From: Candidatus Tantalella remota | Lineage (GTDB): Bacteria; Omnitrophota; Gorgyraeia; Tantalellales; Tantalellaceae | Length of the DNA: 64,000 nucleotides | Reading direction: 5' to 3' | Assembly: GCA_030765685.1 (NCBI GenBank) | Contig: JAVCCB010000015.1 | Coordinates: 8,113 to 72,112 of the forward strand | In this document: positions 1 through 64,000 of the stretch, one piece after another | Numbering within the stretch: position 1 is the stretch's first letter | How the letters are laid out: each line of letters starts with the position of its first letter | The notes under the pieces: model-generated | The model's input: the letters and a program-made list of their open reading frames with translations, nothing else | Database searches by the model: none | Told to the model about the DNA's origin: nothing | Program-made: the position numbers and the translations under genes

Positions 1-1
1 T

Positions 2-3000
2 AAACATAAAGGAACCCTCATAGAGAAAGAAGCTGTTTTTCACGAGTTGTGGGAGAATAACTTGAAAGAAAAGCACGGGACATTGAAGGCGCATCAACTT
101 GCTTCGGCGATGCAGTCACTGAACACGGAATTCCGTGAAGAAGGTCAGACTCTTACACGTTATCATTTGGCGCAGGTCACAAGTGACTTGACCGCGGCGG
201 AATTGCAGTCATTGTTGGCAGAAGACCGTGGAGCTATACGCGAGCTTATTGGGGCAGAATTAGGACCGGTAGCAAGAAGCGCCATCGAAAGGTATGAGGG
301 GCTGGTGCAGGACCAGGCGCGTATTCAGCTCGCTCAGGCCAAAGCCGAAGCCGAAGCAAGATCCCATAAAATTGCGAGGGAAAAGGCTCGGGAAGCTAAA
401 AAAGGCCTTACAGAGTCAGAAATTGGTGAAGCTGCGGACAGAATTGTCGACAGACTTATAGCCGAAGGGCGTACGAGTACAGAAGACATTGATGAGTATA
501 TTCGGGCCCAGGAGAAGTCCTACGCGCGTACCTCTAAGGCATCTCAACCCTGGCATTACATAGACGATATCGCCAGAGAAGAGGGAATGCTCCCAGCTGT
601 CCGTATTAAGCTACTTGTCGAGATATTTGTTGGAGTAAAACAAAGACTTGCAGCGCATAATCAAAAAGCGAAAGCCGCCGCCGTGGAAAAAGCCAGAATA
701 GCCAAAGCCGAAGCCGCCAAAGCCGAAAAGGCTGCGCCTGCGGCAGAGCGTGTAGTGTCACTAGCTGAGAAGATGGAACAGAAAATGAAAGATATAAAGA
801 AAAGGCAGGACGACATACGGAAGAAAAAAGAAAAGCGTGCTCAGGCAGAAAAGAAGGCCAGAAGGGTTGCGGCGGTTGGAGATATACACGGGAATCTGTC
901 CAAGCTGAGAGAAATATTGAGAGAACTGACCGGGAAGGGAAAGAAAAGAGCGGATAAGATCGTTTTCTGCGGAGATTATATGGACAGAGGCGCAAGTGGG
1001 ATTGCAGTTGTGGAAGAGCTGATGAAACTGCAGGCAGACGGGAATGAAGCCGAATTTGTCATGGGAAATCACGATATGATGTTTCTTATGGCGATGCTCG
1101 CGGGGGATAGTACGGCATTTTATAACTGGCTGCGTAACGGTGGGGTTGAGGTGATGAAGGAACTTGGGATTTCTCAGGAAGAGGCGATGGACAATATCTC
1201 AAATCCAAGAAAGTTGTTAGATCTGGATAAAAGCGGAAGGCTGAAAAAGATAATGGGCTGGATGGTCGAGAATCTTCAACTGTATCATGTTGACGAAAAT
1301 GGGATGCTATATCTGCATGCAGGTTTGCCGGTTAACAGTAATGGTCAGCTGACCCTTGAGTATGGAGGAAAAAGAGGTCTTGAGGCTCTGGATAAGATGC
1401 AGGAAGACCTGCGGAAGGATATGAAGAATCTTGCAGAAGGCAGAGAAGCCGAGAGTGACATATTTAGAAATCTGGGCGGTAAGGATTCTCCTTTATGGGT
1501 GAGAGGATGGGAGGAGAATCTTAAGAACCGGGAGCAGGTGAAGGGACTATGTGATCAACTCGGGGTCAATGGTATAGTTTTCGGACATACGAGGCAAGAT
1601 GAGTTGTTGAATATTGATGGGATGATATTCGGGATCGATCAGAAAATATTTGGTGATGAGGGAGGTATTCTTTTTGTCGAAGAGGAGGTCTTTAAGTGGA
1701 AGTCCATGGCTGTCGCGGGCATGAAAACTGTGGTTATAGGCGGGATAAAAGGCGGGCAGTATGCGGAGCTGGATGCTGAAAGCGATAATTTGACAAATGA
1801 AATTGGTCTAATGGAAAAGGAACTTTCTATTGAAGAAGAAGCGCTTGCAGAAATGTTGGCTGAAAAGGAACGCCTGGAAAAAGAAGCTGTCGAAGTTGAA
1901 AAGAAGGCGGCCCGGGAAGAGGTAACGGAAGAGCAGGTAAAACTTGATACCGCGTTAAACGCTTTTACTGATCAGGAAATGACCGATTTTATTGAGTTTA
2001 CGGATGGCTGGACTTCGGCGGACAGACTATGGCTTATTGAAGAGTTGTCCATAAGGGCCTCTCCTGCGGAAGGGCTGGGAGTAAGGTTTAAACAGCTATC
2101 CCCTGTGGGTGTCCATACTATGGTCGCTCTTGTCGAGTATCTTGATGCCGACAAAAAAGTCGTAGGTAGCCGTATAGTTAAAAGAGCGGAATCCGGTGTC
2201 TCTGATGACAAAGCCAAAGAAGATCAGCTGGCGAATCAATACGAAATGGGGAAAAGGGTGTCATGGAGCGCCAGGACCTATGAGGTAGTAAGAAGATCGG
2301 GAATGCCGCTGCTCGTAATGGCCGAACAGGTACAGCCGGCGTCAGATTATGCAAGGAACGATAGTCAGGTAGCTGAGGTGAGGGAAGCCCTCGTTCGCGT
2401 GTTGGACACCATGTACGATGACGAGGAGGGACATTTTACTATTACAGATACGCAGGATGAGTCCAGGCTGATGGACAATATAGGTGTGGTTACGGGAAGC
2501 TCCGGAACGGTCGTCGTTAAGATGATAGATATGGGTAACGTTACAGAGACTTCAGAGAGCCGTGACGCGGCTAAGGAGCGTATTCTCGCCCGTCTGGATG
2601 CTGAGCTGGTGGAGACTCAAGCAGAGAAGGAAGCCGCGGAACAGATCGTGCTGGCTAAATCAGGGATAACCGAAATGATGAAAGCGCTCACTGACCCGTC
2701 AATATCCGCGGAGCGTGCCGCGGAACTCAGGGCAGAACTCAACGACAGGCTGAAGGCCATGGAAACGGCGATTGCCCTGGCGAGGTCTAATCTGGGAGAG
2801 ATGCCTGACGGAAAAGTCAAGGCGCAGTTTTTAAAAGACATCGCCGCACTTGAGACTGATCTCGCCTACATTCAGGATTACCAGCCCGAAATACATCTTC
2901 AAAAAGCCGCCCAGCGCAGAATAGAAGAAAATCTCAAAGGGAAAAAGACAGAGAACCTTATAGCTATAGCTAAGGGGCAAAACCTGGATGCGAGGGAACT

Positions 3001-6000
3001 TGCCAGAACGGCGCTTGTTCTCCTGCTGATCGATGGCGGTGTGGATCTGCCCGAAGAAGCGGACGTCCTTTTGAAGGATAAACCCGGTCAGGTGCTCTTT
3101 ATAGAGGCGTATATGAACGCGGACCAGGGACAGAGGAGGATTATAGACGGGATACTTGAGTCGGCTCTCCTTGAAAAAAAAGGGACAGAAGTTTTCAAGG
3201 GAGCGGTAGATGTTACCAGAAGTGTAGTGCAAAGGCTCAATGAAAGTATATTGGACAAGGAAAAAGACCTGAGAAAAAGACTAGATGAGATGAGGGGGAA
3301 GGGCGATGCGGAGGCGCAGCCTATTGCCCTTTCCGGCCAGGCGCGGGATTCTGTCGAGATAGAGGCCGAACTGGAAAAGCAGCGGGCCATTCTTCAGGGG
3401 CTTAAAAAAAGGCTTATTCATTTGGCCGATAACAAGAGCTTATGGGATGAGGATATTACCAGCTACGAATTTTCCGATTTGAAGGACCTGATCTCGAAGA
3501 CTGGGAGACAGTTGGATAGTGCTATGGGAAAGTGCATGGATGATGTCAGGAGCAGGGTCGTGGATCTCAGGACAAGCATCCCGTGGCGCGAAATAGAAAC
3601 GACTCCCGTCGGGCAGAAAAGCCAGGTCATAGAACATGAGGGTAGGTTTATTCTTATTTCTACCGCGGAGCTTAACGGATACAAAGAAAGCCTGATAAAC
3701 GCGGAAAAGGAAATGCAACTGGAGATGATCTGTACGCGCCTTGATGTGGCCGAAAAAATGAGGGAATTGAGAAGTTTCAGGAATATACTGAATATGGGAA
3801 AAAAGAAAAAAACAGGTCATGCTATAAAAGTCATACTGGAGAGATGGGCCGAGGTGTTGAGGCAGGCCGGAGTGCCCGAAGCCAGCATCAAGGAGGTCGA
3901 AAAGCATATCAGTCGTTTCAGTCTGAGAAAGGCTGAAAGTATTATAGAGGAATTGCAGGAGTTGACGACAGAATTTCAGAGTACGGCAGGTATAACCGGT
4001 ATGGAACTTATTAAAAACCATGTCGGAGCTCTTGTTTTTGAGCTTAAAAAGAGCGTCACGCCAGGGACTATCGGCAGTGATGTCGGCGAGGTAACGGATG
4101 AAAATCTAATGAAAACCAACCGGGAGGTCACGAAAGAATTTATATCTGCCCTTGGAATTCTTAAGGAAGACGAGCGCCTGGCAGGTATCATAGATCAGAA
4201 AAAACTGGACGAGTGTAACCGGCTTTCTGGTGAAATACTGAAAGAGATAGAATATCAGATAAAGACGAAGAAGGACCGTTCAGGTCAAATAACCTCGAAG
4301 ACGGGGAAGCTGCTAGGCCTCATGAAGAATATGTGTTACGGAAGAAGCGTCGAGATGATAGTGGATATTTTAAAAAGTGAAATGAAGGACGCAGAGATCA
4401 CTCAGGCAAAGTTAAGTGAGGTTTTTGGTGGATTGGGCATAACGGGCCGCAAAAAAGAACAGTCTATTAATTCGGTCCTGGTTGAATCACTGACCAATGA
4501 GGACAGGTTCGCCAACCTGGCAAAAGAGATATCTAATTACATCGCTACCGGACTTGTGGGAACAGATCAGTTTGAGAAGTTCTTCGGTGAGAGCGACCAG
4601 GTGAAGGGCGCACTCGGGGATATTTCCGTGGCCGTTAGAGTTGGAGAGATCATCAGGGAAAAGGTGAGAGGCGCGGACGGAAGGGGGAGGGAGAGTTCTT
4701 CCGACAACCTTGAGAAAAGGCTGAATAAGAAATTTGACGACCTGGACGCGAGAAGGAAACTCGCTGCCTGGTACCAACTGGCGGCGATAACGACGGAGGG
4801 CAAATCACCGTTCGTCCAGCAGGTGGAAGCCGGGTTCTTTATGGCCGACAGTTTTTTTGTGGATATAGCTACCGGAGCGGGAAAGACCCTTGCTTTTCCT
4901 CTCCCGAATATCATGAACACCGCACGGGGGCTTAACAGCGTGCATTTGGTCACGGACGATTATTTCACCGAAAGGGATTTCAGGGAGACGCGTTATCTTT
5001 ACGAGATGATGGGGTACAGTGTTGATTATATGGGCGGTAACGAAAAAAGTGTGAAGAAGGCATCGGAAAGGATAGAGAAGAACGATGTTGTTATCATGTC
5101 TTACTCCGCGCTCAGTTTCACCTGTCTTGAAGCCGTCGGAAGAAAAGCATTACCCGAGAACCAGGAATGGTTCAAGCTCCTGAAACAAACCAGGCTTACG
5201 TTCGATGAATGTGACGTCGCGCCGTATCTTTCGGATTTTATAATCGCCGCCCAGCAGAACAGGGTGAGTGTAAGGGAATACGTAAGGTATCTGGCGCTTA
5301 TAAAGACCGTGAATAAACTGCAAAAGGAAGGTCAATTGAAAAAGATAATATCCCAGTTAGAGAGGAATTTGATTGCCGTTAAGGCAGTGGCCGAGGACGA
5401 GGCGGCGCAAACGGAGCAGGCGGAACAGATCGAGAAGCTGGCGAAAATGTTGGGACTTAAAAAGGGCGCTGTGGCAGTTGCCGAAGGCAGACTTTCGATT
5501 GAATCCAAGGAGGGGAAACGCGAGCTAAGACCGGAAGACCTGAGCAAACCCGTTTCCCTGGAAATCGAAGGCCAGACGTTCGTCTTAGCTCATTCAAAAG
5601 AATCAGGGTTCGTGGTGAAGAGGACCGAACTGATCGGCGAAGAGGTAAAAGATGCCAGGGGCGCTATGATAGATACCACTTCAAAGACGGCAACGGTGGA
5701 TGACGGGACATGGGAGGTAGTGTCCGATATGCTCAAGAAGGTTTCTTCGGAACTTTCCGAGATGTTTTCGGGGATAGAGAAAGAGTCTTTCGCGAAGGAC
5801 GAGTTTCTTGACTGCGTCAAGGCGCTTTATATCGACAAGCTGGGCGTTAATTATGTGCTTGAGTACATGGATGAACGCGCGTCGAAACCTATAATCCTGA
5901 ACGAAAGGGATGGGGAGATAGTGATCGAAGATACGGACGGGAAAGAGTACCCGGCTGAATTCCAGACCAGCCTGCAGGAAGACGGGTCATTCAGGGTGAC

Positions 6001-9000
6001 CTACCGGGGAGAGGAGAAGGCGCTTCTTAACGAAGACTTTTTCAAGGATGAAGAGGGTGAGGTACGAGGTGATCAAGATCAAAAAGTGATCATAAACATA
6101 GGCGAGAAGAGATACAGGGTCAGGCGGGCTGAGAAGGGCGGATATCGCTTGCAGGAAGTATCCATGGAGGTCGTCCTTGTGGATGAGCAGACTTCGCGCA
6201 GGCAGGGTGGACAGAGAAAGGACAGGTTCCACACTTTTTATGAGATGAAACATCAGCTGGGCGAAGGGGATATGCCTGAGGTGAGGCCCGGGAACAAGAG
6301 TACGGAATTCCTTTCTTTTACCGACATAGTTGACTTCGTCGATTCAGTTGGCGGCGCGAGCGGATCTGTCGCCACAGCGGCATATGTTATGAATGGGCTG
6401 TTCGGTGAAAAATCTAACGGAGTGGTAAGGATGAACCCCGCTTTTTCCAAGAAGGGACCCGATAGAATGCCAATATTTATCACGAGCGACAGGGTGCAAT
6501 GGGATATGGCCCTCAACAAGATCAAAGATATATACACGGCTTCTCCTGGAGCCGCTATGATCCTCTATTACGATGATATATATCAGGCAGAAGCTTTCCA
6601 GGTCGAGCTAGAGAAGATGATAGAGAGTGAAAAATTGGCGGATACCGCGGGCGGTGAGATAACCATACAGCTTTTTAAGGAAGAAGGGGCGAAGGAGAAC
6701 GAGTTTGTCGAGAAGGCAGGAAAGAGGAACACGATCACGCTTTCGGACGCGAAACTCGGCCGGGCGACCAACGTCATTCTTTCCGAAATAGTAGGTTTTA
6801 TTGCCAAGCACGGCGCCGCCGCCTTAACAAGACTTCTCAGGAGAAAAAAACTGGGGAGCGAGGAATATGACGCGCTATTTCTGCGAGAGTGGGCTGAAGA
6901 CGCGAAGACAGATATTGACGAGGTGAAAAAAGAGCTTGCCAAGGAGGGGTATTCCGCCGAGGAGGTGGATGTTAACCTGGAGAAACTTAAGAAAGGCGAA
7001 AGCGTCAATGCGGTCTTTCTTCACGTTCTCAAGAAGACTATCGACAAAATGAACGGGATAAACGAAGAAGTCAAAGGTCTGACAGACCTGCTTACCGATG
7101 AGAACGGAATATTCTTTATGTCCGATTACGGTAAAAGGGCGGCAAAGTGGAAGGAGATAGAGGCTTATATGAGCAAACTAGGAGCGGGGAAAGAGAGCGA
7201 AGTATGGCGTATCGTAAAACAGAAATATTGTGACGGCCTTTTTCTTATTGACCTTTCTCCGGATCTCAGCGACCAGGGAAAGGAGCAGAAATTCGGCCGG
7301 GCAAAGAGGCAGGGTGACACAGGATCTGTCCAGCCTTTTTATTCTCTCCAAAAGGGAAGGAAACTTTACGGGATGGTTGAGAAGATGTACAGCTCCCAAT
7401 ACAACAAAGACCTTACTCCGGAGCAACGAGAGGCGGGAAACGAGAAATTTGAAGAATTCGAGGAAAATATCGAGGTGATAGAAAAGCTTCAGGAAAGAAT
7501 AATACAGAAAGGACGTTTCGGGAAAGATATTAGCGATAAAGACATGGAGGATTTAGTCCGGCTACAGCGATATTTTAACGATGTCCTCCGGGAAGTCAGG
7601 ACGGGGCTTCAAAAGAGGCGTGACGATGGAAGAATAAAAAGGGCTAAGAGGGATCGCGCCACCCAGAGGCTGCTTAACGAGGTAAGGGACCTTCCGTTAG
7701 TTTTTAACGAGAAGGTTCGAAATAATCAGGAAACTGCTCGAAGGTGGCTGGTGGAAAGGGTGGACAGTATTCTGGATCTTTATATGAACGACATGAGTCA
7801 GGCGATTGACGACTCGGGGGTGGTCGATCTTGAGGAATTACTGGGGGTCATTGAGGAACACTTTCACGTGGACCTGGGCATGGAGAACCTGAAGTCCTTT
7901 CAGGTGGCACTGGAAGGGAAGAACGCCCGTGAACTTTCCACCGTGCGGCAGGACCTGAAAAGCGGCCTTCTGGAAGCACTTTACAGTATGGGAAGTGTTA
8001 CCTTGAAGGAAGGGTCCGGGGAGCTCTTGTCCGGTAACATTTCTGCCCGCCTGGAGCTTGATGACGAAGGCAAATTGAATGTAGAGGGTATGGAACATAT
8101 CCATCCTGATGGAAAGAGGGTCGAGATAGGCAAGGATCTTTACAGGGTCATATATGAAGATGACGGAAGCATGGTGGTTGATGGGCTCGGCAGAAGATTG
8201 AAATTTACACATGTCTACGGGACACAGGTCGTAGAACTTGAAGGCGGTTTTCAGGCAGCTGTTACGGAGCTCTACAGCGAAGGTCTTGACAGACTCAAGA
8301 CGGAGGTTATCCAGGAATCCCGGGAAAAGGGGCCGGAAGGGGTACAGGCCGACCGGGGAGACATAGGGTTAACAAAGGCTGCGATAAAAGAGTCCCAGAA
8401 ACGTTTTAAGGATAAACGCGATAAAGCGGTGGATTACGCTACAGAAGAAGGAAGGGAGCAACTGAAGAAGGCTTCAGGAAAGATCGATAAGAAACTTGAC
8501 GGGATGACGGACGCTCTTTCGGACCAGAGAACTGAAGCCCATGACCAGAGGGAAGCACTAAAAGAAGAAGGCAAATTAAAAGCCGTTGTAATAGAGAAAA
8601 AAGTCACGGTAAGGCGCGGTTTGATGAAACTCGGAGAGGATGAGGCAGGCGACGTAAAAGTCGGGATCCGGGCACCGAAAGAGGTAAGGTCCGGAGGCGA
8701 GGATATTTCCGGGGAGGCTCAGGCCCAGGTAATGGTGGCGGAGTCCGAGGCACCATCAGGAGTCAGATATTCGGTATCGATCGATTTTGCGGAGACTGTG
8801 GAAGATGCGAAATTAGAGAGCAGGGACGCGGAAAAGGCCAGGAAAATAGAAAAGGCGGTGGAAGACCAGAAAAAGGATGTCGAAGCGGAGGACGAGAGCG
8901 GGAAGGAAACAGCACGGAGCCATGAAGAGGGCATGCATGTGACGCCCTCCGGGGCCGATGTTTTTGTTACGGTTGAGAAGGAAAAAGGTGCTCCCCTGAG

Positions 9001-12000
9001 CGATGCGGAGTCGATCCAGGGTATAGCAGGGGGCGCCGGTGCTCTGCCGCCCAGGAAGTTGGGTGCACCTTTCGGTATGGTGATTATGACCACGGGGGAT
9101 ACCCTTGAAGGGCTGAATAGTGCCGAGAGACAGGAGATCGCCACGGCCCTGCGCGAGAAATTTTCAGGATCTGTGCCGAAAGGGCAGAACCTGTACATCT
9201 CATTTGACGGTCTCGGTGAAGGCAGCCTGGATGAGGCGACAGGCAGGATCTCTCCGGGGTTTACCGGAGTGAAGATATTTGACGGGACTTCTTTCCAAAC
9301 CCTGTCGAGAGTGAGGGAAGAGGCGCAGAAGGATGAAGCGCCCTCCCAGGAAAGGATGGAAGAGATCCTGGGGCTCGCTGGCGAAAAGGGTAAAAGGGTG
9401 TTCAGGAAGAAGGTGGGAGAAACTAATTTTCTTGTTACTGTCGCGGATGACGGAGTCACATATGTCAGGGAGCTCGGGCCTGATGTTTACGAGCAGACGA
9501 GAAGAGAGATCTTGCGCGCGAATTCGGTTCTTTCCGCCGCCGACGCGGACAGCGTAAACGCGGGATTGCGACCGGAAGAATATATGCTGAATGCCCGGGG
9601 CGTTTTTATACAGACCGGGGGGGAAGCCAAGATTCCCCCGGTAGTAGATCTGGTAGATGTAATAGCGAAAAACAATCCCGAAAAGGAAAAAATGGAAAGA
9701 CTTCCCCTCACAAAGGAGACGGGGCTTCCACTGCGGGGTTGGAAAGGCGAGAACTTTACAGGGAAGATGCAGTTTGTGGGACGGAAACTGGCGGTTCCGG
9801 TGGAATGGGTTAAATGGAAAGCTATAGGATTTGGGCGGTGGTGCATAAAGAAAAAGGACCGGGTTAAATACCGGTTTGGTCTTGCGCGAAAAGGGAAGAA
9901 CCCGGTTTCTTCGGTTGGGTGGGGGGTCTTAAGGATTATGACCCTTCCGGTAAGTATTGGTGAGTTCCTGGTGAGGGACGCGTTGAGAAAATTCAGCCTT
10001 TGGGGACAAAAAAGAAAGATAGCTTACAGGCGCACGCTGGAGCGCTCGAAAGACAGATATCGAAGAGGCCCCCGGTATAACGCGTTGATGTATCATCTTT
10101 CTAAAGTCAGCCCTGAAAAAAAGGTCGTGAAGGCTCTTGCGAAAACGGCTATCGCGCTTATAGACCTGTTCACGGCCAAAAGGGATATTACGGTCATAGG
10201 GACATCTCTCATGATGAGTCTTTTTTATGTAGCCGCTTTCGTGGGGGGGCTGGTTTACGTTCTTCTATGGCAACTTCCTAAGATGATCTTAAAACTTTTC
10301 TTATATCATTCCTGGCATTACCCCTATGCCAAGGTTAGCGGGTGGATGGAAAAACGGGTCGCGCAAAAGGAAAAACTTCCGGAAAGGGATGATGTTATTA
10401 AGATGAGAGCGCCCGCGGCTGTCCGGGAAGGGAGATTGACGGATGAGGAAGCCGTCACCGAGGCCGAGACCTTAACTGGTAGAAAGTTAAAAACGGCGGA
10501 CAGGACCGTGGTAGAAGGAGATGTGGGGGGGTACGATGTCAGTACGACACCTTTCTTCGTGCACGGGAAAACCCATTCCGGCAGGGTCCTTCAAATAGCA
10601 AAGTTGTTGAAGTACCTCTCTCAGGCGGACCTTTACGACACACATCCATTGTTCAAAGGGACATATAGCAGGATCGCCGATGTGCTGTTCGAAATGTCCG
10701 AAGATGCCGAAAAGACTGGCAGAAAAGAAGAGGCGGAAAAACTGCGGCTTAACGCGCTGAACTACGCGAAGATCGCTGTAGCGGTCAATCGTGACGATAT
10801 GGACTCGGAGGCGTTGCAGGGGATCTTAGCCTATTCGCTCGGAGATAAGGACACGGCGAAAAAGATCTTTGCCCGGGTTATAAAAAAAGGCGCGCCCCGG
10901 AATGACTATATGAGCATGGTCTGCGCCCTGCAGGGGAAGATGCTCGAAGAAGCCGGTGATCATCGCGCGGCCGCCGCGGCTTACAACAAAGCAAGGCTAT
11001 CGGAGGTGTTCGTTCTGGGCGAAAAAATATCCATGGCCGAGAGTAAGGCTCGCTGCATGGAAAAGGTAAAAGCCAAACCGGAAAAGGATGAGGAAACTCT
11101 TGAAGGGATGCCGTCTAAGGGGAAGGTCCCGGCAGGTAAAAAATTCTCGATGAAAGAACTTTTTAATAAGAAGACCCAGACGGTCATTATGGTCGTGACG
11201 CTTATTGTCGTAACACTGGCTCTTTTGAAAGTCGCGCCCTTAATCCTGCTCGCCGGCGTTATTAAGGGGCTCCCTCTAATTGGTGGTATAGGAGCGGGGA
11301 TAGAGTCCATTGCCGCCGGTATAAGCCTCGGCCAGCTATTCACCAGCATCGCCGGAATGAAGGCTCTTATGGGTATCTCAGGAGGGCTGTATACTGTCGG
11401 TATGCTTACATCTCTTGTGACCAGGTTCGCGCTGAAACCGATGGCTGTGGGCGCATGGCGGAAGGCGCGGGATCTGGTTACGGATCCGTTCAGGATACGC
11501 AGGGCTCTGAGAAATGAGATTAACGCGGTGAAGCGGACACCGGATAAGGCGGATCCCAGGATCGAGCTTATTAAGGCATATGAGCTTTTAGGGGAGAAAA
11601 GAAAAGCCAGAAAACTTTTGAATAAGACAGCCGGGATGGTACGCACGGGCAGGCTGGCTCCGGGTGAGGAAGTGAAATTTGTCGAGTTCCTTATGGATAA
11701 GGGGGAGAAAAAAACCGCCGAGGAACTGTTTCTTATAACCTATGCGAGGGCAGCGCCTGAGGACCGGGAAAGGTTCATGGACGCAGTGCCAGTGCTCCTG
11801 AGAGGAAGACTGGCGCTTCAAAAGGAGCCGGTTGATGTGGTAAGGATGAGGGGGGAGCCCGAAGATTTTATAGAAATTGCCCTCTATTGCGCTAACCAGG
11901 TTCTCGCGCTGGACGAAGATAACACTGAAGCGCTTCTGGTAAAGCTCGAAGCGCTTGCCGGGAAATACGCTAAAGAAAAGAACATGGAGGTTCTTGGAGA

Positions 12001-15000
12001 ATACACGGACGTCCTGGAAAAGTTAGCGGGTCCCGATGCGGTGTTGGACACGGGGCAGGTCAAGAGGTTGGAGTCTGTCAAGGTTGAGTTCAATGTGGGG
12101 GACGGGGTATCGAGGGTTCAAGCCGACGAGGTAAAGAAGATTTCCGACGCTAAAGATGTTAAGGAAGTTGTGGCGGAAGAAGAGCCGTTAGAACCGAAGA
12201 TATATTCGGGTTCCGAGGCGGACAGTAAGAGAAGAAATGATCTGGAAAATAAACAGAAGGGATATGCGCGCGGAATTTTTGCGGTATTCAATTCCCTTTT
12301 TAGAAAAAACTTGAACGCGGAAGAAAGACTGGAGCTTGCCGAAATATACGCTAAAGACGGCCAGTATGCAAGGGCTATAAGGCAACTGAATAAGGCAAAG
12401 ACGCTGTCTCCCGAGGATATGTCAAAAGCCGCCAAGTTACGTGTATTCTGTACCTTGAAGATGATCGAAAAACCGCGATGGAACCCGACACGCGTATTCA
12501 CCAGATACTGGACACTGAACAGGTCTTTAAAACGCCTTACGGCGTTGGGTGGAGATAATGTCTTGTGGGCGCAATGGGTAGCCAGCACACAACCGGTTTC
12601 CTTTTTTGGCATGTTAAGAGGTGTCGATCCCGTAGCGGCAGAGAACGCTTTTGCGGATATAGGAAACGCATACCGGGCGGCCCCTGAGGACATGACAGGG
12701 GAGTCGGAAAAATCAATATTGGAGTCCGGATTGAGGGTTCTCGTGTCTTCAAGAAGAAAAAATGAAGCGACAGCGGCAGCTGTTCAGAAGATTCTGGACT
12801 CAGGTGATATCCCGGAAGACTCGGAGTTGTTCAAGAAAGCGTCGGAGAACCTGGAGAACAAAGAGGGTGATATCGCGCGAAAGGCCCCGGGAAGGTTCTC
12901 TACGGTGCCTCTCAGGTTTAGGCTGTGGGATGATAATTCGAAGCATATAAATGGGATAGACGACAAGCTGGCCGACGAGAGGCGTAATAAAAAAGGGGAG
13001 AAGGAGCATAACCCCAAGTATGAGAGAAACCTAAAAAAGAGAGAAAAACTAGAAAATAAGCGGCACGCGATCGAAAAAGATAACGCCGAACATGAGAGAT
13101 CCATTTTGCGGAGGTACACGTTGTATATGAAGGGTAAGACGGCACTTCCGGGGGTTTTGTCCAGGGTGGTTGAAAGCGGCAGGTTTAAGGATTTTATGTC
13201 CACCCTTGCAGGTAGAGACGATCTGACTCCGGAAAAATTCAGGATGGAACTTGACAATATGTCCCGTCTGAATGACGCAGATTCCGCCAAGGATTTTCTT
13301 GAGGTCGTATTCACAGAGATGTGGCTTAGTAACGGGTTTGGACGGGACTATAATGCTGATAATCCGCCAGTTGGTGTTGTGACACTTGGTGGCGGGATTA
13401 TGAAGTATTGTGAGAGGCTTATCGAAATGTACAATAAGCCGGGTAACAGCTATTTTAGGGGAACTCTCATCGAGGCGATGAGAAAGATCTCCAAATACAG
13501 AGAATTCGGTGTATTAGAGGGGGGGCAGTATGACCGGATCCCGGTCATGGGTGAAGTTATCAGACTCCTTTCAGCCAATGCGGCAAAGGATGAGGCTATG
13601 GAGGACCTTATCAGGGAACTGACTACCGACGCGATGAAGGAGAGAGGGAAACTTCTGGGTGACGCGAAGAAAGAGAAAAATGCCGTGAAAAAGCGGAAAC
13701 TTGAGGTAAGGGCGTCAGACTATCTTGAAGATCCCGGGACTGTTTTCGGAGGGCTTTTACGGTTTTACCGCGCAGGAGCTTTAGTCACCGGACTTGACGG
13801 GGAACAGAGGAATGCCAGAATGGAACCTGTGTTTACGCTGGTCAGCGCATGGTACGGGAGCGCGGCCGCGTCGGCACTAAGGGCGATGATCAAAAGAGCG
13901 GTTGCGGAGGAAGAGGATCAGGCTGTTTTGATCAGGAAACTGGAGAATATACTTTCGGATATAGATTTTACCGGAAACGGTAAATCTCTGGTAAAAAGAC
14001 TTTTAGGAAAACAATACCTCTCTCCTGAAGATAAAATAACGCTACTGTCTAATTGCGGGGATATTCTCAAAACGGGAGAGAAATTGCGGCGTGTTATGGA
14101 AATGGCTATACCGGGAGTATCTTCCGGAAAGGAATATCTTTATGTACTGAAAAAACTCAAGGAATTTCTTAAAAGATCAAATGACAGCGACATAACATCC
14201 TCTAGAATAAGAGAGTTGTCGGACGAAGTCCTCCTGCCCCTCCCTCCGGACACTCCAGAGGTTCTTTCTGTAAAAATAGACATTATTGCTCTGGTGCTAG
14301 ATAAAAGAAAGGACATTACAGCAAGTGACCGTTCAGGATTGGACAAAACTTTTGGTGAGTTGAGGTCCAGCCTGGCCAAAAAACTGGATGAAAGAAGAGC
14401 AAATGAGGAGGACGGCGAGGTAAGGGCTACTCTCATGGAGATGCGAGGACTTTTAAAAGCGTCTGAGATATACGAGAAAAACGGTGAGTTTGACAAGGCC
14501 GAGGAGGTTCTTAAGAGGGCGATAGGTCTTTCCAACGCTCTTTTTGAAAAGAATATGGAACTCAAGAAAAAGAGCAAGCCGATCCTTACCATAACGGATG
14601 ATTTTAAGAGCACGGCGTCTGAGCTGGCTGAAAGGATGACGGGACTTCTCAGAAAACGGGGAAAAAATTATGAGGCTGAGATGATGAGAGGTTCAGGGTA
14701 TAAACTTCTGGCTGGCTACGAGATAGCAGTTGAGGGAGTTCCCGCCGGTGAATATTTAAAAAAAGCGAGAGAGGCGCTCAATAACGCTGACAAACTCAAA
14801 CCGGGGCAGAAGGAAGTCTCACTCGGCAGGATGGAGGTGGACAGCCTTTCTTTGCAGATAACCATGGATAGGTCACAGGAGTTTTCCGCCAGGCACAAAG
14901 AAGAATCGGAAAAACTGGAAAAGCTAGAAAAGGAGATAAAAGATCTGAGAGAAACTATCAGTAAAGCCGAGGTGAAGAGGGCGGCGGATATAGAACAGGC

Positions 15001-18000
15001 ACAGTTGAACCTCGACGCGGCGGTGGCTGCGGGTAAGGAAGATGTTCGGCTCCTGAGGGAGAAACCTCTGGCGGCAGAGAAGCAAGAGATGACCGACCTA
15101 TTAGTTGAAGAAGCAAAAAAGACGGCACGTGCCACTGAAATTCGCCGGGAAGTCCAGGACCTCAGTGATAAAAAACAGAAAATGGAAGCTGAACTGGATA
15201 AAGTCGCAGGAGCAAACAAGGCCGCTATGAACGAGTCTATACGAGCGGCTTTCCGGACCATAGCCAATGGCGGGTATGATCCGAATGATGACGCGGTTAC
15301 GAAGGCGATGGGGTTTCTCTCTCGTCTTCCCGCTAGATTTAATAACCGGATTTTGCGGCAGGTGGATATGATGAGCGTTCGCGCGGATATTCTGAAAGGA
15401 AAAGAAAGCATCAACAGGAAGGGGTTTATTGAAAAACTTCTGATGGATATATATTTCAGGGGAGAATGGAAGATGTTTTCATCCGGGCTGGATTCTTTGA
15501 GGGCGAATGCCGGTGAAGATACCATAAAGCTTAACGTCCTGGGCAGGGAAAGGGTGTTTGATTCGGCAGTACTTATCGATTATATCGTAGAGAACACGCC
15601 GGAAAGTGAGAGACCGACACTGACCGGGAAACTATCGGAAATAATGACCGCGGCCAGATTAGCCCGGAATCCTGTTCTGCAGGCGGAAGCGTTCGCGGGT
15701 ATTTACGGGACGCTTGAGCTTGAAGGGGACATCAAACTGACAGCGGATGGCAATTTTGCGGAAGGAGGTTCTATAAAAAGTGATGAAATTAAAAAGGATG
15801 TCCTCATACCGCGTGTGAAGAAGATCTTTGAAGAAAAACAAATGCCCGGTTCGGTAACCGGCGGAACGGACATGCCGGCTCTCCTCATATCATTCATGGA
15901 AAACATCAGGAAAAAGGGGACAAAATGGGATGATCTTAAAAGCTCTGGCAAGAGGGTGGAAAGAGTAGAACTTGTCATGGACCTGAACATAGAGATGGAA
16001 TCGCCCGACACGGAAACTGAAGGGATGAAGGGAAACGCCAGGGCCAGGTTCTATGGCGGTATTAGGGAGAGGGTCGGCAGTGCGACCGAAAGAATAGCAG
16101 TGATAGGGAAACTCGGAAATGCCGAAATAGAAAAAGAAGACCCCGACCCCGAGCAGATCGAGAAACTCGCTGAAGAACTCTTTGATATCGATGAAGGGTC
16201 TGATACTGCCGGATATTTTCGTGGGGTCGCCCGATACATTTCAGGCGTTTCCGAAACAGATGAGGCTGAAGGGCTAAAGAGGTTTGCCGTTATCGAGCCT
16301 CTTAAAAAATACCTCAAGTCTAATCAGGAAGACGAGACGGCGCGTGTGTTTCTGGCAGAAGTCTACGTGGATCTTCACTCTGAACTTTTTGGGGGCAACC
16401 CACGGGGGATCGCGACCCATCTGGAAGTCTCTGAATATTTTTCATCACTATCCGACTTTTATCTGGAAAAGTCCCGGAAAAGCAGGGCTGAAGGTGATAT
16501 GGACGAGGCAGAGAGTAGCCTGGAGAAGGGTGCAGCCTATATCGTGAGGGCTATCATGTCCAATCCCAGAAACGGTGCTTTGGTGGTTAAGAGGATGTAT
16601 ATATCTAAAGAGATGGGACGCGATGATCTGGTTGTGAGTGATGCTGAATGGGTTTTAGCAAGGGTGGAAGTGTCGAAGGAAAAGAGGATGTTCAATCTGA
16701 CAGTGACGAAGGAAGACAAAAAAAACACGAAATTATTGCTTGCCGACATGGAGGCGAAAAGGGGGGATCTTGAAGCCGCGCGGAGGCGACTTGGAAAAGG
16801 AATATGGTTCACGGTAGGGAGCCGGATGATCACATCGGGTTCCGCGGCAACAGGGCTTGTCATGGCGGCAGTTTCCGCTCTTTCAGGATATCTTGTGCCG
16901 TTGGCTCTAAGAACGATCTTGTCCTATGCTTCGAAGTTCGCTTTTGAAGGTGCGCTTTCGGCCGCGGCGTCATTCACAGCGGGTAATCTTTATGTGATGG
17001 GCATAGTAGGATTGTTGACGCTGGGGATACTCGCATATCGTTTTACCAGGGACAGGGTGTCTGTCGAAGTGGCAGCGAGGATGTACCTGGTATATACCGG
17101 CCTTGGAAACCAGCAGATGGCGGGAAGATATGAAAAATATCTTTACCGGATCATGGGAACGGCTAAGGATTCACTTGAACCGGAAATCCTTGAAAAGGTG
17201 GCGGACGCGCTCGAGGCCGGAGGAACCTACGAAAGTCTTTCGGGTGCTATAACTCTCAGGGAGACTAGGAAGGCTTCGTCTTTTGTCGATAATGACGCTG
17301 AAGACAGGAAAATAGCGGATCTGCGCGTCAGGCTTTCCTCGATGAAGAAACCCTGGAGTGTTTTCAAGCCCCGGACATGGAAAATACGGAGATCTGTCCG
17401 GGAAACGGAAAAGAAGGAAAGGCGGGAGAACCTGTCCAGCGCGAAAAAGACGTCGCCGGACCTGACAACCATTGCAAATGACGCCTTGATCAGGATGAAT
17501 ATGGAAGATTTGAGAGCTCTTGAAGCGAAGCAGAGCCGCTTTAAGAGATTGGGTGGAGTATGGTTGATAGGGAGGTTTCTTAAGGATGTTGCGCCCGGGG
17601 TAGCCGCACTTTATGTCAGCAACTCCGAACTGCTCTTTGAGATGTTCGAAAGCGAAACGGATCCGGCAAAGCGGGATGAAGCCGTGTTGGAACTTGAAAA
17701 AGCACGCGATGTATTCAAAGGAGAGCTTTCATCAGAGCATCGGGATCTTCTTTCCAGGATAAACGTTAGTATCGGGGACGATATGGCTAGGGAAGGGCGC
17801 TATGATGAGGCGCTTGAAGTTTACGAGATAGCGGTTGGCACAGATACGGGCAATCCCGACAATGCTAAGGCTTATCTCGGAAAAGCGGACGTTCTCGAGA
17901 AAATGGGCGCTGATCCTTTGTATGTAGCATCCGAGATGGAAAAAGCCCTGCAAAAAGACGCCGCTCTTGACGGGGATGGAATGGTTTATTCGAGAAGACT

Positions 18001-21000
18001 TTTTGATATATATGTGTCTCAGGGAGATGTGGAGGGGGCCGGGCGTGCTACCAGGGGGATGGAGGAAGTGCTGTTGGACCGGGAACTTGAGACATTACGG
18101 CAACTTATCGAGAACATAGGTTCCGAGGCTGAACAGCTACAGAGGATAGTAAATAGGGGGGTACGCATCAGCGAATTGGAAAAGAAGATCGCCGCTGCGG
18201 AAACCCGATATAAGGAAGCCACGGAGGGCTTATCTCCGGATGTGGTCAGCGGCCAGGTTGTTTTTTCATCTGAGATAACGGATATAAGTATAGATAAGCA
18301 GGAACTAAAAAGAAGAAAAGACCTGCTCGCCCGTCAGAAAGAGGAATACCTTGCTTTGATAAAACAAAGGGAGATCTTTAACCAGGTCATAGGCAACGCC
18401 AGAGGAAAGCCTGCTGACCAGGGTATAAGAGATCTGGAAGTTCTGGATGAACTTCTTGATAAGGACCTCAGGTCTGACAGGAACATAATCGTGCCGATAC
18501 ACCTCGCCTTAGCTGAACTTTATAGAGATACGGGAGAACATGAAAAAGCGCTGGATCACGCCAAAAGAGTATATATAAGCTATTTAGAAATAAGCCCCGC
18601 CGGATTGCCATCTTCCGGGCTCTCGCAGGAGGAATCTATATTGCTGACCAAAGGGCAGTTGCTATATGCGGATCTTCTTCTTGGCACAGGGAAGAAAGAG
18701 GATCTGGATGAAGCATTCCTTCTGCTAAGACGAGCTTCGGAGGAAAGCGCCTCGCTTAACGAAAAGTTTAGGGACACGCGTGTCTCGGATGAAGCTATTA
18801 ATGTATTTAAGAAGGCCCTGAGAGCGATGTCGGAATCGGATATCACAGATACCGAAAGGTCCGGGCTCCGGACAGGCGTGTTTTATGTGTTTGCCAAGCT
18901 GCCGTCACCGGCGAAGGATACAGAGGCGGCCGGTATGGTGATTAATCTGGCCATGGAAAACATTGATAAGGAGGCAAGAGACTTTATCACGGCCGTGCTC
19001 TTGGAAAAGAATGAAAGTGACGCCGTGAAAACGTCTTTTCTGCAAGTTATGGCGGAAAAGACGTCCGCAAACGGGGACGTCAGAGAAAGCCTGGAAAGTT
19101 TCCGCGGAGTCCTGGATTCTGCGGAATTTCAGAATGCCACGACCGGCAAGCTCAGGGCAAGCGCCGGTCTTTTATCAGGGATGCTCGAAGGGAAAGGCAG
19201 AAAAGCGAGAGCGCGTATACGCGAAGCTGTAAAGACCGACGAAAGTCTTGAAACCCTTTCTTATATCGCGCACCTTCTGGCCGGTACATACGCCTGGTGG
19301 AATCCGGCGGGATGGATTTCCCGTTGGAGGACAAGCAGGGATCCGGCTGTACGGGCGCAGAACCGGGTCGTGAGGGCAGGTAAAGCTTTGGCTACCGGCT
19401 GGCATCACACGGCGGTAAGACATTACGAAACGGCGACAAAGATGGACGATTCTCTGAAGGGGGATGAAACACTGCGCAATGCCCTTGCCGGCGCGTACCG
19501 TAACGATAAGGGAAGTTTATGGAAGAGGCTAGTCAGGGCCATGGGAAGACGTCTGGACCGGCAGGAAAAAGCTGTGTCATGGAGAATAGACCGTTTGAAA
19601 AAGGCCCTGGATACGGCGGTTGATGAGACCGTAAAAGCCGATATCAAAATGGAGCTTGTGGGTGCCATGGAGGGGATGGCGGATGTTATCCAGGCACGAC
19701 TCGAAAACCCGGGCCTATTGGGCAGGATGATATATTCAAGACGCGAAAAAAAGCGTAACGAATACAGGGCGGAAAGTTCAAAGATAATGACAGAGGTCGG
19801 TGATCTTTATCTCGAGATCATGAGGTTTCAGCAGAAAAATGGAGAAATCGATGAGGCGAGGGACTCTTATGAAGAAGCGAAGAAAGCTTTTCGAAAAGCA
19901 GTGAAATTCGACGGTAGAAACCGTCAGGCGGAAGAAAGAATTAAGTCTCTAGGAGAGGAGATGTCTGTTGAAAAAAGCGCGGAGGAGCTTGTGAAAGAAG
20001 CATCGGTGGAACTTGAATCAGGAAATGTCGAACAGGCGTTATCCCTTATCGATTCCGCGGTTAAAAAGGATGAGAACGCTGAAGTCCAGGATGTTTCCGG
20101 TCGGATAGAGAAGCTTAACGCGGCTTTAGACGCGTTAATGGATTATTTTGTGAGAATGAGTTTTCAGGCGGATTACACTAAGGCGAATGAGCCTGAGCAG
20201 AAAGTGAGCGTAAGGACAAGCGCGATGAACGGTCTTTCGGGCACAGCCACAAAGGTCCACGGTGAGCGTGAAGAGATCGTTGGTAAATGGCTGGAGTTCC
20301 AGACTGATATTTCGGAAGATGCCCGCAGGTCCGCGTTAGCGGCCCTGAGTGTTATGACGCTGAATAATGCTGGTAATGAAGTGCTTCAGGTAGCGGATGA
20401 TGTAAGGGAAGCTTTTCTGGCAAGATCCATGGCTCTGTCAAGAAAGTTTCTTGATGAAGGCAAGGCCGCGCAGGCTAAGTATCTTCTGGGGATACTTGAA
20501 ACGGCCGGGGATGCGGACGCAGACAGAGCAGCGCAGAGAGATTTTTTGATGTTGCGGGCGGATTTTTATCTGTTTGCGGGTGATGGAGATGTCTCGGTAA
20601 AAGATATTTCGGCAGCGGTAGGGAAAACGAAGATAAATGATGTTCTTAATGACAACCGGAGAGGGGAAAAAGAAAGGGCGATGCTTGCTATTGCCGTGGC
20701 GTCGTCGTTTGCTGATAAAGCGGGCAGTCTGAAAGGTTTGAGAGGGCGTGAGGATGAACAGAAAACTGCCATAGATAAAGCCATGATCAAGCTCAGTCGA
20801 GCCATAGATCTTGATCCCTCTAATTCAAAGGCGTTGGATATTTTGGCAGGACTTTATGATGAGAAGATGCTATCAGACAAAAAGTTCTTTGATAAAAACA
20901 GCAGACAGATAGAGAAGTCAGTAGGGGGTATCCCCGAGAAAAGGGCATCCCTGAACGTTCTCAAGACGATCTCGGGATTATCCTTGAGCGGGGAGATCTC

Positions 21001-24000
21001 AGGTCAAAAGGCCGATATAGCTTCCGGGGCATTATTAAAGCTACAGGATGTGATAAACGTTGATGAGCTGTCGGGAGAAAACGCTGCGGATTTCATGAGA
21101 AGTTTATTGCCGGGGCTACATGCTGCTGCTGTTGCTTCCGATGACGCGGATTCGGCAGTTAAGATGGCCGGTATAGCTGAAACAGTGAACAGTATAAGAG
21201 AAGAGTATGCAAAGGATGAGATATACAGATACAATGCGGATATTGATATTGTATGCAGGCTTGTTTCCGCTTATCTTTATACTATTGCCGGGCAGGTGGG
21301 GAAAGCCTCGGATATCCTTAGTGATATACACCCAATAAGGGCGCCAGACAGGGCTGAATGGTGGTTTGTTCAGCTGCGTATCGCTTTAGACGGAGAGGAT
21401 ATAGACCGAGCCGAGTTCGCCTTGAAAGAAATAGCGAGATTTAATCCCAGCCTTACGCCTATTGCCAGAAAGATCCTCGCTGAAAAATATCAGGCGGGCG
21501 CCGCTTCCATGACATCAAGCGCTAAATTGATGTATCTTAAAAAAGCTGTTATGCATTGGCCGGATTTTGAACAGGCGCACCTGGATCTGGCCGCGGAGTA
21601 CGACAGTATGAAGAAGGGGGACGATGCCCAAGAGCACCGGTCGGATGCGCGAAGGGCAGAACAGTATGCTAAGAGGAACGGGCGGTCCAGAATGCCGTCG
21701 GCGTTTAGTATGACGAAGAAAAGTGAATTTATAGAGCATGTATTTCGCGCCCCGGTTGTCGAACAGAGTAAGCATTTCTGGATACCGATGCTGGGGCTTA
21801 TGGGCGTGGTATTTTTGAACTGGGCTATGAATTTTCTGCCAATGGGGAGTCTTTTATCCGATACGGTAATTAAGTTGGGATTTGTTCTGGCACAGATATT
21901 TTTCAGTCGCGCTTTTGTTAACAGTCACATAGACAAAAGGCTTACGCCGGGAATCGTATCGCTCGCTAACATATCTATGAATGCGGGGCTTCTGGCGATG
22001 GAGATGTCACCCATATACCACATGATGGCCTATTATGTACTTTCCATGGTAGTGCATGCCTTGATGAACGTAACGGTTTTCAGCGTTGACCGGATGATGG
22101 GGCGTAGGGCCCTCGGTTACGCGACAATAGAGACGGAGGGAAAGCCTGCTGAGGTAAGTGAGGACGCGGTAGCACCGGTGAAAAAAGTGCGTCAAGCGGA
22201 ACCGGGCGAGAAGGATTTTATAATTCTGGCCTCGGCATATAATGAGGGCGCGGTTATACAGGGGGCACTGGAAAAAGCCAGGCAGGGCGGTTACATCGAC
22301 AGTCTGGTGATAGTCAATGACGGTTCTACAGATGATACGGGCAGTATTCTTGACGAGTACGCGCAGTATGGACTCGTTGTCATACATAAAGAGAATACCG
22401 GAAAACCCGATTCGATGAAACAAGTTCTCAGACAGCTTCAGCAGAGTGGTGAGCTTCCGGAATTTGTAGTTACTACTGATGCGGATTCATTCTTTGCCGT
22501 TAAAACAGATACCGGAGTATCTGTAATGAACAGTTTGTCCGAAGCCGTGGAATATTCTCGCGGGAAAGGACTGTCAGCGGTCGCGCTGGATATCATGCCG
22601 ACTATGGAGAAAGGGTCTTTTGTTGAGCATATGCAGACATTAAAGTGGCGTATGACTAATAATTACCTGAGATACGTAGGGGGTAGTGTCGCCGGCGCCG
22701 GTGGACTGTATAACTCACAGCGGTTACTTTCAGCTATGGAGCAGCATTCAGGACGTTTCAGCGCGGAGGACACGGAACTCGTAAGTATAATCAGAAAAGA
22801 AGGCGGCAGTACGGGGAAATACAGAAAAGGCGTCGAGGTGAGGACAGATATCCCCAGGACCATGAAGATGTTTTTTAATCAATACAGGAGGTACGGACGC
22901 GGGTTTATAGAGCAGTTCAAGTTGAAGGATTGGCGAACGTCGTCGGCGGTCCTTTTTGGTCTAGTGCTGGGTATTTTTGCCGTGTACTATTATCACATTT
23001 CTTTAGGGCCAGGGGCGCTAGGGTTGATAGTTTCGGCGGGGTTGGTGCCCAAATTCGCGGCTATCATATATATGGCTTCCATGATCCCGATGATACCCGT
23101 TATTGTGAACATATGGCGGGACAGAAATATGTCTATTTCCCGTAAAGTCGCACAAACTTTATATGCTCCGGTATATCCGGTATTTGAAACTCTTATGTTG
23201 ATCGTGGGGACTTTGGCGGCTATAGCGGATATGGCGAAAGAAAAGCTCACTAAAAAGGCGAAAGCTCCGGCGGCGAAACCCGCGCCGACAGTGCCTGCTG
23301 TCGTAATCGTGGGTGTTGTGGATGGAGATGAAGAGGATATCACGCGATTGAACGAGCAAAACCCCGGTATCGAATTTTTTGCTGTCGATCGTGCAGGTAC
23401 GGAGACTATGACGGCTGTCATGGAATCTATGGCAGGTCCCCGAACCCGGTTTCTTGTGGATATGTCGCCGGACGTTCTTAGCGGTAATATCGGCAGAATA
23501 GTGAAAGACGCCAGGATACAGGCGTTCGCGAATGAATACCCGTATCTTGCCGGTCTTGATTCGGCATCAGTCGCGGCTTTGCAGGATGCCGGAGCCAGAG
23601 TGGCCTTGAACGTAATTACCGGGGGGCTTCCCGATGAAGCGCCGGTCAACGATATGTTGGGAGAGCTTTTGGCGGCGTACAAGCCGGGGGCTGAAGCTCC
23701 GGCCGGTACTGAGCTGACTTCTGAGGCGCAGGAAACTCTGGTACGTCAGGACGTGGAAGCCGAGAGTGCCGTAAGAAAAGCCGCGAGTAAAGGCGAGCCG
23801 ACAGAAGCCGCCATGGTTACGGCGAAAGGCCTGCTTGCGAATATGCGGGACTTTATAGCAAGTGTTAAGCCTGGTGATGAGCCCGATGTTTTGGATAGAC
23901 ATGAGGATATAGCTATGGCTCAGACGACAGAAGACGATCTTCTCGGCCTTCTTGGGGCAGTGGGCACTGCTGATCCGGCGCTCGGACCCCAGACAGTTGT

Positions 24001-24619
24001 TATAGACGCGAGACGTTCTACGGGACTCAATGCTTCAGAGATGTTACCCGCGCTTGATCATTATGCCGCGAAAGACGCTAAGCTGAATATATGTGTAATT
24101 ACAGATTCCGGTACCGAGATCGCCGATAGGATACCCGCGGGAAGGACGAATATGTTCGAGGTGTCGGCAGCTGAGCTAAACGGTTACGCGGCTGATATGG
24201 CTGAAGGCACGCGAGGGTATATAAAAGCAGTTACCGGAGTGGATGTTCCGCTTGCCTCGATCGGGGTCGCTACAGGTATGGCACATGAAAATGATGTAGT
24301 AAGTCACTTGAATATAAACAAAGGTGAAAGTGCCAACTTTGTCCTTATCGACAGGGATGTTATGGTTCCTGGTCCGGAAGGGGAGCAGATCAATCGGCTT
24401 ATGCCGAGTATGGTAGCCATGGGACTTTTAAAACGCGTATCGGATCCGAGGAAAGCCCCCAGTATAGTTACCGTAGGATTAAGCGGGAACGACATAGACA
24501 GCTTGAAGAGCAGGATAATAGACCTCTTTGTTACTATGGTCAGGATATCCCGCCTCAACATAGGCGAGGAGATCCGCCAACAGATAAACGCCATTACCAA
24601 AACCGCCGTTGCCCTCTAA
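2..24619 (+). CDS. Giant multidomain membrane protein, 5'-partial (>=8190 aa in window). Contains a PPP-type metallophosphatase, a SecA-like ATPase motor, TPR-like helical repeats, two TM clusters and a C-terminal GT2 synthase-like module.
   Basis: One uninterrupted + frame from nt 2 to TAA at 24617-24619. The first in-window start is TTG at 47, but the frame stays open to the window edge. ORF1 lacks the TM-anchor leader seen at the N-termini of ORF2 and ORF3, so the real start is probably upstream. Glu/Asp/Lys-rich coding composition throughout; alternate frames close quickly. Confidence 0.9.
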   Translation, partial: KHKGTLIEKEAVFHELWENNLKEKHGTLKAHQLASAMQSLNTEFREEGQTLTRYHLAQVTSDLTAAELQSLLAEDRGAIRELIGAELGPVARSAIERYEGLVQDQARIQLAQAKAEAEARSHKIAREKAREAKKGLTESEIGEAADRIVDRLIAEGRTSTEDIDEYIRAQEKSYARTSKASQPWHYIDDIAREEGMLPAVRIKLLVEIFVGVKQRLAAHNQKAKAAAVEKARIAKAEAAKAEKAAPAAERVVSLAEKMEQKMKDIKKRQDDIRKKKEKRAQAEKKARRVAAVGDIHGNLSKLREILRELTGKGKKRADKIVFCGDYMDRGASGIAVVEELMKLQADGNEAEFVMGNHDMMFLMAMLAGDSTAFYNWLRNGGVEVMKELGISQEEAMDNISNPRKLLDLDKSGRLKKIMGWMVENLQLYHVDENGMLYLHAGLPVNSNGQLTLEYGGKRGLEALDKMQEDLRKDMKNLAEGREAESDIFRNLGGKDSPLWVRGWEENLKNREQVKGLCDQLGVNGIVFGHTRQDELLNIDGMIFGIDQKIFGDEGGILFVEEEVFKWKSMAVAGMKTVVIGGIKGGQYAELDAESDNLTNEIGLMEKELSIEEEALAEMLAEKERLEKEAVEVEKKAAREEVTEEQVKLDTALNAFTDQEMTDFIEFTDGWTSADRLWLIEELSIRASPAEGLGVRFKQLSPVGVHTMVALVEYLDADKKVVGSRIVKRAESGVSDDKAKEDQLANQYEMGKRVSWSARTYEVVRRSGMPLLVMAEQVQPASDYARNDSQVAEVREALVRVLDTMYDDEEGHFTITDTQDESRLMDNIGVVTGSSGTVVVKMIDMGNVTETSESRDAAKERILARLDAELVETQAEKEAAEQIVLAKSGITEMMKALTDPSISAERAAELRAELNDRLKAMETAIALARSNLGEMPDGKVKAQFLKDIAALETDLAYIQDYQPEIHLQKAAQRRIEENLKGKKTENLIAIAKGQNLDARELARTALVLLLIDGGVDLPEEADVLLKDKPGQVLFIEAYMNADQGQRRIIDGILESALLEKKGTEVFKGAVDVTRSVVQRLNESILDKEKDLRKRLDEMRGKGDAEAQPIALSGQARDSVEIEAELEKQRAILQGLKKRLIHLADNKSLWDEDITSYEFSDLKDLISKTGRQLDSAMGKCMDDVRSRVVDLRTSIPWREIETTPVGQKSQVIEHEGRFILISTAELNGYKESLINAEKEMQLEMICTRLDVAEKMRELRSFRNILNMGKKKKTGHAIKVILERWAEVLRQAGVPEASIKEVEKHISRFSLRKAESIIEELQELTTEFQSTAGITGMELIKNHVGALVFELKKSVTPGTIGSDVGEVTDENLMKTNREVTKEFISALGILKEDERLAGIIDQKKLDECNRLSGEILKEIEYQIKTKKDRSGQITSKTGKLLGLMKNMCYGRSVEMIVDILKSEMKDAEITQAKLSEVFGGLGITGRKKEQSINSVLVESLTNEDRFANLAKEISNYIATGLVGTDQFEKFFGESDQVKGALGDISVAVRVGEIIREKVRGADGRGRESSSDNLEKRLNKKFDDLDARRKLAAWYQLAAITTEGKSPFVQQVEAGFFMADSFFVDIATGAGKTLAFPLPNIMNTARGLNSVHLVTDDYFTERDFRETRYLYEMMGYSVDYMGGNEKSVKKASERIEKNDVVIMSYSALSFTCLEAVGRKALPENQEWFKLLKQTRLTFDECDVAPYLSDFIIAAQQNRVSVREYVRYLALIKTVNKLQKEGQLKKIISQLERNLIAVKAVAEDEAAQTEQAEQIEKLAKMLGLKKGAVAVAEGRLSIESKEGKRELRPEDLSKPVSLEIEGQTFVLAHSKESGFVVKRTELIGEEVKDARGAMIDTTSKTATVDDGTWEVVSDMLKKVSSELSEMFSGIEKESFAKDEFLDCVKALYIDKLGVNYVLEYMDERASKPIILNERDGEIVIEDTDGKEYPAEFQTSLQEDGSFRVTYRGEEKALLNEDFFKDEEGEVRGDQDQKVIINIGEKRYRVRRAEKGGYRLQEVSMEVVLVDEQTSRRQGGQRKDRFHTFYEMKHQLGEGDMPEVRPGNKSTEFLSFTDIVDFVDSVGGASGSVATAAYVMNGLFGEKSNGVVRMNPAFSKKGPDRMPIFITSDRVQWDMALNKIKDIYTASPGAAMILYYDDIYQAEAFQVELEKMIESEKLADTAGGEITIQLFKEEGAKENEFVEKAGKRNTITLSDAKLGRATNVILSEIVGFIAKHGAAALTRLLRRKKLGSEEYDALFLREWAEDAKTDIDEVKKELAKEGYSAEEVDVNLEKLKKGESVNAVFLHVLKKTIDKMNGINEEVKGLTDLLTDENGIFFMSDYGKRAAKWKEIEAYMSKLGAGKESEVWRIVKQKYCDGLFLIDLSPDLSDQGKEQKFGRAKRQGDTGSVQPFYSLQKGRKLYGMVEKMYSSQYNKDLTPEQREAGNEKFEEFEENIEVIEKLQERIIQKGRFGKDISDKDMEDLVRLQRYFNDVLREVRTGLQKRRDDGRIKRAKRDRATQRLLNEVRDLPLVFNEKVRNNQETARRWLVERVDSILDLYMNDMSQAIDDSGVVDLEELLGVIEEHFHVDLGMENLKSFQVALEGKNARELSTVRQDLKSGLLEALYSMGSVTLKEGSGELLSGNISARLELDDEGKLNVEGMEHIHPDGKRVEIGKDLYRVIYEDDGSMVVDGLGRRLKFTHVYGTQVVELEGGFQAAVTELYSEGLDRLKTEVIQESREKGPEGVQADRGDIGLTKAAIKESQKRFKDKRDKAVDYATEEGREQLKKASGKIDKKLDGMTDALSDQRTEAHDQREALKEEGKLKAVVIEKKVTVRRGLMKLGEDEAGDVKVGIRAPKEVRSGGEDISGEAQAQVMVAESEAPSGVRYSVSIDFAETVEDAKLESRDAEKARKIEKAVEDQKKDVEAEDESGKETARSHEEGMHVTPSGADVFVTVEKEKGAPLSDAESIQGIAGGAGALPPRKLGAPFGMVIMTTGDTLEGLNSAERQEIATALREKFSGSVPKGQNLYISFDGLGEGSLDEATGRISPGFTGVKIFDGTSFQTLSRVREEAQKDEAPSQERMEEILGLAGEKGKRVFRKKVGETNFLVTVADDGVTYVRELGPDVYEQTRREILRANSVLSAADADSVNAGLRPEEYMLNARGVFIQTGGEAKIPPVVDLVDVIAKNNPEKEKMERLPLTKETGLPLRGWKGENFTGKMQFVGRKLAVPVEWVKWKAIGFGRWCIKKKDRVKYRFGLARKGKNPVSSVGWGVLRIMTLPVSIGEFLVRDALRKFSLWGQKRKIAYRRTLERSKDRYRRGPRYNALMYHLSKVSPEKKVVKALAKTAIALIDLFTAKRDITVIGTSLMMSLFYVAAFVGGLVYVLLWQLPKMILKLFLYHSWHYPYAKVSGWMEKRVAQKEKLPERDDVIKMRAPAAVREGRLTDEEAVTEAETLTGRKLKTADRTVVEGDVGGYDVSTTPFFVHGKTHSGRVLQIAKLLKYLSQADLYDTHPLFKGTYSRIADVLFEMSEDAEKTGRKEEAEKLRLNALNYAKIAVAVNRDDMDSEALQGILAYSLGDKDTAKKIFARVIKKGAPRNDYMSMVCALQGKMLEEAGDHRAAAAAYNKARLSEVFVLGEKISMAESKARCMEKVKAKPEKDEETLEGMPSKGKVPAGKKFSMKELFNKKTQTVIMVVTLIVVTLALLKVAPLILLAGVIKGLPLIGGIGAGIESIAAGISLGQLFTSIAGMKALMGISGGLYTVGMLTSLVTRFALKPMAVGAWRKARDLVTDPFRIRRALRNEINAVKRTPDKADPRIELIKAYELLGEKRKARKLLNKTAGMVRTGRLAPGEEVKFVEFLMDKGEKKTAEELFLITYARAAPEDRERFMDAVPVLLRGRLALQKEPVDVVRMRGEPEDFIEIALYCANQVLALDEDNTEALLVKLEALAGKYAKEKNMEVLGEYTDVLEKLAGPDAVLDTGQVKRLESVKVEFNVGDGVSRVQADEVKKISDAKDVKEVVAEEEPLEPKIYSGSEADSKRRNDLENKQKGYARGIFAVFNSLFRKNLNAEERLELAEIYAKDGQYARAIRQLNKAKTLSPEDMSKAAKLRVFCTLKMIEKPRWNPTRVFTRYWTLNRSLKRLTALGGDNVLWAQWVASTQPVSFFGMLRGVDPVAAENAFADIGNAYRAAPEDMTGESEKSILESGLRVLVSSRRKNEATAAAVQKILDSGDIPEDSELFKKASENLENKEGDIARKAPGRFSTVPLRFRLWDDNSKHINGIDDKLADERRNKKGEKEHNPKYERNLKKREKLENKRHAIEKDNAEHERSILRRYTLYMKGKTALPGVLSRVVESGRFKDFMSTLAGRDDLTPEKFRMELDNMSRLNDADSAKDFLEVVFTEMWLSNGFGRDYNADNPPVGVVTLGGGIMKYCERLIEMYNKPGNSYFRGTLIEAMRKISKYREFGVLEGGQYDRIPVMGEVIRLLSANAAKDEAMEDLIRELTTDAMKERGKLLGDAKKEKNAVKKRKLEVRASDYLEDPGTVFGGLLRFYRAGALVTGLDGEQRNARMEPVFTLVSAWYGSAAASALRAMIKRAVAEEEDQAVLIRKLENILSDIDFTGNGKSLVKRLLGKQYLSPEDKITLLSNCGDILKTGEKLRRVMEMAIPGVSSGKEYLYVLKKLKEFLKRSNDSDITSSRIRELSDEVLLPLPPDTPEVLSVKIDIIALVLDKRKDITASDRSGLDKTFGELRSSLAKKLDERRANEEDGEVRATLMEMRGLLKASEIYEKNGEFDKAEEVLKRAIGLSNALFEKNMELKKKSKPILTITDDFKSTASELAERMTGLLRKRGKNYEAEMMRGSGYKLLAGYEIAVEGVPAGEYLKKAREALNNADKLKPGQKEVSLGRMEVDSLSLQITMDRSQEFSARHKEESEKLEKLEKEIKDLRETISKAEVKRAADIEQAQLNLDAAVAAGKEDVRLLREKPLAAEKQEMTDLLVEEAKKTARATEIRREVQDLSDKKQKMEAELDKVAGANKAAMNESIRAAFRTIANGGYDPNDDAVTKAMGFLSRLPARFNNRILRQVDMMSVRADILKGKESINRKGFIEKLLMDIYFRGEWKMFSSGLDSLRANAGEDTIKLNVLGRERVFDSAVLIDYIVENTPESERPTLTGKLSEIMTAARLARNPVLQAEAFAGIYGTLELEGDIKLTADGNFAEGGSIKSDEIKKDVLIPRVKKIFEEKQMPGSVTGGTDMPALLISFMENIRKKGTKWDDLKSSGKRVERVELVMDLNIEMESPDTETEGMKGNARARFYGGIRERVGSATERIAVIGKLGNAEIEKEDPDPEQIEKLAEELFDIDEGSDTAGYFRGVARYISGVSETDEAEGLKRFAVIEPLKKYLKSNQEDETARVFLAEVYVDLHSELFGGNPRGIATHLEVSEYFSSLSDFYLEKSRKSRAEGDMDEAESSLEKGAAYIVRAIMSNPRNGALVVKRMYISKEMGRDDLVVSDAEWVLARVEVSKEKRMFNLTVTKEDKKNTKLLLADMEAKRGDLEAARRRLGKGIWFTVGSRMITSGSAATGLVMAAVSALSGYLVPLALRTILSYASKFAFEGALSAAASFTAGNLYVMGIVGLLTLGILAYRFTRDRVSVEVAARMYLVYTGLGNQQMAGRYEKYLYRIMGTAKDSLEPEILEKVADALEAGGTYESLSGAITLRETRKASSFVDNDAEDRKIADLRVRLSSMKKPWSVFKPRTWKIRRSVRETEKKERRENLSSAKKTSPDLTTIANDALIRMNMEDLRALEAKQSRFKRLGGVWLIGRFLKDVAPGVAALYVSNSELLFEMFESETDPAKRDEAVLELEKARDVFKGELSSEHRDLLSRINVSIGDDMAREGRYDEALEVYEIAVGTDTGNPDNAKAYLGKADVLEKMGADPLYVASEMEKALQKDAALDGDGMVYSRRLFDIYVSQGDVEGAGRATRGMEEVLLDRELETLRQLIENIGSEAEQLQRIVNRGVRISELEKKIAAAETRYKEATEGLSPDVVSGQVVFSSEITDISIDKQELKRRKDLLARQKEEYLALIKQREIFNQVIGNARGKPADQGIRDLEVLDELLDKDLRSDRNIIVPIHLALAELYRDTGEHEKALDHAKRVYISYLEISPAGLPSSGLSQEESILLTKGQLLYADLLLGTGKKEDLDEAFLLLRRASEESASLNEKFRDTRVSDEAINVFKKALRAMSESDITDTERSGLRTGVFYVFAKLPSPAKDTEAAGMVINLAMENIDKEARDFITAVLLEKNESDAVKTSFLQVMAEKTSANGDVRESLESFRGVLDSAEFQNATTGKLRASAGLLSGMLEGKGRKARARIREAVKTDESLETLSYIAHLLAGTYAWWNPAGWISRWRTSRDPAVRAQNRVVRAGKALATGWHHTAVRHYETATKMDDSLKGDETLRNALAGAYRNDKGSLWKRLVRAMGRRLDRQEKAVSWRIDRLKKALDTAVDETVKADIKMELVGAMEGMADVIQARLENPGLLGRMIYSRREKKRNEYRAESSKIMTEVGDLYLEIMRFQQKNGEIDEARDSYEEAKKAFRKAVKFDGRNRQAEERIKSLGEEMSVEKSAEELVKEASVELESGNVEQALSLIDSAVKKDENAEVQDVSGRIEKLNAALDALMDYFVRMSFQADYTKANEPEQKVSVRTSAMNGLSGTATKVHGEREEIVGKWLEFQTDISEDARRSALAALSVMTLNNAGNEVLQVADDVREAFLARSMALSRKFLDEGKAAQAKYLLGILETAGDADADRAAQRDFLMLRADFYLFAGDGDVSVKDISAAVGKTKINDVLNDNRRGEKERAMLAIAVASSFADKAGSLKGLRGREDEQKTAIDKAMIKLSRAIDLDPSNSKALDILAGLYDEKMLSDKKFFDKNSRQIEKSVGGIPEKRASLNVLKTISGLSLSGEISGQKADIASGALLKLQDVINVDELSGENAADFMRSLLPGLHAAAVASDDADSAVKMAGIAETVNSIREEYAKDEIYRYNADIDIVCRLVSAYLYTIAGQVGKASDILSDIHPIRAPDRAEWWFVQLRIALDGEDIDRAEFALKEIARFNPSLTPIARKILAEKYQAGAASMTSSAKLMYLKKAVMHWPDFEQAHLDLAAEYDSMKKGDDAQEHRSDARRAEQYAKRNGRSRMPSAFSMTKKSEFIEHVFRAPVVEQSKHFWIPMLGLMGVVFLNWAMNFLPMGSLLSDTVIKLGFVLAQIFFSRAFVNSHIDKRLTPGIVSLANISMNAGLLAMEMSPIYHMMAYYVLSMVVHALMNVTVFSVDRMMGRRALGYATIETEGKPAEVSEDAVAPVKKVRQAEPGEKDFIILASAYNEGAVIQGALEKARQGGYIDSLVIVNDGSTDDTGSILDEYAQYGLVVIHKENTGKPDSMKQVLRQLQQSGELPEFVVTTDADSFFAVKTDTGVSVMNSLSEAVEYSRGKGLSAVALDIMPTMEKGSFVEHMQTLKWRMTNNYLRYVGGSVAGAGGLYNSQRLLSAMEQHSGRFSAEDTELVSIIRKEGGSTGKYRKGVEVRTDIPRTMKMFFNQYRRYGRGFIEQFKLKDWRTSSAVLFGLVLGIFAVYYYHISLGPGALGLIVSAGLVPKFAAIIYMASMIPMIPVIVNIWRDRNMSISRKVAQTLYAPVYPVFETLMLIVGTLAAIADMAKEKLTKKAKAPAAKPAPTVPAVVIVGVVDGDEEDITRLNEQNPGIEFFAVDRAGTETMTAVMESMAGPRTRFLVDMSPDVLSGNIGRIVKDARIQAFANEYPYLAGLDSASVAALQDAGARVALNVITGGLPDEAPVNDMLGELLAAYKPGAEAPAGTELTSEAQETLVRQDVEAESAVRKAASKGEPTEAAMVTAKGLLANMRDFIASVKPGDEPDVLDRHEDIAMAQTTEDDLLGLLGAVGTADPALGPQTVVIDARRSTGLNASEMLPALDHYAAKDAKLNICVITDSGTEIADRIPAGRTNMFEVSAAELNGYAADMAEGTRGYIKAVTGVDVPLASIGVATGMAHENDVVSHLNINKGESANFVLIDRDVMVPGPEGEQINRLMPSMVAMGLLKRVSDPRKAPSIVTVGLSGNDIDSLKSRIIDLFVTMVRISRLNIGEEIRQQINAITKTAVAL
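860..1650 (+). other. Calcineurin-like / PPP-family metallophosphoesterase domain (ApaH/PrpE-like) inside ORF1
   Basis: Ordered signature motifs: GDIHG (878-892), GDYMDRG (971-991), GNHD (1064-1075), then LHAG, WVRG and FGHTR downstream. This matches the PPP motif series GDxHG / GDxxDRG / GNHE / HGG / RG / GH. Confidence 0.75.
2050..2600 (+). other. Possible atypical protein-kinase-like segment in ORF1 (weak)
   Basis: Hinge-like LLVMAEQV, catalytic-loop-like DTQDESRLMDNIGVV (D...N) and DFG-like KMIDMGN about 25 aa later (2431-2545). No clear glycine loop or VAIK lysine was found, so this is tentative. Confidence 0.2.
4750..6800 (+). other. SecA-like ATPase motor module embedded in ORF1 (NBD1 DEAD motor, preprotein-crosslinking-like segment, NBD2)
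   Basis: Walker A ATGAGKTLAFPLP (4868-4906). Motif-Ia-like GLNSVHLVTDDYFTERDF...LYEMMGYSVDYMGG (4941-5040) parallels SecA GKGVHVVTVNDYLAxRDAE...LYEFLGLTVG. DEVD-like box FDECD (5201-5215). A GMTGTA-like GGASGSVATAA follows, and a motif-VI-like AKLGRATNVIL (6749-6781) parallels SecA NMAGRGTDIVL. Order and spacing fit SecA NBD1-PPXD-NBD2. Confidence 0.6.
10200..11440 (+). other. Transmembrane helix clusters in ORF1 (about 10200-10310 and 11180-11440)
   Basis: Long hydrophobic stretches: SLFYVAAFVGGLVYVLLWQL, and TVIMVVTLIVVTLALLKVAPLILLAGVIKGLPLIGGIGAGIESIAAGISLGQLF...GGLYTVGMLTSLVTRFAL. The second is GxxxG-rich. Confidence 0.6.
16805..17050 (+). other. Second TM cluster in ORF1
   Basis: Hydrophobic stretch GLVMAAVSALSGYLVPLALRTILSYA...AAASFTAGNLYVMGIVGLLTLGILAYRF. 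Confidence 0.55.
21770..23240 (+). other. Membrane-embedded family-2 glycosyltransferase (GT-A, processive-synthase-like) module at the C-terminal end of ORF1
   Basis: ILASAYNEG (about 22215), VIVNDGSTDDT (22308-22340), TTDADSFF (22471-22494), an AED (TED-like) motif, and QYRRYGRG (22879-22902) as a QxxRW-like motif. Flanked by multi-helix hydrophobic blocks (21775-22080 and 22925-23240), as in BcsA/HAS/NodC-type synthases. Confidence 0.7.
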
Positions 24620-24722
24620 GCTCCATATTCGCTCGAGTGCTCCCGCATTTGGGCGGATATGGGGCGGGCACGGGGTCCTTTTGGGTATTTAGTATTCAGT
24701 ATATAGCATATGGTATATAGTA

Positions 24723-24764
24723 TTGAGTCTTGAGTCTTGAGTATTGAGTATTGAGTATTGAGTT
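24723..24764. repeat. Heptamer microsatellite (TTGAGTN)x6, preceded by an AGTAT-rich low-complexity tract (24686-24722)
   Basis: Read directly: tattgagtc ttgagtc ttgagta ttgagta ttgagta ttgagtt. Related TTGAG/CTCAA short repeats recur at 25975-26000, 26038-26058, 26355-26377 and 58078-58098. Confidence 0.8.
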
Positions 24765-24865
24765 TTAGTGTGAAGCGGCTAGTTTTGTTCGCTCTTTGGT
24801 CTATCTGAAAATAATTTAAAAAAAAGCATCTAGAGTAGTTCCCTCCATGGGGTCAGACCTTGACA

Positions 24866-24894
24866 TTGACATAAGCTGACTGGGTTGCTATAAT
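24866..24894 (+). promoter_or_regulatory. Sigma70-type promoter with perfect consensus hexamers upstream of the RayT gene
   Basis: TTGACA (24866-24871), a 17-nt spacer, TATAAT (24889-24894). A second overlapping TTGACA sits at 24860-24865. AAAGGAGG RBS at 24907-24915, 7 nt before ATG 24923. Confidence 0.7.
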
Positions 24895-24922
24895 CTTATC
24901 ATAGCGAAAAGGAGGTTATGGT

Positions 24923-25876
24923 ATGGCGAGACCGTTGAGGATAGAATATGAAGGAGCAGTATATCATGTAACCTCAAGAGGTAACGAAAAGAAGGATATC
25001 TATAAATCGGATCGGGATAGAGAGAGGTTTTTGGGATATCTTGAGATAGCGCATGAAAGGTTTAATATAATAATTCACGCGTTTTGTTTGTTGTCCAACC
25101 ACTATCATTTAATTGTAGAAACCCCGTGTGCTAATCTATGCAGGTTCATGCAGTTTTTAAATTCTAGCTATACAATGTATTTTAATACAAAAAGAAAGAG
25201 AAGCGGGCATCTGTTCCAAGGGAGATATAAGGCCATTCTGGTGGACAAAGACAGCTATATGCAGGAATTGAGTCGTTATACGCATTTGAATCCGATAAGA
25301 GCAAAGATAGAGAAACGTCCTGAAGATTATAGATGGAGCAGTTATAACTATTATATTAAGGATGGAAGCAAACCGGAGTATCTGGATACAGATTTCACGT
25401 TACAGTATTTCAATAATAATAGGAAAAGATACAGGGAGTTTGTCGAGGCGGGGATGACGGGGAAAACGAAGAATGTGTTTGATGAGATTAAGGCAGGATT
25501 TATTTTGGGGGATGATGATTTTGTTGAAAAAATAAAAGAGAAATATTTACAGGAAGAACAAAGACCTGAAGATCTTCCAGAACTACGAAGACTAAAAAAG
25601 AAGTATATTACCAAAGATGCAATATTGAAGGTTTTGGAGAAGGAAGCAAAAAGGGAGAAGTTAACAGCGTACTATTTGCGAAAACACACAGATGAAACAT
25701 TGCAGGGGATAGTCAAGCTGGCATACAGGGAAAAGCGCAGCAGTTCGTGTATAAGTAAAACAGTTTCAAGAATAGAAGAAAAACGACGTAAAGATAAGAG
25801 TTTTAATAAGAGGTTGGAACTTCTCGAGGAGCAAATGTCAATGTCAAGGTCTGACCCCAAAGCGGGAGGTACCTGA
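24923..25876 (+). CDS. IS200/IS605-family Y1 (HUH) transposase, RayT / REP-associated tyrosine transposase type, with a long Lys/Glu-rich C-terminal extension
   Basis: 317-aa ORF with a strong RBS. Motifs AVYHVTSRGN, HUH motif HYHLIVETP, and RYTHLNPIRAKIEKRPEDYRWSSYNYY, which carries candidate catalytic tyrosines. REP-like palindromes lie downstream in the same intergenic region. Confidence 0.85.
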   Translation: MARPLRIEYEGAVYHVTSRGNEKKDIYKSDRDRERFLGYLEIAHERFNIIIHAFCLLSNHYHLIVETPCANLCRFMQFLNSSYTMYFNTKRKRSGHLFQGRYKAILVDKDSYMQELSRYTHLNPIRAKIEKRPEDYRWSSYNYYIKDGSKPEYLDTDFTLQYFNNNRKRYREFVEAGMTGKTKNVFDEIKAGFILGDDDFVEKIKEKYLQEEQRPEDLPELRRLKKKYITKDAILKVLEKEAKREKLTAYYLRKHTDETLQGIVKLAYREKRSSSCISKTVSRIEEKRRKDKSFNKRLELLEEQMSMSRSDPKAGGT

Positions 25877-26124
25877 TGGCTGATTTCTCGATTTCCGGCT
25901 AGGATGGCAACGTATATCGTAGCGCGCGCAGCACCTACATAACATGCTATGAATAAAGAGCTTACCAAAGAGGCTAAGATTGAGATTAAGATTGAGAAGA
26001 ATGACCAAAATCCCGGAAAACACCCATAACTAAACGCTAACCTCAATCTTAACCTTCCATAGCGTCCAGAGCGCGTTGCACTCATGTAACATGCTTCTAA
26101 TAAATAACTTACCGCGGACGCAAA

Positions 26125-26194
26125 GTTAACCTGGTCATATGTAACCTGGTTATATATTCCAACTTTTGTAACCTGGTTATATATTCCAACTTTT
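26125..26194. repeat. Tandem direct repeat: two copies of a 27-mer (26141-26167, 26168-26194) plus a partial copy (26125-26140), core TAACCTGGTTATAT
   Basis: gtaacctggttatatattccaactttt occurs twice in tandem. The same core recurs at 58312-58338 and inverted at 58389-58399. Confidence 0.85.
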
Positions 26195-26220
26195 TCGCCT
26201 AACAAATGGAAAGTAAAATC

Positions 26221-26250
26221 GTCATCCCCGCAAGTTCTTAGCGGGGATCA
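26221..26250. repeat. REP-like palindrome (GTCATCCCCGC-loop-GCGGGGATCA)
   Basis: 8-bp perfect stem atccccgc / gcggggat with a 9-nt loop. Same family as the hairpin at 58437-58460. Confidence 0.7.
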
Positions 26251-26272
26251 AATAAAAGTATTATTCCTACTA

Positions 26273-26377
26273 GATTCCCGCTTCGCCGAAGCCCTCTGGC
26301 TTTCGGCACTTCCTCGGGGGCCTTTGCCCCTCGGTCGCGCGGGAATGACATCCTTTCTTAACCTCAACCTCAACCTC
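26273..26377. repeat. REP-like element in opposite orientation with a GC-rich inserted loop (arms gattcccgc ... gcgggaatgac), followed by the linker atcctttcttaacctcaacctcaacctc
   Basis: Arms at 26273-26281 and 26339-26349, 8 bp complementary. The composite (arm plus linker) recurs reverse-complemented at 58079-58123, on the other side of ORF2. Confidence 0.6.
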
Positions 26378-26463
26378 CCAGAGCTTTTACGGAGACCATA
26401 TATAGGTAGGAAGGGGAATTAATGGCAGTTCTGGTTAAGTTTTAAAAAGTTATTAAAAAGTCC

Positions 26464-26491
26464 TTGCCTATAATGATACGTGTGATATACT
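26464..26491 (+). promoter_or_regulatory. Candidate promoter for ORF2 (TTGCCT-16 nt-TATACT; an alternative TATAAT at 26469-26474 lies in an AT-rich tract)
   Basis: Hexamers about 55-80 nt upstream of ATG 26545. RBS GGAAGGTGA at 26531-26539. Confidence 0.35.
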
Positions 26492-26544
26492 TTATGTAGG
26501 GTTAAGTGTTACGAAAGTTTGGCGTAATTGCAGGAAGGTGAAAG

Positions 26545-29500
26545 ATGGGCATCCTCAGAAAAGGGACTGGGCGACAGTCTCTACATACTGATAAGAGTGG
26601 CTACTCTGCTGCAGGGGTAAAAGCGGCGGATGAAATATATGGCGTGACGACTTGGAGAAGGCGTCATGCCTTTTTTATTAAATGTGTAAGTATTGTTGTT
26701 GCCGTTATTTTTCTGCATCAGCAGACAGGATGGGCCCAAGCGGGCAAACCTGTCTGGGCCAACGCTAAACCCTTAGCAAAAACCTACAATGAGCATATGA
26801 ACCTTAACGGGATAAATATTCCGTATGATGTCGCGAAGACCCAGGAAGTGTGCGTGAACCCGAGTGAGGATGTCATCATACACGTTCAGGACGCGCATGC
26901 TTCTCTTTCCGCGCAGCATTCCATCGTTAACCTTCTCGATTCCCTGGTGACCAATTATGATCTGAGGCTTATCGCTCTTGAGGGAGCCTCGGGGTATATC
27001 GATACGTCACTTCTTAAGACTTTCCCGGATAAAGCAATAAGGGATGATACCGCGGAGTTCATGCTTAAGGAAGGCCGGATGAACGCGGGAGAGTTCTTTG
27101 CCGTGACCAATGACGGGCCGGAAGTAGAGATATATGGTATAGAAAACGATGCTCTTTACCGTACCAATGTCGAAAGTTTCAGGAACGTGGCAAATCAAAG
27201 GGCGCGGCACGTGGCTGATGTAGAGGGAATGCTGGGGCAGCTGGAACTCTTAAGTGAAAAGATGTGTTCTGAAGAGCTTAATATGCTGAACAGTAATTCT
27301 GTTTTGCATCGCGACGGGCGTTTAAGTTTCACGGATCACTGGAAGCACATGATCTCCCTGGTGGAAAAGTATAACATAGATTTTTCCAGATATGGGGAGC
27401 TGAAAAAAATACTCATGTCCATAGAGCTTGAGGGAGAGATTAATTTTGCTAAAGCTAATCTGGAAAGAAGAAGGCTTATAGATGAGCTTAGCAGGGAGAT
27501 GGACAAGGAAGACCTCGAGCAGCTGGTACTCAGATCGCTCGCGTTTAAGCAGAATAATATTTCTCAGGGGGATTTTCACAGTTATCTGATCAGTCTGGCG
27601 GAAAAAGAAGGTATAGAAGCTGCCGGGTATGAAAACCTGATAAATTTCACACGTTATATAGCCATATACGAATCAGTGGAACTGTTCAAGCTGTATCGTG
27701 AGCTGGAATCTCTCGAAGACGCGGTGAGGGAGAGAATCTATCGCAATGACGATGAGCGTGAGATATATCATATGACCAAAATGATAAGATTGCTGAAGAA
27801 GCTATATAGTATGGAACTCGTTAATACGGAATACGTGTATTTGAGGGAGAACCTGGGCAGGGTGAGTGTGCAGGATAACGCCCGGTTTATAAGAGAAAAA
27901 TGTGATGAGTACACGGTGCCGATAGCCGGAGCATATGACCTGGGTATGATATTTGGAGACGCTGAAGGCGCTATGGATTTTTACAGGCAGGCCGAAGATA
28001 GGAACGCGGCTATGCTGGCAAACACTCTCAAAGCAATGCGTATGACCGGGAAACACGTGGCCGCGCTTGTCACCGGAGGATATCACAGCACAGGACTTTC
28101 CGAGCTGATGCAGCAGAAAAAGCTTTCGTATCTTGTGGTCATACCTAAGTTCGAAAGCGGCAAGGAGCGTCCCTATATTGCTATATTGACCAATAAAAAA
28201 CGTCCATACCAGGAGATCCTGGAAAGTGGTCAGTACCAGCTTGCCGTAGAAGCGTATTTTTCCGCTACCAAGGGTGATCTTTCACGCATGAAATCCTCGC
28301 TTTTTCACGCTCTCGGAGAAGCGGCTATAGAGGGTAAGGATATTGCCGCGATAAAGAGGATATGGGAGCAGGCGTACCGGGAGAGATACGAGACCATAGT
28401 ATCGGAGAAGCTGGATCAGATGACGTTTGCTCCGGTCACACCGGAAGCGTTCGTAAGTTTTCTCGCGAGGGTCGAGGCGCAAAGGGTCGGAGACGCCACC
28501 GTGATAGCTGACCGGACCGGCGACGGTATCACTTTTATCGCCCTGATAAGAGACGGTGAATATTACGAGTTTAATCCGGCTTCAAGGTCCCAGAGGGTAG
28601 TTGTCGCCAGAAGATTGGCTTTGCAGGAGACCAGTGCCTCGACAGCGGAGGAAGAGGGCGCTGAAGATTTCGCGAATGCCCTGCAGAAGATCAGATCCGA
28701 TGTGGCTGATATCAAGTCGATGCTAAGCAGCATCATAGATACACGCGAGGAACTGATAATACAACTGGAAGGAGTATCTCCGGCGGATATAATGGCCAGA
28801 TTGCAGGACCCCGCGAACACGACGGCAAAGGAAGTAATATCAAAACTGCGTGCCAAGCAGATCAACGTACCGGCTGACTGGGAGGGCGATGAGGAGATCT
28901 CAGAAAAAATAAACGTTCTTGTAGCGGATGTCAGGAGTTCAGCCGCCTACATAGCACGGTCAGAAGCGATCGGGGAGGATTCTGAGCAGGAACCGACGAG
29001 AAAGGCGGGGGCAGCGGAAGGCCTTTCGGAAGGGGCAGAAGAACGTGTTGAAGCGCAGCCAACACCCGATGCGGCTACAGCCGCTTACATAGAACGGTCA
29101 GAAGTGATCGGGGAGGCTTCTGAAAAGGAACCGCGTAGGAAGAGGGGGCCTCCGGGAAGTATGATGGGACTCTTGATGGTATTGGGGTTATCACTTTTTC
29201 TGAATATATCAAGTCCGTCATTGGGGAGGGCAGCTACTCCGGTAGCTCATCCGGGCGGAGCAGTACCGGAATTGGTCCAAAAAGGCAGCGATGCTATGAC
29301 ATCGCGCGTAAGGGCGACACGTGAATCTATAGCCAAGAGCAGGGGTGCCGGCGCCAGGAAACAGTTCGCTGCGGATAAACAGAAGATGCAGGACGCGATA
29401 GGCGAATACTTTGATAATTTGCGACAAACTGATTATTTCAAGGACAGGGCAGCGAGAATAGCGTCGGCCGGAGACGGCAGTGATCCTTTAGTGCTGGATA

Positions 29501-32500
29501 CCTATATATCAGGCGGAAGATTCCTTTTAGTGGATGCGTACGAGGATGGATATTCCTGGACCGTTGATATGCCGGAGAGACGCATGGAAAAATTAAATGC
29601 GCTTATCGATAGGGTCTGGGTGTCGGTGGACAAGGACAGCCTGCCCGAATATATAAGGGCAAAGACCGTTACCAGACAGGCTGAAGACGGCACTTCCTAC
29701 GAGGAACCCGTCGATGATATATGGAAAATGCTTTTTGTTCTTTCAGTCCTGGATCCTGATACATACGACTATCTTGAAAAGAATAACGTCCGAATAGTCC
29801 TGGTGGAAACAGACTGGTTCAGAGGCGCTAACAGGGGTACAAGGTTCTGGCGCATGATAGCACCGGACGGCGCGACTATAGAAATAGACAGGAACCAGAT
29901 CGCCGAGATGGTCGGAACCCTAGTCCATGAGACGGTACATCACATGAATAGCGATGTACCCGACAGTCTATGGTCCCTTTACCGGAGCACTCTCGGATAT
30001 GGAAAAGAATTTTTCAGGGAATTGCCTTCGTATGAAGTCGAACCCTTCGCTCGGCAGCAGGAGTTTATGAGGGCAAAATTCCGTTTGAACGTAAGAATGG
30101 GGTTTTTGTCTAGCGCATACCTGGAGCAGAGATGGTTCTTCGGGATGATGAGTGTCCTGACGTGGATGATAACGATACTCGCTCCGGCATATATAGCGAC
30201 TAAGTACGCTGTCAAAAAAATGGGAGGGTTGAAAAGTATAGGCGAAAAAGTACAAAATTTTGTTGAAAAGAGGACGGGCGGCAGAGACGGGCAGACGAAC
30301 ACTGCTACGATAACGGTCATGGCGGTCATGGCAGCTACGGTCGCTACTGTCTTTCTTGCTGTACTTCCGGCACTGGCCAGACCGGGGTCAGCCATACCTA
30401 TGGCGGGATTATTGAAGTCGATGGCGCCGATGCTGGCTCTGGCATCGGTAGTGATATCAGCCGCGATAGTACTGTCGCGGAACAGGGCAAGTATAGCGGG
30501 ACTCATCGCCAACAGGCGTGAGAGACGAACGAAAAGACGGATCGAAGAAGCATTCATGGAGGCCCTGAACAACATGGGGGATGAGTTCAGGGGAGCCATA
30601 GACGAATCCGTAAAAGAAAATTTCCGGGTAAAGATACAGAATGACTTAACAAAATTGGAACCGCAGATATCCGCTTTGAGAAAAGAGCGTGAAAGGGCCG
30701 CTATAAGTCTGACTCAGGGAAACGCGGCCGCTCAAAAAGATATCAATGCCGCCGACCGCAAAATAGCCCGGCTTCTTCAGGCTGTCGAAGTTCTTAATAC
30801 AAGGCTTTCCAGCCACGAGAAAATATATGAGTTTCTCCAGGATCCCAAAGGTGTTATGCCGGCAGTATTAGAGGATGACGAATACCGGGAGACGCTGCAG
30901 AATTATATCGGTAAGATGCGGGCGCTGAGGATGTCGGGCATGTCGGATGAGGACATGGCGCGGCTTCATACTCCGGCATATTTTAAAAGCGTAATAGAGG
31001 CGATACCTCTTTTGACATTACAGGGGAGGGCGGAGAATCTTCGAAAGTTAGGAATAAAGATCAAACCATATCTTCTGGGATACCGGGAAGATACGATGAA
31101 AGAGAAAGTAAGTCTGCTTGCCCGGATGGGGATGCCCATTACGGCAAGCAATGTACGCCTTTCTCAGGTGAAGATGATCAAGACCGCGATAACAAGCTAT
31201 GTGAACGGAATACTCGCGGATGCCCCCGTGCAGCAGGAAAGAGACCAGCTGGCGGCTCTTGTAGAAAAAACCCTCACAGCGGATATGGAGGTCCTGGTAC
31301 ACCCGGATTATCGGGGCAAGAATCCTTTTTTAAGCAGCTACGCAGATGCCGTGTATGAGGAAAAAGACGAATCTGTTCTGACAGAAGAAGACCGAGATGC
31401 TTTGGGTAGAGAAAGGGATCAGCTTTCGGAATTAAGGGACAGGTATATGGCAGTGATAGCGTCACCCGCAAGGATGTCCGATGATGATTTTGAGGATCTC
31501 GGAGATTTCCTGACGCGTTTAAGCGACGGGGACCTTGCCCTTTACGCGGAACAGCATCTTAGTGAAGAAGAACTGGAAGAGTTGAATCGCTTGTCGGAGA
31601 AGACCATAAGCATTCCGCAGCAGGAGATACAGGCAGATTTTCTGTATAAGATAGTGTCCGACAAGACCATAAATGGCCAGGAGATATTTGACCGGGTACT
31701 GTACGAAGAGGGTGTTTACGCGCTTCCACAGAAGATGGTAGTCGAAGAGCTTGTGGCGGATCAGGAAGATATTCGCACGGCGCATAAAAAAGAATTTCGC
31801 GGGGCGGTGGACGCGGTAAAACAGCATTTGAAAAACCTGGATACAGCAAGGAGTCTTTATACCGCCGGAGAGTGGATCGGGCTGACAAGACAGATCTTTA
31901 AGATTCGGAGGGATTTCTCCCGGGATATGAAGGAGAGAATAAAGGCGCTGAGATACAATGATCTTTACAGGGACCAGGCGAGGATATTCGAACGCTATCA
32001 TGATGAGTATCTACTGCAGCTTATGGGAATAGATATATCGAGAAAAGATGACGGCACGCTGGATCTGGACAGGATACTTCTGGATCTCGGGATTATCGGA
32101 AGAGACAGGTTTAGGGAACTTTCCCGGGCGTTAAGCGTTATGTTCCCGGGCACGACGATATATTCACCTGTTATTCGGGCGATGGGATTCTTTTCGGGAG
32201 CAAAAGGATGGATGGAGTCCCAGTCTGAAAAAACAGCGCGTATGTTCGACCGCATACCGCTATTCGGTAGCATGCCGGCATACGCGAGAGTGATGTTAAT
32301 GATATCGATGGGCATAGTAGTGTTCGCGAGTTTCGCATTAGCGGCCCTTATACCGGCCGCGGCCCCTCCCACGCCCACGGCGCCCAGTATTACAATGGAG
32401 ACTCCTACGCCGCTCGGATATATGGAAACTCAGGTAGGTTTGGGGGAGATTGAGCCTATCCAGGCTGTTCTTAACGTGGCGGACATAGACACCAGTTATA

Positions 32501-35500
32501 CTCCTGAATACATGCAGGAATGGATAGCAGATCAGCTCAATGACGCGTGGCCTACCGGTGTGTGGGAAGAAGTTATTACACCGGAACTGGCGCCTGCCGC
32601 TCCTGTTGCTGAGCCGGAACTTTTGATCGCCCAGGCTGTCGATACGAATACGGTCATTGATACCGGCGTCACTCCTGGAATAACTCCGGCATCAGGAGCC
32701 CCGGTATTGGAAGCTCCTGTATCGGAGGCTCCGGCATTGGAAACTCCGGTTGTTGAAGAACAGGATATTCCGGTAATGGAGATCATAGATGTCGAAGAAA
32801 TAACAGTGGACGAAGTTAAAGAGCATCTTACCGTCGAAGGAGGTTTCAGGCTACCCCTGTTAGGGAGACTTTGGGGAGGGACTACACCCGAACGTGAAGA
32901 AGCTGCCCGGAAAGCCATAATACTTCTTTCGAGGGTGGAAAACCCCCGTCAGCAGAAACAGATGTATAAACTGGGTAAAAAATCAGTGAACCGGATGAAA
33001 TCAGAAGATGAGGATTCTATTCTCCGTAACACATTGTACGAATTCGCGCTTGAAGAAGCCAAAAGGCTTCAGGGCGATGATACATATCAGGGTGATGTCG
33101 AAGAAGTTATAGGTTCCATACTGGACAGTGTCAGGACCATACCGCAGAGAGGTACCTACGATAAGGTCCGCGAAGGCCTTTTATCCAGGCCGCTGCTTTC
33201 TGATACCGATATGCTTCTTACGCTACTTACGGCGGATAACCTTCTTGACGAGAGGCTGGATATCGATCTGGCGACCATTAATTATCTTAAGGAGAACGGC
33301 ACCGGCGGCATTTTCGGGAATTTTAAGGTATGGATAGGGCTCGGATACGATACCCGATCGGAAAGCCTTAGCATGGCGCTTCCCGGGGTATCTCTTACGC
33401 TGTTGGACCGGGGAAAAGACGCGCGCGTTTCCGAAGCTATGGCTAATATAGGAAATAAGCGGGCGGAATATTATGCTTCTACAGTATCCGCGATGAGGGA
33501 TTTTTTCGTATTGTGGCAGAACGCGAACCAGATAACTGACGAAATAGGACGTCTTGAGAAAGGCGTGGCAAGACTTAAGGTAGAACTTGAGCAGGCGCAT
33601 GAAGAGGACAGACCGGGGATACTTTCCCGGATAAGGACCGCCGAAGGTATGGTGGATGACGACCAGGCTGAACTTGGAAAGATAACCGCGCGTATCAAGG
33701 CTCTCATGGGTATTCGCCCCGATAGGGCGATATCACTGGATTTTTCAAAACCCATCTCTCCGGATGCCATAGATAACGCGTTCAGGATATGCGCGGATTA
33801 CGGTGTGGAACTGGGCGCTCCGGCGGACGTGATCAAGGCCAATGCCGGCGCGATATGGGGAGCAGCCAGCGCGGAAGAAGCCGATATCGCAGGTATAAGG
33901 ACAGTCACCATCGGGGCCAAAGTAGATTTTCTCAATATTCTTACCGACTGGGGACTTGTAGGATTAACGGGGACGCTGGACCTCCGGTGGGGCAGGACCA
34001 TGACGGAAGCGCACGCGGAATTTCTTAAGGCGGTAAAGACCATGTATGCCGAAATGTCAGAGAAGGACGCGGAGGTAAAAAAAGTAACGTTACTTAGAGT
34101 TCAGAGCAGCACGAGGGCGCTCCTGGCTTCTATGGACGAGAATATAGAACGGCTTGAAAAGATCAAGAAAGAACATGAAGCGCCGGCAAAGAGGTGGACC
34201 AGAAACCGATATGATTATATGCAGGCAATATTTGATATCCAGCACGCGCGTGTGATAAGGGACCAGGTCGAACTTCAGGTACAGGCTGTATGGGCTGAAC
34301 TCGGTCTTGAATACCGGTTGGTAGAGGGAGTACCCGAGGCAAGAGCGGTGATGGATATGGATGCCGTTATGCAACAGGTGATGGACAGGATCACTACCAG
34401 AGGAGACATAAGAGAACTGGAGCTTCTGAAAACGAGGGCTCTTGGAGAGTTCAAGGCAATGGGGATAACTCCTCCCGAAAGCATGACAGGCGAAAAGGTG
34501 GGAGCGGGCAGGACCCTGAGAAATGCCGGGGTGCGCGCCTTGACGACCATAGGGCTTGGTGACGGGATAACGCTAGGGGGATCTCTCACAGGTCAGGATA
34601 TAGCTGGCGGGTACGGGTGGATGGAGGATATAAGTGAATCAAGAGAAGATATAACCCGCTGGTGGACAAGTTTCGGCATCGAGATACGGCCGGAGAACGC
34701 GTTAGGTCTATGGCAGCAGTACTGGGAGGTGACCTATAAAGAAGCGGATATGCTGATGAAGAACAAGGTCTATAGATGGTCCTGTGATGTCCTTAGTATG
34801 ATCAACAGCTACAGGGGACTGGAAGCTCAGCTGGCGAGCGCCGAGAGGCAGCTTGAGCTGGCAAAAGAAATACAGGCGGATATTCTGGCGGACAGGTACT
34901 CGACGGTGGAAGAAGCGGATATGGTAGACAAGTCGGCAGAGTTCGTAAGTGAGAAGAAAGCGCTGCTGGAGACAGTACGGGCGCAACTGAGCGAATCAAT
35001 GAATATTTCTCTCGATGATGTTGCCGGGGAAGGTGTGGTTAGTGCCGATGAAATAGAGGGGCTTCTGGCAAGGACTCTCGAGTCCGCCGGGATAGAAGGG
35101 TATGATCCGGAAGGCGCGGAAAAGGAACTTCTTGAAACTGCCAGGCAGAAGACGGTCGTACTGCTGCGTCTGGCAAGGTTTAAGAAAATGGAGGTGCCTG
35201 TCGGCATCGCGTGGGAGTCGTATCAGAAACTATCCCCGAGGCGCACTCAGACGACCGACGACGCGGGAAATGTCATAATGAACGATCTTACAAGCCAGGC
35301 TTTTACCGAAGACGTTACGGACGCGGACGGCGCTACCGTAACGGATTATGTTACCGAGAATACCAGGGAATATTATGTCGAGTGGACCAGTGTCCTGGAA
35401 AATCTCCTGCAGAAGACCGTAATCGTAAAGAGACCAAAAGCTGTTGTGGATAAAGCTGATTTTGACCTGGAAAGGTGGCCGTCAAGGGCTACCAGAGTAC

Positions 35501-38500
35501 GGCGAATAGCGGTGGCCGACCGTGAAGAGGCCAGCGACAATCTTAATTCTTCCAGGCAGGAGCTTATGGATCAGGATACCGCGCTTGCCGGCCTGATCGA
35601 GAGATATGCGGCTTATGATCCCTATGTTACCCCGAGGATGATAAGGTACCAGGAGAAGAAGGTGGAAGGTCGGCGCAGCGAGGTTATCGCGAACGAGGCG
35701 GCTCTGGTCAACGCGGATATACGTCTGATAAGGGTCGCGGGAGTCAACTGGAGAGAGACCGAAGGTCCGCAAGCGGAAGAGAGGGACTATTCGAGGGAAG
35801 AAGTGATGCATAAACAGATACAGGCGGGGCTGGATGGATCTGAAGCTTTCATAAAGATGTTAACCGATTACGTGGATGTAGATCTCAGGCTTAGCGTTGA
35901 AACACCGAACATAGACGACAGGCTCGATACGGTCGACGGATACCTTGCCGATATAAATGGATGGAGAGATTATCTGGACAATGAGAGATGGAACAGCTAT
36001 AGCTGGGCAGACAGCGGATCCGGTGGTGATACTGTAGGAGAATCTATAGATCCAAATACAGGTACAGTAACGCCCGCGGATGATTCACAGCAGAGTCAGC
36101 AGCAAGCAGGGCTAGACGCCACCCGCGCGACTTTAGATGGATATGAAGAGCAGCTTAATGAACAGAAAAGTCAGCTTGAAGATATAAAGAAAAGACAGAT
36201 CGCCGGTTTTATAGACTGGAAGATAGAAATAAAGGTGAGACCGTTCGCGGAGCTCGCCGACGCGGGAAAATCGAGAAGAAAAGCCAAGGACGCGGAGGCG
36301 GAGGAGAAGCAGATCGAGTACGCGTTCGCTTTCAGGATGATACAGGATTATGTGCAGCTTCAGGCGGTACGCGAAAAACTGGCAAGTGAGCAACAGCTTG
36401 AGGCGAGTGTGCGCGTATTTCTTGAGGAGGAAATGGCGTTCAAACAGGAGATCAGTCCCGACGCGGGGATGACGGACAGGGTCAAGCAGTTTACCAGCGA
36501 ACTTGAAGAGATAAAGGATAACATAGCCGCGTACAAGTACCAGCTGCGCCACCTGGAAAAAAGAGGTACGAAAGGGCTTAAAGCCCTTGTGGATTCCGGT
36601 GTTCTTGAACTCACATATGTCGACGAAAACGGACAGATAAGAGAGATAGATATAACACAGGTGGATCCCGCCCTTTTTAATAAGGTAATGCAGACCGTAC
36701 AGGAAAAATGGCCGCAGGTACAGAGGTCTGTTCTCGCGAGAGAGATATCGGAAATAAACCTGGCGCAATTGAGCATACCGAGAAATTTGGCCAGCAATTT
36801 TGAGATAAGGCATCCTTTTGGGTCACGGGAGGAGTTTGGCACGAGACTTGTCCTCGGGATTTACGTGAACATAATAGAACCGGGGAGAGCCTACAGGAAG
36901 GCCTCGGAACAGGTATCGCTTTGGATAAACGAGGCAAAACAGCGGGATGCCGAGATCTCCTTTCAGAACACCCTTAAGGCGCTTGAAACCCGTATAACAG
37001 AATATGCCGAGGCCATGATACGCCATCAGGCGGCATATCAGAATGGTGAAAGATCGATAGCTGAGGCTATGGAGAACTGGGGGGACCTTGACCCCAATGC
37101 TCTGATAGTTCTCGGAGAGACCAGGTACACGATGAGGGAAGCCCGGGAGAATTTTATCGAAGCCAGGGCAAATTATAATGAGGCGATGCTTGAACTTCAG
37201 GTATATGTACACGTACTGGGGGACGATAAGCCGGAGACGATGGCAGAGTTGTTGTCGCCTGTTACGGCGGAAGAAAAAGCTACGATAACGGCCGCGGGAG
37301 TTTCTCCTGACCAGGTTCAGGCGGAGGCGCTCAAACTTCCCGCTCCGGACTGGGTAACCGGACCGGCAGCGATAAGAGACGCCGATATCCGAATAGAGAC
37401 AGATATCTTTCTGAGCAATGTGCTGAGCGATCGGGAATACACCGAAGATGAAGTGGACCACTGGGTAGGGTATTTCAGGTATCTCAGCCAGCCGAATTTC
37501 AGGGATTACACTAAAGATGAAGCCGTCAGGCATATAACAGGTATGACATGGTGGGCCAAAAAGATGATGCCACGATTGGAGGGAGTCGAAATACCGGACT
37601 TTTTCGGACGTTGCGTCGATCCCTATTCATTAAGCGACCGCGCGGCAGAGAACCCGATGATAGGGTTTATAGATTTTGCTATGGCTTATGAAGAATACAT
37701 GATGGCACGTGGTCAGGAATCTATGGGACGGGACGCGGATCCTGAAATAGCCCGCAGACGTACGGAAAGAAAAATGGACGAAGTTATACAGGCTTTAAAA
37801 ACAGGCGGGGCGGAGCTTGAGGCTTTGAAGACTGAGATCGATAAAGTAGGCCTCGCTAAGAACCCCGATGACTGGGATCTTAAGCTTGTAATGATGAAAA
37901 AATACGGCGACGCGATCACCGGTCGGAACCTGCGAGTGACAAAATATAACTTTGCCGACAGGCGCTTTCTCGCGAACCTTTATACCTACACGGTATTACA
38001 TTCCCTGACGCCGGAGGAAACCGATAACCTCTACAGTACAGTGCTTCCGGAACTGGTCAAGCTTGTCAATGACATCGCGGGTGATTCGCTTTCTCCGGAA
38101 AACATCCGGGATCTTCCCGGCGATCAGGCAAAATATCTTAACTGGCTGTATGAACAGATGGATGAAGTCCCCGCCGAAAAACAGGAACGCCTTCAGGGTT
38201 GGATAGACGCTTACAGTAATATGCTCGCGGAGAACATCGCGTTGGATAGGGCTATGACGCTTTTGACCATAGCTAGTGAAAACACCGCGACTTTGCAGGG
38301 AATGGGTATCGATACGGACCTGGCTAAGGAAATAAAAAAGTTAAAGTACAGAAGCGATGTTCTAACAGCGATAGCGATGGGAGAGGCCGCGCCGAAAGAT
38401 ATGGACAAGTTCATGAGCCTGATGAGTACTTCTATGGACAAGGAGTCTATAGAAGCCGGGACGGGAGAGCTCATACCCAACATAAATATAGTCCCGCGGG

Positions 38501-41500
38501 GCTTGAGAAGGACGCGTGACGTGTGGACCGGGATCCTGGGCCCTGACGGTATTTTCGACGGGCGTCATGTGCTTTCTTACAGATATAACACGGATAACAG
38601 TTATTCGGTGGATTATCAGGCGCCCTATTATGTTCCGTCCGCGACAGAAGTGGATGAGGGGATATATACGGAGGTAGCCAGAAAAGAAGCACAGGCCCAT
38701 GGTGGAATAAAGACCTCGGATTATGACAGCAGTGATAATTTCAAAAAAACCGTTTTCGGCGACAATACCGAGAAAGAGGTCATTTCCGGGATCATAGGTC
38801 CGGACAACGATTATGAGGTCAGAATAAGCGGATCTCCCACCCCGGCAGAGAACAGGATATACGTTTACAAAAAAGGAGTACTTACGGAAATACGGAACCT
38901 TGAGGGGATGTTTATTAAGAAGAGAGGGTATAAAGGAGAATTTCTTTATGACGCGCATACTACAGATGTGAATGTGCTGCGAGGCGCGGGGATCAATGAG
39001 AAAATGGCAGGCAGGATCTTTGGTTCCAGACAGGCCGCTCCCGATGAAGTTGTGAGGGAGGTCGAGGGCATAGAGATAGCGGATGGAGTGGTGACCGGGG
39101 ATATAGTCGTCATAGCGGATAAAGATGTGGTAAGGAAACTCCTGGTGGATCATCCGTCTCTGGGGAGTCCGGACAATAAAGCGCTTGTCGACGCTTTATT
39201 TTACGCCCAGGGGGATAACAGGTTTACGAACGTCCGGATGGGAGAACTCATGACGCTTGGGGAAGCATCCCGCGCGACCATAAAAAGTTATCTGGAAAGC
39301 GCCGCCCGGAATATAGGCAAAGACGAGATAGATTTTGATCTTACTGATATGGATACCGCTGACAGTTTTGTGTGGTGGACGGCTGCTGTAATGAACGGAC
39401 AGGTACCGGACGCCATATATGAAGGTGATATGGCACCGGTCATGGCTAAGATGGCTGAAATAAGCGAGTGGCCCGAGATAAGGGAGACAGCTGAATTTCT
39501 TATCAGTTACGATAACAGGGCCCGGGAGAACGGGGAAGTTGTCGGAAACGTTTACAGGATGTTGTACAGTAATGCCAGGTCTATTATCGAAGGCGAGATG
39601 ACCGGGAAAGAAGCCAAAGCTCTTATCAAAGAGCAGCTTCACGTGGTAAGAGAAGCTTATATGCTTGTGACGGGAGAGACGCCGTATGGATATCAGGAAC
39701 TGACCTCGGAAGAGAAGACCTCCATGCAGAGAATACTTGGAAGTAACTATACTCTGGTGGGAGTCCTGGGCGCGTTGGCTGTAGGGTTGTTGTTTGTTAT
39801 GAGGGCAAGGAAAAGAAAAAGAGTAGCCGAAGGCGCTTTGAAACGGGTAGGGCTTGACGAGGATACGGGAGCGGCGGCAAGACTCCTTGATGCGCGAAGG
39901 GGAGACCTTGAAAGAGCAGCGATAAATTCTTTACTGGCAGGAAATAAGGAATCGGAAATACAGGATACCGGTATCATGGCGATAGTTATACAAGAGGACC
40001 TGGGCGATGTCGCCGCCGCGTATCAGTTCGCCTCGGAGTCAGATGACGAAAGGATAAGAGGAAGGGTAATAATAGTGCAGAACACTAATACCCTTTTTAG
40101 GGGGTTCGAGGACGAAGCTTTATATCATGAGGCGCGCGAAGCTTACTGGATGGACCAGACAGGTGACAGGAGCGCGGCGCATATACTAGCCAGTGCTGAA
40201 CAGTCGCGCCGGTTCGCGAGGGCCGAGCTCGGAGGACTTACTCCTTATCACTATCAGGAGATCGGGAAACTGGGTAGCTCGGAAGCGGTGGAAAGACTGC
40301 AGGGCGAGGAAAGAGCGGAGCATCTGAGGGTGCTGGCTGAATATGGGATGACCTGGGCCTCTGATTACGAAGACGCTTTTCAGTTGCAGTTATCTGTCAG
40401 GCTTGCCGAACTGCTCGCTGAAGAAAGGGCAATAGCATTGCCTCAAGTGACGCCGCCAACGGCTCCGAGGGCGCCCGCTGTTCCGGGAGTAACTCCGGAA
40501 TTTTTTGATAAACAGATAACCTATAGCACAAAGTATCTCTTATCTCTTCAGAATAATGTCAAAAAAGCCCTCGCTGATGCCGTTAAGAAAAAAGAAAAAC
40601 GCCCCTTACGTAAACGTATAGCCAGTTATTTTATTAATCCCGGTTATGAGTTCGTCGAAGACGATCAGAAGGTCATAGCCCGGTCGATAATAGAAGCCTG
40701 TGACACCATGCGGTCAGCTCTGGACAGGGCGTCTTCCATTAGAGAGTCTTTATCTGGATCGGAGTCTCTTGGGATAAAAGCTATCAATAGCGCCTTTGTT
40801 AAATTGGTCGATATGCTGAAACCGGAAGAAGAGGCCTCTGTTATAGGAGTGCAATCCAGCCTGACTGGGAGACTCCGGGAAGATGGCGCTAAAAAAACCA
40901 ATCTGGACAGGGAAAGGGAGACGGGCGAACTGGTGCTTGTTTTGCAGAATCTCAGCAATAATCTGGTATCTATAGAGTCCGTATACGCGACCGCCGGTAT
41001 AACGGACCTGAGAATAAACAGATCCTACACTCTTCCAGAACTTATCGTAGAGGTGCAGAACTCCCTGACGGAGAAAAAACCGATAAGTTCCGGAGCGATC
41101 GCGGCTATTTCCCAGCTTACGGAAGAGTTTTTCTTCGCTACCGCGGGGAACGAAATAATAGAGAACCTGGCAGTTCAGCAGTCCTTCGGGCCTCCGGGTC
41201 ATTTTCTCAAAAAAACATCCATAGTGAAAGATCTCCGGACCACTCTTGATATCGCTGAAAAGGAAGCGCGGGCGGTAGAGAGCGGCCAGGCGACATATGA
41301 GAAATATTTTGTCGATAGAAAAAAGAAATTCGGTTACGCTCCCTCAACAAGCATAAATCTGTCAATAAGGGCAAATAACTTCATCGAGCTCTCAATGACA
41401 GATGACGATAAAAACGTGATCTGGGAGGGGACGACCGTAGAGGGCCTCGAAGGGGTAGACGAGGTCACCTCAGGTGTGGAGTTTTACGGCAAAGGCAGGC

Positions 41501-44500
41501 AGCTTACCACTTTTGAAAGCCTTATTCCCATAATATTCGGTATGACAGAAAGATTAAAATCCGCTTCAGAGATCGGTGCGCGGTTGAGGGCCAAGGGAAC
41601 CTCTATGCCGCTGGCTCAGGTGACCGAACAATTATCCGGACCTCTCCGCAAGGCAAGAGTAGACGGATATGTCACTCAGAGCGAGCATCTGGGAGACGAT
41701 TCTTCAAGGGAACCTGTGCGTGAAAGGCTGGGCTTGAGATTCGCTGTTACGGTACTAGCCGCTGCCGCGCTTATGTTCGCTTTCGGAGCTCTTGTGCTTC
41801 CGAATCTTCCAGCGGGACTTTTTCCCGCGGTGCATGAACTCACAGCTATCGGCATCCTTGATCCTCATGCCAAAGCCTCGGCGGCAACCGGAGTCTTCTT
41901 CTTTTTTAAACAGCTGGTCACCATGGTATTTTTCACAATAACCATAACCATGATACAGAAAAAATATCTTGCTGATACGGGGCTTTTTAACAAGACGGGT
42001 CTCGTGAGGATCCTTGATGACGATATAGGTAAGGCGGTGCCCGACAGAAGGATGGCAGAAGCGGTGGAGGGGATGAAAGAAACCCTGCCCGCGGACAGCC
42101 GGCAGAATTTTCGGGGTGTAAAGACCCGTAAAGAAGACGGGTCGTACGAAAGCTCCAGTAAGATAGCCGGCGAACTTTCCAGACCAATAGGCCTGAAAGG
42201 GTTTTTCGAGAAATCAAAAAAACCCATGAATGTTGTGAGGAGAAGCGGTGCTGAGGGCGCGGATCCGTTCTTTTTCGTTTACCTCAACAGCGTTACGAGA
42301 AAAGAAATGGTAGAAGCTCTTTTAAGGGCGGAGGAGAAGGCTACCGGAACCCTTTCCGGGGATCTTGTTGATTACTTGAACGAGCAAAGAGCCGCCGGAT
42401 ACAGGGTCGATGGAAAGATAGTCGTCAGCAACGAAGATATTATCAGAAAGATAGAGGAGGGAGCTCCGGAAAGAGCTGAGAACATATACCAGGCGCTAAA
42501 AGAGGATAAAAGGTTTTTCATCCATGTAGCAAGATGTACGCCTCTTTTTGGGGAACCGTTCCTGCTTGAGACAGTTAACATCCGCAATCTGGACACGGAT
42601 TATCCCAACCTGACGGTGTGGCCGGCGCTGGTGGAGCATGACCAGAAAGTGACGGACAGGTTTACGGAGCTCGTAAGCCAGGGCAGGATACCCGACGATA
42701 TGCATGCCCTGCTTTCCAGCCAGATGGGTGTTCAGAAACAGAATCTTCCTATAATAGACGAGAAAGAAGCCAGATCTCGGCTTGCCAGAGGCGAAAGCCT
42801 GGAAGGTGTGACGCTTCTTACCGCGGAGGACGGCCGTGTGAAAACAGGGTGGGACATGATAGAGCGTCTTCCTGAGACCAAATCGGTCGCTACCGGGTAC
42901 GCTATAAGCGCTATGGAAACGGTAGCGGAAGTTTTGCGGAACAGGGGGACCCTTTCCGAGGATGACAGTCTTTTTATGGCTGTGCCGGATTTCTCGGAAG
43001 CGGGCGCTCCGGAAGTATTCGAGATACTGGATGCCGAGGACAGGGCCAATACGCTTCAGCCGTGGAGCATAGCCATAGGGTTCAAAAGGATAAATACTAT
43101 AGTGGAATATCTTCAGGAAGTAGTCGAGACTGAGGGCTATGACGCCATAAGGCCGGCAGTGTTGAGAAGAAGTAACAGGGCGCTTTATAACGAGATAACA
43201 AGGTGGGGTATAGACCTGCTCATGGTAACGGATACCGTGAACGATTTCCGTAAAATGAGGGAAAAAATGTCCGCGTCGGCGGAAACCAACCGATATATTG
43301 ACAAGCAGCAGGAGATATTCGAAGCGTCACTGCTTTCTGAAGAGGAACTCGCCACGCTTGTAGGGGCCGAAAAAGAAAAGGCTCTGGAGAAGGCATTTGT
43401 TATGTCGGAGATGCGCGCGAGACTGTCGCCCGCTGTTTTACAGGGCGTATTGCGCCTTAATCCCCTGGGAGACAATCCTTTCACTACGCAGGATTACGGT
43501 CCCTGGAACATGATCAAAAGAGGTCTTGTCGCCCAGAGAAGCATTATAAGCCTTCTCGGCGGACTTCTAAGCGGCGGGTTGATCGCGTATGTGGCATTTA
43601 CGGCGTTTTCATATTTTGGTTTCTCAGCGATGGCTTACGCGGGCGCTGTTATAGGGGGGTCGATAGGGTTTAAAGGAGCCATATGGCTTGTGGGCAATCT
43701 GGTCCTCAAGTACAGGCACTTATCGGAAGGAGTGGAACGCAGCATAAATAAAGCGTCACCGTTCCCGTATGACGGCACCACCAACTCTTTCTGGCTGGAA
43801 AAACTTGTTGGTCGCAACATGCGCACGGGTGAGGAGACTTTCAGGGGCAAACTTGAACACGGTCTTTATGAATACAAGAAAGGTCTGTATGAGCTCGGGC
43901 CCGATGATGCTGAAGCTAACGCGGCACTGGAGTTTATGGCTACATTTACGCCGTACAGGACGCTTGGTATCCACGACTCTAACGATATTATAGAAGACGC
44001 CAAGCTCGGGTCACTGTGTTCTAAGTACGGGTATAGGAATATGATAATAGCGGATTACGGTACGGAGACTTTTGAGGCTAACCTGCCTGAACTCGGTTAT
44101 GAATGGTGGTATCAGAGATCAAGGTGGATAACAATTACGCCTATAGCGGTCATGCTGAGGTCGATGAGGGATTTCTTCATATTTTTCGGAGTCATCATAG
44201 GAATGGGGTTTGGCGGGGCTCTTATGGGGTCCCGTATGGTCGGGCTGATGGGAATACCACTGGGGCTTATAGGCGTGGGGCTTGGAGCTGTTGCCGGGGG
44301 ACTCATAGGTAACGTTCTTGGCGGTGTCGCGTACCGGATAAAAAGAGCTTTTGGGCGGGCGCCTTATCCTGAGCAGGAATCGAGTTTTGCCAAGCAGGCG
44401 GGTGTATTTAACTTTATGCTTCTTATATTCCTTCTTTTCGGAAAACCCGCGACGCTGATGACGACTTTTACATTTGGCACGACCGGTCTTCTCGCGGCAG

Positions 44501-47500
44501 CTACCGGCCTCGCGAAATTGGGGTATTTGGGAAGCTACGCGCAGGTCATTATGACGTTCGCTCCGCCGATGTTCTGGTTTATAACGAGCGCGGCGGTGGG
44601 GCTCACGCTTTTTCTGATACCTTTCTACATCATCTTCGAGATGTCGGTTTTCGGGGCGCTTTTCTCGGGACCCGATAATGAATCTCTTGTAAGGGACGGC
44701 CTGGATCGGATGAAGGAAACGGCCGAGAAATTTCAAAACTATAAAATATCTGTCGAGGCGAGGAGACTCTCGGGGATACTTAAGTACAGGCCTGAAGACA
44801 AAGAGGCGATAGAAGAAAGCGTGGCGAGCATGAGGGAATTGCTCTTTGAACTAAGCTCCCCGGATGATACGCCGGAAGAAGCGGATCTACGCGCTTTTGA
44901 CGAGAGGGATATGGACAAGAACTGGCGCGTGCAGAGCGTTCTTGACGCGGTCCTTGACGGCAGTCGGGATACGACGCAACTCAGGCGGGACCTGAACCAG
45001 ATAGCGAGGGATAAAGCTATCTCGCTTAACCCGAGCCTTCAGGTGAGGGTTAAGATAATGGAACATATAGACAAAGCTTTCGATAAGTTCGCCGTGACCG
45101 ACAGTTATTCATATGATGACATGATAAAGGTACTGTCGGATATGCGGGAAGGCAGGCTTGGTTTTAATAAGGGCTGGCAGATCGATATGTTTGACGACGC
45201 GGTAATGAGGTTCACGAAAGCTGTCGAGACACAGAAGCCCGCTACGCTTGAGGATGCCGTAAAGATACACGAAGAGGAAATGCGTCTTATTGGCGACGCT
45301 ATTTCGACTAAGATCGCGGAAATCAGAGGGAGGTATGACGAAGTAATAGCCGGAAAGATCTCTTTCGGTTCCCGCGCCGCCATGATGGCGGCAGGTCTCA
45401 TCGCGGGTGCCGCGGTACTTTGGGCGAAGAACCTGATAATTCCCGGAGTGGCCGTGACTATGATAATCTCGGGCATAGCCCTGAGCGCTCTGTGGCTTAC
45501 GTCAAGGGCGGGGATAAAAATGGGTATTGGTATGATGCCCTATTTTTACCTGAAACAGGTAGTCATATCCCTGCAGATAGCCGTACTTTATTTTATACAC
45601 ATGATCCCGGCAGCGAAAATAACGCTGGAGCAGATATGGGCGAGGCGTGACAACTGGTGGTCGAGGACGTCTCATGATGAGAGAGAGATACTCCCGGAAT
45701 CAAGGGCCAGATACGGTGAAAAGGTCAGGGCGAACATCCGGGAGATGTTTACCCGTAGAGAGAGGGTAGGAAGGTCTATGTTCGAGACGCCCGCGGTATC
45801 GTTCGCCTTTTTTCTGGCCTCTATGACGTTTTTACTGCTTTTGATAAATAACGGTCTTACCTGGCGCATGAGGGACGCGGCGGTTGTCGGGCTCTTTCTG
45901 TCATCTGTGCCGCTTATCTGGAATACTCTGATGCTGCGTTTTGACGAGGTGGGAAAAAGCCAGTTTTTCAGGCCCGCTATAAGTCTGGCGGGAGCGGGGT
46001 TTGTTATTGCCTCCGCCGGCCTGGTCTCACTGGGGCTGAAGACGATGGGGTATCCGCTTTTTGTCGCGCCTTTTGCCTTTGAGGCCACGGTAGCTCTTGT
46101 GGGCATAGCGATGCTTTCGGCCGCTATATTTACGCCGAAAGACCGCCTCCGAGAGATATACATGAACATATACAATAAGTGGATGCTTTACGCGGTCGTT
46201 CTCGGCCCCGCTACGGCGATGCTTGTTCTGCTGCCTTTTGGTCAAAATCTGCTCGAGGGCAGAAAAACCAGGTTTATCGAAGATAACGTAAATCCTATGG
46301 TAGAGATATACCACGCTTCGCGTTCGGGAGATATATATTTTTCCACGGAAGATGTTATGTGGAGACTCGCGCAGGGTATGCCGGCAGAAGGGAAAAGCCA
46401 GGCTGAGCTTGAAGATTTCAGGAAGAGAGCGTCGATCATAAGGCAGATGGCACGCATGAGGGATGAAGGTATAACCAACACTGACATAGCCGAGAACCTG
46501 ATAAACGCTTTTAAGGATTGTCCGTATCCTTCCGGACCCGATGGCCTGGCGGGATGGGTGCGGATAAACGCGGATATTTTCGCGGTAAAAGCGGGTATAG
46601 CTAAAGGCACGCTTCATGTCCAGAAACTTAAAGATTATTACGAGAAACAGATAGAAGTATACGGTTTTGACCGGACAAAAACCGACCTGGCCAGGAGGTA
46701 TATAGAGTCTATCGAAGCCTATGAGAAAGACGAAGTGGAAAGGGGAATATCCGACCGCGAGTTGCGGGGTGATTATGATCTTATACGTATACAGCTCGAA
46801 GCATACCGAAGGCTTCTTATGGAAACCGGCGATCCCGCGGCGCAGTTAAAATATCTGCATATAGTGGGTATTGTGGAGAACAGTATAGAAGGCGTGGGGA
46901 TCTCCGAAGTATGGAACCTTCCTTCTGTGGAATATGAGGATTTTGAGCTGTCCTTCTACAAAAAGGAATACCTGACCACGGTAGACCACGTGTCTTCCGG
47001 GGCCAGGAAAGAGCAGATGCCGGAAGCCCTGGATGAGGATGCTATAGTTACGGATCCGGTAAAAGGAGAGATAACAGCCAAAATAAATATTTCCAGAGAA
47101 AGAAGAAGTAACGTTATAGGGTTGAACGTACAGGATATGCTGGGCAGGCCCTTAGCGGAAGACGAACAGATGGTACTCACAGTTACGGTCCCGGAAAAGT
47201 TCGTTACCGGAAACCCCATGGCAAGCATATCACTGCAGGGAGTCTGGAGTGATTCCGGGGGGAACTGGCAGCATGGTGCCCATAACATTGTGTTCGGTGA
47301 AAGACCGCTGGCTGACGGTCAATACAAATACAACATAGCTATAAGTCCTCTTGATGAATATGACAGTTATCAGTTCGGTTATTATACCGACGGAGGTTTT
47401 AGCCCCAATTCCGCGGATATGAAAGTAGCCGGGATAAGGGTGCTGATAGGTAATGCCGATCAGATACAGGATAGTTTTGAAGGCGAGATAACGATACAGG

Positions 47501-50500
47501 GACGGATACGAAAAGTGCAGAAGATGGAAAAACCACTGAACGTGAGAGGCGACGCGACCGGTGGAGAGGAATTCCGGAAGAACTCGGGGATGAGCATAGG
47601 CCTTTCTTTTCATGACGTCGGGAAGTGGGGCGCCGCTGAGCATGACGGGTTCTCTTCCGAACAGGGGAAAGCGAAGCTGAGAGAAACATTCCGCAATTTT
47701 GCCGAGGACGGAATAATGAATGTGAGGATGCAGTCGCTTTTCGGCGACGGCAGGGCCGGTCTTGTTTTTGATGACGCGGGCAATTTTACAGGATTTGATG
47801 ATTATGTGGAGTCAGATATTCTCGCTCTTTTTGAGGTGCTGGATGAGATACGGGTGGATTATCCCGAGTTCAAGATAATGCCGGTTCTTTTCAGTTTTGA
47901 GCTGGCTGACGGGACCACCTCGGAGAATGGTTTTACTATAGGGGAGCACCCGGAACTTTTAACCGATAGTGAGAACAGGGATGTTCTTCTGAGTGAATTG
48001 AACAGGGTTTTCGGAATAGTCTGGGGGCATGAGGGCGTGACAGCGTGGGATCTGTTCAATGAACCGGAGATAGCCCACAACACAATGGATGCTGAAGGTA
48101 ACCGTGTCCTGAATATAGGCGAAGTGCAGGAATTCGTAAGGCTTCTGGCCCCCGACATACAGAGACAGGGCGGAGACGTGACCGTAGGAAGTTTTACCCG
48201 GACACAGATGCTTAATAACTGGCTTGATTCGCCGCTGGATCTCTTGCAGTTCCACTGGTACGACAAGTCACCGTATAACGATATTAACTTCTTAAAAGCA
48301 TGGATGTCTGACGGGCGTCCGGTAATAGCGGGTGAGATAGGCGCGCTGGGGAAATTCCCGGTACAGTTGCAGGGCGGCGATATACGCGATATTGCCGAGA
48401 TGTTGAGAAGAAGCGGGGTAAACGGCGCTTATCCGTGGCAGGATTGGGGAAAATATGACAGGGGTACTTCCAGGAATTATGCTAAATGGCTCGAAAGCCA
48501 GTCCAAACGGCCGGTATCCGTTCCGGAGGAAGCTGAAGCTCCGGTAGTGAAACCGGTTTCCGCTCCGGAGGGGAAACCTCTGCCGCCGGTATCGATGAGG
48601 CCTGCGAGGCCGGTTATCCCAAAGAAACTTTTTCGCGGGCAGTTGCCCCGGCGTACCGGCATGATGGGGCTTATCCTGGCTATAGGCACTGTTTTTATGG
48701 CGGCAGGGCAGGGAAGCGCGGTTGCCGGTGAAGTGGCTATGCCGGTTGCTTTTACGGGAGCGGTAGCTCAGATAGTTTCAACGGCAGGAACTATGGTTGT
48801 TGAGGAAACAGGACCAGGTGTTATTTTTGCTCTGGCGGAGAGGGTCACGGCCGGACAGCTTCTGCCTTATGCCATAGGGCTGGTTGTATTGGTGGGACTT
48901 ATGGCGTTTACAGTGTATCTCGCGAGAAAGAGAACGCGTAAGGAGATAGAAGATCAGTTCGCTGTTGAAAGGCGGGAACTGATAGATGCGCGGAGGATAG
49001 GTGCCATAGAAAACGATGATGTCCGGGAAATGGAAGCGATGCTTATGGAGGATACCGAGTTCGGTACCGCCGCGCGGGACGAGATAGCCAGGTTGAAGGC
49101 GATCGGAGATACGGCAGATCTTGATAAGTTCATAAGAGAGACGTTTATCCAGCGTTTTAATATAGACCTTACAAGGACAGCTTTGACCAGGGAGGATTAT
49201 AAAAAAAGAGGATACGACACGATCATCATAAGTTCTTCTTCAGCGGACGATGCCGCGGCGAAAAAGCTGGCGGTACAGAGGATGTTCCGGGGGCTTCCGG
49301 TAGAGATATTCTCCGAAGTTGTATCGAATGACGGCGGCCAGATAATGGGGCATATGACAGTGCTTGAAGCGGCCAGAGAGAACGGCCTGGACCTTGATGA
49401 GATGTTCTCCAAAAAGGGCGGTCCAAAGGTAGCCGTATGGCATGACGGCGGAATGGCTTCAAGGTTCAGCCCCATAACTCCTTCGTTGAACGATGCCAGG
49501 GGCTTACAGGACCTAGTGGGAAGATTCGAAAATTCCCGTCTTGAGATGACCGACGCGGAACTTCTTTTTATGGTAATGCTCAACAGTCTGGATTTTGGTA
49601 GTACAAGTACGGCGACCACCGTGGACACTTTCTGGACCAGCCAGATAGTAGCGGGAACCGTGGCTCACAGCATGATAGAGCGTAGTGACGCGCCTTTCGT
49701 AAAATTTCTGGTGCCCATAGACTGGGATGTTCCTAAGGATCTTTTGTATAAGCAGCTTCTGCAGTTCGGAACCGTCACGACGGATGAGAACGGGTATATA
49801 AGGAATTTTTATGGGAATCAGAAGAAAAGTTGTATAAGAAAAGCCAAAGACGGCACGCTTGAGATCAACCCGGACCATCAGTACATATATGACGATCTGA
49901 AAAGCGCGCCGACGGCGTATTTTGATTTCGGATCGTTCAGTATGAATAATGCCATGCTAAAGGCGCTTTACGATTACTGGATGAAAAAGACCGCGCTGGA
50001 TGACGATGGTAACGAGTACCGTATAATCAGAAAAGCTGTTGAGACCGGTGTCGTAGCAAAAGAGTTGAAACGCGATATAGATCCGCATTTCACCCAACCT
50101 CTCGCGTTCCTGCTGCAGGCGATAGTAAGTGAAAGGAATTTGGGCAGGGATATGCTTGAGGGGATCACTCCCGTGGATGCTTTCAGGCAGTATACGGGTG
50201 AGGAGAGGAGGCTCCAGCTGCAGAAACAGGTGGCGCTTATTAGGCAAAGGCTGCCGGGCGGGGCGAGGGTCAGGATGGGTGAGTTTTTTGAAGAAGAAGT
50301 AGAGATCGAAGATGCTGAGAAACCCGGAGAAAAGAAAAAAGTAAAACAGATCGTAATAGATAAAAACACCGGAAACCCTGAAGAAAAGATACTTGATCCA
50401 GTCACAGAGACCATAGAGATATTCCTCCTGAATAGAGACAATCCCGATATCTTCCCCGAAGACCTGAGTAGGACCCTGGGATCCATAAGTCTGGGGCAGA

Positions 50501-53500
50501 ACGCCGAGTGGCAGACTTACCGAAGCGCGTACGATATAACCAATGAAAAGCTCTTCATGTTGACAGACCTCAAGGGGAAGATCATACACATAGCAAATGA
50601 AAAGAAAAAAGACGAAACGTGGGAGACATCCCCTGTGGAGACGGAACCGGAGCCGAGGGATCTGGTGCGGGCGGAGAACGCCCGGCGTATAAGGAACATC
50701 CCCGACGACGCGCTCTGTGATTTTTACGTTAACGGCAGGCATATAGTGTTGTCCAGAGCCGAGATAACCGGACCTGAGCCGTGGGAGGGAGAGGGTGTAA
50801 GGATACATAATTCGATAGTGCAGGGATCGATACTTCTGCCGGGGTCGGAGATCATAGACAGCGTCGTGGATAAATCCCAGGGACGGATAATAGCGACAGC
50901 CTCATACGTGCAGAGAGTGACGGTCAAAGATCTGGATGCTGAGAACAGCCTTGTTCATATGGTGGTTTCGGACGGCGCGGTCGAATCCCGGGGAGAGATA
51001 GTCAGTGACGTTTTTAGACCGGAGCTTCTTACGGACGAGTATCATGACGGCAGATTCTTTCGCGGTCAGACCAGGTTGCGAGTTCCCATGTATTATGATC
51101 CTAAAGAAGAAGATGAGGTGATATATGGGGATAATAAATTTGCTATAGATAGAGATGAGGAGAAAGTTGAAAGAGGCGAGGTACCGGATGAACTGGTCAT
51201 ACGCAGGATGGGCACCGTAAGGAGTCAGAACGAGGATATCGAGAGCAAAATACGCATACAGGCAATGATAATAGGGGGTATGAGGGAAGCTCTTGAGGCC
51301 CGCGTAAAAACGCTTAAAAATTCCGGGAAATTGACCGCGGGTTTTGTAAAAGATATTTTTAAGAATCTTGACCTGTACGGCCCGGCTGATCAGTACGCTT
51401 TGGCAGAGATAGTTTATTTCGCGAACCTCATCCACAGTATTTCACAAGACCAGGCTGTTCGCGATATCTCAGGCAGTGCGATGAAAGAGCATGTGTTTTT
51501 TGAACGCATCAGAGAAAGCTTTCGCGGTGCCGAGTATGACAGAGGACCGAGACAGGCAACGAACCCTCAAGAGACGGATGAATTGTTCAATGAGCGTTTG
51601 GGAGCTCTCAAGTTTATATTCGACCAGAATATAGACGTGATGGACGGTAATAACAGGTTCAAGGTATTTTTATGGCTGGAAGTCCTTGTGCATACGGATG
51701 TCATTACGACCTCGGCCCTTAAGGGGCTTCTTATAGATCTTGAAAGGCGTCTTCCCGATGATATATCTTTCGGGTCCGTGATGGAAACAGCTTATGAGGT
51801 TCTTGCGATACAGGGGTATCCTTATGATGATACGAACTCCGGATATTACGTATTAAGGCGTAATTTTCTTAATATGGTCAGGAAGGCCGTTCCGCTGAAG
51901 GAATACTCGCTGGTGGGAGATACTGACCTGGGTGCGGTGGTGGACCAGGGGATGCAACGGATAAGACAGGAGCGATGGAAAAACGGTTCCCCGGTATTGT
52001 TTTATGAATACTCTGAAGATGTGGACACGGTCCCGCTTCCTAATGGCGCGGAATTTGATATTGTTAACATTCCCGGACGATTGGCGTATGAAGAACATAA
52101 AAGAGCAGAGAGGCCTTCTGCCCTGGAAGCTTCGCAGGAGGAACTCCCGGTCGTTGGGCCCAAAATAGTGCGTGAACATGACAAAAGCTGCCGGTTCAGT
52201 GCGCTGTCCAAGCAGATGGTTTGTGCGGTAACGCGACACGGCGTGGAGTTCGATGTTTTCGCGAACATAAGCCCATTTGGTGAGAATCATGTCGTCATGG
52301 CTACGCATGAACCTTCATACCAGCTGATAGATGATGTCGAGAAAGCGCAGGCTTTGTTATATTTCGCCCGAAGGCTCGGTCCGGAATACGAGGGTATTTT
52401 TAACAGTACAAATGCCGCGGCAAGTGTCTTTCACTTCCATGGCCAGTATATCAAGGCTAGGACAAAACTATGGGACAATATTCGTGACTCGAAAGCACGG
52501 ATAGACTGGGATCCCGGATATTTTAATTATCCGGCTGTTCGGGGCGGGACACTGTCCGGCTGGCCGGCGAAAGTGAGATATATGGAGAGTTCTGACATCG
52601 GTCAGCTCGGGAGAGCCATAATGGCTGATGTGAAGGATCTTGAATCAAAAGATATGGCATATAACCTTTCGTTCCGTTTTGAGGACGGAAGATACAAGGT
52701 GATGGTATTCCCCAGAAAAAAGGAAAGGACCAAAACACTTACACCGAAAAGTGATATTTCTCTCGGTATGGGCGGAGTGGATCTGTCCGGACGACTTATA
52801 GTCTACAAACCGGGTGACAGGCAGTATCTAACTGAAGACCTTGCCAGGACCGCGGCTAATTTTGAAACGGTAATGCGGGATGAGGTGACGGACGCCTACT
52901 GGGTATCGCCGCTAAGCAAAACATGGTTGCAGTCGGTAAAGGACGTGGTTGTCAGATTATTGCCGCCGTCCAGAGAAGAGCATCCGATATCATGGGGAGC
53001 CTCGGTAGCGGCTTCGGCGGGATATGGATTGTTCGCGGGTGGGCTCGGCTATTTCTTTGGCATAGGCGCGCGACATATGGTCGTACTTATTTCTACGCTG
53101 GCGATTGTTTCTATCATATATCTGATGCAGGCGTTGGACCTGAAGTACGATGCTCTTGCGAAGGCGCGGGACCTTTTCGGTAAGATCATGCCCAAACGGG
53201 CTGGCCCCGGTCTTGTGCCTCTTTTTAGGCCCAACTTTGATAACATACTTCCGATCCCGCAGGATTCACCGTATCTTACCTATGTAAAAGACAACAAATT
53301 GTATGTGAACGTCAAAGAGATGTCAAGACGTCCCGCTCTTGTCCAGTATTTCTATTATTTTCATGAATGGTTCCATCTGCAGGGGGTAATGTCACACTTG
53401 GTATTGTACGGAGTGCAGGGCATGCTTCTGGCAATACTTCCGCAGATAGTTCTTGGCACACTTGCCGCGAACACCAGCATGAATTTCAGTATAGCAATGG

Positions 53501-56500
53501 TGGGTGGATTGGCCGCGACGGTGACAATGGGCCGCGGCGCCATGGCGATAATACTTTCCTTTATCAAGGAAGACGGCAGTATTAAGCTCGTGCCGGAAGA
53601 AGAATATCCAAAAGATATATCCACGGCCCAGGCTACCGGAGAAGAATATCGGCAGGCTCATACCAACAGGCGGATACGCGCCGATATCCTGGGAGGAAGA
53701 TATGTTCTTATCAAGGTAGACGACGAAGGAGAGCTGTATCTTGAGACCAAAGGTGACAACGCCAAAGGTGTACGCAGGGATTTCAATGATAAACTTAACG
53801 CGATCAGCGATAACGAAGAGTTAAAAGCTTTCCTGGCGAAGAACAAACATCTCATCGAAGACCTTGAGATATATCTGGTGGAACCCGAACCCGGAGCTCC
53901 CGATTCGGTTCACCCGAGCCTCCTCACGTGCGACGGTCGTAACTGGCAGGTAGCGGTTTCGGGAAGCAACGGAGGAAGGTCCCAGTCAGTCTACATGACG
54001 AGGGAGTTCTTTGAGAGCATGTCGGTAGAAGACGTATTATTGCCGGTGTTGTACAACCAGATAACCCGGGCGATCATGTTGTACAGGTACTGGCATCTTC
54101 ATCCGGATATAGCGTATCCGGCAGGAAAACATACTTCACAGATACAGCGTTTCGTAGACGAGATAGTTAATACCGGTCCGGTGAGGACTGAGCTTGATAA
54201 TGTGATCCGGGATCAGATAAGGCTGAGAGAAGAGCTGGATGTAGATGAGGGGATGAGAGCTCAGCTGATATCTCTTATGGAAGCGATCATAGAAGAGAAT
54301 CAGTTTGAGGATGAGTCCGGTCGTAAACAGAAATATAAGGCTTTTATGGATCTCAGAGATGAGCTGATGAAATTTAACAGGAGTATAGAAGAACCCGATT
54401 ATGATAAGGCAGTTGAAGTGTGGGGAAAAATAAGCTACAGGGTCAACAGTATGCTCAGGGAAGGGCATGCTATGTACGATGTCGTCAGAGGCATAAATAA
54501 GATGAAACTTATTCGCGGTATTGCCAGGGAGATAAGCGGCATACTGGAACAATATGTGGCAGAGTTTGGCATATACAGGAGTGAAGGAGCGATCGAGAGA
54601 GGTCAGGCCGTCGGCAAAGTCGTTGTTATTGACAAGGTCGAGGATATAGAGGGCAGGCTGAACGATATAACGGGTGATGAAATATGGGTCCTGCCGATAC
54701 TTACGATACGCGCCCCTTATCTGGAAGGACGAGGTATTATTGTAAGCGCCGGCCAGGGAGGGCACGCGCGCCAGGTGGCCTCTGATAAGGCCCTGCCGCT
54801 GGCCAATATCCCGAACGCGATCGAATGTCTTAAACAGTTTGATGGCCAGTGGGGTATGCTCAGGGTCGAGCCCAACGGCATAGTACGTTTCAGGCCGGCC
54901 CATAAGGATGAGATAGATACGCGTGATGAATATGTGCGAAAACCGGAGGCGAAAAAAGTCGAGATCCCTAAACCTGTTCTGGGTGTGGATGTGCCTCTTG
55001 CATACGATCTGGAAGACGTCGATAAATTCTATATAAACAGGGTAGGCGCCAAGGCCGCCAATCTCGGCCATATGCTAAATAACGGTTTCGCTGAGTATAT
55101 CCCGCCGGGAGCCGCGCTTTCTTTTGAGTTCTCGTCAAGATTTATGAATACTCAGAATACTGAAGGCGTTTCGTTGAGGGACAGGATAAAGGCGATCATA
55201 GAGGATATTCCCGTTGAACGGGGAAAGGTCACGGACGAAGATCTCTTTCTGGAGATCCTCGAAAAGGCCAGAAATGAAATAATGAACACGCCTCTTGAGG
55301 GAGAAAATGGTGAGCTTAAAGAGGCGGTTCTGGCGTCAATAAGGAGGATCAGGGGAAAGGCTGGTTTGCTGGAACCAATGACTGAAGAAGAACAGTCAAA
55401 GATCCTGGAAGCGGTGAAAAAAGTAATAGCTACGAAATACACGGAAACCGCGGTCAGGTTGCGGCTCGATAATCAGGTGGCGGATGAGGACGTGTACGCG
55501 GGTATCGTATTGCAGATAGTCGGTTCTGACGCGGAGCCGGTAACCACGGATCGGCCGCAGATATCAGGTACGATCTCCACCTTTAACCCGCTTTCCACCA
55601 GCAAGGGTGAGATACATATATCTGGAGGGCCCGGAGTAGGGGCGGTCGTAGATGATGAGGGGCTTCCGGCACAGGTGATAGTCAATAAGGTCACAGGAAA
55701 GATAACTATAGTAAAGAGCACATCGGATGAAGATACCATGACAGTGCCCCAGCCCGGGACTTTTCTCGCTCGATCCTCCTTTAACTTTGAAGATCTTTTG
55801 GAGCTTTCCGGAGCCGGACAGTATGAATCTTATGCTGACCGCGAAACGAGAGAGGCGGGAGTCCCGTCGACACTGAAACAGGTCATATCAAAAGATCTGG
55901 CAACGCGTCTGGCTGATATAGGGAAAAAGATGGAACTCTTGTATGGGTACTGGCCGCAGGATATAGAGTGGACCGTGACGCCGGGCGGAAAGTTGTTCCT
56001 TGTACAGACACGATCCATCCCGGATGGAGTACCCCATGATGTTGGAGAACCCAAGCTTCTCTATACGGACATTTATAAAGATATGCTGCCCCTGGTCACG
56101 GATGAACAACTTAAACAACTGCGGGAATTGAAGCGTGAACGCAATGCACCGGCGCTGCTTGATCTGATCCAGATTGGAAAGATGGATTTTGAGTTATATA
56201 GGAACAAGGCGGAACTCGGTACGCGGATCATCGCGGTTTCGTATTTGGAAAGTTTACTTGCCAAAGATAAAACGATTGGCGAGGGGTTGACCGAAGAGAC
56301 AGTCGACGCCATGATGGCATATGCTTTAAATCCGTCTAATATGCTAACTGCCCCGGGTATGTTAAAAGCTTTGTCTCATCTATCTGATTCCCTCCGGCAC
56401 AGGGAGCGGCTGAAACTGCAGGCAGAGATGGCCGATATAGAAATGGGTACCGGTATAGGCGGTCACTTAGGCTGGCTCGCCTTTGCCGAATTCGCTTCCA

Positions 56501-57873
56501 ACGTGGGGGCTTATGGAAAGGCGCTAGCCGCGTTGGATAGCATAGAGTTCGGGAATGACGTTACGAGATCTATGCCGGCGAGGATAATAGATATTATAGA
56601 CAGGAATATCCTGCATCAGGAATCCATACCTTTACTGGAGAAGCTTATTAATACTTTTGGCGGTGAGTGGGTAAGCACTCAGGCACAGCTTGTCTTGAAC
56701 AAGATAGAAGTCGCGTATGCAAAAGAGGTCGATCTTGATAAGCTCAGGCAGGAATTTCAGGTAATAATAGGTGTTCCGGCTCCGGTGTTCATAAGTATGG
56801 GGGAAGAAAGAATAGAGGTTCTTGAGAAAGAGCTGAAAATACAAATAAAGATGGTCTCGGGAAATGATCAGGAAGAGATGCTGGGTAATCTGGATAAGCT
56901 TACTCAGGGGGAGAAATCTATCGCCGCTTTGCTTGACGTAGCACCCGGAACCGAAGGTATTGATGACATGGTACGAAGTTTCGCGGTAAAGGCTCGCCAG
57001 GATATTCTTGCGCTCATGCATCCTGAAATAACCTCTCTTACCGACGAGAATGTTAAAAGGATAGAGGATATAGGAGAACTGCAGTACATAGCCGGTATGC
57101 TTGTGAGGCTTCTCCCGGAGATGGATTCGCTTAATATAACCGAAAAGAGCATATATGATATCAGGGTGCATAACATATATGATAAGTACAGATTCGCGTA
57201 CAGCGAAGATGCTCTGAGGCATCTTGAAGACCTGAAAGTGGAACAAACACGCAAGAATAACCGTCACTTTATGGTTACGGGCATAGATAACGCGGCTGAT
57301 ATGCGACTTATGGCCGAATCGATACGTGACAGACGGCTTGCTATGGAGATAACGAAGCCTGAGGAAGATCCTATACGTGACGTACTCCTTGTGCGAAATA
57401 ATGAGATAAAGAATAATATTGAAGAATTTATGGAAGTTACCGGACTGGGGCAATATGTTCCCGCGGCCCAGGTGCTCTTTGTCGACGAGGGTGAGACCAG
57501 GACCCCGGAACGTGTCCTTGAGATGATACGAGATGAGATAGATGATAGTGTCCTGCCAGAGCAGGTGGCTATGGGTGCCAAAATGGGGATGATAGATATA
57601 GATTCCCAGGGCTCTACGGATATCTTAAGAAGCGACAGAAAAGATAGTATGCTTCTTGTTCAGCTGGAAGACGGTATGGTTAGCCAGCTCTACAGGATGA
57701 CTCTTGAGATCATGTCTAACAGCGACCAGGCGCCGTCGGCGGGTATTGACGGAGACCTGTCTCAGATAGGCAACTTGAACCTGTTCAATTATCTGCCACG
57801 GGTCGAACCGGTGGACATGAGTGAACTTAAGGATTACGAGGAACGCATACGTCAGATACTTGTAGCGGCGTAA
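26545..57873 (+). CDS. Giant multidomain membrane protein (10442 aa). Contains an N-terminal signal-anchor plus TraB/GumN-like module, an HExxH motif, several TM blocks, a GH5-like glycosidase, an NTP-transferase-like region with hexapeptide helix, a GalT-type HIT motif, and a PEP-utilizer plus PPDK_N-like module.
   Basis: ATG with RBS. 31329 nt in one frame ending at TAA 57871-57873. Coding composition throughout; antisense ORFs are low-complexity shadows. Confidence 0.92.
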   Translation: MGILRKGTGRQSLHTDKSGYSAAGVKAADEIYGVTTWRRRHAFFIKCVSIVVAVIFLHQQTGWAQAGKPVWANAKPLAKTYNEHMNLNGINIPYDVAKTQEVCVNPSEDVIIHVQDAHASLSAQHSIVNLLDSLVTNYDLRLIALEGASGYIDTSLLKTFPDKAIRDDTAEFMLKEGRMNAGEFFAVTNDGPEVEIYGIENDALYRTNVESFRNVANQRARHVADVEGMLGQLELLSEKMCSEELNMLNSNSVLHRDGRLSFTDHWKHMISLVEKYNIDFSRYGELKKILMSIELEGEINFAKANLERRRLIDELSREMDKEDLEQLVLRSLAFKQNNISQGDFHSYLISLAEKEGIEAAGYENLINFTRYIAIYESVELFKLYRELESLEDAVRERIYRNDDEREIYHMTKMIRLLKKLYSMELVNTEYVYLRENLGRVSVQDNARFIREKCDEYTVPIAGAYDLGMIFGDAEGAMDFYRQAEDRNAAMLANTLKAMRMTGKHVAALVTGGYHSTGLSELMQQKKLSYLVVIPKFESGKERPYIAILTNKKRPYQEILESGQYQLAVEAYFSATKGDLSRMKSSLFHALGEAAIEGKDIAAIKRIWEQAYRERYETIVSEKLDQMTFAPVTPEAFVSFLARVEAQRVGDATVIADRTGDGITFIALIRDGEYYEFNPASRSQRVVVARRLALQETSASTAEEEGAEDFANALQKIRSDVADIKSMLSSIIDTREELIIQLEGVSPADIMARLQDPANTTAKEVISKLRAKQINVPADWEGDEEISEKINVLVADVRSSAAYIARSEAIGEDSEQEPTRKAGAAEGLSEGAEERVEAQPTPDAATAAYIERSEVIGEASEKEPRRKRGPPGSMMGLLMVLGLSLFLNISSPSLGRAATPVAHPGGAVPELVQKGSDAMTSRVRATRESIAKSRGAGARKQFAADKQKMQDAIGEYFDNLRQTDYFKDRAARIASAGDGSDPLVLDTYISGGRFLLVDAYEDGYSWTVDMPERRMEKLNALIDRVWVSVDKDSLPEYIRAKTVTRQAEDGTSYEEPVDDIWKMLFVLSVLDPDTYDYLEKNNVRIVLVETDWFRGANRGTRFWRMIAPDGATIEIDRNQIAEMVGTLVHETVHHMNSDVPDSLWSLYRSTLGYGKEFFRELPSYEVEPFARQQEFMRAKFRLNVRMGFLSSAYLEQRWFFGMMSVLTWMITILAPAYIATKYAVKKMGGLKSIGEKVQNFVEKRTGGRDGQTNTATITVMAVMAATVATVFLAVLPALARPGSAIPMAGLLKSMAPMLALASVVISAAIVLSRNRASIAGLIANRRERRTKRRIEEAFMEALNNMGDEFRGAIDESVKENFRVKIQNDLTKLEPQISALRKERERAAISLTQGNAAAQKDINAADRKIARLLQAVEVLNTRLSSHEKIYEFLQDPKGVMPAVLEDDEYRETLQNYIGKMRALRMSGMSDEDMARLHTPAYFKSVIEAIPLLTLQGRAENLRKLGIKIKPYLLGYREDTMKEKVSLLARMGMPITASNVRLSQVKMIKTAITSYVNGILADAPVQQERDQLAALVEKTLTADMEVLVHPDYRGKNPFLSSYADAVYEEKDESVLTEEDRDALGRERDQLSELRDRYMAVIASPARMSDDDFEDLGDFLTRLSDGDLALYAEQHLSEEELEELNRLSEKTISIPQQEIQADFLYKIVSDKTINGQEIFDRVLYEEGVYALPQKMVVEELVADQEDIRTAHKKEFRGAVDAVKQHLKNLDTARSLYTAGEWIGLTRQIFKIRRDFSRDMKERIKALRYNDLYRDQARIFERYHDEYLLQLMGIDISRKDDGTLDLDRILLDLGIIGRDRFRELSRALSVMFPGTTIYSPVIRAMGFFSGAKGWMESQSEKTARMFDRIPLFGSMPAYARVMLMISMGIVVFASFALAALIPAAAPPTPTAPSITMETPTPLGYMETQVGLGEIEPIQAVLNVADIDTSYTPEYMQEWIADQLNDAWPTGVWEEVITPELAPAAPVAEPELLIAQAVDTNTVIDTGVTPGITPASGAPVLEAPVSEAPALETPVVEEQDIPVMEIIDVEEITVDEVKEHLTVEGGFRLPLLGRLWGGTTPEREEAARKAIILLSRVENPRQQKQMYKLGKKSVNRMKSEDEDSILRNTLYEFALEEAKRLQGDDTYQGDVEEVIGSILDSVRTIPQRGTYDKVREGLLSRPLLSDTDMLLTLLTADNLLDERLDIDLATINYLKENGTGGIFGNFKVWIGLGYDTRSESLSMALPGVSLTLLDRGKDARVSEAMANIGNKRAEYYASTVSAMRDFFVLWQNANQITDEIGRLEKGVARLKVELEQAHEEDRPGILSRIRTAEGMVDDDQAELGKITARIKALMGIRPDRAISLDFSKPISPDAIDNAFRICADYGVELGAPADVIKANAGAIWGAASAEEADIAGIRTVTIGAKVDFLNILTDWGLVGLTGTLDLRWGRTMTEAHAEFLKAVKTMYAEMSEKDAEVKKVTLLRVQSSTRALLASMDENIERLEKIKKEHEAPAKRWTRNRYDYMQAIFDIQHARVIRDQVELQVQAVWAELGLEYRLVEGVPEARAVMDMDAVMQQVMDRITTRGDIRELELLKTRALGEFKAMGITPPESMTGEKVGAGRTLRNAGVRALTTIGLGDGITLGGSLTGQDIAGGYGWMEDISESREDITRWWTSFGIEIRPENALGLWQQYWEVTYKEADMLMKNKVYRWSCDVLSMINSYRGLEAQLASAERQLELAKEIQADILADRYSTVEEADMVDKSAEFVSEKKALLETVRAQLSESMNISLDDVAGEGVVSADEIEGLLARTLESAGIEGYDPEGAEKELLETARQKTVVLLRLARFKKMEVPVGIAWESYQKLSPRRTQTTDDAGNVIMNDLTSQAFTEDVTDADGATVTDYVTENTREYYVEWTSVLENLLQKTVIVKRPKAVVDKADFDLERWPSRATRVRRIAVADREEASDNLNSSRQELMDQDTALAGLIERYAAYDPYVTPRMIRYQEKKVEGRRSEVIANEAALVNADIRLIRVAGVNWRETEGPQAEERDYSREEVMHKQIQAGLDGSEAFIKMLTDYVDVDLRLSVETPNIDDRLDTVDGYLADINGWRDYLDNERWNSYSWADSGSGGDTVGESIDPNTGTVTPADDSQQSQQQAGLDATRATLDGYEEQLNEQKSQLEDIKKRQIAGFIDWKIEIKVRPFAELADAGKSRRKAKDAEAEEKQIEYAFAFRMIQDYVQLQAVREKLASEQQLEASVRVFLEEEMAFKQEISPDAGMTDRVKQFTSELEEIKDNIAAYKYQLRHLEKRGTKGLKALVDSGVLELTYVDENGQIREIDITQVDPALFNKVMQTVQEKWPQVQRSVLAREISEINLAQLSIPRNLASNFEIRHPFGSREEFGTRLVLGIYVNIIEPGRAYRKASEQVSLWINEAKQRDAEISFQNTLKALETRITEYAEAMIRHQAAYQNGERSIAEAMENWGDLDPNALIVLGETRYTMREARENFIEARANYNEAMLELQVYVHVLGDDKPETMAELLSPVTAEEKATITAAGVSPDQVQAEALKLPAPDWVTGPAAIRDADIRIETDIFLSNVLSDREYTEDEVDHWVGYFRYLSQPNFRDYTKDEAVRHITGMTWWAKKMMPRLEGVEIPDFFGRCVDPYSLSDRAAENPMIGFIDFAMAYEEYMMARGQESMGRDADPEIARRRTERKMDEVIQALKTGGAELEALKTEIDKVGLAKNPDDWDLKLVMMKKYGDAITGRNLRVTKYNFADRRFLANLYTYTVLHSLTPEETDNLYSTVLPELVKLVNDIAGDSLSPENIRDLPGDQAKYLNWLYEQMDEVPAEKQERLQGWIDAYSNMLAENIALDRAMTLLTIASENTATLQGMGIDTDLAKEIKKLKYRSDVLTAIAMGEAAPKDMDKFMSLMSTSMDKESIEAGTGELIPNINIVPRGLRRTRDVWTGILGPDGIFDGRHVLSYRYNTDNSYSVDYQAPYYVPSATEVDEGIYTEVARKEAQAHGGIKTSDYDSSDNFKKTVFGDNTEKEVISGIIGPDNDYEVRISGSPTPAENRIYVYKKGVLTEIRNLEGMFIKKRGYKGEFLYDAHTTDVNVLRGAGINEKMAGRIFGSRQAAPDEVVREVEGIEIADGVVTGDIVVIADKDVVRKLLVDHPSLGSPDNKALVDALFYAQGDNRFTNVRMGELMTLGEASRATIKSYLESAARNIGKDEIDFDLTDMDTADSFVWWTAAVMNGQVPDAIYEGDMAPVMAKMAEISEWPEIRETAEFLISYDNRARENGEVVGNVYRMLYSNARSIIEGEMTGKEAKALIKEQLHVVREAYMLVTGETPYGYQELTSEEKTSMQRILGSNYTLVGVLGALAVGLLFVMRARKRKRVAEGALKRVGLDEDTGAAARLLDARRGDLERAAINSLLAGNKESEIQDTGIMAIVIQEDLGDVAAAYQFASESDDERIRGRVIIVQNTNTLFRGFEDEALYHEAREAYWMDQTGDRSAAHILASAEQSRRFARAELGGLTPYHYQEIGKLGSSEAVERLQGEERAEHLRVLAEYGMTWASDYEDAFQLQLSVRLAELLAEERAIALPQVTPPTAPRAPAVPGVTPEFFDKQITYSTKYLLSLQNNVKKALADAVKKKEKRPLRKRIASYFINPGYEFVEDDQKVIARSIIEACDTMRSALDRASSIRESLSGSESLGIKAINSAFVKLVDMLKPEEEASVIGVQSSLTGRLREDGAKKTNLDRERETGELVLVLQNLSNNLVSIESVYATAGITDLRINRSYTLPELIVEVQNSLTEKKPISSGAIAAISQLTEEFFFATAGNEIIENLAVQQSFGPPGHFLKKTSIVKDLRTTLDIAEKEARAVESGQATYEKYFVDRKKKFGYAPSTSINLSIRANNFIELSMTDDDKNVIWEGTTVEGLEGVDEVTSGVEFYGKGRQLTTFESLIPIIFGMTERLKSASEIGARLRAKGTSMPLAQVTEQLSGPLRKARVDGYVTQSEHLGDDSSREPVRERLGLRFAVTVLAAAALMFAFGALVLPNLPAGLFPAVHELTAIGILDPHAKASAATGVFFFFKQLVTMVFFTITITMIQKKYLADTGLFNKTGLVRILDDDIGKAVPDRRMAEAVEGMKETLPADSRQNFRGVKTRKEDGSYESSSKIAGELSRPIGLKGFFEKSKKPMNVVRRSGAEGADPFFFVYLNSVTRKEMVEALLRAEEKATGTLSGDLVDYLNEQRAAGYRVDGKIVVSNEDIIRKIEEGAPERAENIYQALKEDKRFFIHVARCTPLFGEPFLLETVNIRNLDTDYPNLTVWPALVEHDQKVTDRFTELVSQGRIPDDMHALLSSQMGVQKQNLPIIDEKEARSRLARGESLEGVTLLTAEDGRVKTGWDMIERLPETKSVATGYAISAMETVAEVLRNRGTLSEDDSLFMAVPDFSEAGAPEVFEILDAEDRANTLQPWSIAIGFKRINTIVEYLQEVVETEGYDAIRPAVLRRSNRALYNEITRWGIDLLMVTDTVNDFRKMREKMSASAETNRYIDKQQEIFEASLLSEEELATLVGAEKEKALEKAFVMSEMRARLSPAVLQGVLRLNPLGDNPFTTQDYGPWNMIKRGLVAQRSIISLLGGLLSGGLIAYVAFTAFSYFGFSAMAYAGAVIGGSIGFKGAIWLVGNLVLKYRHLSEGVERSINKASPFPYDGTTNSFWLEKLVGRNMRTGEETFRGKLEHGLYEYKKGLYELGPDDAEANAALEFMATFTPYRTLGIHDSNDIIEDAKLGSLCSKYGYRNMIIADYGTETFEANLPELGYEWWYQRSRWITITPIAVMLRSMRDFFIFFGVIIGMGFGGALMGSRMVGLMGIPLGLIGVGLGAVAGGLIGNVLGGVAYRIKRAFGRAPYPEQESSFAKQAGVFNFMLLIFLLFGKPATLMTTFTFGTTGLLAAATGLAKLGYLGSYAQVIMTFAPPMFWFITSAAVGLTLFLIPFYIIFEMSVFGALFSGPDNESLVRDGLDRMKETAEKFQNYKISVEARRLSGILKYRPEDKEAIEESVASMRELLFELSSPDDTPEEADLRAFDERDMDKNWRVQSVLDAVLDGSRDTTQLRRDLNQIARDKAISLNPSLQVRVKIMEHIDKAFDKFAVTDSYSYDDMIKVLSDMREGRLGFNKGWQIDMFDDAVMRFTKAVETQKPATLEDAVKIHEEEMRLIGDAISTKIAEIRGRYDEVIAGKISFGSRAAMMAAGLIAGAAVLWAKNLIIPGVAVTMIISGIALSALWLTSRAGIKMGIGMMPYFYLKQVVISLQIAVLYFIHMIPAAKITLEQIWARRDNWWSRTSHDEREILPESRARYGEKVRANIREMFTRRERVGRSMFETPAVSFAFFLASMTFLLLLINNGLTWRMRDAAVVGLFLSSVPLIWNTLMLRFDEVGKSQFFRPAISLAGAGFVIASAGLVSLGLKTMGYPLFVAPFAFEATVALVGIAMLSAAIFTPKDRLREIYMNIYNKWMLYAVVLGPATAMLVLLPFGQNLLEGRKTRFIEDNVNPMVEIYHASRSGDIYFSTEDVMWRLAQGMPAEGKSQAELEDFRKRASIIRQMARMRDEGITNTDIAENLINAFKDCPYPSGPDGLAGWVRINADIFAVKAGIAKGTLHVQKLKDYYEKQIEVYGFDRTKTDLARRYIESIEAYEKDEVERGISDRELRGDYDLIRIQLEAYRRLLMETGDPAAQLKYLHIVGIVENSIEGVGISEVWNLPSVEYEDFELSFYKKEYLTTVDHVSSGARKEQMPEALDEDAIVTDPVKGEITAKINISRERRSNVIGLNVQDMLGRPLAEDEQMVLTVTVPEKFVTGNPMASISLQGVWSDSGGNWQHGAHNIVFGERPLADGQYKYNIAISPLDEYDSYQFGYYTDGGFSPNSADMKVAGIRVLIGNADQIQDSFEGEITIQGRIRKVQKMEKPLNVRGDATGGEEFRKNSGMSIGLSFHDVGKWGAAEHDGFSSEQGKAKLRETFRNFAEDGIMNVRMQSLFGDGRAGLVFDDAGNFTGFDDYVESDILALFEVLDEIRVDYPEFKIMPVLFSFELADGTTSENGFTIGEHPELLTDSENRDVLLSELNRVFGIVWGHEGVTAWDLFNEPEIAHNTMDAEGNRVLNIGEVQEFVRLLAPDIQRQGGDVTVGSFTRTQMLNNWLDSPLDLLQFHWYDKSPYNDINFLKAWMSDGRPVIAGEIGALGKFPVQLQGGDIRDIAEMLRRSGVNGAYPWQDWGKYDRGTSRNYAKWLESQSKRPVSVPEEAEAPVVKPVSAPEGKPLPPVSMRPARPVIPKKLFRGQLPRRTGMMGLILAIGTVFMAAGQGSAVAGEVAMPVAFTGAVAQIVSTAGTMVVEETGPGVIFALAERVTAGQLLPYAIGLVVLVGLMAFTVYLARKRTRKEIEDQFAVERRELIDARRIGAIENDDVREMEAMLMEDTEFGTAARDEIARLKAIGDTADLDKFIRETFIQRFNIDLTRTALTREDYKKRGYDTIIISSSSADDAAAKKLAVQRMFRGLPVEIFSEVVSNDGGQIMGHMTVLEAARENGLDLDEMFSKKGGPKVAVWHDGGMASRFSPITPSLNDARGLQDLVGRFENSRLEMTDAELLFMVMLNSLDFGSTSTATTVDTFWTSQIVAGTVAHSMIERSDAPFVKFLVPIDWDVPKDLLYKQLLQFGTVTTDENGYIRNFYGNQKKSCIRKAKDGTLEINPDHQYIYDDLKSAPTAYFDFGSFSMNNAMLKALYDYWMKKTALDDDGNEYRIIRKAVETGVVAKELKRDIDPHFTQPLAFLLQAIVSERNLGRDMLEGITPVDAFRQYTGEERRLQLQKQVALIRQRLPGGARVRMGEFFEEEVEIEDAEKPGEKKKVKQIVIDKNTGNPEEKILDPVTETIEIFLLNRDNPDIFPEDLSRTLGSISLGQNAEWQTYRSAYDITNEKLFMLTDLKGKIIHIANEKKKDETWETSPVETEPEPRDLVRAENARRIRNIPDDALCDFYVNGRHIVLSRAEITGPEPWEGEGVRIHNSIVQGSILLPGSEIIDSVVDKSQGRIIATASYVQRVTVKDLDAENSLVHMVVSDGAVESRGEIVSDVFRPELLTDEYHDGRFFRGQTRLRVPMYYDPKEEDEVIYGDNKFAIDRDEEKVERGEVPDELVIRRMGTVRSQNEDIESKIRIQAMIIGGMREALEARVKTLKNSGKLTAGFVKDIFKNLDLYGPADQYALAEIVYFANLIHSISQDQAVRDISGSAMKEHVFFERIRESFRGAEYDRGPRQATNPQETDELFNERLGALKFIFDQNIDVMDGNNRFKVFLWLEVLVHTDVITTSALKGLLIDLERRLPDDISFGSVMETAYEVLAIQGYPYDDTNSGYYVLRRNFLNMVRKAVPLKEYSLVGDTDLGAVVDQGMQRIRQERWKNGSPVLFYEYSEDVDTVPLPNGAEFDIVNIPGRLAYEEHKRAERPSALEASQEELPVVGPKIVREHDKSCRFSALSKQMVCAVTRHGVEFDVFANISPFGENHVVMATHEPSYQLIDDVEKAQALLYFARRLGPEYEGIFNSTNAAASVFHFHGQYIKARTKLWDNIRDSKARIDWDPGYFNYPAVRGGTLSGWPAKVRYMESSDIGQLGRAIMADVKDLESKDMAYNLSFRFEDGRYKVMVFPRKKERTKTLTPKSDISLGMGGVDLSGRLIVYKPGDRQYLTEDLARTAANFETVMRDEVTDAYWVSPLSKTWLQSVKDVVVRLLPPSREEHPISWGASVAASAGYGLFAGGLGYFFGIGARHMVVLISTLAIVSIIYLMQALDLKYDALAKARDLFGKIMPKRAGPGLVPLFRPNFDNILPIPQDSPYLTYVKDNKLYVNVKEMSRRPALVQYFYYFHEWFHLQGVMSHLVLYGVQGMLLAILPQIVLGTLAANTSMNFSIAMVGGLAATVTMGRGAMAIILSFIKEDGSIKLVPEEEYPKDISTAQATGEEYRQAHTNRRIRADILGGRYVLIKVDDEGELYLETKGDNAKGVRRDFNDKLNAISDNEELKAFLAKNKHLIEDLEIYLVEPEPGAPDSVHPSLLTCDGRNWQVAVSGSNGGRSQSVYMTREFFESMSVEDVLLPVLYNQITRAIMLYRYWHLHPDIAYPAGKHTSQIQRFVDEIVNTGPVRTELDNVIRDQIRLREELDVDEGMRAQLISLMEAIIEENQFEDESGRKQKYKAFMDLRDELMKFNRSIEEPDYDKAVEVWGKISYRVNSMLREGHAMYDVVRGINKMKLIRGIAREISGILEQYVAEFGIYRSEGAIERGQAVGKVVVIDKVEDIEGRLNDITGDEIWVLPILTIRAPYLEGRGIIVSAGQGGHARQVASDKALPLANIPNAIECLKQFDGQWGMLRVEPNGIVRFRPAHKDEIDTRDEYVRKPEAKKVEIPKPVLGVDVPLAYDLEDVDKFYINRVGAKAANLGHMLNNGFAEYIPPGAALSFEFSSRFMNTQNTEGVSLRDRIKAIIEDIPVERGKVTDEDLFLEILEKARNEIMNTPLEGENGELKEAVLASIRRIRGKAGLLEPMTEEEQSKILEAVKKVIATKYTETAVRLRLDNQVADEDVYAGIVLQIVGSDAEPVTTDRPQISGTISTFNPLSTSKGEIHISGGPGVGAVVDDEGLPAQVIVNKVTGKITIVKSTSDEDTMTVPQPGTFLARSSFNFEDLLELSGAGQYESYADRETREAGVPSTLKQVISKDLATRLADIGKKMELLYGYWPQDIEWTVTPGGKLFLVQTRSIPDGVPHDVGEPKLLYTDIYKDMLPLVTDEQLKQLRELKRERNAPALLDLIQIGKMDFELYRNKAELGTRIIAVSYLESLLAKDKTIGEGLTEETVDAMMAYALNPSNMLTAPGMLKALSHLSDSLRHRERLKLQAEMADIEMGTGIGGHLGWLAFAEFASNVGAYGKALAALDSIEFGNDVTRSMPARIIDIIDRNILHQESIPLLEKLINTFGGEWVSTQAQLVLNKIEVAYAKEVDLDKLRQEFQVIIGVPAPVFISMGEERIEVLEKELKIQIKMVSGNDQEEMLGNLDKLTQGEKSIAALLDVAPGTEGIDDMVRSFAVKARQDILALMHPEITSLTDENVKRIEDIGELQYIAGMLVRLLPEMDSLNITEKSIYDIRVHNIYDKYRFAYSEDALRHLEDLKVEQTRKNNRHFMVTGIDNAADMRLMAESIRDRRLAMEITKPEEDPIRDVLLVRNNEIKNNIEEFMEVTGLGQYVPAAQVLFVDEGETRTPERVLEMIRDEIDDSVLPEQVAMGAKMGMIDIDSQGSTDILRSDRKDSMLLVQLEDGMVSQLYRMTLEIMSNSDQAPSAGIDGDLSQIGNLNLFNYLPRVEPVDMSELKDYEERIRQILVAA
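26668..28285 (+). other. Conserved N-terminal module of ORF2: signal-anchor helix (26668-26740) plus TraB/GumN-like domain (26870-28285). Paralogous to the ORF3 N-terminus.
   Basis: IIHVQDAHASLSAQ...LRLIALEGASGYIDTSLLK near the domain start and VAALVTGGYHSTGLSELMQQKKLSYLVVIP near its end. The latter resembles the TraB/GumN C-terminal motif FxAVGAGHLxGxxGVxxLLxxxGYxV. Alignable with ORF3 aa 1-530. Confidence 0.5.
28941..29144 (+). repeat. In-frame direct repeat (~66 nt x2, ~72 nt apart) inside ORF2, encoding AAYIARSEAIGEDSEQEPTRK / AAYIERSEVIGEASEKEPRRK
   Basis: 28941-29006 and 29079-29144 are about 85% identical at nucleotide level. Confidence 0.8.
29926..29940 (+). other. HExxH zinc-metallopeptidase-like motif (LVHETVHHM) in ORF2
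   Basis: Codons cat gag acg gta cat at 29926-29940. Preceded by hydrophobic residues in an SprT/WLM-like pattern. Motif-level only. Confidence 0.3.
33700..37230 (+). other. Possible outer-membrane-factor (TolC/OEP)-like helical and beta periodicity in ORF2 (weak)
   Basis: Recurrent Ala/Leu/Glu helices ending in Y/N-rich turns (e.g. EARENFIEARANYNEAMLELQ, SELEEIKDNIAAYKYQL), alternating with Gly/aromatic strand-like segments. Composition-level resemblance only. Confidence 0.2.
43520..46245 (+). other. Polytopic transmembrane block of ORF2 (about 15 or more predicted helices), with glycine-zipper segments
   Basis: e.g. GMGFGGALMGSRMVGLMGIPLGLIGVGLGAVAGGLIGNVLGG, FAPPMFWFITSAAVGLTLFLIPFYIIF, AAMMAAGLIAGAAVLWAKNLIIPGVAVTMIISGIALSALWL, FVIASAGLVSLGL...VALVGIAMLSAAIF. 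Confidence 0.65.
47600..48470 (+). other. Glycoside hydrolase family 5-like (clan GH-A, (beta/alpha)8) domain in ORF2
   Basis: WDLFNEPE with the acid/base Glu in NEP (48058-48066). LLQFHWY as the conserved His-x-Tyr. VIAGEIGA with the nucleophile Glu (48334-48336). Spacing matches GH5. Followed by a Pro-rich linker and TM helices. Confidence 0.65.
49200..50960 (+). other. Sugar-1-phosphate nucleotidyltransferase-like region plus left-handed beta-helix (hexapeptide) segment
   Basis: VAVWHDGGMASRFSPITP (49441-49494) parallels GGxGTRLxPLT. FGTVTTDENGYIRNFYGNQKK parallels yGvv..d.dG.v..f.EKP. Hexad periodicity in VRIHNSIVQGSILLPGSEIIDSVVDKSQGRIIATAS (50775-50960). Confidence 0.35.
52130..52700 (+). 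other. HIT-superfamily, GalT-branch (HxHxQ) nucleotidyltransferase/phosphorylase-like domain
   Basis: SVFHFHGQYI with H-F-H-G-Q at 52432-52446. Upstream NISPFGENHVVMATHE. Confidence 0.4.
54570..54830 (+). other. PEP-utilizing-enzyme mobile (phosphohistidine) domain-like segment
   Basis: GAIERGQAVGKVVVID...GDEIWVLPILTIRAPYLEGRGIIVSAGQGGHARQVASDKALPLANIP parallels G.aspG.a.G.v.vi...GdILV...tdP.w..kaaGiVTe.GG.TSHAAIVARElGiP.VvG. Confidence 0.45.
54990..56030 (+). other. PPDK_N-type ATP-grasp nucleotide-binding domain (pyruvate phosphate dikinase / PEP synthase / rifampin-phosphotransferase family)
   Basis: FYINRVGAKAANLGHMLNNGFAEYIPPGAALSFEF parallels GGKGANLAEM...G.PVPPGF.IT. C-terminal QDIEWTVTPGGKLFLVQTRSIP parallels DIEWa...gklyiLQaRP. 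Confidence 0.55.
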
Positions 57874-57974
57874 TCGCAAACTGCTGGTCGTGCGGCCGGT
57901 CAGATGTCATATGGTTTGAGATGTTGTAGTATTTTTAAGTAGCAAACGGCGAAAGGAGGTCGGGGGAAAAGTTT

Positions 57975-57996
57975 GGTTCGAGAGTTCACTCGAACC
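57975..57996 (+). other. Perfect 8-bp hairpin ggttcgag-agttca-ctcgaacc downstream of ORF2
   Basis: Read directly. No T-run follows, so it is not called a terminator. Confidence 0.4.
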
Positions 57997-58036
57997 ATGT
58001 AGAGGTGCACAAAACCTTCCTGCATCTCGAAGAAAA

Positions 58037-58064
58037 GGCTCCGGCCGTAAGGTCGGAGCCTTTT
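58037..58064 (+). terminator. Rho-independent terminator candidate for ORF2
   Basis: ggctccggcc-gtaa-ggtcggagcc: 10-bp GC-rich stem with one G.U pair and a GNRA-like loop, followed by TTTT (58061-58064). About 165 nt after the ORF2 stop. Confidence 0.6.
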
Positions 58065-58078
58065 CAATTGTAGAGTAG

Positions 58079-58123
58079 GTTAAGGTTGAGGTTAAGGACG
58101 TCATTCCCGCGGAAGCGGGAATC
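58079..58123. repeat. REP-like hairpin (cattcccgc-GGAA-gcgggaat, 58103-58122) with adjacent linker ggttaaggttgaggttaagg. Inverted copy of the composite at 26339-26377.
   Basis: The reverse complement matches gcgggaatgacatcctttcttaacctcaacctcaacc, found upstream of ORF2. Confidence 0.65.
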
Positions 58124-58325
58124 CATTGATAATGATAGGTATGCCGTTTATGGTTAATAGGTTACGTCTTTGGAATCGTTAAAGGGTTTACGGCTGGGGT
58201 TGAACCGCCACCTCTTAACGTAAGACGTTTCGATAGACGCAACCCTTCAACGTGATCCGTATTTGTTCCTGATGTCCCAATATTCTGCTTTCCTGGTCCC
58301 GATACCCGGTTTAACCTGGTCGAAA

Positions 58326-58401
58326 TTAACCTGGTTATATTTGCAGACCTGCCTTGATGTTTCATCAAGGCACCCCCCCCCCATGAAAATAACCAGGTTG
58401 A
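58326..58401. repeat. Structured intergenic element: 11-bp inverted repeat aacctggttat / ataaccaggtt enclosing an 8-bp hairpin (58352-58370) and a C10 homopolymer (58373-58382)
   Basis: Read directly. The IR core equals the tandem-repeat core at 26141-26194. The C10 tract could be slippage-prone. Confidence 0.7.
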
Positions 58402-58436
58402 AAATGCGACCCTATCTTGATCTTAAGCTGCACATC

Positions 58437-58507
58437 GTCATCCCCGCGGAAGCGGGGATCTAATGAAAATATTACTTCCATTTGATTCCCGCGTTCGCGG
58501 GAATGAC
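58437..58507. repeat. REP doublet in opposite orientations: gtcatccccgc-GGAA-gcggggatc (58437-58460) and gattcccgcg-TTC-gcgggaatgac (58484-58507)
   Basis: Two 24-nt palindromes 23 nt apart. The second is the reverse complement of the 58100-58123 type, a BIME-like inverted REP pair. Confidence 0.75.
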
Positions 58508-58827
58508 GTTCGAGTTTGTCCCTGATATCCCGATATCCTAGTCCTTGATCCCCAGATTCCCTGATGTCCTGCTCCTACGAGTATCCAGGATCTGATGACT
58601 GGTTACTGGATCCCCGATGATTGCAATACAGTAAAGGTTTGTAAAACTAGGTTTATGGGTAGTTCTGTGAGGTCACTAGAGGGTTCCCAGGAGCCTTGAG
58701 AGGCGAGAAATGGTGCGTTCGGTCTTCTTATATTATTAATACTAAAAGAGCCCGAGAGGCCATTTTAAGCGAAAAAAGCAGTTTTTTCGCCATGCGGTTA
58801 AGGTGTAAAATAGCTAGAAATAAGGCT

Positions 58828-58855
58828 TTGACAAACTTTCCAAATATGATAAGAT
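58828..58855 (+). promoter_or_regulatory. Candidate sigma70 promoter for ORF3: TTGACA (58828-58833), 16-nt spacer, extended -10 TGaTAAGAT (58847-58855)
   Basis: Perfect -35 hexamer. The -10 hexamer is 4/6 with an upstream TG. About 125 nt upstream of ATG 58981. RBS GGGAG at 58973-58977. Confidence 0.45.
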
Positions 58856-58980
58856 AGTACAGTAATTAGCCATACAAAAAGTAAGAATTTTCCGAACTGT
58901 TTGGTGATCTTAAAAAGGTCAAGAACGGGAAGGGATTCGTATACTCTGAGAAAGTCAAACCCTTTAATAAGTGGGAGTTT

Positions 58981-61900
58981 ATGAGTAGAGATCACAAAAT
59001 TTTCAAAATTATCGCGCTTGTCGTCGCGGGTATTTTCCTGTATCAGCAGATAGTATGGGCCGCTGGGGATATGGCTAATACCGCGCATATGGCGTCAGGT
59101 GATCATGGCCTGCCCATTGCCGCGCCTATCAATATCTCAGAAGAGCTTGCCCAGACAGAGACTATACAGATCTCCGGTAGCGGTGAAACGATAATCAACA
59201 TTCAGGATTGTCACTCCTCTCTTTCAGCGCAGTATTCAATAGTAGAGATACTCGAAGAACTGATGAATAATTTTAACATGAACGTTGTCGCCGTCGAAGG
59301 CGGACACGGGTACCTTGATACGTCCATACTCAAGAGTATGCCGGACAGCGGGATCCGCGAAAAGACCGCTGAATACCTGATGAAAGAAGGCAGGATATCC
59401 GCCGGTGAATTTTTTGCCGCGACGACAGATAAAGATGTAGCTATATACGGTGTCGAGAATAACGACCTTTATCAGGAAAACGTAAACGTCTTTCGGGAGA
59501 TACACGCGGGAAACCGCTCTAACATAGAGGATATTAATTCTCTTATAGAGGAACTTAAAATAAAGGAAAAGGAAGTTTACTCAGACAGTCTGATAAAACT
59601 GGTATATAAGTCCCGTCTTCATCAGAGCGATAGGATAACCTTCGATGTGTATTGGGATTTCTTAAAGGACGCGTGCGAGGCGGCCGGGGTTGCCACGGAT
59701 CAGTACGTTAATATAAACAGTTTTACCGAGTCAGTACAGCTGGAAAAAAGCATAGATTTTGATAAGGCTACCGACCAGAGGAAAGCTCTTATCGGTCTTC
59801 TTATGGCAGAGCTGAATAAGGAAGGGCTGGAAGAACTTGTCTTAAAGTCTGTCTCTTTCGAGAAAGGGGAGATCGATCAGGCGGAGTACCATAGATGGCT
59901 TCTGGATTTTGCCGGGACAAGGTGGGTCGAGACCTCGGCCTTTACGGAGCTTTGCAAATTTTCAAAATATGCTACAGAGTACAGAAAGCTCGATGTGATA
60001 GGTCTTTCCAGAGAACTTGATGGGGCTGAAAAAGAACTTCTTAAAAGATCATTTTCATCCGATAAAGAAAAGGAGCTTTACAGACTTATCAGGATATTGG
60101 AACTTGTTAAGTCACTGTTCAATATAGAACTTTCGAGAGAAGATCTTAGCGCGTTGACGCGTTACCTGGAGATGGTCTCCGCGGAAGAATATACGGGATA
60201 TTCCAGGGAAGATGACCTCTCGGAGGAACGCCTGGATGGCATATTCGCTGAAGCGAAACAAGCGTTAGAGTTTTACCGCCTGGCAGAGATTCGTAATCAG
60301 GCTATGATCGAGAACACTGTCAAGGCTATGCGTGAAGAGGGACGGCAGGTAGCCGCGCTTATATCGGGAGGGCATCATGCTGAAGGCCTTACCGGAATAA
60401 TGAAGGAAAAAGGATTATCTTATTTAGTGCTTATGCCGAGGGTAACGGGAGACAAGTCCCGTCCGTATGTGGCTGTTCTTACGAAAAAGACCGGCCCGTA
60501 CAAGGAACTGATATCAAGCGGAGAGTACGATCTGGCGCTTCAGGCGCTGTTCGATTCGGGGTCTCTCGCGGAACTTGACGATATGTTCGTCTACTGGTAC
60601 GACCAGACGCTCGCCTCCGGAGAGGATATGCGGAAGGCCATCGATCAGATGGTGCTTAATTACAGAGATATACAGGAAGGTATTTCCGCATCCCGCCGCG
60701 CGGCCATGGATTTTGATCCGGTGAAACCGGAAGAGCTTAAGAATTATCTGGAGTCTATAACGAAGGACGAAGAGACAGGGTCGATAACGACGGAAAACGG
60801 AGTGTACAACGTAACGGAGAAGGGAATAAAGCTCGAAAGACGCGTTAAGAAAGTATCCAAGGATGAGATAACCGGCGCGGGTATGATACCCGCGATACGG
60901 TATATCCTGGAGAAGCGAAACATATCTCTTAAGCATCAGGCCTGGATGGAGCAGTCACTTTTCTGGGGGATAAACCTGAGTGTCGTCGGGATGATGTCAT
61001 CCAACGTCATGCTCGGGACGCTGATCACGTGGATGACATTCATGATGGCTCATTTTTTTAAGACTAAGGACATGCCAAACGCTCCTCCGTCGTCTTCGGT
61101 CATTACGGTAGGGCTCATAAACGCACTTTTCGCCGCCGCAAGCGTATCGTCCTTTAATATCCCGGTAATAATAATCTCTTTTATAGTAGCAACTCTTATC
61201 CACCATTTCGCGAATATCAAAGGCGAAGTGCCGGGGCTTAAATACGTTATAAATGCTTTTGAGAATCTGTCTTTCGTGAAAAGTATACGTTTGTCATTAG
61301 AGATCAAAGCCACCACGGATGAGAAGGAGAAGCTCGTTCTTATCGCGAGGAGACAGGGGCTTGAGTTGACCCCGGAAGACCTTAAGGACCTGGATGACCA
61401 GTTTTTCCGAAATGTTACGAGTACATTGCTGGAAAGCGCCCGGGAGATGCGTATGAGTCCCGGGATGCTGAAGGAATTATACAGACCGACGCGTGTTACG
61501 GAGATAAGCATACCGGTAAAAATGGATTCTGGAGAGACAAAGACATTTGACGGATACAGGATATTGCATAATGACGCGCGAGGGGCGGGTAAGGGAGGCA
61601 TAAGGTTCCATCCCGCTGTTACGCGTGGCATGGTAAGAGCTCTCGCTACCGATATGACATGGAAGAACGCTATAGTCGGTATACCGTTCGGCGGGGGAAA
61701 AGGCGGTATCACGGTCGATCCGAGAGAGATGTCAGAGACCGAGATGGAAAAGCTTTGCCGGGGGTATGTGAGGGAATTGCTTAAGAAAAATCCCAGAGCC
61801 ATAGGTGTTTTTGATGATGTGCCGGCTCCGGATGTCGGTTCCACCGCGCGGCACATGGCATGGATGCGTGACGAATACGAGAAGATAAAGGAAATAGAGG

Positions 61901-64000
61901 ATGATTCCGCCGCTGGCGTGATCACGGGGAAACCTATAGATCAGGGCGGGTCGGAAGGGCGTACGAAAGCGACAGGGCAGGGAGTGTATTTCGCGGCACG
62001 CGAAGCCATAAAAACTTTTGGCGATAATCTCGACATAGGGGCGGATATGACCAAATGCACCTACTCCTTTCAGGGAGCAGGTAATGTAGCTTTCGAAGCC
62101 ATAAAGATATTTTTCGCCGCCGGCTGTACGAAGATCCATTACATGAGCGACGTGTCGGGCGGAATACACATGACGAACGGCCTGGACGAAAAACTGCTCG
62201 CCGCGCTCGAGAAACATCTTTCCAGCAAAGCCCTTCTTGAGGAGTTCGAGTATGAAGGAGTAGAGCATGTTCCAGGCGCAGCGGTGCTGGAAGCCGATGT
62301 GGACGTACTTATACCGGCGGCTCTGCAGAACCAGATAACAGTCGAAAATGCCGATAAGGTTAAAGCCAGGCTTATCATTGAAGGGGCGAACGGTCCGACT
62401 ACTCCGGAAGCTGATGAGATACTTTTTAGTAATGGACAGGTAGCTGTCCCCGATATACTGGCTAATGCCGGTGGTGTAACGGTATCCTACCTGGAATGGT
62501 TACAGAATATACAGAGAGAACATTGGGCGCTTCCGGCTATAGATAAGATGCTGGAAGAAAGGATGTCGATAGCATTTATGAACGTGGTCAAGACTGCCCG
62601 CGCGTATAGGACTGATCTTCGTACGGGCGCGATGCTTCTGGCTCTCAAAAAGGCCGCGGATGCCGAGACGGCCAGAAAATTTGGGGCATCCCGGAATAAA
62701 AGGGAGAAAAGATCATATAGGTCAAAAGTAAACCTGTATTCTCCGGATACATTCGAAGAGCTTAATTTCATAATAGATAAAGGAAAATATAAGAAGCTTA
62801 TCAGAAACCTTGAGAGGCGCAAAAGGCGGGAGCTAGAGTATACGGTTCAGGAGATAGAGGAAAAGTTTTCAGGCGCGGAAGGAGTGGTGCTTATCACCGG
62901 TCCCGTAGCTGTAGGCAAAGCCGCATTGGCGCAAAACCTCAGGAGATCCCTTATGCTTAACGGCCGCAAAGCTAAGGTACTTCACCTGGACGGTCATGGA
63001 CATGATATCAGTGACGCTGAACGTCTTCTTAGCGGTGCTACTGTGGGCGTTAGTCCGGCGGAACAGTTCTATTATGAGGAAGACGTAGAAGAGCTCAAGC
63101 TTGAAGAGAATGACATACTTATTATAGAGGGTGCGGAAGCTTTCGCGCCGAAGATAACGGAACTGCTGGCTGGAAGAGGAAAACCCACATATAAGATTTT
63201 CATGAACACGGCGCCTTCGATGAAACTGAGGGACAACTATCCGCTGACCTCACTGCACGCACGCATGATGAGAGACATACTTGACAGAAGGATCACGGAG
63301 AACAAAAGACCGTCGGAGACGCTTTTGCCGATAGTAAGGGGGCGCAGCACTCAGTTGGATTTACTGTATCCGAGATGGGTGATGGCAGACAAGACCATAG
63401 GCGCATATATGCCATATGAACTTCCGATACTTAAAAGAGAGATCTGGGAGGATCTTCAGGAAGACCTTGAGAGTGTGCGGACGGAGCTGTTGCGCGCGAA
63501 AAAACACTCCGAACACAATAATTCTGAGTATATAGAGGAGATATCGACAGTTCTTAAGAATATGGAAGACCTTTATTATCTTCTTGAGCCCGTTGCGGCT
63601 GCGCCGGAAGATATTAATTTGCCTAAATGGTCCATAATGAGGCAGTTTCTGAGTCCGGAGAAGAAAGAAGAATTTAAGATGGTAGACCTTGTGAAGGCGG
63701 CCGGTCTTATCGTGGTGGCTGCTTTTGCTATGGCGGTGTTCACACCGCTGATATCAATGGCCGCGGATATGTCGGTGCCGAAAGCGGCATTGCTCTCATT
63801 GCTTCTATTAAGTTTCCTGGCAACGACGGGGCTCGGGGTGTATTCTATCGCAAAGGGAGGCGCCAGGGGACAGAGGAATGGAGCTTTGCTGGTTATGATC
63901 GCCATGCTGGGCGTGATCGTGGGCTCTTCCACATACCATATGGAATACGGCCTGCAGGCAGGTTCCCGGAGAGCAGAACAGACCGATCTCACGCAGAAGA
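58981..64000 (+). CDS. Third giant-type ORF, 3'-partial (>=1673 aa, runs off window end). Contains an N-terminal signal-anchor plus TraB/GumN-like module, a TM block, an ELFV-type glutamate dehydrogenase domain, a uridine-kinase-like P-loop domain and a C-terminal TM block.
   Basis: Translated codon by codon from ATG 58981 to the window end with no stop codon. Good RBS. Not listed in the ORF track only because it has no stop in the window. Confidence 0.9.
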   Translation, partial: MSRDHKIFKIIALVVAGIFLYQQIVWAAGDMANTAHMASGDHGLPIAAPINISEELAQTETIQISGSGETIINIQDCHSSLSAQYSIVEILEELMNNFNMNVVAVEGGHGYLDTSILKSMPDSGIREKTAEYLMKEGRISAGEFFAATTDKDVAIYGVENNDLYQENVNVFREIHAGNRSNIEDINSLIEELKIKEKEVYSDSLIKLVYKSRLHQSDRITFDVYWDFLKDACEAAGVATDQYVNINSFTESVQLEKSIDFDKATDQRKALIGLLMAELNKEGLEELVLKSVSFEKGEIDQAEYHRWLLDFAGTRWVETSAFTELCKFSKYATEYRKLDVIGLSRELDGAEKELLKRSFSSDKEKELYRLIRILELVKSLFNIELSREDLSALTRYLEMVSAEEYTGYSREDDLSEERLDGIFAEAKQALEFYRLAEIRNQAMIENTVKAMREEGRQVAALISGGHHAEGLTGIMKEKGLSYLVLMPRVTGDKSRPYVAVLTKKTGPYKELISSGEYDLALQALFDSGSLAELDDMFVYWYDQTLASGEDMRKAIDQMVLNYRDIQEGISASRRAAMDFDPVKPEELKNYLESITKDEETGSITTENGVYNVTEKGIKLERRVKKVSKDEITGAGMIPAIRYILEKRNISLKHQAWMEQSLFWGINLSVVGMMSSNVMLGTLITWMTFMMAHFFKTKDMPNAPPSSSVITVGLINALFAAASVSSFNIPVIIISFIVATLIHHFANIKGEVPGLKYVINAFENLSFVKSIRLSLEIKATTDEKEKLVLIARRQGLELTPEDLKDLDDQFFRNVTSTLLESAREMRMSPGMLKELYRPTRVTEISIPVKMDSGETKTFDGYRILHNDARGAGKGGIRFHPAVTRGMVRALATDMTWKNAIVGIPFGGGKGGITVDPREMSETEMEKLCRGYVRELLKKNPRAIGVFDDVPAPDVGSTARHMAWMRDEYEKIKEIEDDSAAGVITGKPIDQGGSEGRTKATGQGVYFAAREAIKTFGDNLDIGADMTKCTYSFQGAGNVAFEAIKIFFAAGCTKIHYMSDVSGGIHMTNGLDEKLLAALEKHLSSKALLEEFEYEGVEHVPGAAVLEADVDVLIPAALQNQITVENADKVKARLIIEGANGPTTPEADEILFSNGQVAVPDILANAGGVTVSYLEWLQNIQREHWALPAIDKMLEERMSIAFMNVVKTARAYRTDLRTGAMLLALKKAADAETARKFGASRNKREKRSYRSKVNLYSPDTFEELNFIIDKGKYKKLIRNLERRKRRELEYTVQEIEEKFSGAEGVVLITGPVAVGKAALAQNLRRSLMLNGRKAKVLHLDGHGHDISDAERLLSGATVGVSPAEQFYYEEDVEELKLEENDILIIEGAEAFAPKITELLAGRGKPTYKIFMNTAPSMKLRDNYPLTSLHARMMRDILDRRITENKRPSETLLPIVRGRSTQLDLLYPRWVMADKTIGAYMPYELPILKREIWEDLQEDLESVRTELLRAKKHSEHNNSEYIEEISTVLKNMEDLYYLLEPVAAAPEDINLPKWSIMRQFLSPEKKEEFKMVDLVKAAGLIVVAAFAMAVFTPLISMAADMSVPKAALLSLLLLSFLATTGLGVYSIAKGGARGQRNGALLVMIAMLGVIVGSSTYHMEYGLQAGSRRAEQTDLTQK
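59011..60560 (+). other. N-terminal module of ORF3 (anchor helix KIIALVVAGIFLYQQIVWAAG plus TraB/GumN-like domain), paralogous to ORF2 aa 40-580
   Basis: IINIQDCHSSLSAQYSIVEIL...NVVAVEGGHGYLDTSILK...EGRISAGEFFAAT...VAALISGGHHAEGLTGIMKEKGLSYLVLMPRVTGDKSRPYVAVLTKKTGPYKELISSGEYDLALQALF aligns block by block with the ORF2 N-terminus. Confidence 0.5.
61390..62680 (+). other. Glu/Leu/Phe/Val (ELFV)-family amino-acid dehydrogenase domain (glutamate-dehydrogenase-like), complete, embedded in ORF3
   Basis: PTRVTEISIPVKMDSGETKTFDGYRILHNDARGAGKGGIRFHPAV. IPFGGGKGGITVDP with the catalytic Lys (61687-61710). VPAPDVGST. Cofactor Rossmann segment FQGAGNVAFEA. C-terminal ANAGGVTVSYLEWLQN. Confidence 0.85.
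62884..63470 (+). other. P-loop NTPase domain resembling the uridine kinase / phosphoribulokinase family (Walker A has Ala instead of Ser/Thr; may be degenerate)
   Basis: VVLITGPVAVGKAALAQNL (GxxxxGKA). DILIIEGAEAF parallels dvvivEGilal. KIFMNTAPSMKLRDN...RMMRDILDRR parallels iFvDtdadvRLaRRi.RD. RPSETLLP...LLYPRWVMADKTI. Confidence 0.35.

Follow-up and report, generated by a model that had tools for sequence, protein, structure and literature searches.

The window analyzed in this study is a 64,000-nucleotide (nt) stretch of contig JAVCCB010000015.1 from Candidatus Tantalella remota, a member of the Omnitrophota. It carries two adjoining giant open reading frames, ORF1 and ORF2, and also an IS200-like transposase. 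ORF1 (8190 aa) contains SecA_DEAD, TPR, GT2, and Metallophos domains along with many hydrophobic segments, and a GT2 domain with membrane helices forms its C-terminal end. For ORF2 (Table 1), hydropathy analysis identified ca. 30 hydrophobic segments. PPDK_N was the sole Pfam match above threshold within its residues 1 to 10000, and no Pfam match was obtained for residues 5601 to 6569. The N-terminal, central, and C-terminal blocks of ORF2 are common to other giant proteins that also bear the GH5-like module.

The GH5-like domain of ORF2 had been placed at nt 47600 to 48470 by a sequence-only reading of the window; this location held, and the family HMM widened the limits slightly (Table 1). 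When both giant ORFs were searched with the family HMM, no further copy was revealed. The flanks of the domain (aa 6570 to 7006 and 7461 to 8840) yielded no PDB sequence match. Directly upstream lies a segment that appears rich in beta-strands by eye and may be a candidate carbohydrate-binding module; it has no match in Pfam or among PDB sequences, and it is not kept in the closest relatives.

Table 1 ORF2 and its features around the GH5-like domain (positions are those of the window)
Feature	Position (nt)	Strand	ORF2 residues	Remarks
ORF2	26545..57873	+		10,442-aa giant multi-pass membrane protein, one unbroken ORF; hosts the GH5-like domain
Segment just upstream of catalytic domain	47092..47544	+	ca. 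6850-7000	Uncharacterised
GH5-like (clan GH-A) catalytic (beta/alpha)8 domain	47566..48519	+	7008-7325	Family HMM envelope
N-E-P	48058..48066	+	7172-7174	C-terminal end of strand 4 (model residues 169-173)
Glu7173 (domain E174)	48061-48063	+	7173	Predicted general acid/base, in N-E-P; aligned to NEPE of 2c0h
F-H-W-Y	48250-48261	+	7236-7239	
H-W-Y	48253..48261	+	His7237, Tyr7239	On strand 6 (model residues 235-239); aligned to QVHTYD of 2c0h
A-G-E-I-G	48328-48342	+	7262-7266	G-E-I-G at 7263-7266
G-E	48331..48336	+		On strand 7 (model residues 261-266); aligned to VIGEF of 2c0h
Glu7264 (domain E265)	48334-48336	+	7264	Predicted catalytic nucleophile, in G-E on strand 7
Pro-rich linker	48508..48630	+	7322-7362	11 Pro in 41 residues (27%); ends in K/R-rich KKLFRGQLPRR
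Hydrophobic segment A	48661..48732	+	7373-7396 (hydropathy 7376-7394)	Kyte-Doolittle 1.71; signal-peptide-like, positive n-region, A-V-A|G site
Hydrophobic segment B	48745..48801	+	7401-7419	Kyte-Doolittle 1.59; weaker, possible third membrane pass
Strong transmembrane helix C	48859..48924	+	7439-7460 (hydropathy 7439-7457)	Kyte-Doolittle 2.33; followed by RKRTRK (predicted cytoplasmic side)

Catalytic motifs and predicted fold

The NEP, H-x-Y, and GE(I)G motifs had been described as correctly spaced, and we found all three in the ORF2 frame, in register with 2c0h. Glu7173 is separated from His7237 by 64 residues and the latter from Glu7264 by 27, giving 91 residues between the two Glu. This motif triple occurs a single time in the 18.6k residues of both giant ORFs and appeared in 8 of 2000 composition-preserving shuffles. 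An exhaustive HMMER search of a library of 1.84 billion proteins recovered 405 homologues of the domain at an E value of ≤1e-3 (199 at ≤1e-10), indicating that the domain is conserved and that the motif is not due to chance.

Conservation was then evaluated over 138 relatives. The N-E-P residues are conserved in 95% (Asn), 98% (Glu), and 96% (Pro) of them, and the strand-7 Glu in 96%. The strand-6 pair, which in GH5 enzymes positions the nucleophile, is conserved in 99% (His) and 94% (Tyr). In domain numbering, the query retains R62, D69, R71, D92, N173, E174, P175, E176, H238, Y240, E265, and W299, each of which is 85 to 99% conserved. Besides the two Glu, the GH5 active-site set of R62, N173, H238, Y240, and W299 is complete in the query (94 to 99% conserved in the family), with R62, N173, H238/Y240, and W299 located on predicted strands 2, 4, 6, and 8, respectively. 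In the classical GH5 set, strand 3 additionally ends in a conserved His. This His is absent: the query reads L-F-S-F-E at this position, and 95% of the relatives read L-x-D-F. Since 2c0h aligns no strand-3 His either, the residue may not define the mannanase branch.

An AlphaFold2 (AF2) model built on a 30-sequence alignment (pLDDT 85.7, pTM 0.89) showed eight strand/helix repeats forming a (beta/alpha)8 barrel, in which strand 4 ends at N173/E174 and strand 7 carries E265; a single-sequence model (pLDDT 40) was of no use. Thus, the confident barrel model, with Glu ending strands 4 and 7, agrees with the retaining-type (beta/alpha)8 glycosidase layout that had been anticipated. When the model was compared with the PDB by Foldseek, 755 matches were obtained at an E value of ≤1e-3, and among the 50 listed, all were TIM-barrel glycosidases. 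The top matches, all of GH5 or clan GH-A, were 4oou, 4ooz, and 2c0h (E value of ca. 1e-14), with further mannan-active GH5 enzymes ranking next, and the nearest solved structures share 16 to 17% identity with the query.

Family assignment and homologues

The query sequence alone yielded no match in Pfam, no match in NCBIfam, and no GH family in a phmmer search of the PDB. The PF00150 (Cellulase) search that had been proposed as a check of the domain therefore came back empty, even at an E value of ≤1; taking the lack of such a match as grounds for rejection would, if read strictly, wrongly discard the finding. PF00150 was matched by 10 of 30 sampled relatives at an E value of ≤0.01 (best, 7.4e-9), and the only other Pfam families matched by the sampled relatives were GH2_C and GH42, both of clan GH-A. 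At least five of the scanned relatives exceeded the 23.5-bit cutoff of PF00150, including P0038 (34.2), P0028 (29.3), P0003 (26.8), P0021 (24.8), and P0062 (24.8).

When the family profile was searched against the PDB, 2c0h was retrieved with an E value of 2.8e-46, along with 3vup, 5y6t, 4oou, and then GH5_7 mannanases. A profile built from the subclade of the query alone still placed 2c0h first (E value of 4.8e-7, residues 32 to 303), with NEPE, HxY, and GE in register, and profile drift was thereby ruled out as the source of the GH5 match. The GH5 link of the query becomes visible only through intermediate sequences and structure. The profile matches to GH5 mannanases, the Foldseek results, and the PF00150 matches of relatives nevertheless bear out the earlier assignment to a GH5-like domain of clan GH-A. 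These data, drawn from sequence profiles and a predicted structure, support the view that residues 7008 to 7325 represent a real but very divergent GH5 glycoside hydrolase, closest to beta-mannanases.

The GH5_10 endo-beta-1,4-mannanases of Mytilus edulis (Man5A, 2c0h), Aplysia kurodai (3vup), Eisenia fetida (5y6t), and Cryptopygus antarcticus (4oou) are the nearest characterized relatives. Their structures gave the best profile and fold matches (Foldseek E value of ca. 1e-14, TM 0.66), suggesting a GH5_10-like placement, and at the family level they share the strand-1 N..W.NY..DFG and strand-2 VR motifs. However, the query is only ca. 17% identical to them, has GLSFHDVG in place of the strand-1 motif, and differs in a shorter segment between strands 4 and 6 and an additional loop downstream of the nucleophile strand. 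Furthermore, GH5_10 enzymes are small and secreted, whereas the query domain forms part of a membrane protein of 10,442 aa. The subfamily GH5_10 (EC 3.2.1.78), for which 2c0h serves as the representative structure (PMC3526467), includes uncharacterized bacterial members (PMC3526467, PMC5576741). One member has become a xylanase (PMC5576741), so mannan specificity is not transferable to the query at 17% identity. GH5_7 beta-mannanases/beta-mannosidases (Trichoderma reesei 1qno, tomato 1rh9, and Podospora anserina 3ziz) and GH5_18 beta-mannosidases (BlMan5B) form a second tier of profile and Foldseek matches; they share the fold and catalytic layout, but their similarity to the family profile is much weaker (E values of 1e-12 to 1e-5) and their loops differ.

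The 405 homologues, as cluster representatives, are spread over Omnitrophota, Planctomycetota, Acidobacteriota, Melainabacteria, Elusimicrobiota, and others, and many sit within other giant proteins. A word-indexed homologue search returned nothing with the single query sequence and only 8 and 4 proteins with alignments as the query. The best genome relatives of the module come mostly from Omnitrophota metagenome-assembled genomes and are only 33 to 35% identical. Most full-length standalone relatives begin with a signal or lipoprotein-like hydrophobic N terminus, and at ca. 35 of roughly 80 genome loci the ORF has one N-terminal hydrophobic segment and no other predicted transmembrane segment before the domain. 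Partner domains in relatives include FG-GAP, subtilase, beta-helix, RHS, CarboxypepD_reg, and BACON. In four genomes, the genes neighboring standalone relatives (oxidoreductase, two-component system, radical SAM, and Na/H exchanger) revealed no common theme, and no Pfam match was obtained for P0158, P0159, or the gene upstream of P0003.

Membrane segments and topology

Downstream of the GH5-like domain come a Pro-rich linker and then two to three hydrophobic helices, all of the latter falling inside the interval (nt 48660 to 48960) where a membrane anchor had been predicted. The KKxFRG end of the linker also occurs in P0002, the closest fragment. Topology was read from Kyte-Doolittle hydropathy and loop charge alone. 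The 15-residue stretches preceding segment A and following helix C contain four and five K/R residues, respectively, and the loop between A and C is acidic. Tracing the loop charge from a strongly K/R-rich loop (aa 6358 to 6415) through five helices places aa 6566 to 7375 outside. Judging by loop charge, the signal sequences of relatives, and their extracellular-type partner domains, the catalytic module is most likely displayed outside the membrane on its Pro-rich tether.

Proposed function and alternative readings

We consider it likely that residues 7008 to 7325 form a catalytically competent, outward-facing retaining enzyme of clan GH-A/GH5 that cuts a beta-1,4-linked glycan outside the cell, its activity, substrate, topology, and target all being predicted ones. 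Since the double-displacement mechanism of GH5 enzymes is established, the catalytic steps are proposed along the same lines. The domain would fold as a (beta/alpha)8 barrel with a −1 subsite built from Asn7172, Arg7061, His7237, Tyr7239, and Trp7298. The strand-7 Glu7264 would attack the anomeric carbon to give a glycosyl-enzyme intermediate, and Glu7173 in the strand-4 N-E-P would act as the general acid and afterwards as the base. An Omnitrophota-type bacterium would carry the module, alongside many others, in a giant multi-pass membrane protein, where it would be held extracytoplasmically near the membrane by the linker of roughly 40 residues and one or three membrane passes; the downstream protein would then be cytoplasmic. 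Its substrate may be a mannan-like or related gluco-/xylo-configured beta-1,4-linked polymer, and its target a surface or matrix polysaccharide belonging to a host or prey cell or to the environment. Beta-mannan, however, is not known to be a major wall polymer of bacteria or archaea.

The cell-wall-degrading role in predation that the sequence-only reading had suggested is consistent with the literature on giant Omnitrophota proteins. These proteins ("Archaeovorins" [West-Roberts et al. 2023 preprint] and the V. archaeovorus giant protein) are multi-pass with GT/GH/TPR/SecA_DEAD content and have been proposed to degrade surface polysaccharides of target cells (West-Roberts et al. 2023 preprint). 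ORF1 resembles them in its domain content. Proteins of this type exceed ca. 7,000 aa and have many transmembrane helices; ORF1 (8190 aa) and ORF2 (10,442 aa), both with many hydrophobic segments, may be candidates for it. The literature cited names GH76-like and lytic transglycosylase-like modules and makes no mention of GH5, mannanase, or cellulase; the query module differs in being invisible to the HMM libraries used in those studies.

The same active enzyme could, instead of attacking another cell, trim or release polysaccharide secreted by the bacterium itself, or its coat. Synthase-dependent exopolysaccharide systems routinely include hydrolases, as exemplified by the periplasmic BcsZ (GH8), PslG (GH39), and PgaB (GH153). 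P0003, the second-closest full-length relative (complete, 1077 aa), may be functionally analogous: its N-terminal part, a multi-pass membrane region that weakly matches GT2_3, is fused to a GH5-like domain of the same subclade, and the GT2 end of the neighboring ORF1 points in the same direction. However, the GT2_3 match (23.1 bits) is under the Pfam cutoff of 27, and no similarity was detected between the N-terminal part of P0003 and either giant ORF. The other multidomain relatives examined bear adhesion or toxin-type extracellular modules rather than synthases, and no polysaccharide-export genes lie beside the standalone relatives in the four genomes. BcsZ, PslG, and PgaB also belong to other GH families, and a partner synthase or export system is putative at most here. 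We thus regard a role in self-trimming as unlikely.

A cytoplasmic domain would require a hairpin of segment A and helix C whose two ends lie inside, with the enzyme processing imported or intracellular oligosaccharides beside downstream enzyme-like regions. If only these two segments span the membrane, the K/R-rich stretch before A does favor this arrangement by the positive-inside rule, and the K/R residues after C and the acidic loop in between fit such an in-out-in hairpin. Intracellular enzymes exist in GH5_7 (PMC3526467), and nearly half of the long Omnitrophota proteins have been described as carrying only transmembrane segments with cytoplasmic domains (2026 preprint). Nevertheless, the loop-charge trace of the upstream eight-helix cluster puts the domain outside, segment B can act as a third pass, and the family overwhelmingly carries signal peptides or extracellular modules, all of which render a cytoplasmic location quite improbable.

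It is hardly credible that the barrel is a catalytically inactive pseudo-enzyme, retained solely as a carbohydrate-binding or structural part of an adhesin. A role in adhesion has been proposed for giant ORFs in the Omnitrophota literature, and the query differs from the family at several conserved positions around the active-site face, but it keeps the two catalytic Glu, the Asn preceding the acid/base, and the His/Tyr, Arg, and Trp, and the replacements are common to a conserved subclade rather than scattered.

Against an active, outward-facing glycanase stand the missing strand-3 His and the replacement of family-conserved residues near the barrel top (N18S, Y22S, G23F, F65S, D118S, and Y293V). 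The deviations S118 and GSFHDVG are common to the closest relatives P0001 and P0003, which indicates that the query domain is not decaying. In the subclade, strand 1 carries GSFHDVG versus N.PW.NYG.DFG in the family, strand 3 has Ser for the family Asp, and an extra loop follows the nucleophile. We put forward, as a speculation that we rather doubt, that the query, P0001, P0002, and P0003 constitute a new GH5 subfamily missed by HMM libraries, with a remodeled substrate face that has turned from beta-mannan toward a surface glycan of prokaryotes, for example an archaeal sheath/S-layer glycan or a bacterial capsule. If true, the subfamily in giant membrane proteins would be a cutting tool of an epibiotic predator or, alternatively, where it is joined to a synthase-like membrane module in the manner of P0003, could belong to a self-contained apparatus for polysaccharide making and trimming.

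The finding introduces no new principle and, although useful for annotation, comes as no surprise. It points to a widespread bacterial relative of GH5_10 mannanases that PF00150 and NCBIfam mostly fail to detect. Standard annotation leaves giant Omnitrophota proteins nearly blank, and here an apparently active, predicted GH5-type glycanase is pinned to a 320-residue stretch, a small, expressible, and biochemically testable piece. Since the module recurs in related giant proteins, the hypothesis that they degrade surface polysaccharides becomes open to experiment.

A divergent GH5 domain in ORF2

In ORF2, the flagged stretch reads ...AWDLFNEPEIA...LLQFHWYDK...PVIAGEIGALG..., with 64 residues from the first Glu to the His, 27 from the His to the second Glu, and 91 between the two Glu residues. 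Across ORF1 and ORF2 (18.6k residues together), NEP..HxY..GE at these spacings occurs once; it appeared in only 8 of 2000 shuffled sequences. The motifs, a Pro-rich linker, and the hydrophobic segments were all located in ORF2 as described, and the description and coordinates of the sequence-only reading are thus correct; its domain bounds (nt 47600-48470) fit, the extent from the family HMM being slightly wider.

Features of the window and of one relative
Feature	Position	Strand	Basis or remarks
ORF1	47..24619	+	8190 aa, giant ORF
Metallophos	ORF1 aa 273-515	+	
SecA_DEAD	ORF1 aa 1550-1694	+	
TPR, several stretches	ORF1	+	
GT2	ORF1 aa ~7396-7484	+	
IS200-like Y1 transposase ORF	24923-25876	+	317 aa; PF01797, E 1e-10
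ORF2	26545..57873	+	10,442 aa, giant ORF
Signal-peptide-like segment	29155-29223, ORF2 aa 871-893		
GH5-like domain	nt 47566-48519, ORF2 aa 7008-7325	+	family HMM
NEP	from nt 48058, ORF2 aa 7172-7174	+	ORF2 translation
FHWY	from nt 48250, ORF2 aa 7236-7239	+	ORF2 translation
AGEIG	from nt 48328, ORF2 aa 7262-7266	+	ORF2 translation
Signal-peptide-like segment	48661-48732, ORF2 aa 7373-7396		AxA-type site
PPDK_N (pyruvate phosphate dikinase ATP-binding)	~55036-56019, ORF2 aa 9498-9825	+	Pfam, E 2.6e-23
Third large ORF	~58885-64000	+	≥1705 aa, extends past window end
P0003 (relative)	L081 784-4017		complete 1077-aa protein; multi-pass membrane N-terminal part, C-terminal GH5-like domain

The PF00150 check proposed earlier was negative for the query itself, which matched no Pfam family at E≤1. 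The query domain matched no family in an NCBIfam scan, no glycosidase among PDB sequences with phmmer, and nothing in a word-indexed homologue search, and an AlphaFold model from the query sequence alone was uninformative (pLDDT 40). An exhaustive HMMER scan over 1.84 billion cluster representatives yielded 405 homologues at E≤1e-3, of which 199 reach E≤1e-10 and 5 reach E≤1e-30; P0001 heads them (E 1.5e-68, 48% identity). Many are standalone proteins of 300-450 aa, and many others are very long (e.g., P0004, 5101 aa; P0053, 7866 aa; P0058, 7201 aa; P0129, 7255 aa). Pfam Cellulase (GH5) was matched by 10 of 30 relatives, its curated cut-off being exceeded by at least five scanned sequences (P0038, P0028, P0003, P0021, and P0062); the remaining Pfam families among relatives were GH2_C and GH42 only, both of clan GH-A.

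When a family profile (query plus 29 relatives) was matched against solved structures, GH5 mannanases were recovered, namely Mytilus edulis Man5A (2c0h, E 2.8e-46), 3vup (1.8e-39), 5y6t (1.1e-38), and 4oou (1.9e-36), followed by weaker matches to GH5_7 mannanases and marginal ones to other clan GH-A enzymes. 'WDIMNEPE', 'FYQVHTYD', and 'MVIGEF' of 2c0h align with 'wdviNEPE', 'fyQfHyYd', and 'viiGEf' of the profile. Profile drift was excluded as the source of this link, since a subclade profile restricted to the query plus the three relatives nearest to it still placed 2c0h first (E 4.8e-7, residues 32-303 versus 28-328, same motif registers), every further match being GH5 or GH2.

AlphaFold with a 30-sequence alignment gave a model (pLDDT 85.7, pTM 0.89) of eight strands (17-19, 60-63, 111-118, 169-173, 213-217, 235-239, 261-266, and 295-300; domain numbering, ORF2 residue minus 6999), each followed by a helix. 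Strands 2, 7, and 8 carry R62, E265, and W299, respectively, strand 6 carries H238/Y240, and N173/E174 lie where strand 4 ends; in the predicted fold, this is the clan GH-A ('4/7') layout. The putative catalytic Glu residues, E174 and E265, align with GH5, NEPE and GE being in register with 2c0h. The Cellulase matches in relatives, the 2c0h profile matches, and the barrel model support the GH5-like clan GH-A reading and indicate that the module is a very divergent addition to the known family GH5.

The query keeps R62, D69, R71, D92, N173, E174, P175, E176, H238, Y240, E265, and W299, each 85-99% conserved in 138 aligned relatives, and deviates from the family consensus at N18S, Y22S, G23F, F65S, A100L, D118S, and Y293V. 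Its 'GSFHDVG' and 'LFSFE' variants and extra loops are common to the closest relatives, P0001 and P0003, which marks such deviations, as judged by alignment, as traits of a conserved subclade and not signs of decay.

Activity and substrate

The best-supported reading is that the module is an active retaining GH5 glycanase, with Glu7264 as the putative nucleophile and Glu7173 as the acid/base, that would cleave a beta-1,4-linked glycan, either of mannan type or of related configuration. 2c0h represents subfamily GH5_10 (EC 3.2.1.78) (PMC3526467), which comprises metazoan enzymes and bacterial members, the latter without documented enzyme activity except for one Fibrobacter enzyme active on AZCL-galactomannan (PMC3526467; PMC5576741). 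The substrate is not transferable to the query, because GH5_10 mannanases share ~17% identity with it, one GH5_10 member has acquired xylanase activity (PMC5576741), and barrel-top residues are remodelled in the query's subclade.

The main rival is that the enzyme acts on the cell's own polysaccharide. It is favored by the GT2 module at the ORF1 end, which has membrane helices on both sides, and by P0003, whose GH5-like domain belongs to the query's subclade and whose membrane part weakly resembles Glyco_trans_2_3 (GT2); P0003 may be a synthase-hydrolase fusion. However, this GT2 match is below threshold, and the P0003 N-terminal part has no similarity to proteins of the window. In P0001 (L082), a contig-limited fragment, a linker connects the GH5-like domain to a second region (aa ~490-790, 'CDAVRVHFGM...IKLEIALLDMAF') that precedes a membrane helix and has the look of a further TIM-barrel module in a more degenerate form.

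Tether and membrane topology

Downstream of the domain, the Pro-rich linker and membrane segments described earlier were recovered as RPVSVPEEAEAPVVKPVSAPEGKPLPPVSMRPARPVIPKKL, in which 11 of 41 residues are Pro, and three hydrophobic segments, A to C (aa 7376-7394, 7401-7419, and 7439-7457), with RKRTRK after the last. Topology was traced from a K/R-rich loop (aa 6358-6415) assumed to be cytoplasmic. Five helices follow (6416, 6446, 6478, 6510, and 6547) with alternating loop charge, which would place aa 6566-7375, including the GH5 module, outside; the chain would re-enter by crossing the membrane once or three times within segments A to C, leaving RKRTRK inside. A K/R patch immediately upstream of segment A is a counter-indication and, taken alone, points to an in-out-in hairpin with the GH domain in the cytoplasm. 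This is less likely, given the loop-charge trace and the relatives: full-length standalone ones mostly have a signal-peptide or lipoprotein-like N-terminus, and longer ones carry FG-GAP, subtilase S8, right-handed beta-helix, RHS, CarboxypepD_reg, BACON, and InlB-type repeats, which are typically extracellular modules. The ORFs at ~35 of ~80 genome loci show one hydrophobic segment at the N-terminus, with no other predicted TM segment ahead of the domain. Judged by loop charge and by these relatives, an outward-facing GH5 module is reasonably probable, displayed, as we propose, at the outer face of the cytoplasmic membrane by its proline-rich tether. A pseudo-enzyme is also less likely, its catalytic residues being kept and its deviations common to the subclade.

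Two internal signal-peptide-like segments of ORF2, 'RRKRGPPGSMMGLLMVLGLSLF...' and 'PRRTGMMGLILAIGTVFMAAGQGSAVA|G', have a positive n-region and a 'MMGL' core in common and might be polyprotein processing points. In a Pfam scan of ORF2 aa 1-10000, PPDK_N alone exceeded the threshold; being ATP-dependent, it implies that the C-terminal part is probably cytoplasmic, which puts a constraint on how many times the chain crosses the membrane at aa 8846-9007.

Giant-protein context

Among genome relatives of the module, the best ones come mainly from Candidatus Omnitrophota MAGs (33-35% identity), others being from Hydrogenedentota, Planctomycetia, Anaerolineae, Elusimicrobiota, Melainabacteria, and Vicinamibacterales. 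Long ORF2 blocks (N-terminal aa 20-880, central aa 2118-4114, aa 8804-8986, and C-terminal aa 10040-10442) recur at 25-46% identity in the giant proteins P0004, P0058, P0129, and P0053 (5,000-7,900 aa), which contain the GH5-like module at differing positions. Module order varies from one protein to the next, which indicates apparent module shuffling within the giant-protein family.

An IS200-like transposase ORF sits between ORF1 and ORF2. The N-terminal anchor of the third large ORF, 'KIFKIIALVVAGIFLYQQIVWAA', resembles 'FFIKCVSIVVAVIFLHQQTGWAQA' of ORF2, which suggests that the two are tandem paralogous giant genes. GC skew is +0.09 to +0.30, and AT skew also positive, in nearly all 2-kb windows, the coding strand being purine-rich throughout; dozens of minus-strand ORFs of 150-300 aa wholly within the giant ORFs most likely arise artefactually from this bias.

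The domains of ORF1 match the content described for 'Archaeovorin'-type Omnitrophota giant proteins. The literature on such proteins proposes that they degrade target-cell surface polysaccharides; the part examined makes no mention of GH5, mannanase, or cellulase modules. Taken together, the original observation is confirmed and its interpretation supported, whereas the predation role, substrate, and topology of the module are inferences. GH modules were already expected in giant Omnitrophota proteins, and in practice this one offers a tractable entry point into a giant protein that is otherwise opaque.

Follow-up and report, generated by a model that had tools for sequence, protein, structure and literature searches.

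A conserved module at the C-terminus of a giant protein

The window, by which we mean the whole 64,000-nucleotide stretch of DNA analyzed here, encodes a giant protein, ORF2 (nt 26545..57873), of 10,442 aa with about 26 hydrophobic segments; ORF2 and all features described below lie on the + strand. The neighboring ORF1 carries SecA_DEAD, TPR, and GT domains, including GT2. An initial annotation of this DNA had placed a phosphohistidine domain and an ATP-grasp domain near the C-terminus of ORF2, and the strings it quoted were all located in this protein. Its term "envelope protein" was not retained, because the label derives solely from the many hydrophobic segments. Sequence and profile searches against the PDB gave no match for ORF2 aa 6600-8850.

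A Kyte-Doolittle scan placed the last TM-like hydrophobic cluster at aa 8846-9007 (nt 53080..53565), directly upstream of a conserved C-terminal module of ~1,420 residues (aa 9020-10442; nt 53602..57870), which was aligned end to end with relatives by blastp. One relative, P0017, shared 32% identity with ORF2 aa 9024-10442 (blastp) and likewise had a TM segment immediately upstream of its module. Within the window, HMMs built from alignments A1 and A4 matched the module only (6.6e-269 and 4.8e-267, respectively). The coverage of blastp and phmmer matches showed that the order of the module was collinear, consisting of an N-terminal domain with the motifs HPH-LL and VYMTR, a helical region, the His domain, PPDK_N, and tail parts A and B, which end the protein.

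The module family was found by an exhaustive HMMER search, which gave 17 relatives at E<1e-30. Word-index homology searches with the single protein or with alignments A1 and A2 returned generic PEP synthases or nothing, never the module family, and no relative came from scanning the genome collection with this protein. Family loci in genomes were recovered with a degenerate DNA pattern encoding F-x-x-RSSFNFEDL. Omnitrophota MAGs accounted for eight of the 11 GTDB loci with the family cassette, and the relatives were mostly named Candidatus Omnitrophota, including the closest one over the C-terminal module, P0003 (NCBI MFH1798278.1).

The first part of the module (module aa 1-170; nt 53602..54111) was predicted as an alpha/beta domain (AF2 pLDDT 91-98). 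It contains the family motifs HPH-LL (VHPSLL in the window protein) and VYMTR, and Y131 and R134 were invariant in alignment A1; a His that is nearly invariant in the family is replaced by Ser in the window protein. No match to this domain was found in Pfam, the PDB, or Foldseek, and we regard it as a candidate acceptor-binding domain. It is followed by a helical region of approximately seven long helices in the AF2 secondary structure (module aa 171-322; nt 54112..54567), which precedes the His domain. On the 3' side of the ATP-grasp domain, an orphan tail of ~600 residues in total comprises part A (aa 9841-10060; nt 56065..56724), whose conservation was established by phmmer and alignment A4, and part B (aa 10056-10442; nt 56710..57870), a conserved orphan domain that forms the C-terminal end of the protein in every relative. 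Neither Pfam nor sequence and profile searches of the PDB gave a match for the tail.

ATP-grasp and phosphohistidine domains

The ATP-grasp nucleotide-binding domain (PPDK_N; aa 9486-9829; nt 55000..56031) was identified by Pfam, PDB profile, and Foldseek searches. PF01326 was the sole Pfam family found in ORF2 (E=3.4e-25; 89.4 bits vs a cut-off of 27), and the family profile matched PEP synthase 8a8e at 1e-60. Foldseek matched PEP synthase, rifampin phosphotransferase (RPH), HpeI, and PPDK at 1e-13 to 1e-5. The AF2 model of aa 9020-9840 had a pLDDT of 90.7 and a pTM of 0.84, and its His and ATP-grasp domains together span nt 54568-56031, which agrees almost exactly with the interval 54570-56030 proposed in the initial annotation; the order of His domain followed by ATP-grasp was likewise as described there. 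AlphaFold prediction of the cassette from the single sequence gave a pLDDT of 32.6 and was of no use.

The ATP-grasp domain retains the residues expected of an active site. The GAKAANLGHM stretch starts at aa 9501 (nt 55045) and includes the GAK lysine K9503 (codon 55051-55053). Toward the end of the domain, DIEWTVTPGGKLFLVQTRSIP (aa 9806-9826; nt 55960-56022) covers D9806/E9808 of the QDIEW motif (nt 55957-55971) and Q9821/R9823 of the VQTR motif (nt 55999-56016). A 65-sequence alignment showed that the key ATP-grasp columns were nearly invariant, and every residue checked (K9503, R9743, S9762, D9806/E9808, and Q9821/R9823) was kept in the window protein. Among these, K9503, R9743, and S9762 are the counterparts of RPH-Lm Lys22, Arg117, and Thr136, which are essential by mutagenesis (PMC4844700). 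The ATP-binding residues that the initial annotation proposed to check were present.

The swiveling phosphohistidine domain (aa 9342-9464; nt 54568..54936) was assigned by hhalign, an invariant His, and the AF2 model. Its characteristic stretch, GIIVSAGQGGHARQVASDKALP (aa 9397-9418; nt 54733-54798), contains the candidate catalytic residue H9407 (codon 54763-54765), and His was invariant in this column in 17/17 sequences. Neither PF00391 nor PF22973 matched the window protein or any of 16 relatives at E<=1, and the assignment therefore rests on profile-profile scores and the predicted structure. The 17-sequence family profile aligned with canonical PEP-utilizer swivel domains in hhalign at a probability of 93.5% (E=2.3e-7) and with a standalone bacterial family of His→ATP-grasp proteins at 97.7% (E=1.5e-12); in both alignments the catalytic His column coincided with the family histidine, which also lined up with the His of the SH/TSH motif in three further families. 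The family profile additionally had a weak second match in the swivel domain of 8a8e. The residue preceding H9407 is Gly, compared with the usual Ser or Thr. Judged from these alignments and the confident model, the phosphohistidine domain appears to be real although Pfam is blind to it: under the hmmscan check set in the initial annotation this half of its proposal would have failed for want of a PF00391 match, whereas the catalytic His did align.

The closest His domain by profile comparison was that of the standalone bacterial His→PPDK_N proteins (617-691 aa; P0025, P0026, P0029, and others), which share the order of the module, have no TIM barrel, and have PPDK_N as their only Pfam match. 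They differ from the module in having the Arg segment in the canonical position and an unrelated N-terminal region of ~200 aa, in lacking the tail, and in not being part of giants. In hhalign comparisons, the regions upstream of the His domain showed no homology among the giants, the standalone family, and GWD-type proteins. The gene neighborhoods of the standalone family were not conserved.

Relocation of the ATP alpha-phosphate-binding segment

The most unusual feature of the region, which was absent from the initial annotation, is the relocation of the ATP alpha-phosphate-binding segment. Motif order, alignments, and out-of-order HMMER domains against 8a8e identified this segment as TFLARSSFNFEDLLELSGAGQYESYADRE (nt 55759..55845), which contains R9743 (codon 55771-55773) and S9762 (codon 55828-55830). 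The segment, RSSFNFEDL…AGQYES, lies ~140 residues further toward the C-terminus than in canonical proteins, in the position that it occupies in GWD-type proteins, and the motif order is A-W-G-R-D in the window protein compared with A-R-W-G-D in canonical proteins. AF2 modeled the segment with a pLDDT of 81-95. Alignments located the vacated canonical site at RGKAGLLEPMTEEEQ (nt 55351..55395). In the closest relatives, whose motif order is canonical, this site holds ~36 residues, F(Y/F)VRSSFNFEDL..AGHYESYPD among them.

In neighbor-joining trees of 17 sequences only, the query grouped with the canonical-order relatives P0003, P0004, P0005, and P0013 at 100% with all columns, 88% with the ATP-grasp domain alone, and 83% with the C-terminal half of the ATP-grasp domain, and monophyly of the permuted set received 0% bootstrap support in every partition. 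Since a single origin received no support in these trees, the segment would have moved at least twice within the module family and again in GWD. The sequences thus suggest that relocation occurred independently in the lineage of the window protein, in a second branch of the family (P0006, P0016, and P0018), and in the GWD lineage. If the Arg loop switched between these two positions in the chain on three or more occasions, a catalytic element of an ATP-grasp enzyme would have undergone non-cyclic permutation repeatedly.

Recombination with a permuted relative was considered as the source of the segment and rejected, as every partition, that of the ATP-grasp half next to the segment included, placed the query with the canonical-order clade I; the string AGQYESY of the query segment was found elsewhere only in P0005, a member of this clade. 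An assembly or frameshift artifact was also rejected, as the ORF is unbroken, the junctions are clean, other lineages use the same site, and the segment was modeled confidently. No DNA repeats explaining the relocation were found. One 12-nt match between SSFN and STFN codons was judged coincidental.

Proposed function and alternative readings

Taken together, the region is probably a swiveling-histidine dikinase core within the conserved C-terminal module of an Omnitrophota-type giant membrane protein. Residue conservation indicates that the phosphate-transfer unit is apparently intact. By homology with PEP synthase, PPDK, rifampin phosphotransferase, and glucan-water dikinase, its function would most likely be conversion of ATP to AMP, Pi, and a phosphorylated acceptor via the swiveling His. 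ATP would be bound by the ATP-grasp domain, and its beta-phosphate would be attacked by His9407 of the small mobile domain, whereupon AMP would leave and the gamma-phosphate would leave as Pi. The phospho-His domain would then swing to a second site made by the module's own orphan domains and pass the phosphate to the acceptor. In this scheme, the Arg9743...Ser9762 strand-loop would hold the ATP alpha-phosphate from another point of the chain than in the closest relatives.

Our best guess, drawn from related systems, is that the acceptor would be macromolecular, either a hydroxyl of a glycan, as for GWD, or, given that one relative has HPr domains fused to its module, the histidine of a carrier protein; a small drug-like acceptor seems less likely. 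More speculatively, the module may represent a new phosphotransfer class of Omnitrophota-type giants, in which a His dikinase would serve orphan acceptor domains with a macromolecule as target, be it a surface glycan, a prey glycan, or an HPr-like carrier, perhaps outside the cytoplasm, and in which the Arg loop would have moved at least three times. We put this forward only tentatively.

A somewhat unlikely alternative is that the module is a glycan dikinase like plant GWD/PWD and phosphorylates a polysaccharide made or bound by the giant, such as a glycogen-like glucan, a capsule, or a cell-wall glycan. The module and GWD/PWD proteins (PF22973 + PF01326) alike have the His domain before the ATP-grasp domain and no TIM barrel, and the helical region of the window protein has a parallel in StGWD1, where such a region also precedes the His domain (PMC13553574). 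Both also have an RS(D/S)SN.EDL..(A/S)GAG.Y(D/E)S segment after the GxGxxV hairpin and not before the W-helix; among the GWD-type matches, PF22973 was present in 8/8 and the late segment in every one with scorable motifs. The genomic setting offers the GT2 domain of ORF1 and, next to P0006, the sugar-nucleotide genes PGM/PMM and ManC. According to West-Roberts et al. 2023 (bioRxiv 10.1101/2023.11.21.568195), moreover, Omnitrophota giants show an enrichment of GT5, GT1, and PGM domains, glycogen-synthase-like GT5 being the commonest GT. However, the His domain of the module is not recognized as PF22973 and aligned with GWD His domains only weakly in hhalign (P=42%), the regions upstream of it are not homologous to those of GWD, and the starch-binding or Ig-like N-terminal domains of GWD (CBM45, CBM20, and PF23166) had no Pfam match in ORF2. 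The window protein further differs from GWD in its tail after the ATP-grasp domain, in being bacterial, and in being embedded in a membrane giant. Since the nearest relatives have the canonical order, the likeness of the late segment to that of GWD would be convergent and says little about the substrate.

Inserts in the relatives bear on the reading of the module as the ATP-driven head of a protein phosphorelay, in which the swivel His would pass phosphate to the His of an HPr-like carrier, in cis in some relatives and in trans here, in the manner of Enzyme I. The swivel His domain of PTS Enzyme I is homologous to the PEP-utilizer swivel domain; Enzyme I takes PEP as donor via a TIM barrel, whereas the module would use ATP via its ATP-grasp domain. 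HPr or PGK inserts were found between tail parts A and B in relatives, and none in the window protein. In P0021, whose tail resembles that of the window protein most (46% identity in part B), two intact PTS-HPr domains (PF00381, 8.2e-18) with GVHMRPS motifs stand directly after the cassette at this site, an HPr with the active-site His being present in this relative only, and P0003 has an HPr remnant there. On the other hand, the remnants of P0003 and P0013 have lost the His, and neither an HPr domain nor a G.H.RP motif was present in ORF1, ORF2, or ORF3 of the window. In P0008, a phosphoglycerate kinase occupies the same insertion point, so the site may simply tolerate inserts. We consider a phosphorelay unlikely.

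The initial annotation had likened the cassette to antibiotic and other small-molecule phosphotransferases, and a role of this kind, such as the inactivation of antibiotics or metabolites by an enzyme like RPH, PigC, HpeHI, or phenylphosphate synthase, is in our assessment improbable. RPH and HpeI ranked right behind PEP synthase in Foldseek, and RPH-Lm (5FBS, 5HV1-3, and 5HV6) resembles the module in having one of the closest solved ATP-grasp folds (1.3e-12; TM 0.76-0.78 to the isolated RPH ATP domain 5hv6), a swiveling His, and, as is typical of such enzymes, no TIM barrel; one member of the standalone family adjoins a macrolide-type GT1. However, the Foldseek alignment to RPH covered the ATP-grasp domain only, the Arg segment of RPH-Lm is in the canonical position, and the RPH order of ATP-grasp, RIF-binding domain, and His (PMC4844700) is the opposite of that of the module. 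Profile and Foldseek searches against the PDB found no RIF-binding-like domain in the module, and with the window protein the NCBIfam models for RPH, PigC, and RedH gave either no match or scores well short of the cut-off (RPH model NF041857: 30.6 bits vs 999). Nor would this reading readily explain the conservation of the module at the C-terminus of membrane giants, and the likeness drawn in the initial annotation was not supported.

It is more doubtful still that the region is without activity, either as a relic or as a nucleotide-binding domain with a structural or regulatory role only. Decay does occur in the module family, as neither the Arg nor the ED, QDIEW, and VQTR motifs are left in P0013, and the giants are fast-evolving (bioRxiv 10.1101/2023.11.21.568195). 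In the window protein, however, the residues checked are all kept, the invariant His is present, and the relocated segment is intact and confidently modeled.

Finally, a PEP synthase/PPDK-type unit interconverting pyruvate and PEP, the reading given to PPDK_N in the preprint where its presence in Omnitrophota giants was first listed (West-Roberts et al. 2023, bioRxiv 10.1101/2023.11.21.568195), is highly improbable, even though PPDK_N is the sole Pfam match, PEP synthase (PpsA 8A8E and 2OLS) and PPDK are the best sequence and profile matches of the ATP-grasp domain with an apparently homologous swivel His domain, and the top NCBIfam and PDB matches carry the name "phosphoenolpyruvate synthase": the PEP-utilizers_C TIM barrel (PF02896) was absent throughout ORF2 and from the modules of 16 relatives, the tail profile offered no PDB match in its place, the order of PEP synthase/PPDK (ATP-grasp, His, and TIM barrel) is inverted in the module and the Arg segment relocated, and NCBIfam scores reached 18-58 bits against cut-offs of 598-1700 (best, 57.7 vs 945). 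The lack of a TIM barrel, already pointed out in the initial annotation, argues that the acceptor is not pyruvate and the unit not a PEP synthase; the dikinase chemistry would nevertheless be expected to be the same.

Implications

The occurrence of PPDK_N in Omnitrophota giants has already been published. According to the preprint (10.1101/2023.11.21.568195), it is among the 20 most frequent Pfam domains of these giant proteins, so the initial remark that such a cassette is unexpected in a giant protein no longer applies. The PPDK_N-containing giants ("Archaeovorins") resemble ORF2 in their giant size, many TM segments, and PPDK_N. A keyword search of sections of the preprint gave no mention of a hidden His domain, of a conserved 1,420-aa module, of the lack of a TIM barrel, or of segment relocation, and the His domain, the architecture, and the relocation appear to be new.

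The PPDK_N domains of Omnitrophota giants have hitherto been taken as central-carbon enzymes. Placing PPDK_N in an apparently complete His-swivel dikinase with orphan partners and no TIM barrel shifts the question to which acceptor would receive the phosphate, and the module offers a compact, expressible unit for tests. Regarding the relocation, a catalytic strand-loop of ~30 residues, including two residues whose RPH counterparts are essential, appears to have been re-sited independently at the same alternative position. Such a natural experiment would show enzyme topology altering while the active site is preserved, with implications for how GWD-type enzymes arose.

The possibility of action outside the cytoplasm derives from the predicted signal peptides of relatives and of the sister standalone family. 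Signal-peptide-like N-termini were found in P0006, P0016, and P0018 and in 13/13 proteins of the standalone family, which would place an ATP-dependent enzyme outside the cytoplasm; if real, the signal peptides of these related dikinases raise the question of how such an enzyme works there.

Identity of the ATP-grasp and His domains

The initial annotation had proposed a swivelling His domain followed by a PPDK_N ATP-grasp near the C-terminus of ORF2, and all of the sequence strings on which it drew were found where it had placed them. The identity of the ATP-grasp domain is beyond doubt, with a match to PF01326 at E = 3.4e-25 (score 89.4 bits; cut-off 27). A profile of the 17-sequence family matched the PEP synthase structure 8a8e at 1e-60, and Foldseek searches with the AlphaFold model returned PEP synthase, rifampin phosphotransferase (RPH), HpeI, and PPDK. 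That giant proteins of Omnitrophota contain PPDK_N domains has already been recorded as a Pfam assignment. The features that appear to be new are the cryptic swivel domain and its position ahead of the ATP-grasp, as in glucan-water dikinase (GWD); the 1,420-aa conserved module, which includes orphan domains; the lack of a TIM barrel; the HPr and PGK domains inserted in relatives; and the repeated relocation of a catalytic segment.

The His domain of ORF2 is very probably real despite the silence of Pfam. Neither PF00391 nor PF22973 (GWD1_pHisD) matched the window protein or 16 relatives at E ≤ 1, and the domain went undetected by pairwise BLAST and phmmer. The proposed hmmscan check, which recovered PF01326 and failed to recover PF00391, would thus have led to rejection of the domain, very probably wrongly. 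When 38 sequences were aligned, the His within GQGG-H-ARQ fell on the catalytic His column of three other families, namely the standalone bacterial His→PPDK_N family (SPLSHINILARGW.IPN), the GWD-type proteins (DVLSHVAIRAR), and the canonical PEP-utilizers (GGITSHAAIISRE). This residue (ORF2 H9407; H388 of the family alignment) was invariant in 17/17 family members. The hhalign comparisons of the family His region aligned the His column with those of the standalone family (P = 97.7%, E = 1.5e-12), canonical swivel domains (P = 93.5%, E = 2.3e-7), and GWD-type domains (P = 42% only). The swivel domain of 8a8e was a weak second match of the family profile, and the AlphaFold model from a 65-sequence alignment (pLDDT 90.7, pTM 0.84) placed a small alpha/beta domain over residues 323–445 of the module.

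Local hhalign of the His-domain profiles of the four families connected the standalone family to both GWD-type (E = 5.9e-9) and canonical domains (E = 1e-8), with P = 5.6% only between the latter two. The standalone family thus bridges GWD-type and canonical swivel domains, which hints that GWD-type dikinases may be derived from bacterial His→ATP-grasp proteins.

Relocation of an ATP-binding segment

HMMER comparison of ORF2 with PEP synthase gave out-of-order pieces. The canonical order is GxK ... RSSxxxEDL..AGQ..T ... W-helix ... GxGExV ... QDIEW, and that of the window protein is GxK ... W-helix ... GxGxxV ... RSSFNFEDLLELSGAGQYES ... QDIEW. The alignment showed a clean gap of ~36 residues in ORF2 at the canonical site, where the closest relatives carry F(Y/F)VRSSFNFEDL..AGHYESYPD, and a matching insertion ~140 residues downstream. 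By homology, the relocated segment would hold the counterparts (R9743 and S9762) of RPH-Lm Arg117 and Thr136, two residues that bind the alpha-phosphate of ATP and on which resistance depends (PMC4844700). Lys22, the remaining key residue of that enzyme, has K9503 as its counterpart in ORF2. D9806/E9808 and Q9821/R9823 were also kept, and the pLDDT over the relocated segment was 81–95.

The late position was also found in family members P0006, P0016, P0018, P0023, and P0024 (locus L021) and in every GWD-type match with scorable motifs. PF22973 was detected in 8/8 GWD-type matches tested, and the GWD1 Ig-like domain in two. No description of the rearrangement in GWD was found in the literature searched, and a 2026 StGWD1 paper did not contain the term.

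Neighbour-joining trees of the 17 sequences, with both segment sites masked, grouped the query with the canonical-order relatives P0003, P0004, P0005, and P0013 at 100% over all 715 columns. The same clade was recovered at 99% with the N-domain and helical part, 88% with the ATP-grasp, 83% with its C-terminal half, and only 44% with the His domain alone; the union of all late-position sequences received 0% support in each partition. The standalone family and the PEP synthases, as outgroups, had the canonical order, and no two-copy intermediate was seen among the sequences. On the simplest reading, the segment would have moved independently two or more times within the family and once more in the GWD lineage, each time to the same site. 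The motif AGQYESY in the segment of the query was shared only with the clade-I member P0005, which speaks against the segment having been imported from the other permuted branch.

A conserved C-terminal module

ORF2 aa 9020–10442 (nt 53602–57870, plus strand), present in a single copy in the window, were conserved end to end in relatives, such as P0017 with 32% identity over the entire stretch. The module consists of an orphan alpha/beta domain (family motifs HPH-LL and VYMTR, with invariant Tyr and Arg), a helical region, the His domain, a linker, the ATP-grasp, and a tail of ~600 aa with two conserved parts, A (aa 9841–10060) and B (aa 10056–10442). The tail formed the C-terminal end of the protein in six relatives. 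The N-domain, helical region, and tail matched nothing in Pfam or PDB by sequence or profile, and the first two, the only ones of the three modelled, had no Foldseek match.

In some relatives, an insert separates part A of the tail from part B, at a point equivalent to nt ~56710–56724 of the window. The insert of P0021 (aa ~395–602) comprises two PTS-HPr domains (PF00381, 8.2e-18) with GVHMRPS intact twice, that of P0003 (aa ~5170–5310) is an HPr remnant without the His, and that of P0008 (aa ~1516–1924) is a complete phosphoglycerate kinase (PF00162, 1.3e-86).

Over this region, P0003 (NCBI MFH1798278.1, Candidatus Omnitrophota) is the closest relative. When GTDB species genomes were scanned with a pattern, the same cassette was located at 11 loci, eight of which were in Omnitrophota MAGs. 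In P0013 (aa ~6340–6560), the ATP-grasp has decayed (RSSFNFED to FPSFNFGD, QDIEW to YEIGW, and VQTR to INYAK) and the swivel His is kept; this protein is possibly a pseudo-enzyme version of the module.

Predicted reaction and phosphate acceptor

The cassette probably follows the generic dikinase mechanism, in which, by homology, the half-reaction would be ATP + His → His-P(beta) + AMP + Pi, and the phosphate would then pass from His-P to an acceptor. A glycan may tentatively be proposed in this role, in view of the GWD-like, convergent architecture, the sugar-nucleotide genes adjoining P0006, the GT2 domain in ORF1, and the enrichment of GT5/GT1/PGM in Omnitrophota giants. Transfer within a protein relay, as suggested by the intact HPr domains of P0021, the closest relative in the tail, and by the remnant at the same point in P0003, is doubtful; the window protein has neither an insert between parts A and B nor an HPr motif. 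An RPH-like small-molecule acceptor, in line with the resemblance noted in the initial annotation, is unlikely, having found the weakest support in NCBIfam models, Foldseek, and the RPH comparison, and it is quite improbable that the domain is inactive. Pyruvate is a very unlikely acceptor because, as had been suspected, Pfam detected no PEP/pyruvate TIM barrel anywhere in ORF2, which contradicts the published reading of the PPDK_N domains of these giants (bioRxiv 10.1101/2023.11.21.568195).

Side of the membrane

The N-terminus of ORF2 is an N-in anchor, and its ~26 hydrophobic segments are so numerous that counting their parity would be unreliable. P0006, P0016, and P0018 have N-termini resembling Sec-type signal peptides and no other hydrophobic segment. 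Similar N-termini were found in 13/13 standalone His→ATP-grasp proteins (P0025, P0026, P0027, P0029, P0031, P0033, P0041, P0045, P0067, P0075, P0078, P0089, and P0116), whose N-terminal 10-mer hydropathy was 1.9–3.1, compared with <1.6 in 12/13 canonical controls. If these signal-peptide predictions hold, the related dikinases would be extracytoplasmic, a location hard to square with ATP use. Omnitrophota preprints (bioRxiv 10.1101/2023.11.21.568195 among them) point to the same difficulty with other metabolic domains.

Genomic setting

The window contains three giant plus-strand ORFs. ORF1 enters from upstream and ends at nt 24619 (window 2–24619; truncated by the window edge, 8,190 aa or more), ORF2 spans 26545–57873 (10,442 aa), and ORF3 runs from 58885 to beyond the window end (58885–63999 inside; at least 1,705 aa). 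Between ORF1 and ORF2 lies a plus-strand ORF of 317 aa (24923–25876) with an IS200-like Y1 transposase domain in residues 1–120 (PF01797, 1e-10) and about twice the usual length of TnpA. No tRNA genes were found across the window.

ORF1 carries calcineurin-like metallophosphatase (2.3e-15), SecA DEAD-like (2.5e-13), and GT2 glycosyltransferase (3.4e-11) domains and many TPRs, with domains at nt ~863–1591, ~4694–5128, and ~22232–22498 (plus strand); this mix is that described for Omnitrophota giant proteins. ORF3 has a full embedded Glu/Leu/Phe/Val dehydrogenase (nt ~61486–62676; PF02812, 6.3e-49; PF00208, 1e-63), a core metabolic enzyme within a giant membrane protein. The N-terminal regions of ORF2 (aa 39–643; 26659–28473) and ORF3 (aa 35–625; 58987–60759) are paralogous (36% identity, E = 4e-122) and form a module without a Pfam match, preceded by an anchor (IFL.QQ..WA) at the N-terminus. 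This module also stands at the head of P0015 (41%), P0006, P0016, and P0018; in P0018 (2,075 aa), a dimethylarginine dimethylaminohydrolase-like domain (aa 509–756; PF19420, 3.4e-15) sits between it and the dikinase module.

PPDK_N was the sole Pfam match of ORF2. Upstream of the conserved C-terminal module, we recognized by eye a GH5-like motif (NEP...GEIG; WDLFNEPE at nt ~48046), a sugar-nucleotidyltransferase-like motif (GG.xSRFxPxTP; GGMASRFSPITP at nt ~49447), and a HIT/GalT-like motif (HxHxQ; FHFHGQY at nt ~52429), in a region where Pfam and PDB phmmer searches (both E ≤ 0.01) found nothing. An antisense ORF of 311 aa (54136–55071, minus strand) lies opposite the helical region, the His domain, and the start of the ATP-grasp, and is very likely spurious because the plus-strand protein is conserved and well modelled. 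GC skew was positive in all 2-kb windows (+0.09 to +0.30) and AT skew in all but one; the giant genes are therefore markedly purine-rich on their coding strand.

Follow-up and report, generated by a model that had tools for sequence, protein, structure and literature searches.

A glutamate dehydrogenase module, probably tethered to the membrane, in a multi-enzyme protein of Omnitrophota

Introduction

What is a complete glutamate dehydrogenase (GDH) doing between the hydrophobic blocks of a long membrane protein? The question is raised by ORF3, a reading frame that runs off the end of the window, a 64,000-nucleotide stretch of contig JAVCCB010000015.1 from Candidatus Tantalella remota. Long and giant proteins are among the least understood features of Omnitrophota, a widespread and mostly uncultured phylum, and most of their domains are too divergent to be assigned. 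The GDH module is the opposite case: a textbook enzyme with intact residues, easily assayed, that recurs in dozens of these proteins.

The first-pass annotation, which had picked out this module, regarded the fusion as unexpected. That view cannot be kept, since two preprints (bioRxiv 10.1101/2023.11.21.568195; bioRxiv 10.64898/2026.06.07.730766) describe metabolic enzyme domains strung between transmembrane (TM) blocks in long proteins of Omnitrophota, and the GDH fusion as such is therefore not unexpected. The main texts of these preprints, and one supplementary text of the latter, make no mention of a GDH or ELFV module, and the passages retrieved from both contain no description of the conserved head and tail or of the pairing of GDH with a kinase-like domain that are set out below; the other Omnitrophota papers searched gave nothing on GDH. 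Enzymes in long Omnitrophota proteins are thus already known, and it is the conserved two-domain unit of GDH and kinase-like domain that is not described in the literature searched. Our reading, to which we give a probability of about 0.7, is that ORF3 carries a working, membrane-tethered GDH, probably on the cytoplasmic face, in an Archaeovorin-like multi-enzyme protein and with an atypical P-loop partner.

Architecture of ORF3

The ORF3 frame lies on the forward strand and is open from 58885 to the window end, 5,115 nt without a stop codon. Its likely start is the ATG at 58981 (MSRDHKIF...), which has GGGAG upstream. Approximately 125 nt 5' of this ATG is a promoter-like site that agrees with 10 of the 12 consensus positions and is a consensus match only.

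58828..58855, + strand: promoter-like site upstream of ORF3 (TTGACA, 16 nt, TAAGAT, with a TG extension)
58981..63999, + strand: ORF3, codons 1 to 1,673 of the gene for a 3,128-aa protein, running past the window end
58999..59067, + strand: N-terminal hydrophobic segment, aa 7-29, signal-anchor-like, with the motif F-x-x-Q-Q-x-x-W-A
59149..60843, + strand: conserved head domain, aa ~57-621, whose EreA/ChaN/TraB/Tiki-like alpha/beta core is interrupted by a large insert of helices

The protein record MDP8298582.1 (P0165, 3,128 aa), whose gene lies on an 86,299-bp contig, matches ORF3 with no mismatches across 1,673 aa, and the half of the protein beyond aa 1,673 was read from this record. The full protein has about 16 hydrophobic segments, two further peaks that fall within the GDH and P-loop domains being discounted as artefacts, and the domains found in it are GDH, the kinase-like domain, Hydrolase_2 and M50. 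The earlier description of ORF3 as giant overstates its size: the complete protein is a mid-sized paralogue of its giant neighbour, neither unique nor truly giant.

That neighbour, ORF2 (10,442 aa), has a single Pfam domain, at 1e-5, and has both the head and the C-terminal tail of MDP8298582.1 in common with it. The head carries the invariant residues Q-D-x-H (aa 75-78), E106 and G-G-x-H (aa 463-466), and is preceded by a hydrophobic segment with a hydropathy of 2.07, a basic N-flank and an acidic C-flank, whose F-x-x-Q-Q-x-x-W-A motif is also present in homologues. At least 44 other proteins have the head, nearly all of them named Omnitrophota where the source gives a name, and their cargo includes radical SAM, HAD, cellulase, PTS EI, SecA, GNAT and AKR domains. 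A SecA_DEAD domain is present in the neighbouring ORF1, and the neighbouring giant genes carry SecA_DEAD and PPDK_N. The sharing of head and tail by ORF3 and ORF2 around different cargo makes them members of one family, and suggests for at least part of this protein class a modular design of head, variable cargo and tail. ORF3 is built like ORF2, with a variable enzyme cargo placed between hydrophobic blocks and enclosed by the conserved head and tail.

Such an arrangement could arise artificially if separate head, gdh and kinase genes had been fused by a mis-join or a missed stop, and the source is indeed a metagenome-assembled contig with a window that ends inside ORF3. We consider this barely credible. 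The frame is uninterrupted and its GC3 is even, at 0.545 in the GDH segment and 0.51-0.55 in the surroundings. The mis-joined contig that the first-pass annotation had allowed for was not found: two independent ENA assemblies (P0166 and P0167) have the same order of head, GDH, kinase-like domain and TM segments at 47-73% identity, and the GDH and kinase-like pair, hereafter the cassette, occupies internal positions in about 20 other long proteins from NCBI, JGI, ENA and Logan. Mis-assembly was ruled out on this shared architecture. Recent horizontal insertion of the GDH segment was rejected separately, since a GC3 equal to that of the flanks gives no sign of it.

The glutamate dehydrogenase module

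The NCBIfam GDH models align over a span that is nearly the one first proposed (61390-62680), and all the GDH motifs quoted from the initial inspection are present, at the coordinates listed here.

61417..62676, + strand: complete glutamate dehydrogenase module, aa 813-1232, the whole span covered by the NCBIfam GDH models
61552-61614, + strand: GYRILHNDARGAGKGGIRFHP, GDH motif
61690-61707, + strand: GGGKGG, GDH motif with the catalytic Lys
61699..61701, + strand: codon of the catalytic Lys, K907 (in GGGKGG), equivalent to E. coli K128
61819-61845, + strand: VPAPDVGST, GDH motif
61831-61833, + strand: partner Asp, D951, equivalent to E. coli D168
62074-62091, + strand: GAGNVA, aa 1032-1037, dinucleotide-binding GxGxxG/A motif
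62461-62508, + strand: ANAGGVTVSYLEWLQN, GDH motif

The two Pfam families that had been proposed for the module both match at full length and above the gathering score. PF02812 covers aa 836-968 (nt 61486-61884; 6.1e-49, 165.5 bits against a cut-off of 25.3, profile positions 1-129 of 129) and PF00208 covers aa 989-1232 (nt 61945-62676; 9.7e-64, 215.8 bits against a cut-off of 23.4, profile positions 1-240 of 241). The best solved relative is the Thermotoga maritima GDH 2tmg, which matches end-to-end at 6.9e-102, and identity with archaeal and Thermotoga GDHs is about 47-50%. The best NCBIfam score, 401.8 bits for GdhA_Arch against a cut-off of 750, does not reach equivalog level, so that the module is placed by its sequence at the level of the family rather than the equivalog. 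With scores this far under the equivalog cut-offs the exact substrate and coenzyme are inferred from residues only, and the preference for NAD or NADP is not callable from the module sequence.

The active site was examined by alignment with E. coli GdhA, using a sequence confirmed to be 100% identical to PDB 3sbo_A. ORF3 residues K871, K895, K907, D951, R994, N1137 and S1169 correspond to E. coli K92, K116, K128, D168, R207, N348 and S380, and K907 and D951 also align with their counterparts in T. maritima GDH. The glutamate-carboxylate-binding residues are present as K871, K895, S1169, R994 and T982. In the numbering of Clostridium symbiosum GDH, mapped by motif, we take the relevant positions to be K89, G90, G91, K113, K125, D165, T193, R205, the Asn of EGAN, V377 and S380; on this mapping K907 is presumably K125, and K89, K113 and S380 are presumably the binders of the glutamate carboxylate, with R205 and T193. 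The comparison was extended to 36 GDH modules from long proteins, each the representative of a 50%-identity cluster and 31 of them with a kinase-like domain. The checked active-site positions are kept throughout with three exceptions, all at non-catalytic positions, and the catalytic Lys and Asp are invariant (36/36). GDH is also the best-conserved part of the protein: its identity to P0166 and P0167 is 66-73%, where the head reaches 47-51% and the kinase-like domain 54-55%. In other carriers too it is the strongest Pfam match by far.

On these alignments the module is complete, with every catalytic and glutamate-binding residue intact, and it most probably works as an enzyme. It would then catalyse the reversible conversion of glutamate and NAD(P)+ to 2-oxoglutarate, NH4+ and NAD(P)H. 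The alternative, that the fold survives solely as a spacer with a structural or cofactor-binding role, would be in keeping with the great divergence of many other domains of long proteins, and with the loss of a canonical catalytic-site residue from the adjoining kinase-like domain. It is nevertheless very improbable: catalytic and substrate-binding residues are kept across 36 modules that are less than 50% identical to one another, both selectors of the glutamate gamma-carboxylate (Lys and Ser) are retained, and no other segment of the protein is as conserved as the GDH. The loss of the catalytic Lys or Asp, by which the first-pass annotation would have recognised a pseudo-enzyme, did not emerge from the formal alignment with E. 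coli GDH, in which both are intact; the pseudo-enzyme was ruled out on the conservation of the active-site residues, and the suggestion of a moonlighting or cofactor-binding module is disfavoured by the same conservation in 36 diverged modules.

The kinase-like domain and the distribution of the cassette

The GDH is followed by a domain for which no curated family was found in Pfam or NCBIfam.

62791..63657, + strand: P-loop kinase-like domain, aa 1271-1559, with a uridine kinase/PanK/PRK-type fold
62899-62922, + strand: Walker A, GPVAVGKA, lacking the usual Ser/Thr

The earlier identification of a uridine-kinase-like P-loop domain holds for the fold, which is predicted to be nearest to uridine kinase, PanK and PRK (the UCK/PanK/PRK/GLYK clade). 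PF00485 stays below its threshold, with E <= 1 in only 4 of 23 members and a best value of 0.085; the NCBIfam match to a nucleoside/nucleotide kinase family scores no more than 21.6 bits against 250, and a single-sequence PDB search with the region returned only noise. The P-loop Lys, the Asp after strand 2 and the lid Arg are retained. In all 23 aligned members the two Gly and the Lys of Walker A are invariant, and the residue that follows is A, M, I, L, V, Q, P, R, D or Y. The missing Ser/Thr puts kinase activity in doubt. A standard uridine kinase is less likely than a partner that binds nucleotides or has a regulatory role, or than a kinase of an atypical sort.

A GDH followed by a kinase-like domain recurs in no fewer than 31 diverged proteins, 750-7,800 aa long, and the place of the pair along the protein varies. 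The long carriers are Omnitrophota where the source gives a name. The cassette also exists as a short gene of its own: P0171 (MDD2707958.1), from a Verrucomicrobiae MAG, is a complete 800-aa gene in an ordinary neighbourhood on an 81.7-kb contig and has no N-terminal hydrophobic segment; P0183 (852 aa, 13.8-kb contig) has a soluble N-terminus; and P0182 (839 aa), likewise complete, is encoded on a 73-kb contig. The neighbourhoods of the stand-alone genes give no hint of a substrate for the kinase-like domain. A search of the genome contigs with ORF3 aa 1240-1673 found no relative, and a last, word-indexed search with the kinase-like profile gave two short fragments only.

Judged from this distribution, GDH and kinase-like domain form a conserved two-domain cassette, apparently a unit that existed beforehand. 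The dehydrogenase had been described as of housekeeping type; it does not look like a randomly captured gdhA, because it belongs to a separate family of GDH joined to a kinase-like domain that is also found as a soluble product of its own gene.

Membrane blocks and orientation

The cassette lies between two hydrophobic blocks, which agree with the TM segments first marked at 60955-61200 and 63690-63930.

60955..61218, + strand: hydrophobic block A, aa 659-746, which may hold three or four spans, with the loop KTKDMPNAPP
63688..63939, + strand: hydrophobic block B, aa 1570-1653, predicted to cross the membrane three times; a basic loop, KGGARGQRN, joins spans 2 and 3

P0178 has a comparable block, with KDMPNAPP, ahead of its GDH, and in the close orthologues P0166 and P0167 a TM block likewise lies 4-22 aa past the kinase-like domain. 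TM flanking was rejected as a universal feature of the cassette, as a TM block immediately behind the kinase-like domain is confined to the closest relatives. All span calls were made from hydropathy and charge only, and the literature calls such predictions unreliable for these proteins.

Localisation to the envelope, one of the roles first suggested, is borne out as far as tethering goes by the flanking hydrophobic blocks; as to the face of the membrane, hydropathy and the positive-inside rule give span parities that conflict. If block B has three spans, its basic B2-B3 loop puts the cassette on the inner side. Head and GDH would both be outside the cytoplasm, however, were the N-terminal segment a Sec signal or anchor of the ordinary kind, and the basic N-flank and acidic C-flank of that segment are typical of an N-in, C-out terminus. 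In the closest orthologues the head and GDH are either contiguous (P0166 has no hydrophobic segment between them) or separated by an even number of segments (one strong and one weak in P0167). Several carriers have a signal-peptide-like N-terminus with the GDH directly next to it, and in P0174, P0190, P0182, P0193 and P0217 such termini are followed by GDH with no TM segment detected. Papers based on DeepTMHMM/TMHMM put most enzyme domains of these proteins outside.

These observations would suit a cassette that lies outside the cytoplasm, either at the inner membrane or at the surface of the cell, and uses glutamate and NAD(P)+ leaked from attacked cells, the bacterium being taken as probably epibiotic or predatory. 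We think this unlikely. NAD(P)-dependent dehydrogenases, like ATP-fold domains, normally depend on cofactors of the cytoplasm, the B2-B3 loop favours the inside, and the authors of the topology papers themselves doubt the outside localisations. The stand-alone P0171 and P0183 have no signal sequence, and the existence of soluble stand-alone forms argues that the native compartment of the cassette is the cytoplasm. P0182, as called, starts within the upstream gene (a 47-nt overlap), so that translation may miss its 'signal'. The cassette is probably on the cytoplasmic face, where the flanking helices would hold the GDH at the membrane beside its cofactors.

Possible processing and display

A further possibility is that, once inserted in the membrane, the long protein is cleaved by proteases of its own or of the host, which would free a soluble GDH-kinase unit able to form a normal hexamer. 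The fusion would then serve the co-expression of many enzymes from one gene and not the membrane placement of GDH. Outside the window P0165 has a match to Peptidase_M50 (site-2 protease; HEAGH, about aa 2347-2477), and in the carrier P0173 an M50 domain lies just upstream of the GDH. The head is a candidate member of the EreA/ChaN/TraB/Tiki hydrolase superfamily by its fold and its His/Glu/His pattern. Internal segments resembling signal peptides or lipoboxes precede repeated beta-domains in P0165 and P0167 (...LSPLASC, ...VATVTSC, RRSFLKGILLFFGLGGLFSLLGC), and elsewhere the cassette is an 800-aa soluble protein. Cleavage of giant Omnitrophota proteins by C39 or S8 peptidase domains has been proposed by West-Roberts et al. 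(10.1101/2023.11.21.568195). Pfam, however, finds no C39 or S8 domain in ORF3 or P0165, the M50 match is weak and partial (29.7 bits), and the cassette borders have no recognisable conserved cleavage motif. We give release by proteolysis some weight and still find it doubtful.

A wider view would make the cassette and the other cargo part of a true bacterial polyprotein or display system. In-cis proteases (M50, the Tiki/TraB-like head) and lipoprotein-type signals may serve to cut the long protein into many enzymes, or NAD(P)- and nucleotide-dependent modules may sit on the outer face and process glutamate and cofactors from attacked host cells. The two branches taken together are improbable in our estimation. 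Under either, a central enzyme of nitrogen metabolism that looks intact would owe its production and placement to a mechanism that bacterial metabolism is not known to use. For the membrane-tethered enzyme that we prefer, as for these alternatives, a GDH that is intact, recurrent and available as a soluble gene offers a practical handle on the activity, membrane side and processing of embedded enzymes.

Comparison with known systems

Close published counterparts are the Archaeovorin-type or 'multi-enzyme metabolic' proteins (10.1101/2023.11.21.568195; 10.64898/2026.06.07.730766), which come from the same phylum and have many TM blocks with enzymes of central metabolism between them; N-terminal regions without annotated domains occur there too. 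ORF3 has the Omnitrophota origin, the numerous TM regions and the interspersed enzyme domains. It differs in that the Archaeovorin set of West-Roberts et al. (2023) has at least 30,000 aa and a divergent SecA_DEAD domain, whereas the ORF3 protein has 3,128 aa and no SecA_DEAD, C39 or S8 domain.

The kinase-like domain compares with the fold clade of uridine-cytidine kinase, PanK type I, phosphoribulokinase and glycerate-3-kinase (structures 1rz3, 3asy, 1xrj, 3avo and 3c8u). Unlike those kinases it has no Walker-A Ser/Thr in any of 23 members and possesses an extra C-terminal helical region.

The stand-alone PVC-group proteins such as MDD2707958.1 have the same two domains in the same order and share the atypical Walker A (GK, then a residue other than Ser/Thr), with 41-53% identity in GDH and 27% in the kinase-like part. 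MDD2707958.1 is soluble, is encoded by a single gene and lacks head, TM blocks and tail; its annotation goes no further than 'Glu/Leu/Phe/Val dehydrogenase', and no characterisation of it was found. The analysis defines a GDH subfamily, as yet uncharacterised, in which the enzyme is fused to a P-loop domain of atypical kind.

The large GDHs of about 115 and 180 kDa (Bac_GDH, PF05088) are a precedent, their ELFV catalytic domain being likewise one part of a much longer chain with extra domains. Membership of that group was ruled out, as Pfam gives no PF05088 match in ORF3 or in P0165; the catalytic domain of ORF3 is of the small hexameric type and its extra domains are unrelated.

GDHs of the small type act as hexamers. 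The module has the same full-length two-domain ELFV architecture as those of T. maritima (2tmg), Pyrococcus furiosus (1gtm), Thermoplasmata and Nitrosocaldus, at 44-50% identity, with the same active-site residues and GxGxxA/G dinucleotide fold. In a rough neighbour-joining tree the sampled free GDHs group together, and the cassette GDHs fall outside that cluster on long branches. The archaeal and Thermotoga enzymes are free, soluble proteins of about 415 aa, whereas the GDH of ORF3 is followed by a kinase-like domain and forms aa 813-1232 of a 3,128-aa membrane protein.

Integrity and probable activity of the GDH module

ORF3, the frame that carries the glutamate dehydrogenase (GDH), runs on the + strand without a stop from 58885 up to the window end. 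Its full-length protein, P0165 (NCBI MDP8298582.1, 'Glu/Leu/Phe/Val dehydrogenase dimerization domain-containing protein', from an 86-kb contig), was found by an exhaustive profile-free search with ORF3 aa 761-1560 as query, and is identical to ORF3 across all 1,673 window-encoded residues. At 3,128 aa the protein is long, and the description 'giant' given to ORF3 in the first-pass annotation is therefore dropped.

Features of ORF3 and of the off-window half of P0165
58828-58855, +: promoter-like TTGACA-16-TAAGAT upstream of ORF3 (consensus resemblance)
58981, +: probable ATG start of ORF3 (MSRDHKIF...), GGGAG just upstream
58999-59067, +: F-x-x-Q-Q/D-x-x-W-A segment (homologue N-terminus alignment)
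60955-61218 (aa 659-746), +: hydrophobic block A (hydropathy)
61417-62676 (aa 813-1232), +: GDH module (NCBIfam GDH model alignments)
aa 836-968, +: ELFV_dehydrog_N, full length (Pfam, 6.1e-49)
aa 989-1232, +: ELFV_dehydrog, full length (Pfam, 9.7e-64)
aa 1570-1653, +: hydrophobic block B (hydropathy)
P0165 aa 1723-1851, off-window: Hydrolase_2 (cell-wall hydrolase) match
P0165 aa 1945-2110 and 2184-2340, off-window: two homologous repeated beta-domains
P0165 aa ~2347-2477, off-window: Peptidase_M50 match with HEAGH

With both Pfam ELFV domains at full length and NCBIfam GDH models spanning aa 813-1232, the GDH domain is complete, as first annotated; every GDH motif then quoted was found in its place, and hydropathy located both flanking hydrophobic blocks where transmembrane (TM) blocks had been predicted. 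Among solved structures the hexameric GDHs of Thermotoga maritima and Pyrococcus come closest (E ~1e-101, end-to-end alignment). A missing catalytic Lys or Asp had been named as the sign of a pseudo-enzyme. Both are retained, since pairwise alignment with E. coli GdhA (sequence confirmed identical to PDB 3sbo_A) pairs K871, K895, K907 and D951 of ORF3 with K92, K116, K128 and D168, and R994, N1137 and S1169 with R207, N348 and S380.

The active site was then surveyed across 36 GDH modules from long proteins, one per 50%-identity cluster, 31 of which have the kinase-like P-loop domain. The columns, which we take from their motifs to be C. symbiosum K89, G90, G91, K113, K125, D165, T193, R205, the EGAN Asn, V377 and S380, were kept with three exceptions, none at a catalytic position. 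Between ORF3 and its nearest relatives GDH is the best-conserved segment (66-73% identity, against 54-55% for the P-loop domain and 47-51% for the N-terminal head), and it gives by far the strongest Pfam match in other carriers. Its GC3 equals that of the flanking sequence. Residue retention, segment conservation and GC3 together indicate a GDH under purifying selection, predicted from its sequence to be a working, glutamate-specific enzyme. A pseudo-enzyme, whether the moonlighting or cofactor-binding module suggested earlier or a purely structural one, is unlikely, as the catalytic positions persist across all these modules and the conservation pattern fits a decaying or merely structural domain poorly. 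An assembly artefact behind the fusion is also unlikely, given the ORF3-like architecture of the closest orthologues, P0166 and P0167.

The GDH and P-loop domains as a unit

Among the best 150 matches of the exhaustive search, at least 31 proteins of 750-7,800 aa have the order GDH N-domain, GDH NAD domain, P-loop domain. The position of this cassette along its carriers varies widely (eg residues 3534-4263 of a 7,823-aa protein), and the long carriers are Omnitrophota wherever the source gives a name. Within the assembled data set the P-loop-domain profile matched cassette proteins only, always directly after GDH; it had no match in the giant neighbours ORF1 and ORF2 or in the 44 head-family proteins.

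The cassette also occurs as a complete stand-alone gene, P0171 (MDD2707958.1, 800 aa, Verrucomicrobiae MAG), at 8001-10403 of locus L001 (JAQUAF010000015.1), in an ordinary neighbourhood on an 81.7-kb contig. Its N-terminus has no hydrophobic segment, and that of P0183 (852 aa, 13.8-kb contig) is soluble too; P0182 (839 aa) is a complete stand-alone gene on a 73-kb contig. This gene, at L003 8001-10520 and likewise in an ordinary neighbourhood, overlaps an upstream DUF1846 gene by 47 nt at its start, and a conserved 72-aa ORF follows the cassette gene in L001 and L002. Free-standing GDHs of ~415 aa, the best of them archaeal, are just 44-48% identical to the ORF3 GDH; no long protein appeared among the best 120 matches, and free GDHs grouped together, apart from cassette GDHs, in a rough neighbour-joining tree. 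On these comparisons the GDH and P-loop domains form a conserved unit that also exists alone.

Single-sequence searches with the P-loop region gave no usable relative, its score did not reach PF00485 membership, and no NCBIfam model covers it. A model from a 23-sequence alignment was predicted very confidently (pLDDT 92). The alignment keeps the P-loop Gly and Lys, the Asp after strand 2, an h-h-h-h-E-G strand and the lid Arg, and the Walker-A Ser/Thr, which usually binds Mg2+, is substituted in 23/23 domains. The domain might therefore be an atypical kinase or, somewhat more plausibly, a nucleotide-binding partner of GDH.

The head, cargo and tail of the long proteins

The head, the first ~600 residues of ORF3, is common to at least 44 proteins (21-54% identity), nearly all of the named sources being Omnitrophota, with single matches labelled Endomicrobium and Elusimicrobiota. 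Beyond it these proteins are unrelated, with Pfam domains including HEAT, radical SAM/B12, HAD, cellulase, PTS EI/HPr, SecA, TPR, GNAT and AKR. No Pfam model matches the head. Its invariant columns (Q-D-x-H, E, G-G-x-H) form the His/Glu/His pattern known from the EreA/ChaN/TraB/Tiki hydrolase superfamily, and the head is tentatively taken as a probable hydrolase domain of that type. Head-bearing proteins start with a hydrophobic segment holding a conserved polar F-x-x-Q-Q/D-x-x-W-A motif (IFLYQQIVWAAGD and IFLHQQTGWAQAG are examples), which is odd for a plain signal peptide.

ORF2 (26545-57873, 10,442 aa) shares with P0165 both a head (26545-28600, 36% identity over ~600 aa) and a C-terminal tail (56755-57873, ~390 aa, 23% identity, E 3e-16, alignment reaching both C-termini), which suggests that the long proteins are built as head, variable cargo and tail. 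PPDK_N was its sole match at E <= 1e-5 in the first 10,000 residues. ORF1 (47-24619) exceeds 8,190 aa even though the window start truncates it, and it matches Metallophos, SecA_DEAD, TPR and GT2; most of both giants has no Pfam annotation.

An IS200-like Y1 transposase gene (24923-25876, +, PF01797 1e-10) lies between ORF1 and ORF2. Every large ORF lies on the + strand. This coding strand is strongly purine-rich: GC skew is positive in all 2-kb bins (+0.09 to +0.30), and AT skew is positive in every bin except one. The ORF2-ORF3 spacer, which includes an 11-C run at ~58372-58382, contains:

58032-58065: terminator-like hairpin
58099-58133, 58436-58470 and 58481-58515: three copies of the short palindrome TTCCCGCGGAAGCGGGAAT

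This palindrome looks like a REP-like element; its motif has four matches in the window, all in the spacer, against 0.33 expected, two of them being overlapping, opposite-strand matches to the third copy.

Topology and possible release

Between its hydrophobic blocks this head-cargo-tail membrane protein holds an intact GDH and a UCK-fold domain, which form a conserved unit. A cytoplasmic position, to which we give a probability of roughly 0.6-0.7, is favoured by the cofactors that both domains need and by the soluble stand-alone proteins; if block B makes three spans, the basic KGGARGQRN loop that joins its second and third spans would also put the cassette inside. Action on the outer face is less probable. 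Several other observations are ambiguous or speak against a cytoplasmic cassette. In P0166 no hydrophobic segment separates the head from GDH, and in P0167 an even number does; several carriers pass directly from a signal-peptide-like N-terminus to GDH; the charges of the ORF3 N-terminal segment follow an N-in, C-out anchor pattern; and in the off-window half of P0165 the parity given by internal signal-like segments conflicts with an external cell-wall hydrolase. [quoted passage not shown]

The block A loop K-(T-K)-D-M-P-N-A-P-P recurs ahead of GDH in another carrier, P0178 (aa 1-82), and visual inspection showed a similar H-x-x-K...P loop towards the end of ORF1; the region may be a reusable TM module. 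P0167 has a beta-domain homologous to those of P0165, with the segment RRSFLKGILLFFGLGGLFSLLGC, between head and GDH.

Proteolysis might free the cassette from the long protein. The Peptidase_M50 match, the hydrolase-like head and the lipobox-like signals ahead of each P0165 beta-domain (…LSPLASC and …VATVTSC) speak for such release, which we regard as the less likely course.

Comparison with known long proteins

NCBI pipeline labels already name these as GDH-domain proteins. The searchable literature text yielded no description of a conserved cassette pairing GDH with an atypical kinase-like domain, of the soluble proteins in which that cassette stands alone, of the common head and tail around variable cargo, or of the proposed EreA/ChaN/TraB-like fold of the head. 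The cassette is chiefly valuable because it can be assayed, offering a way to probe whether these enigmatic proteins are active, how they lie in the membrane and how they are processed.

Enzyme domains inside Omnitrophota long proteins are themselves already known. The accessible text on Archaeovorin-type, or 'multi-enzyme metabolic', long proteins of Omnitrophota describes many TM regions with enzymes between them, including glycolytic ones and PPDK, and reports the same difficulty with topology (10.1101/2023.11.21.568195; 10.64898/2026.06.07.730766). An enzyme fused into a membrane protein, first judged unexpected, is therefore of a documented kind. The traits of ORF1-ORF3 are the hallmarks of these proteins, and ORF3 is a mid-sized paralogue with the head, cargo, tail layout.
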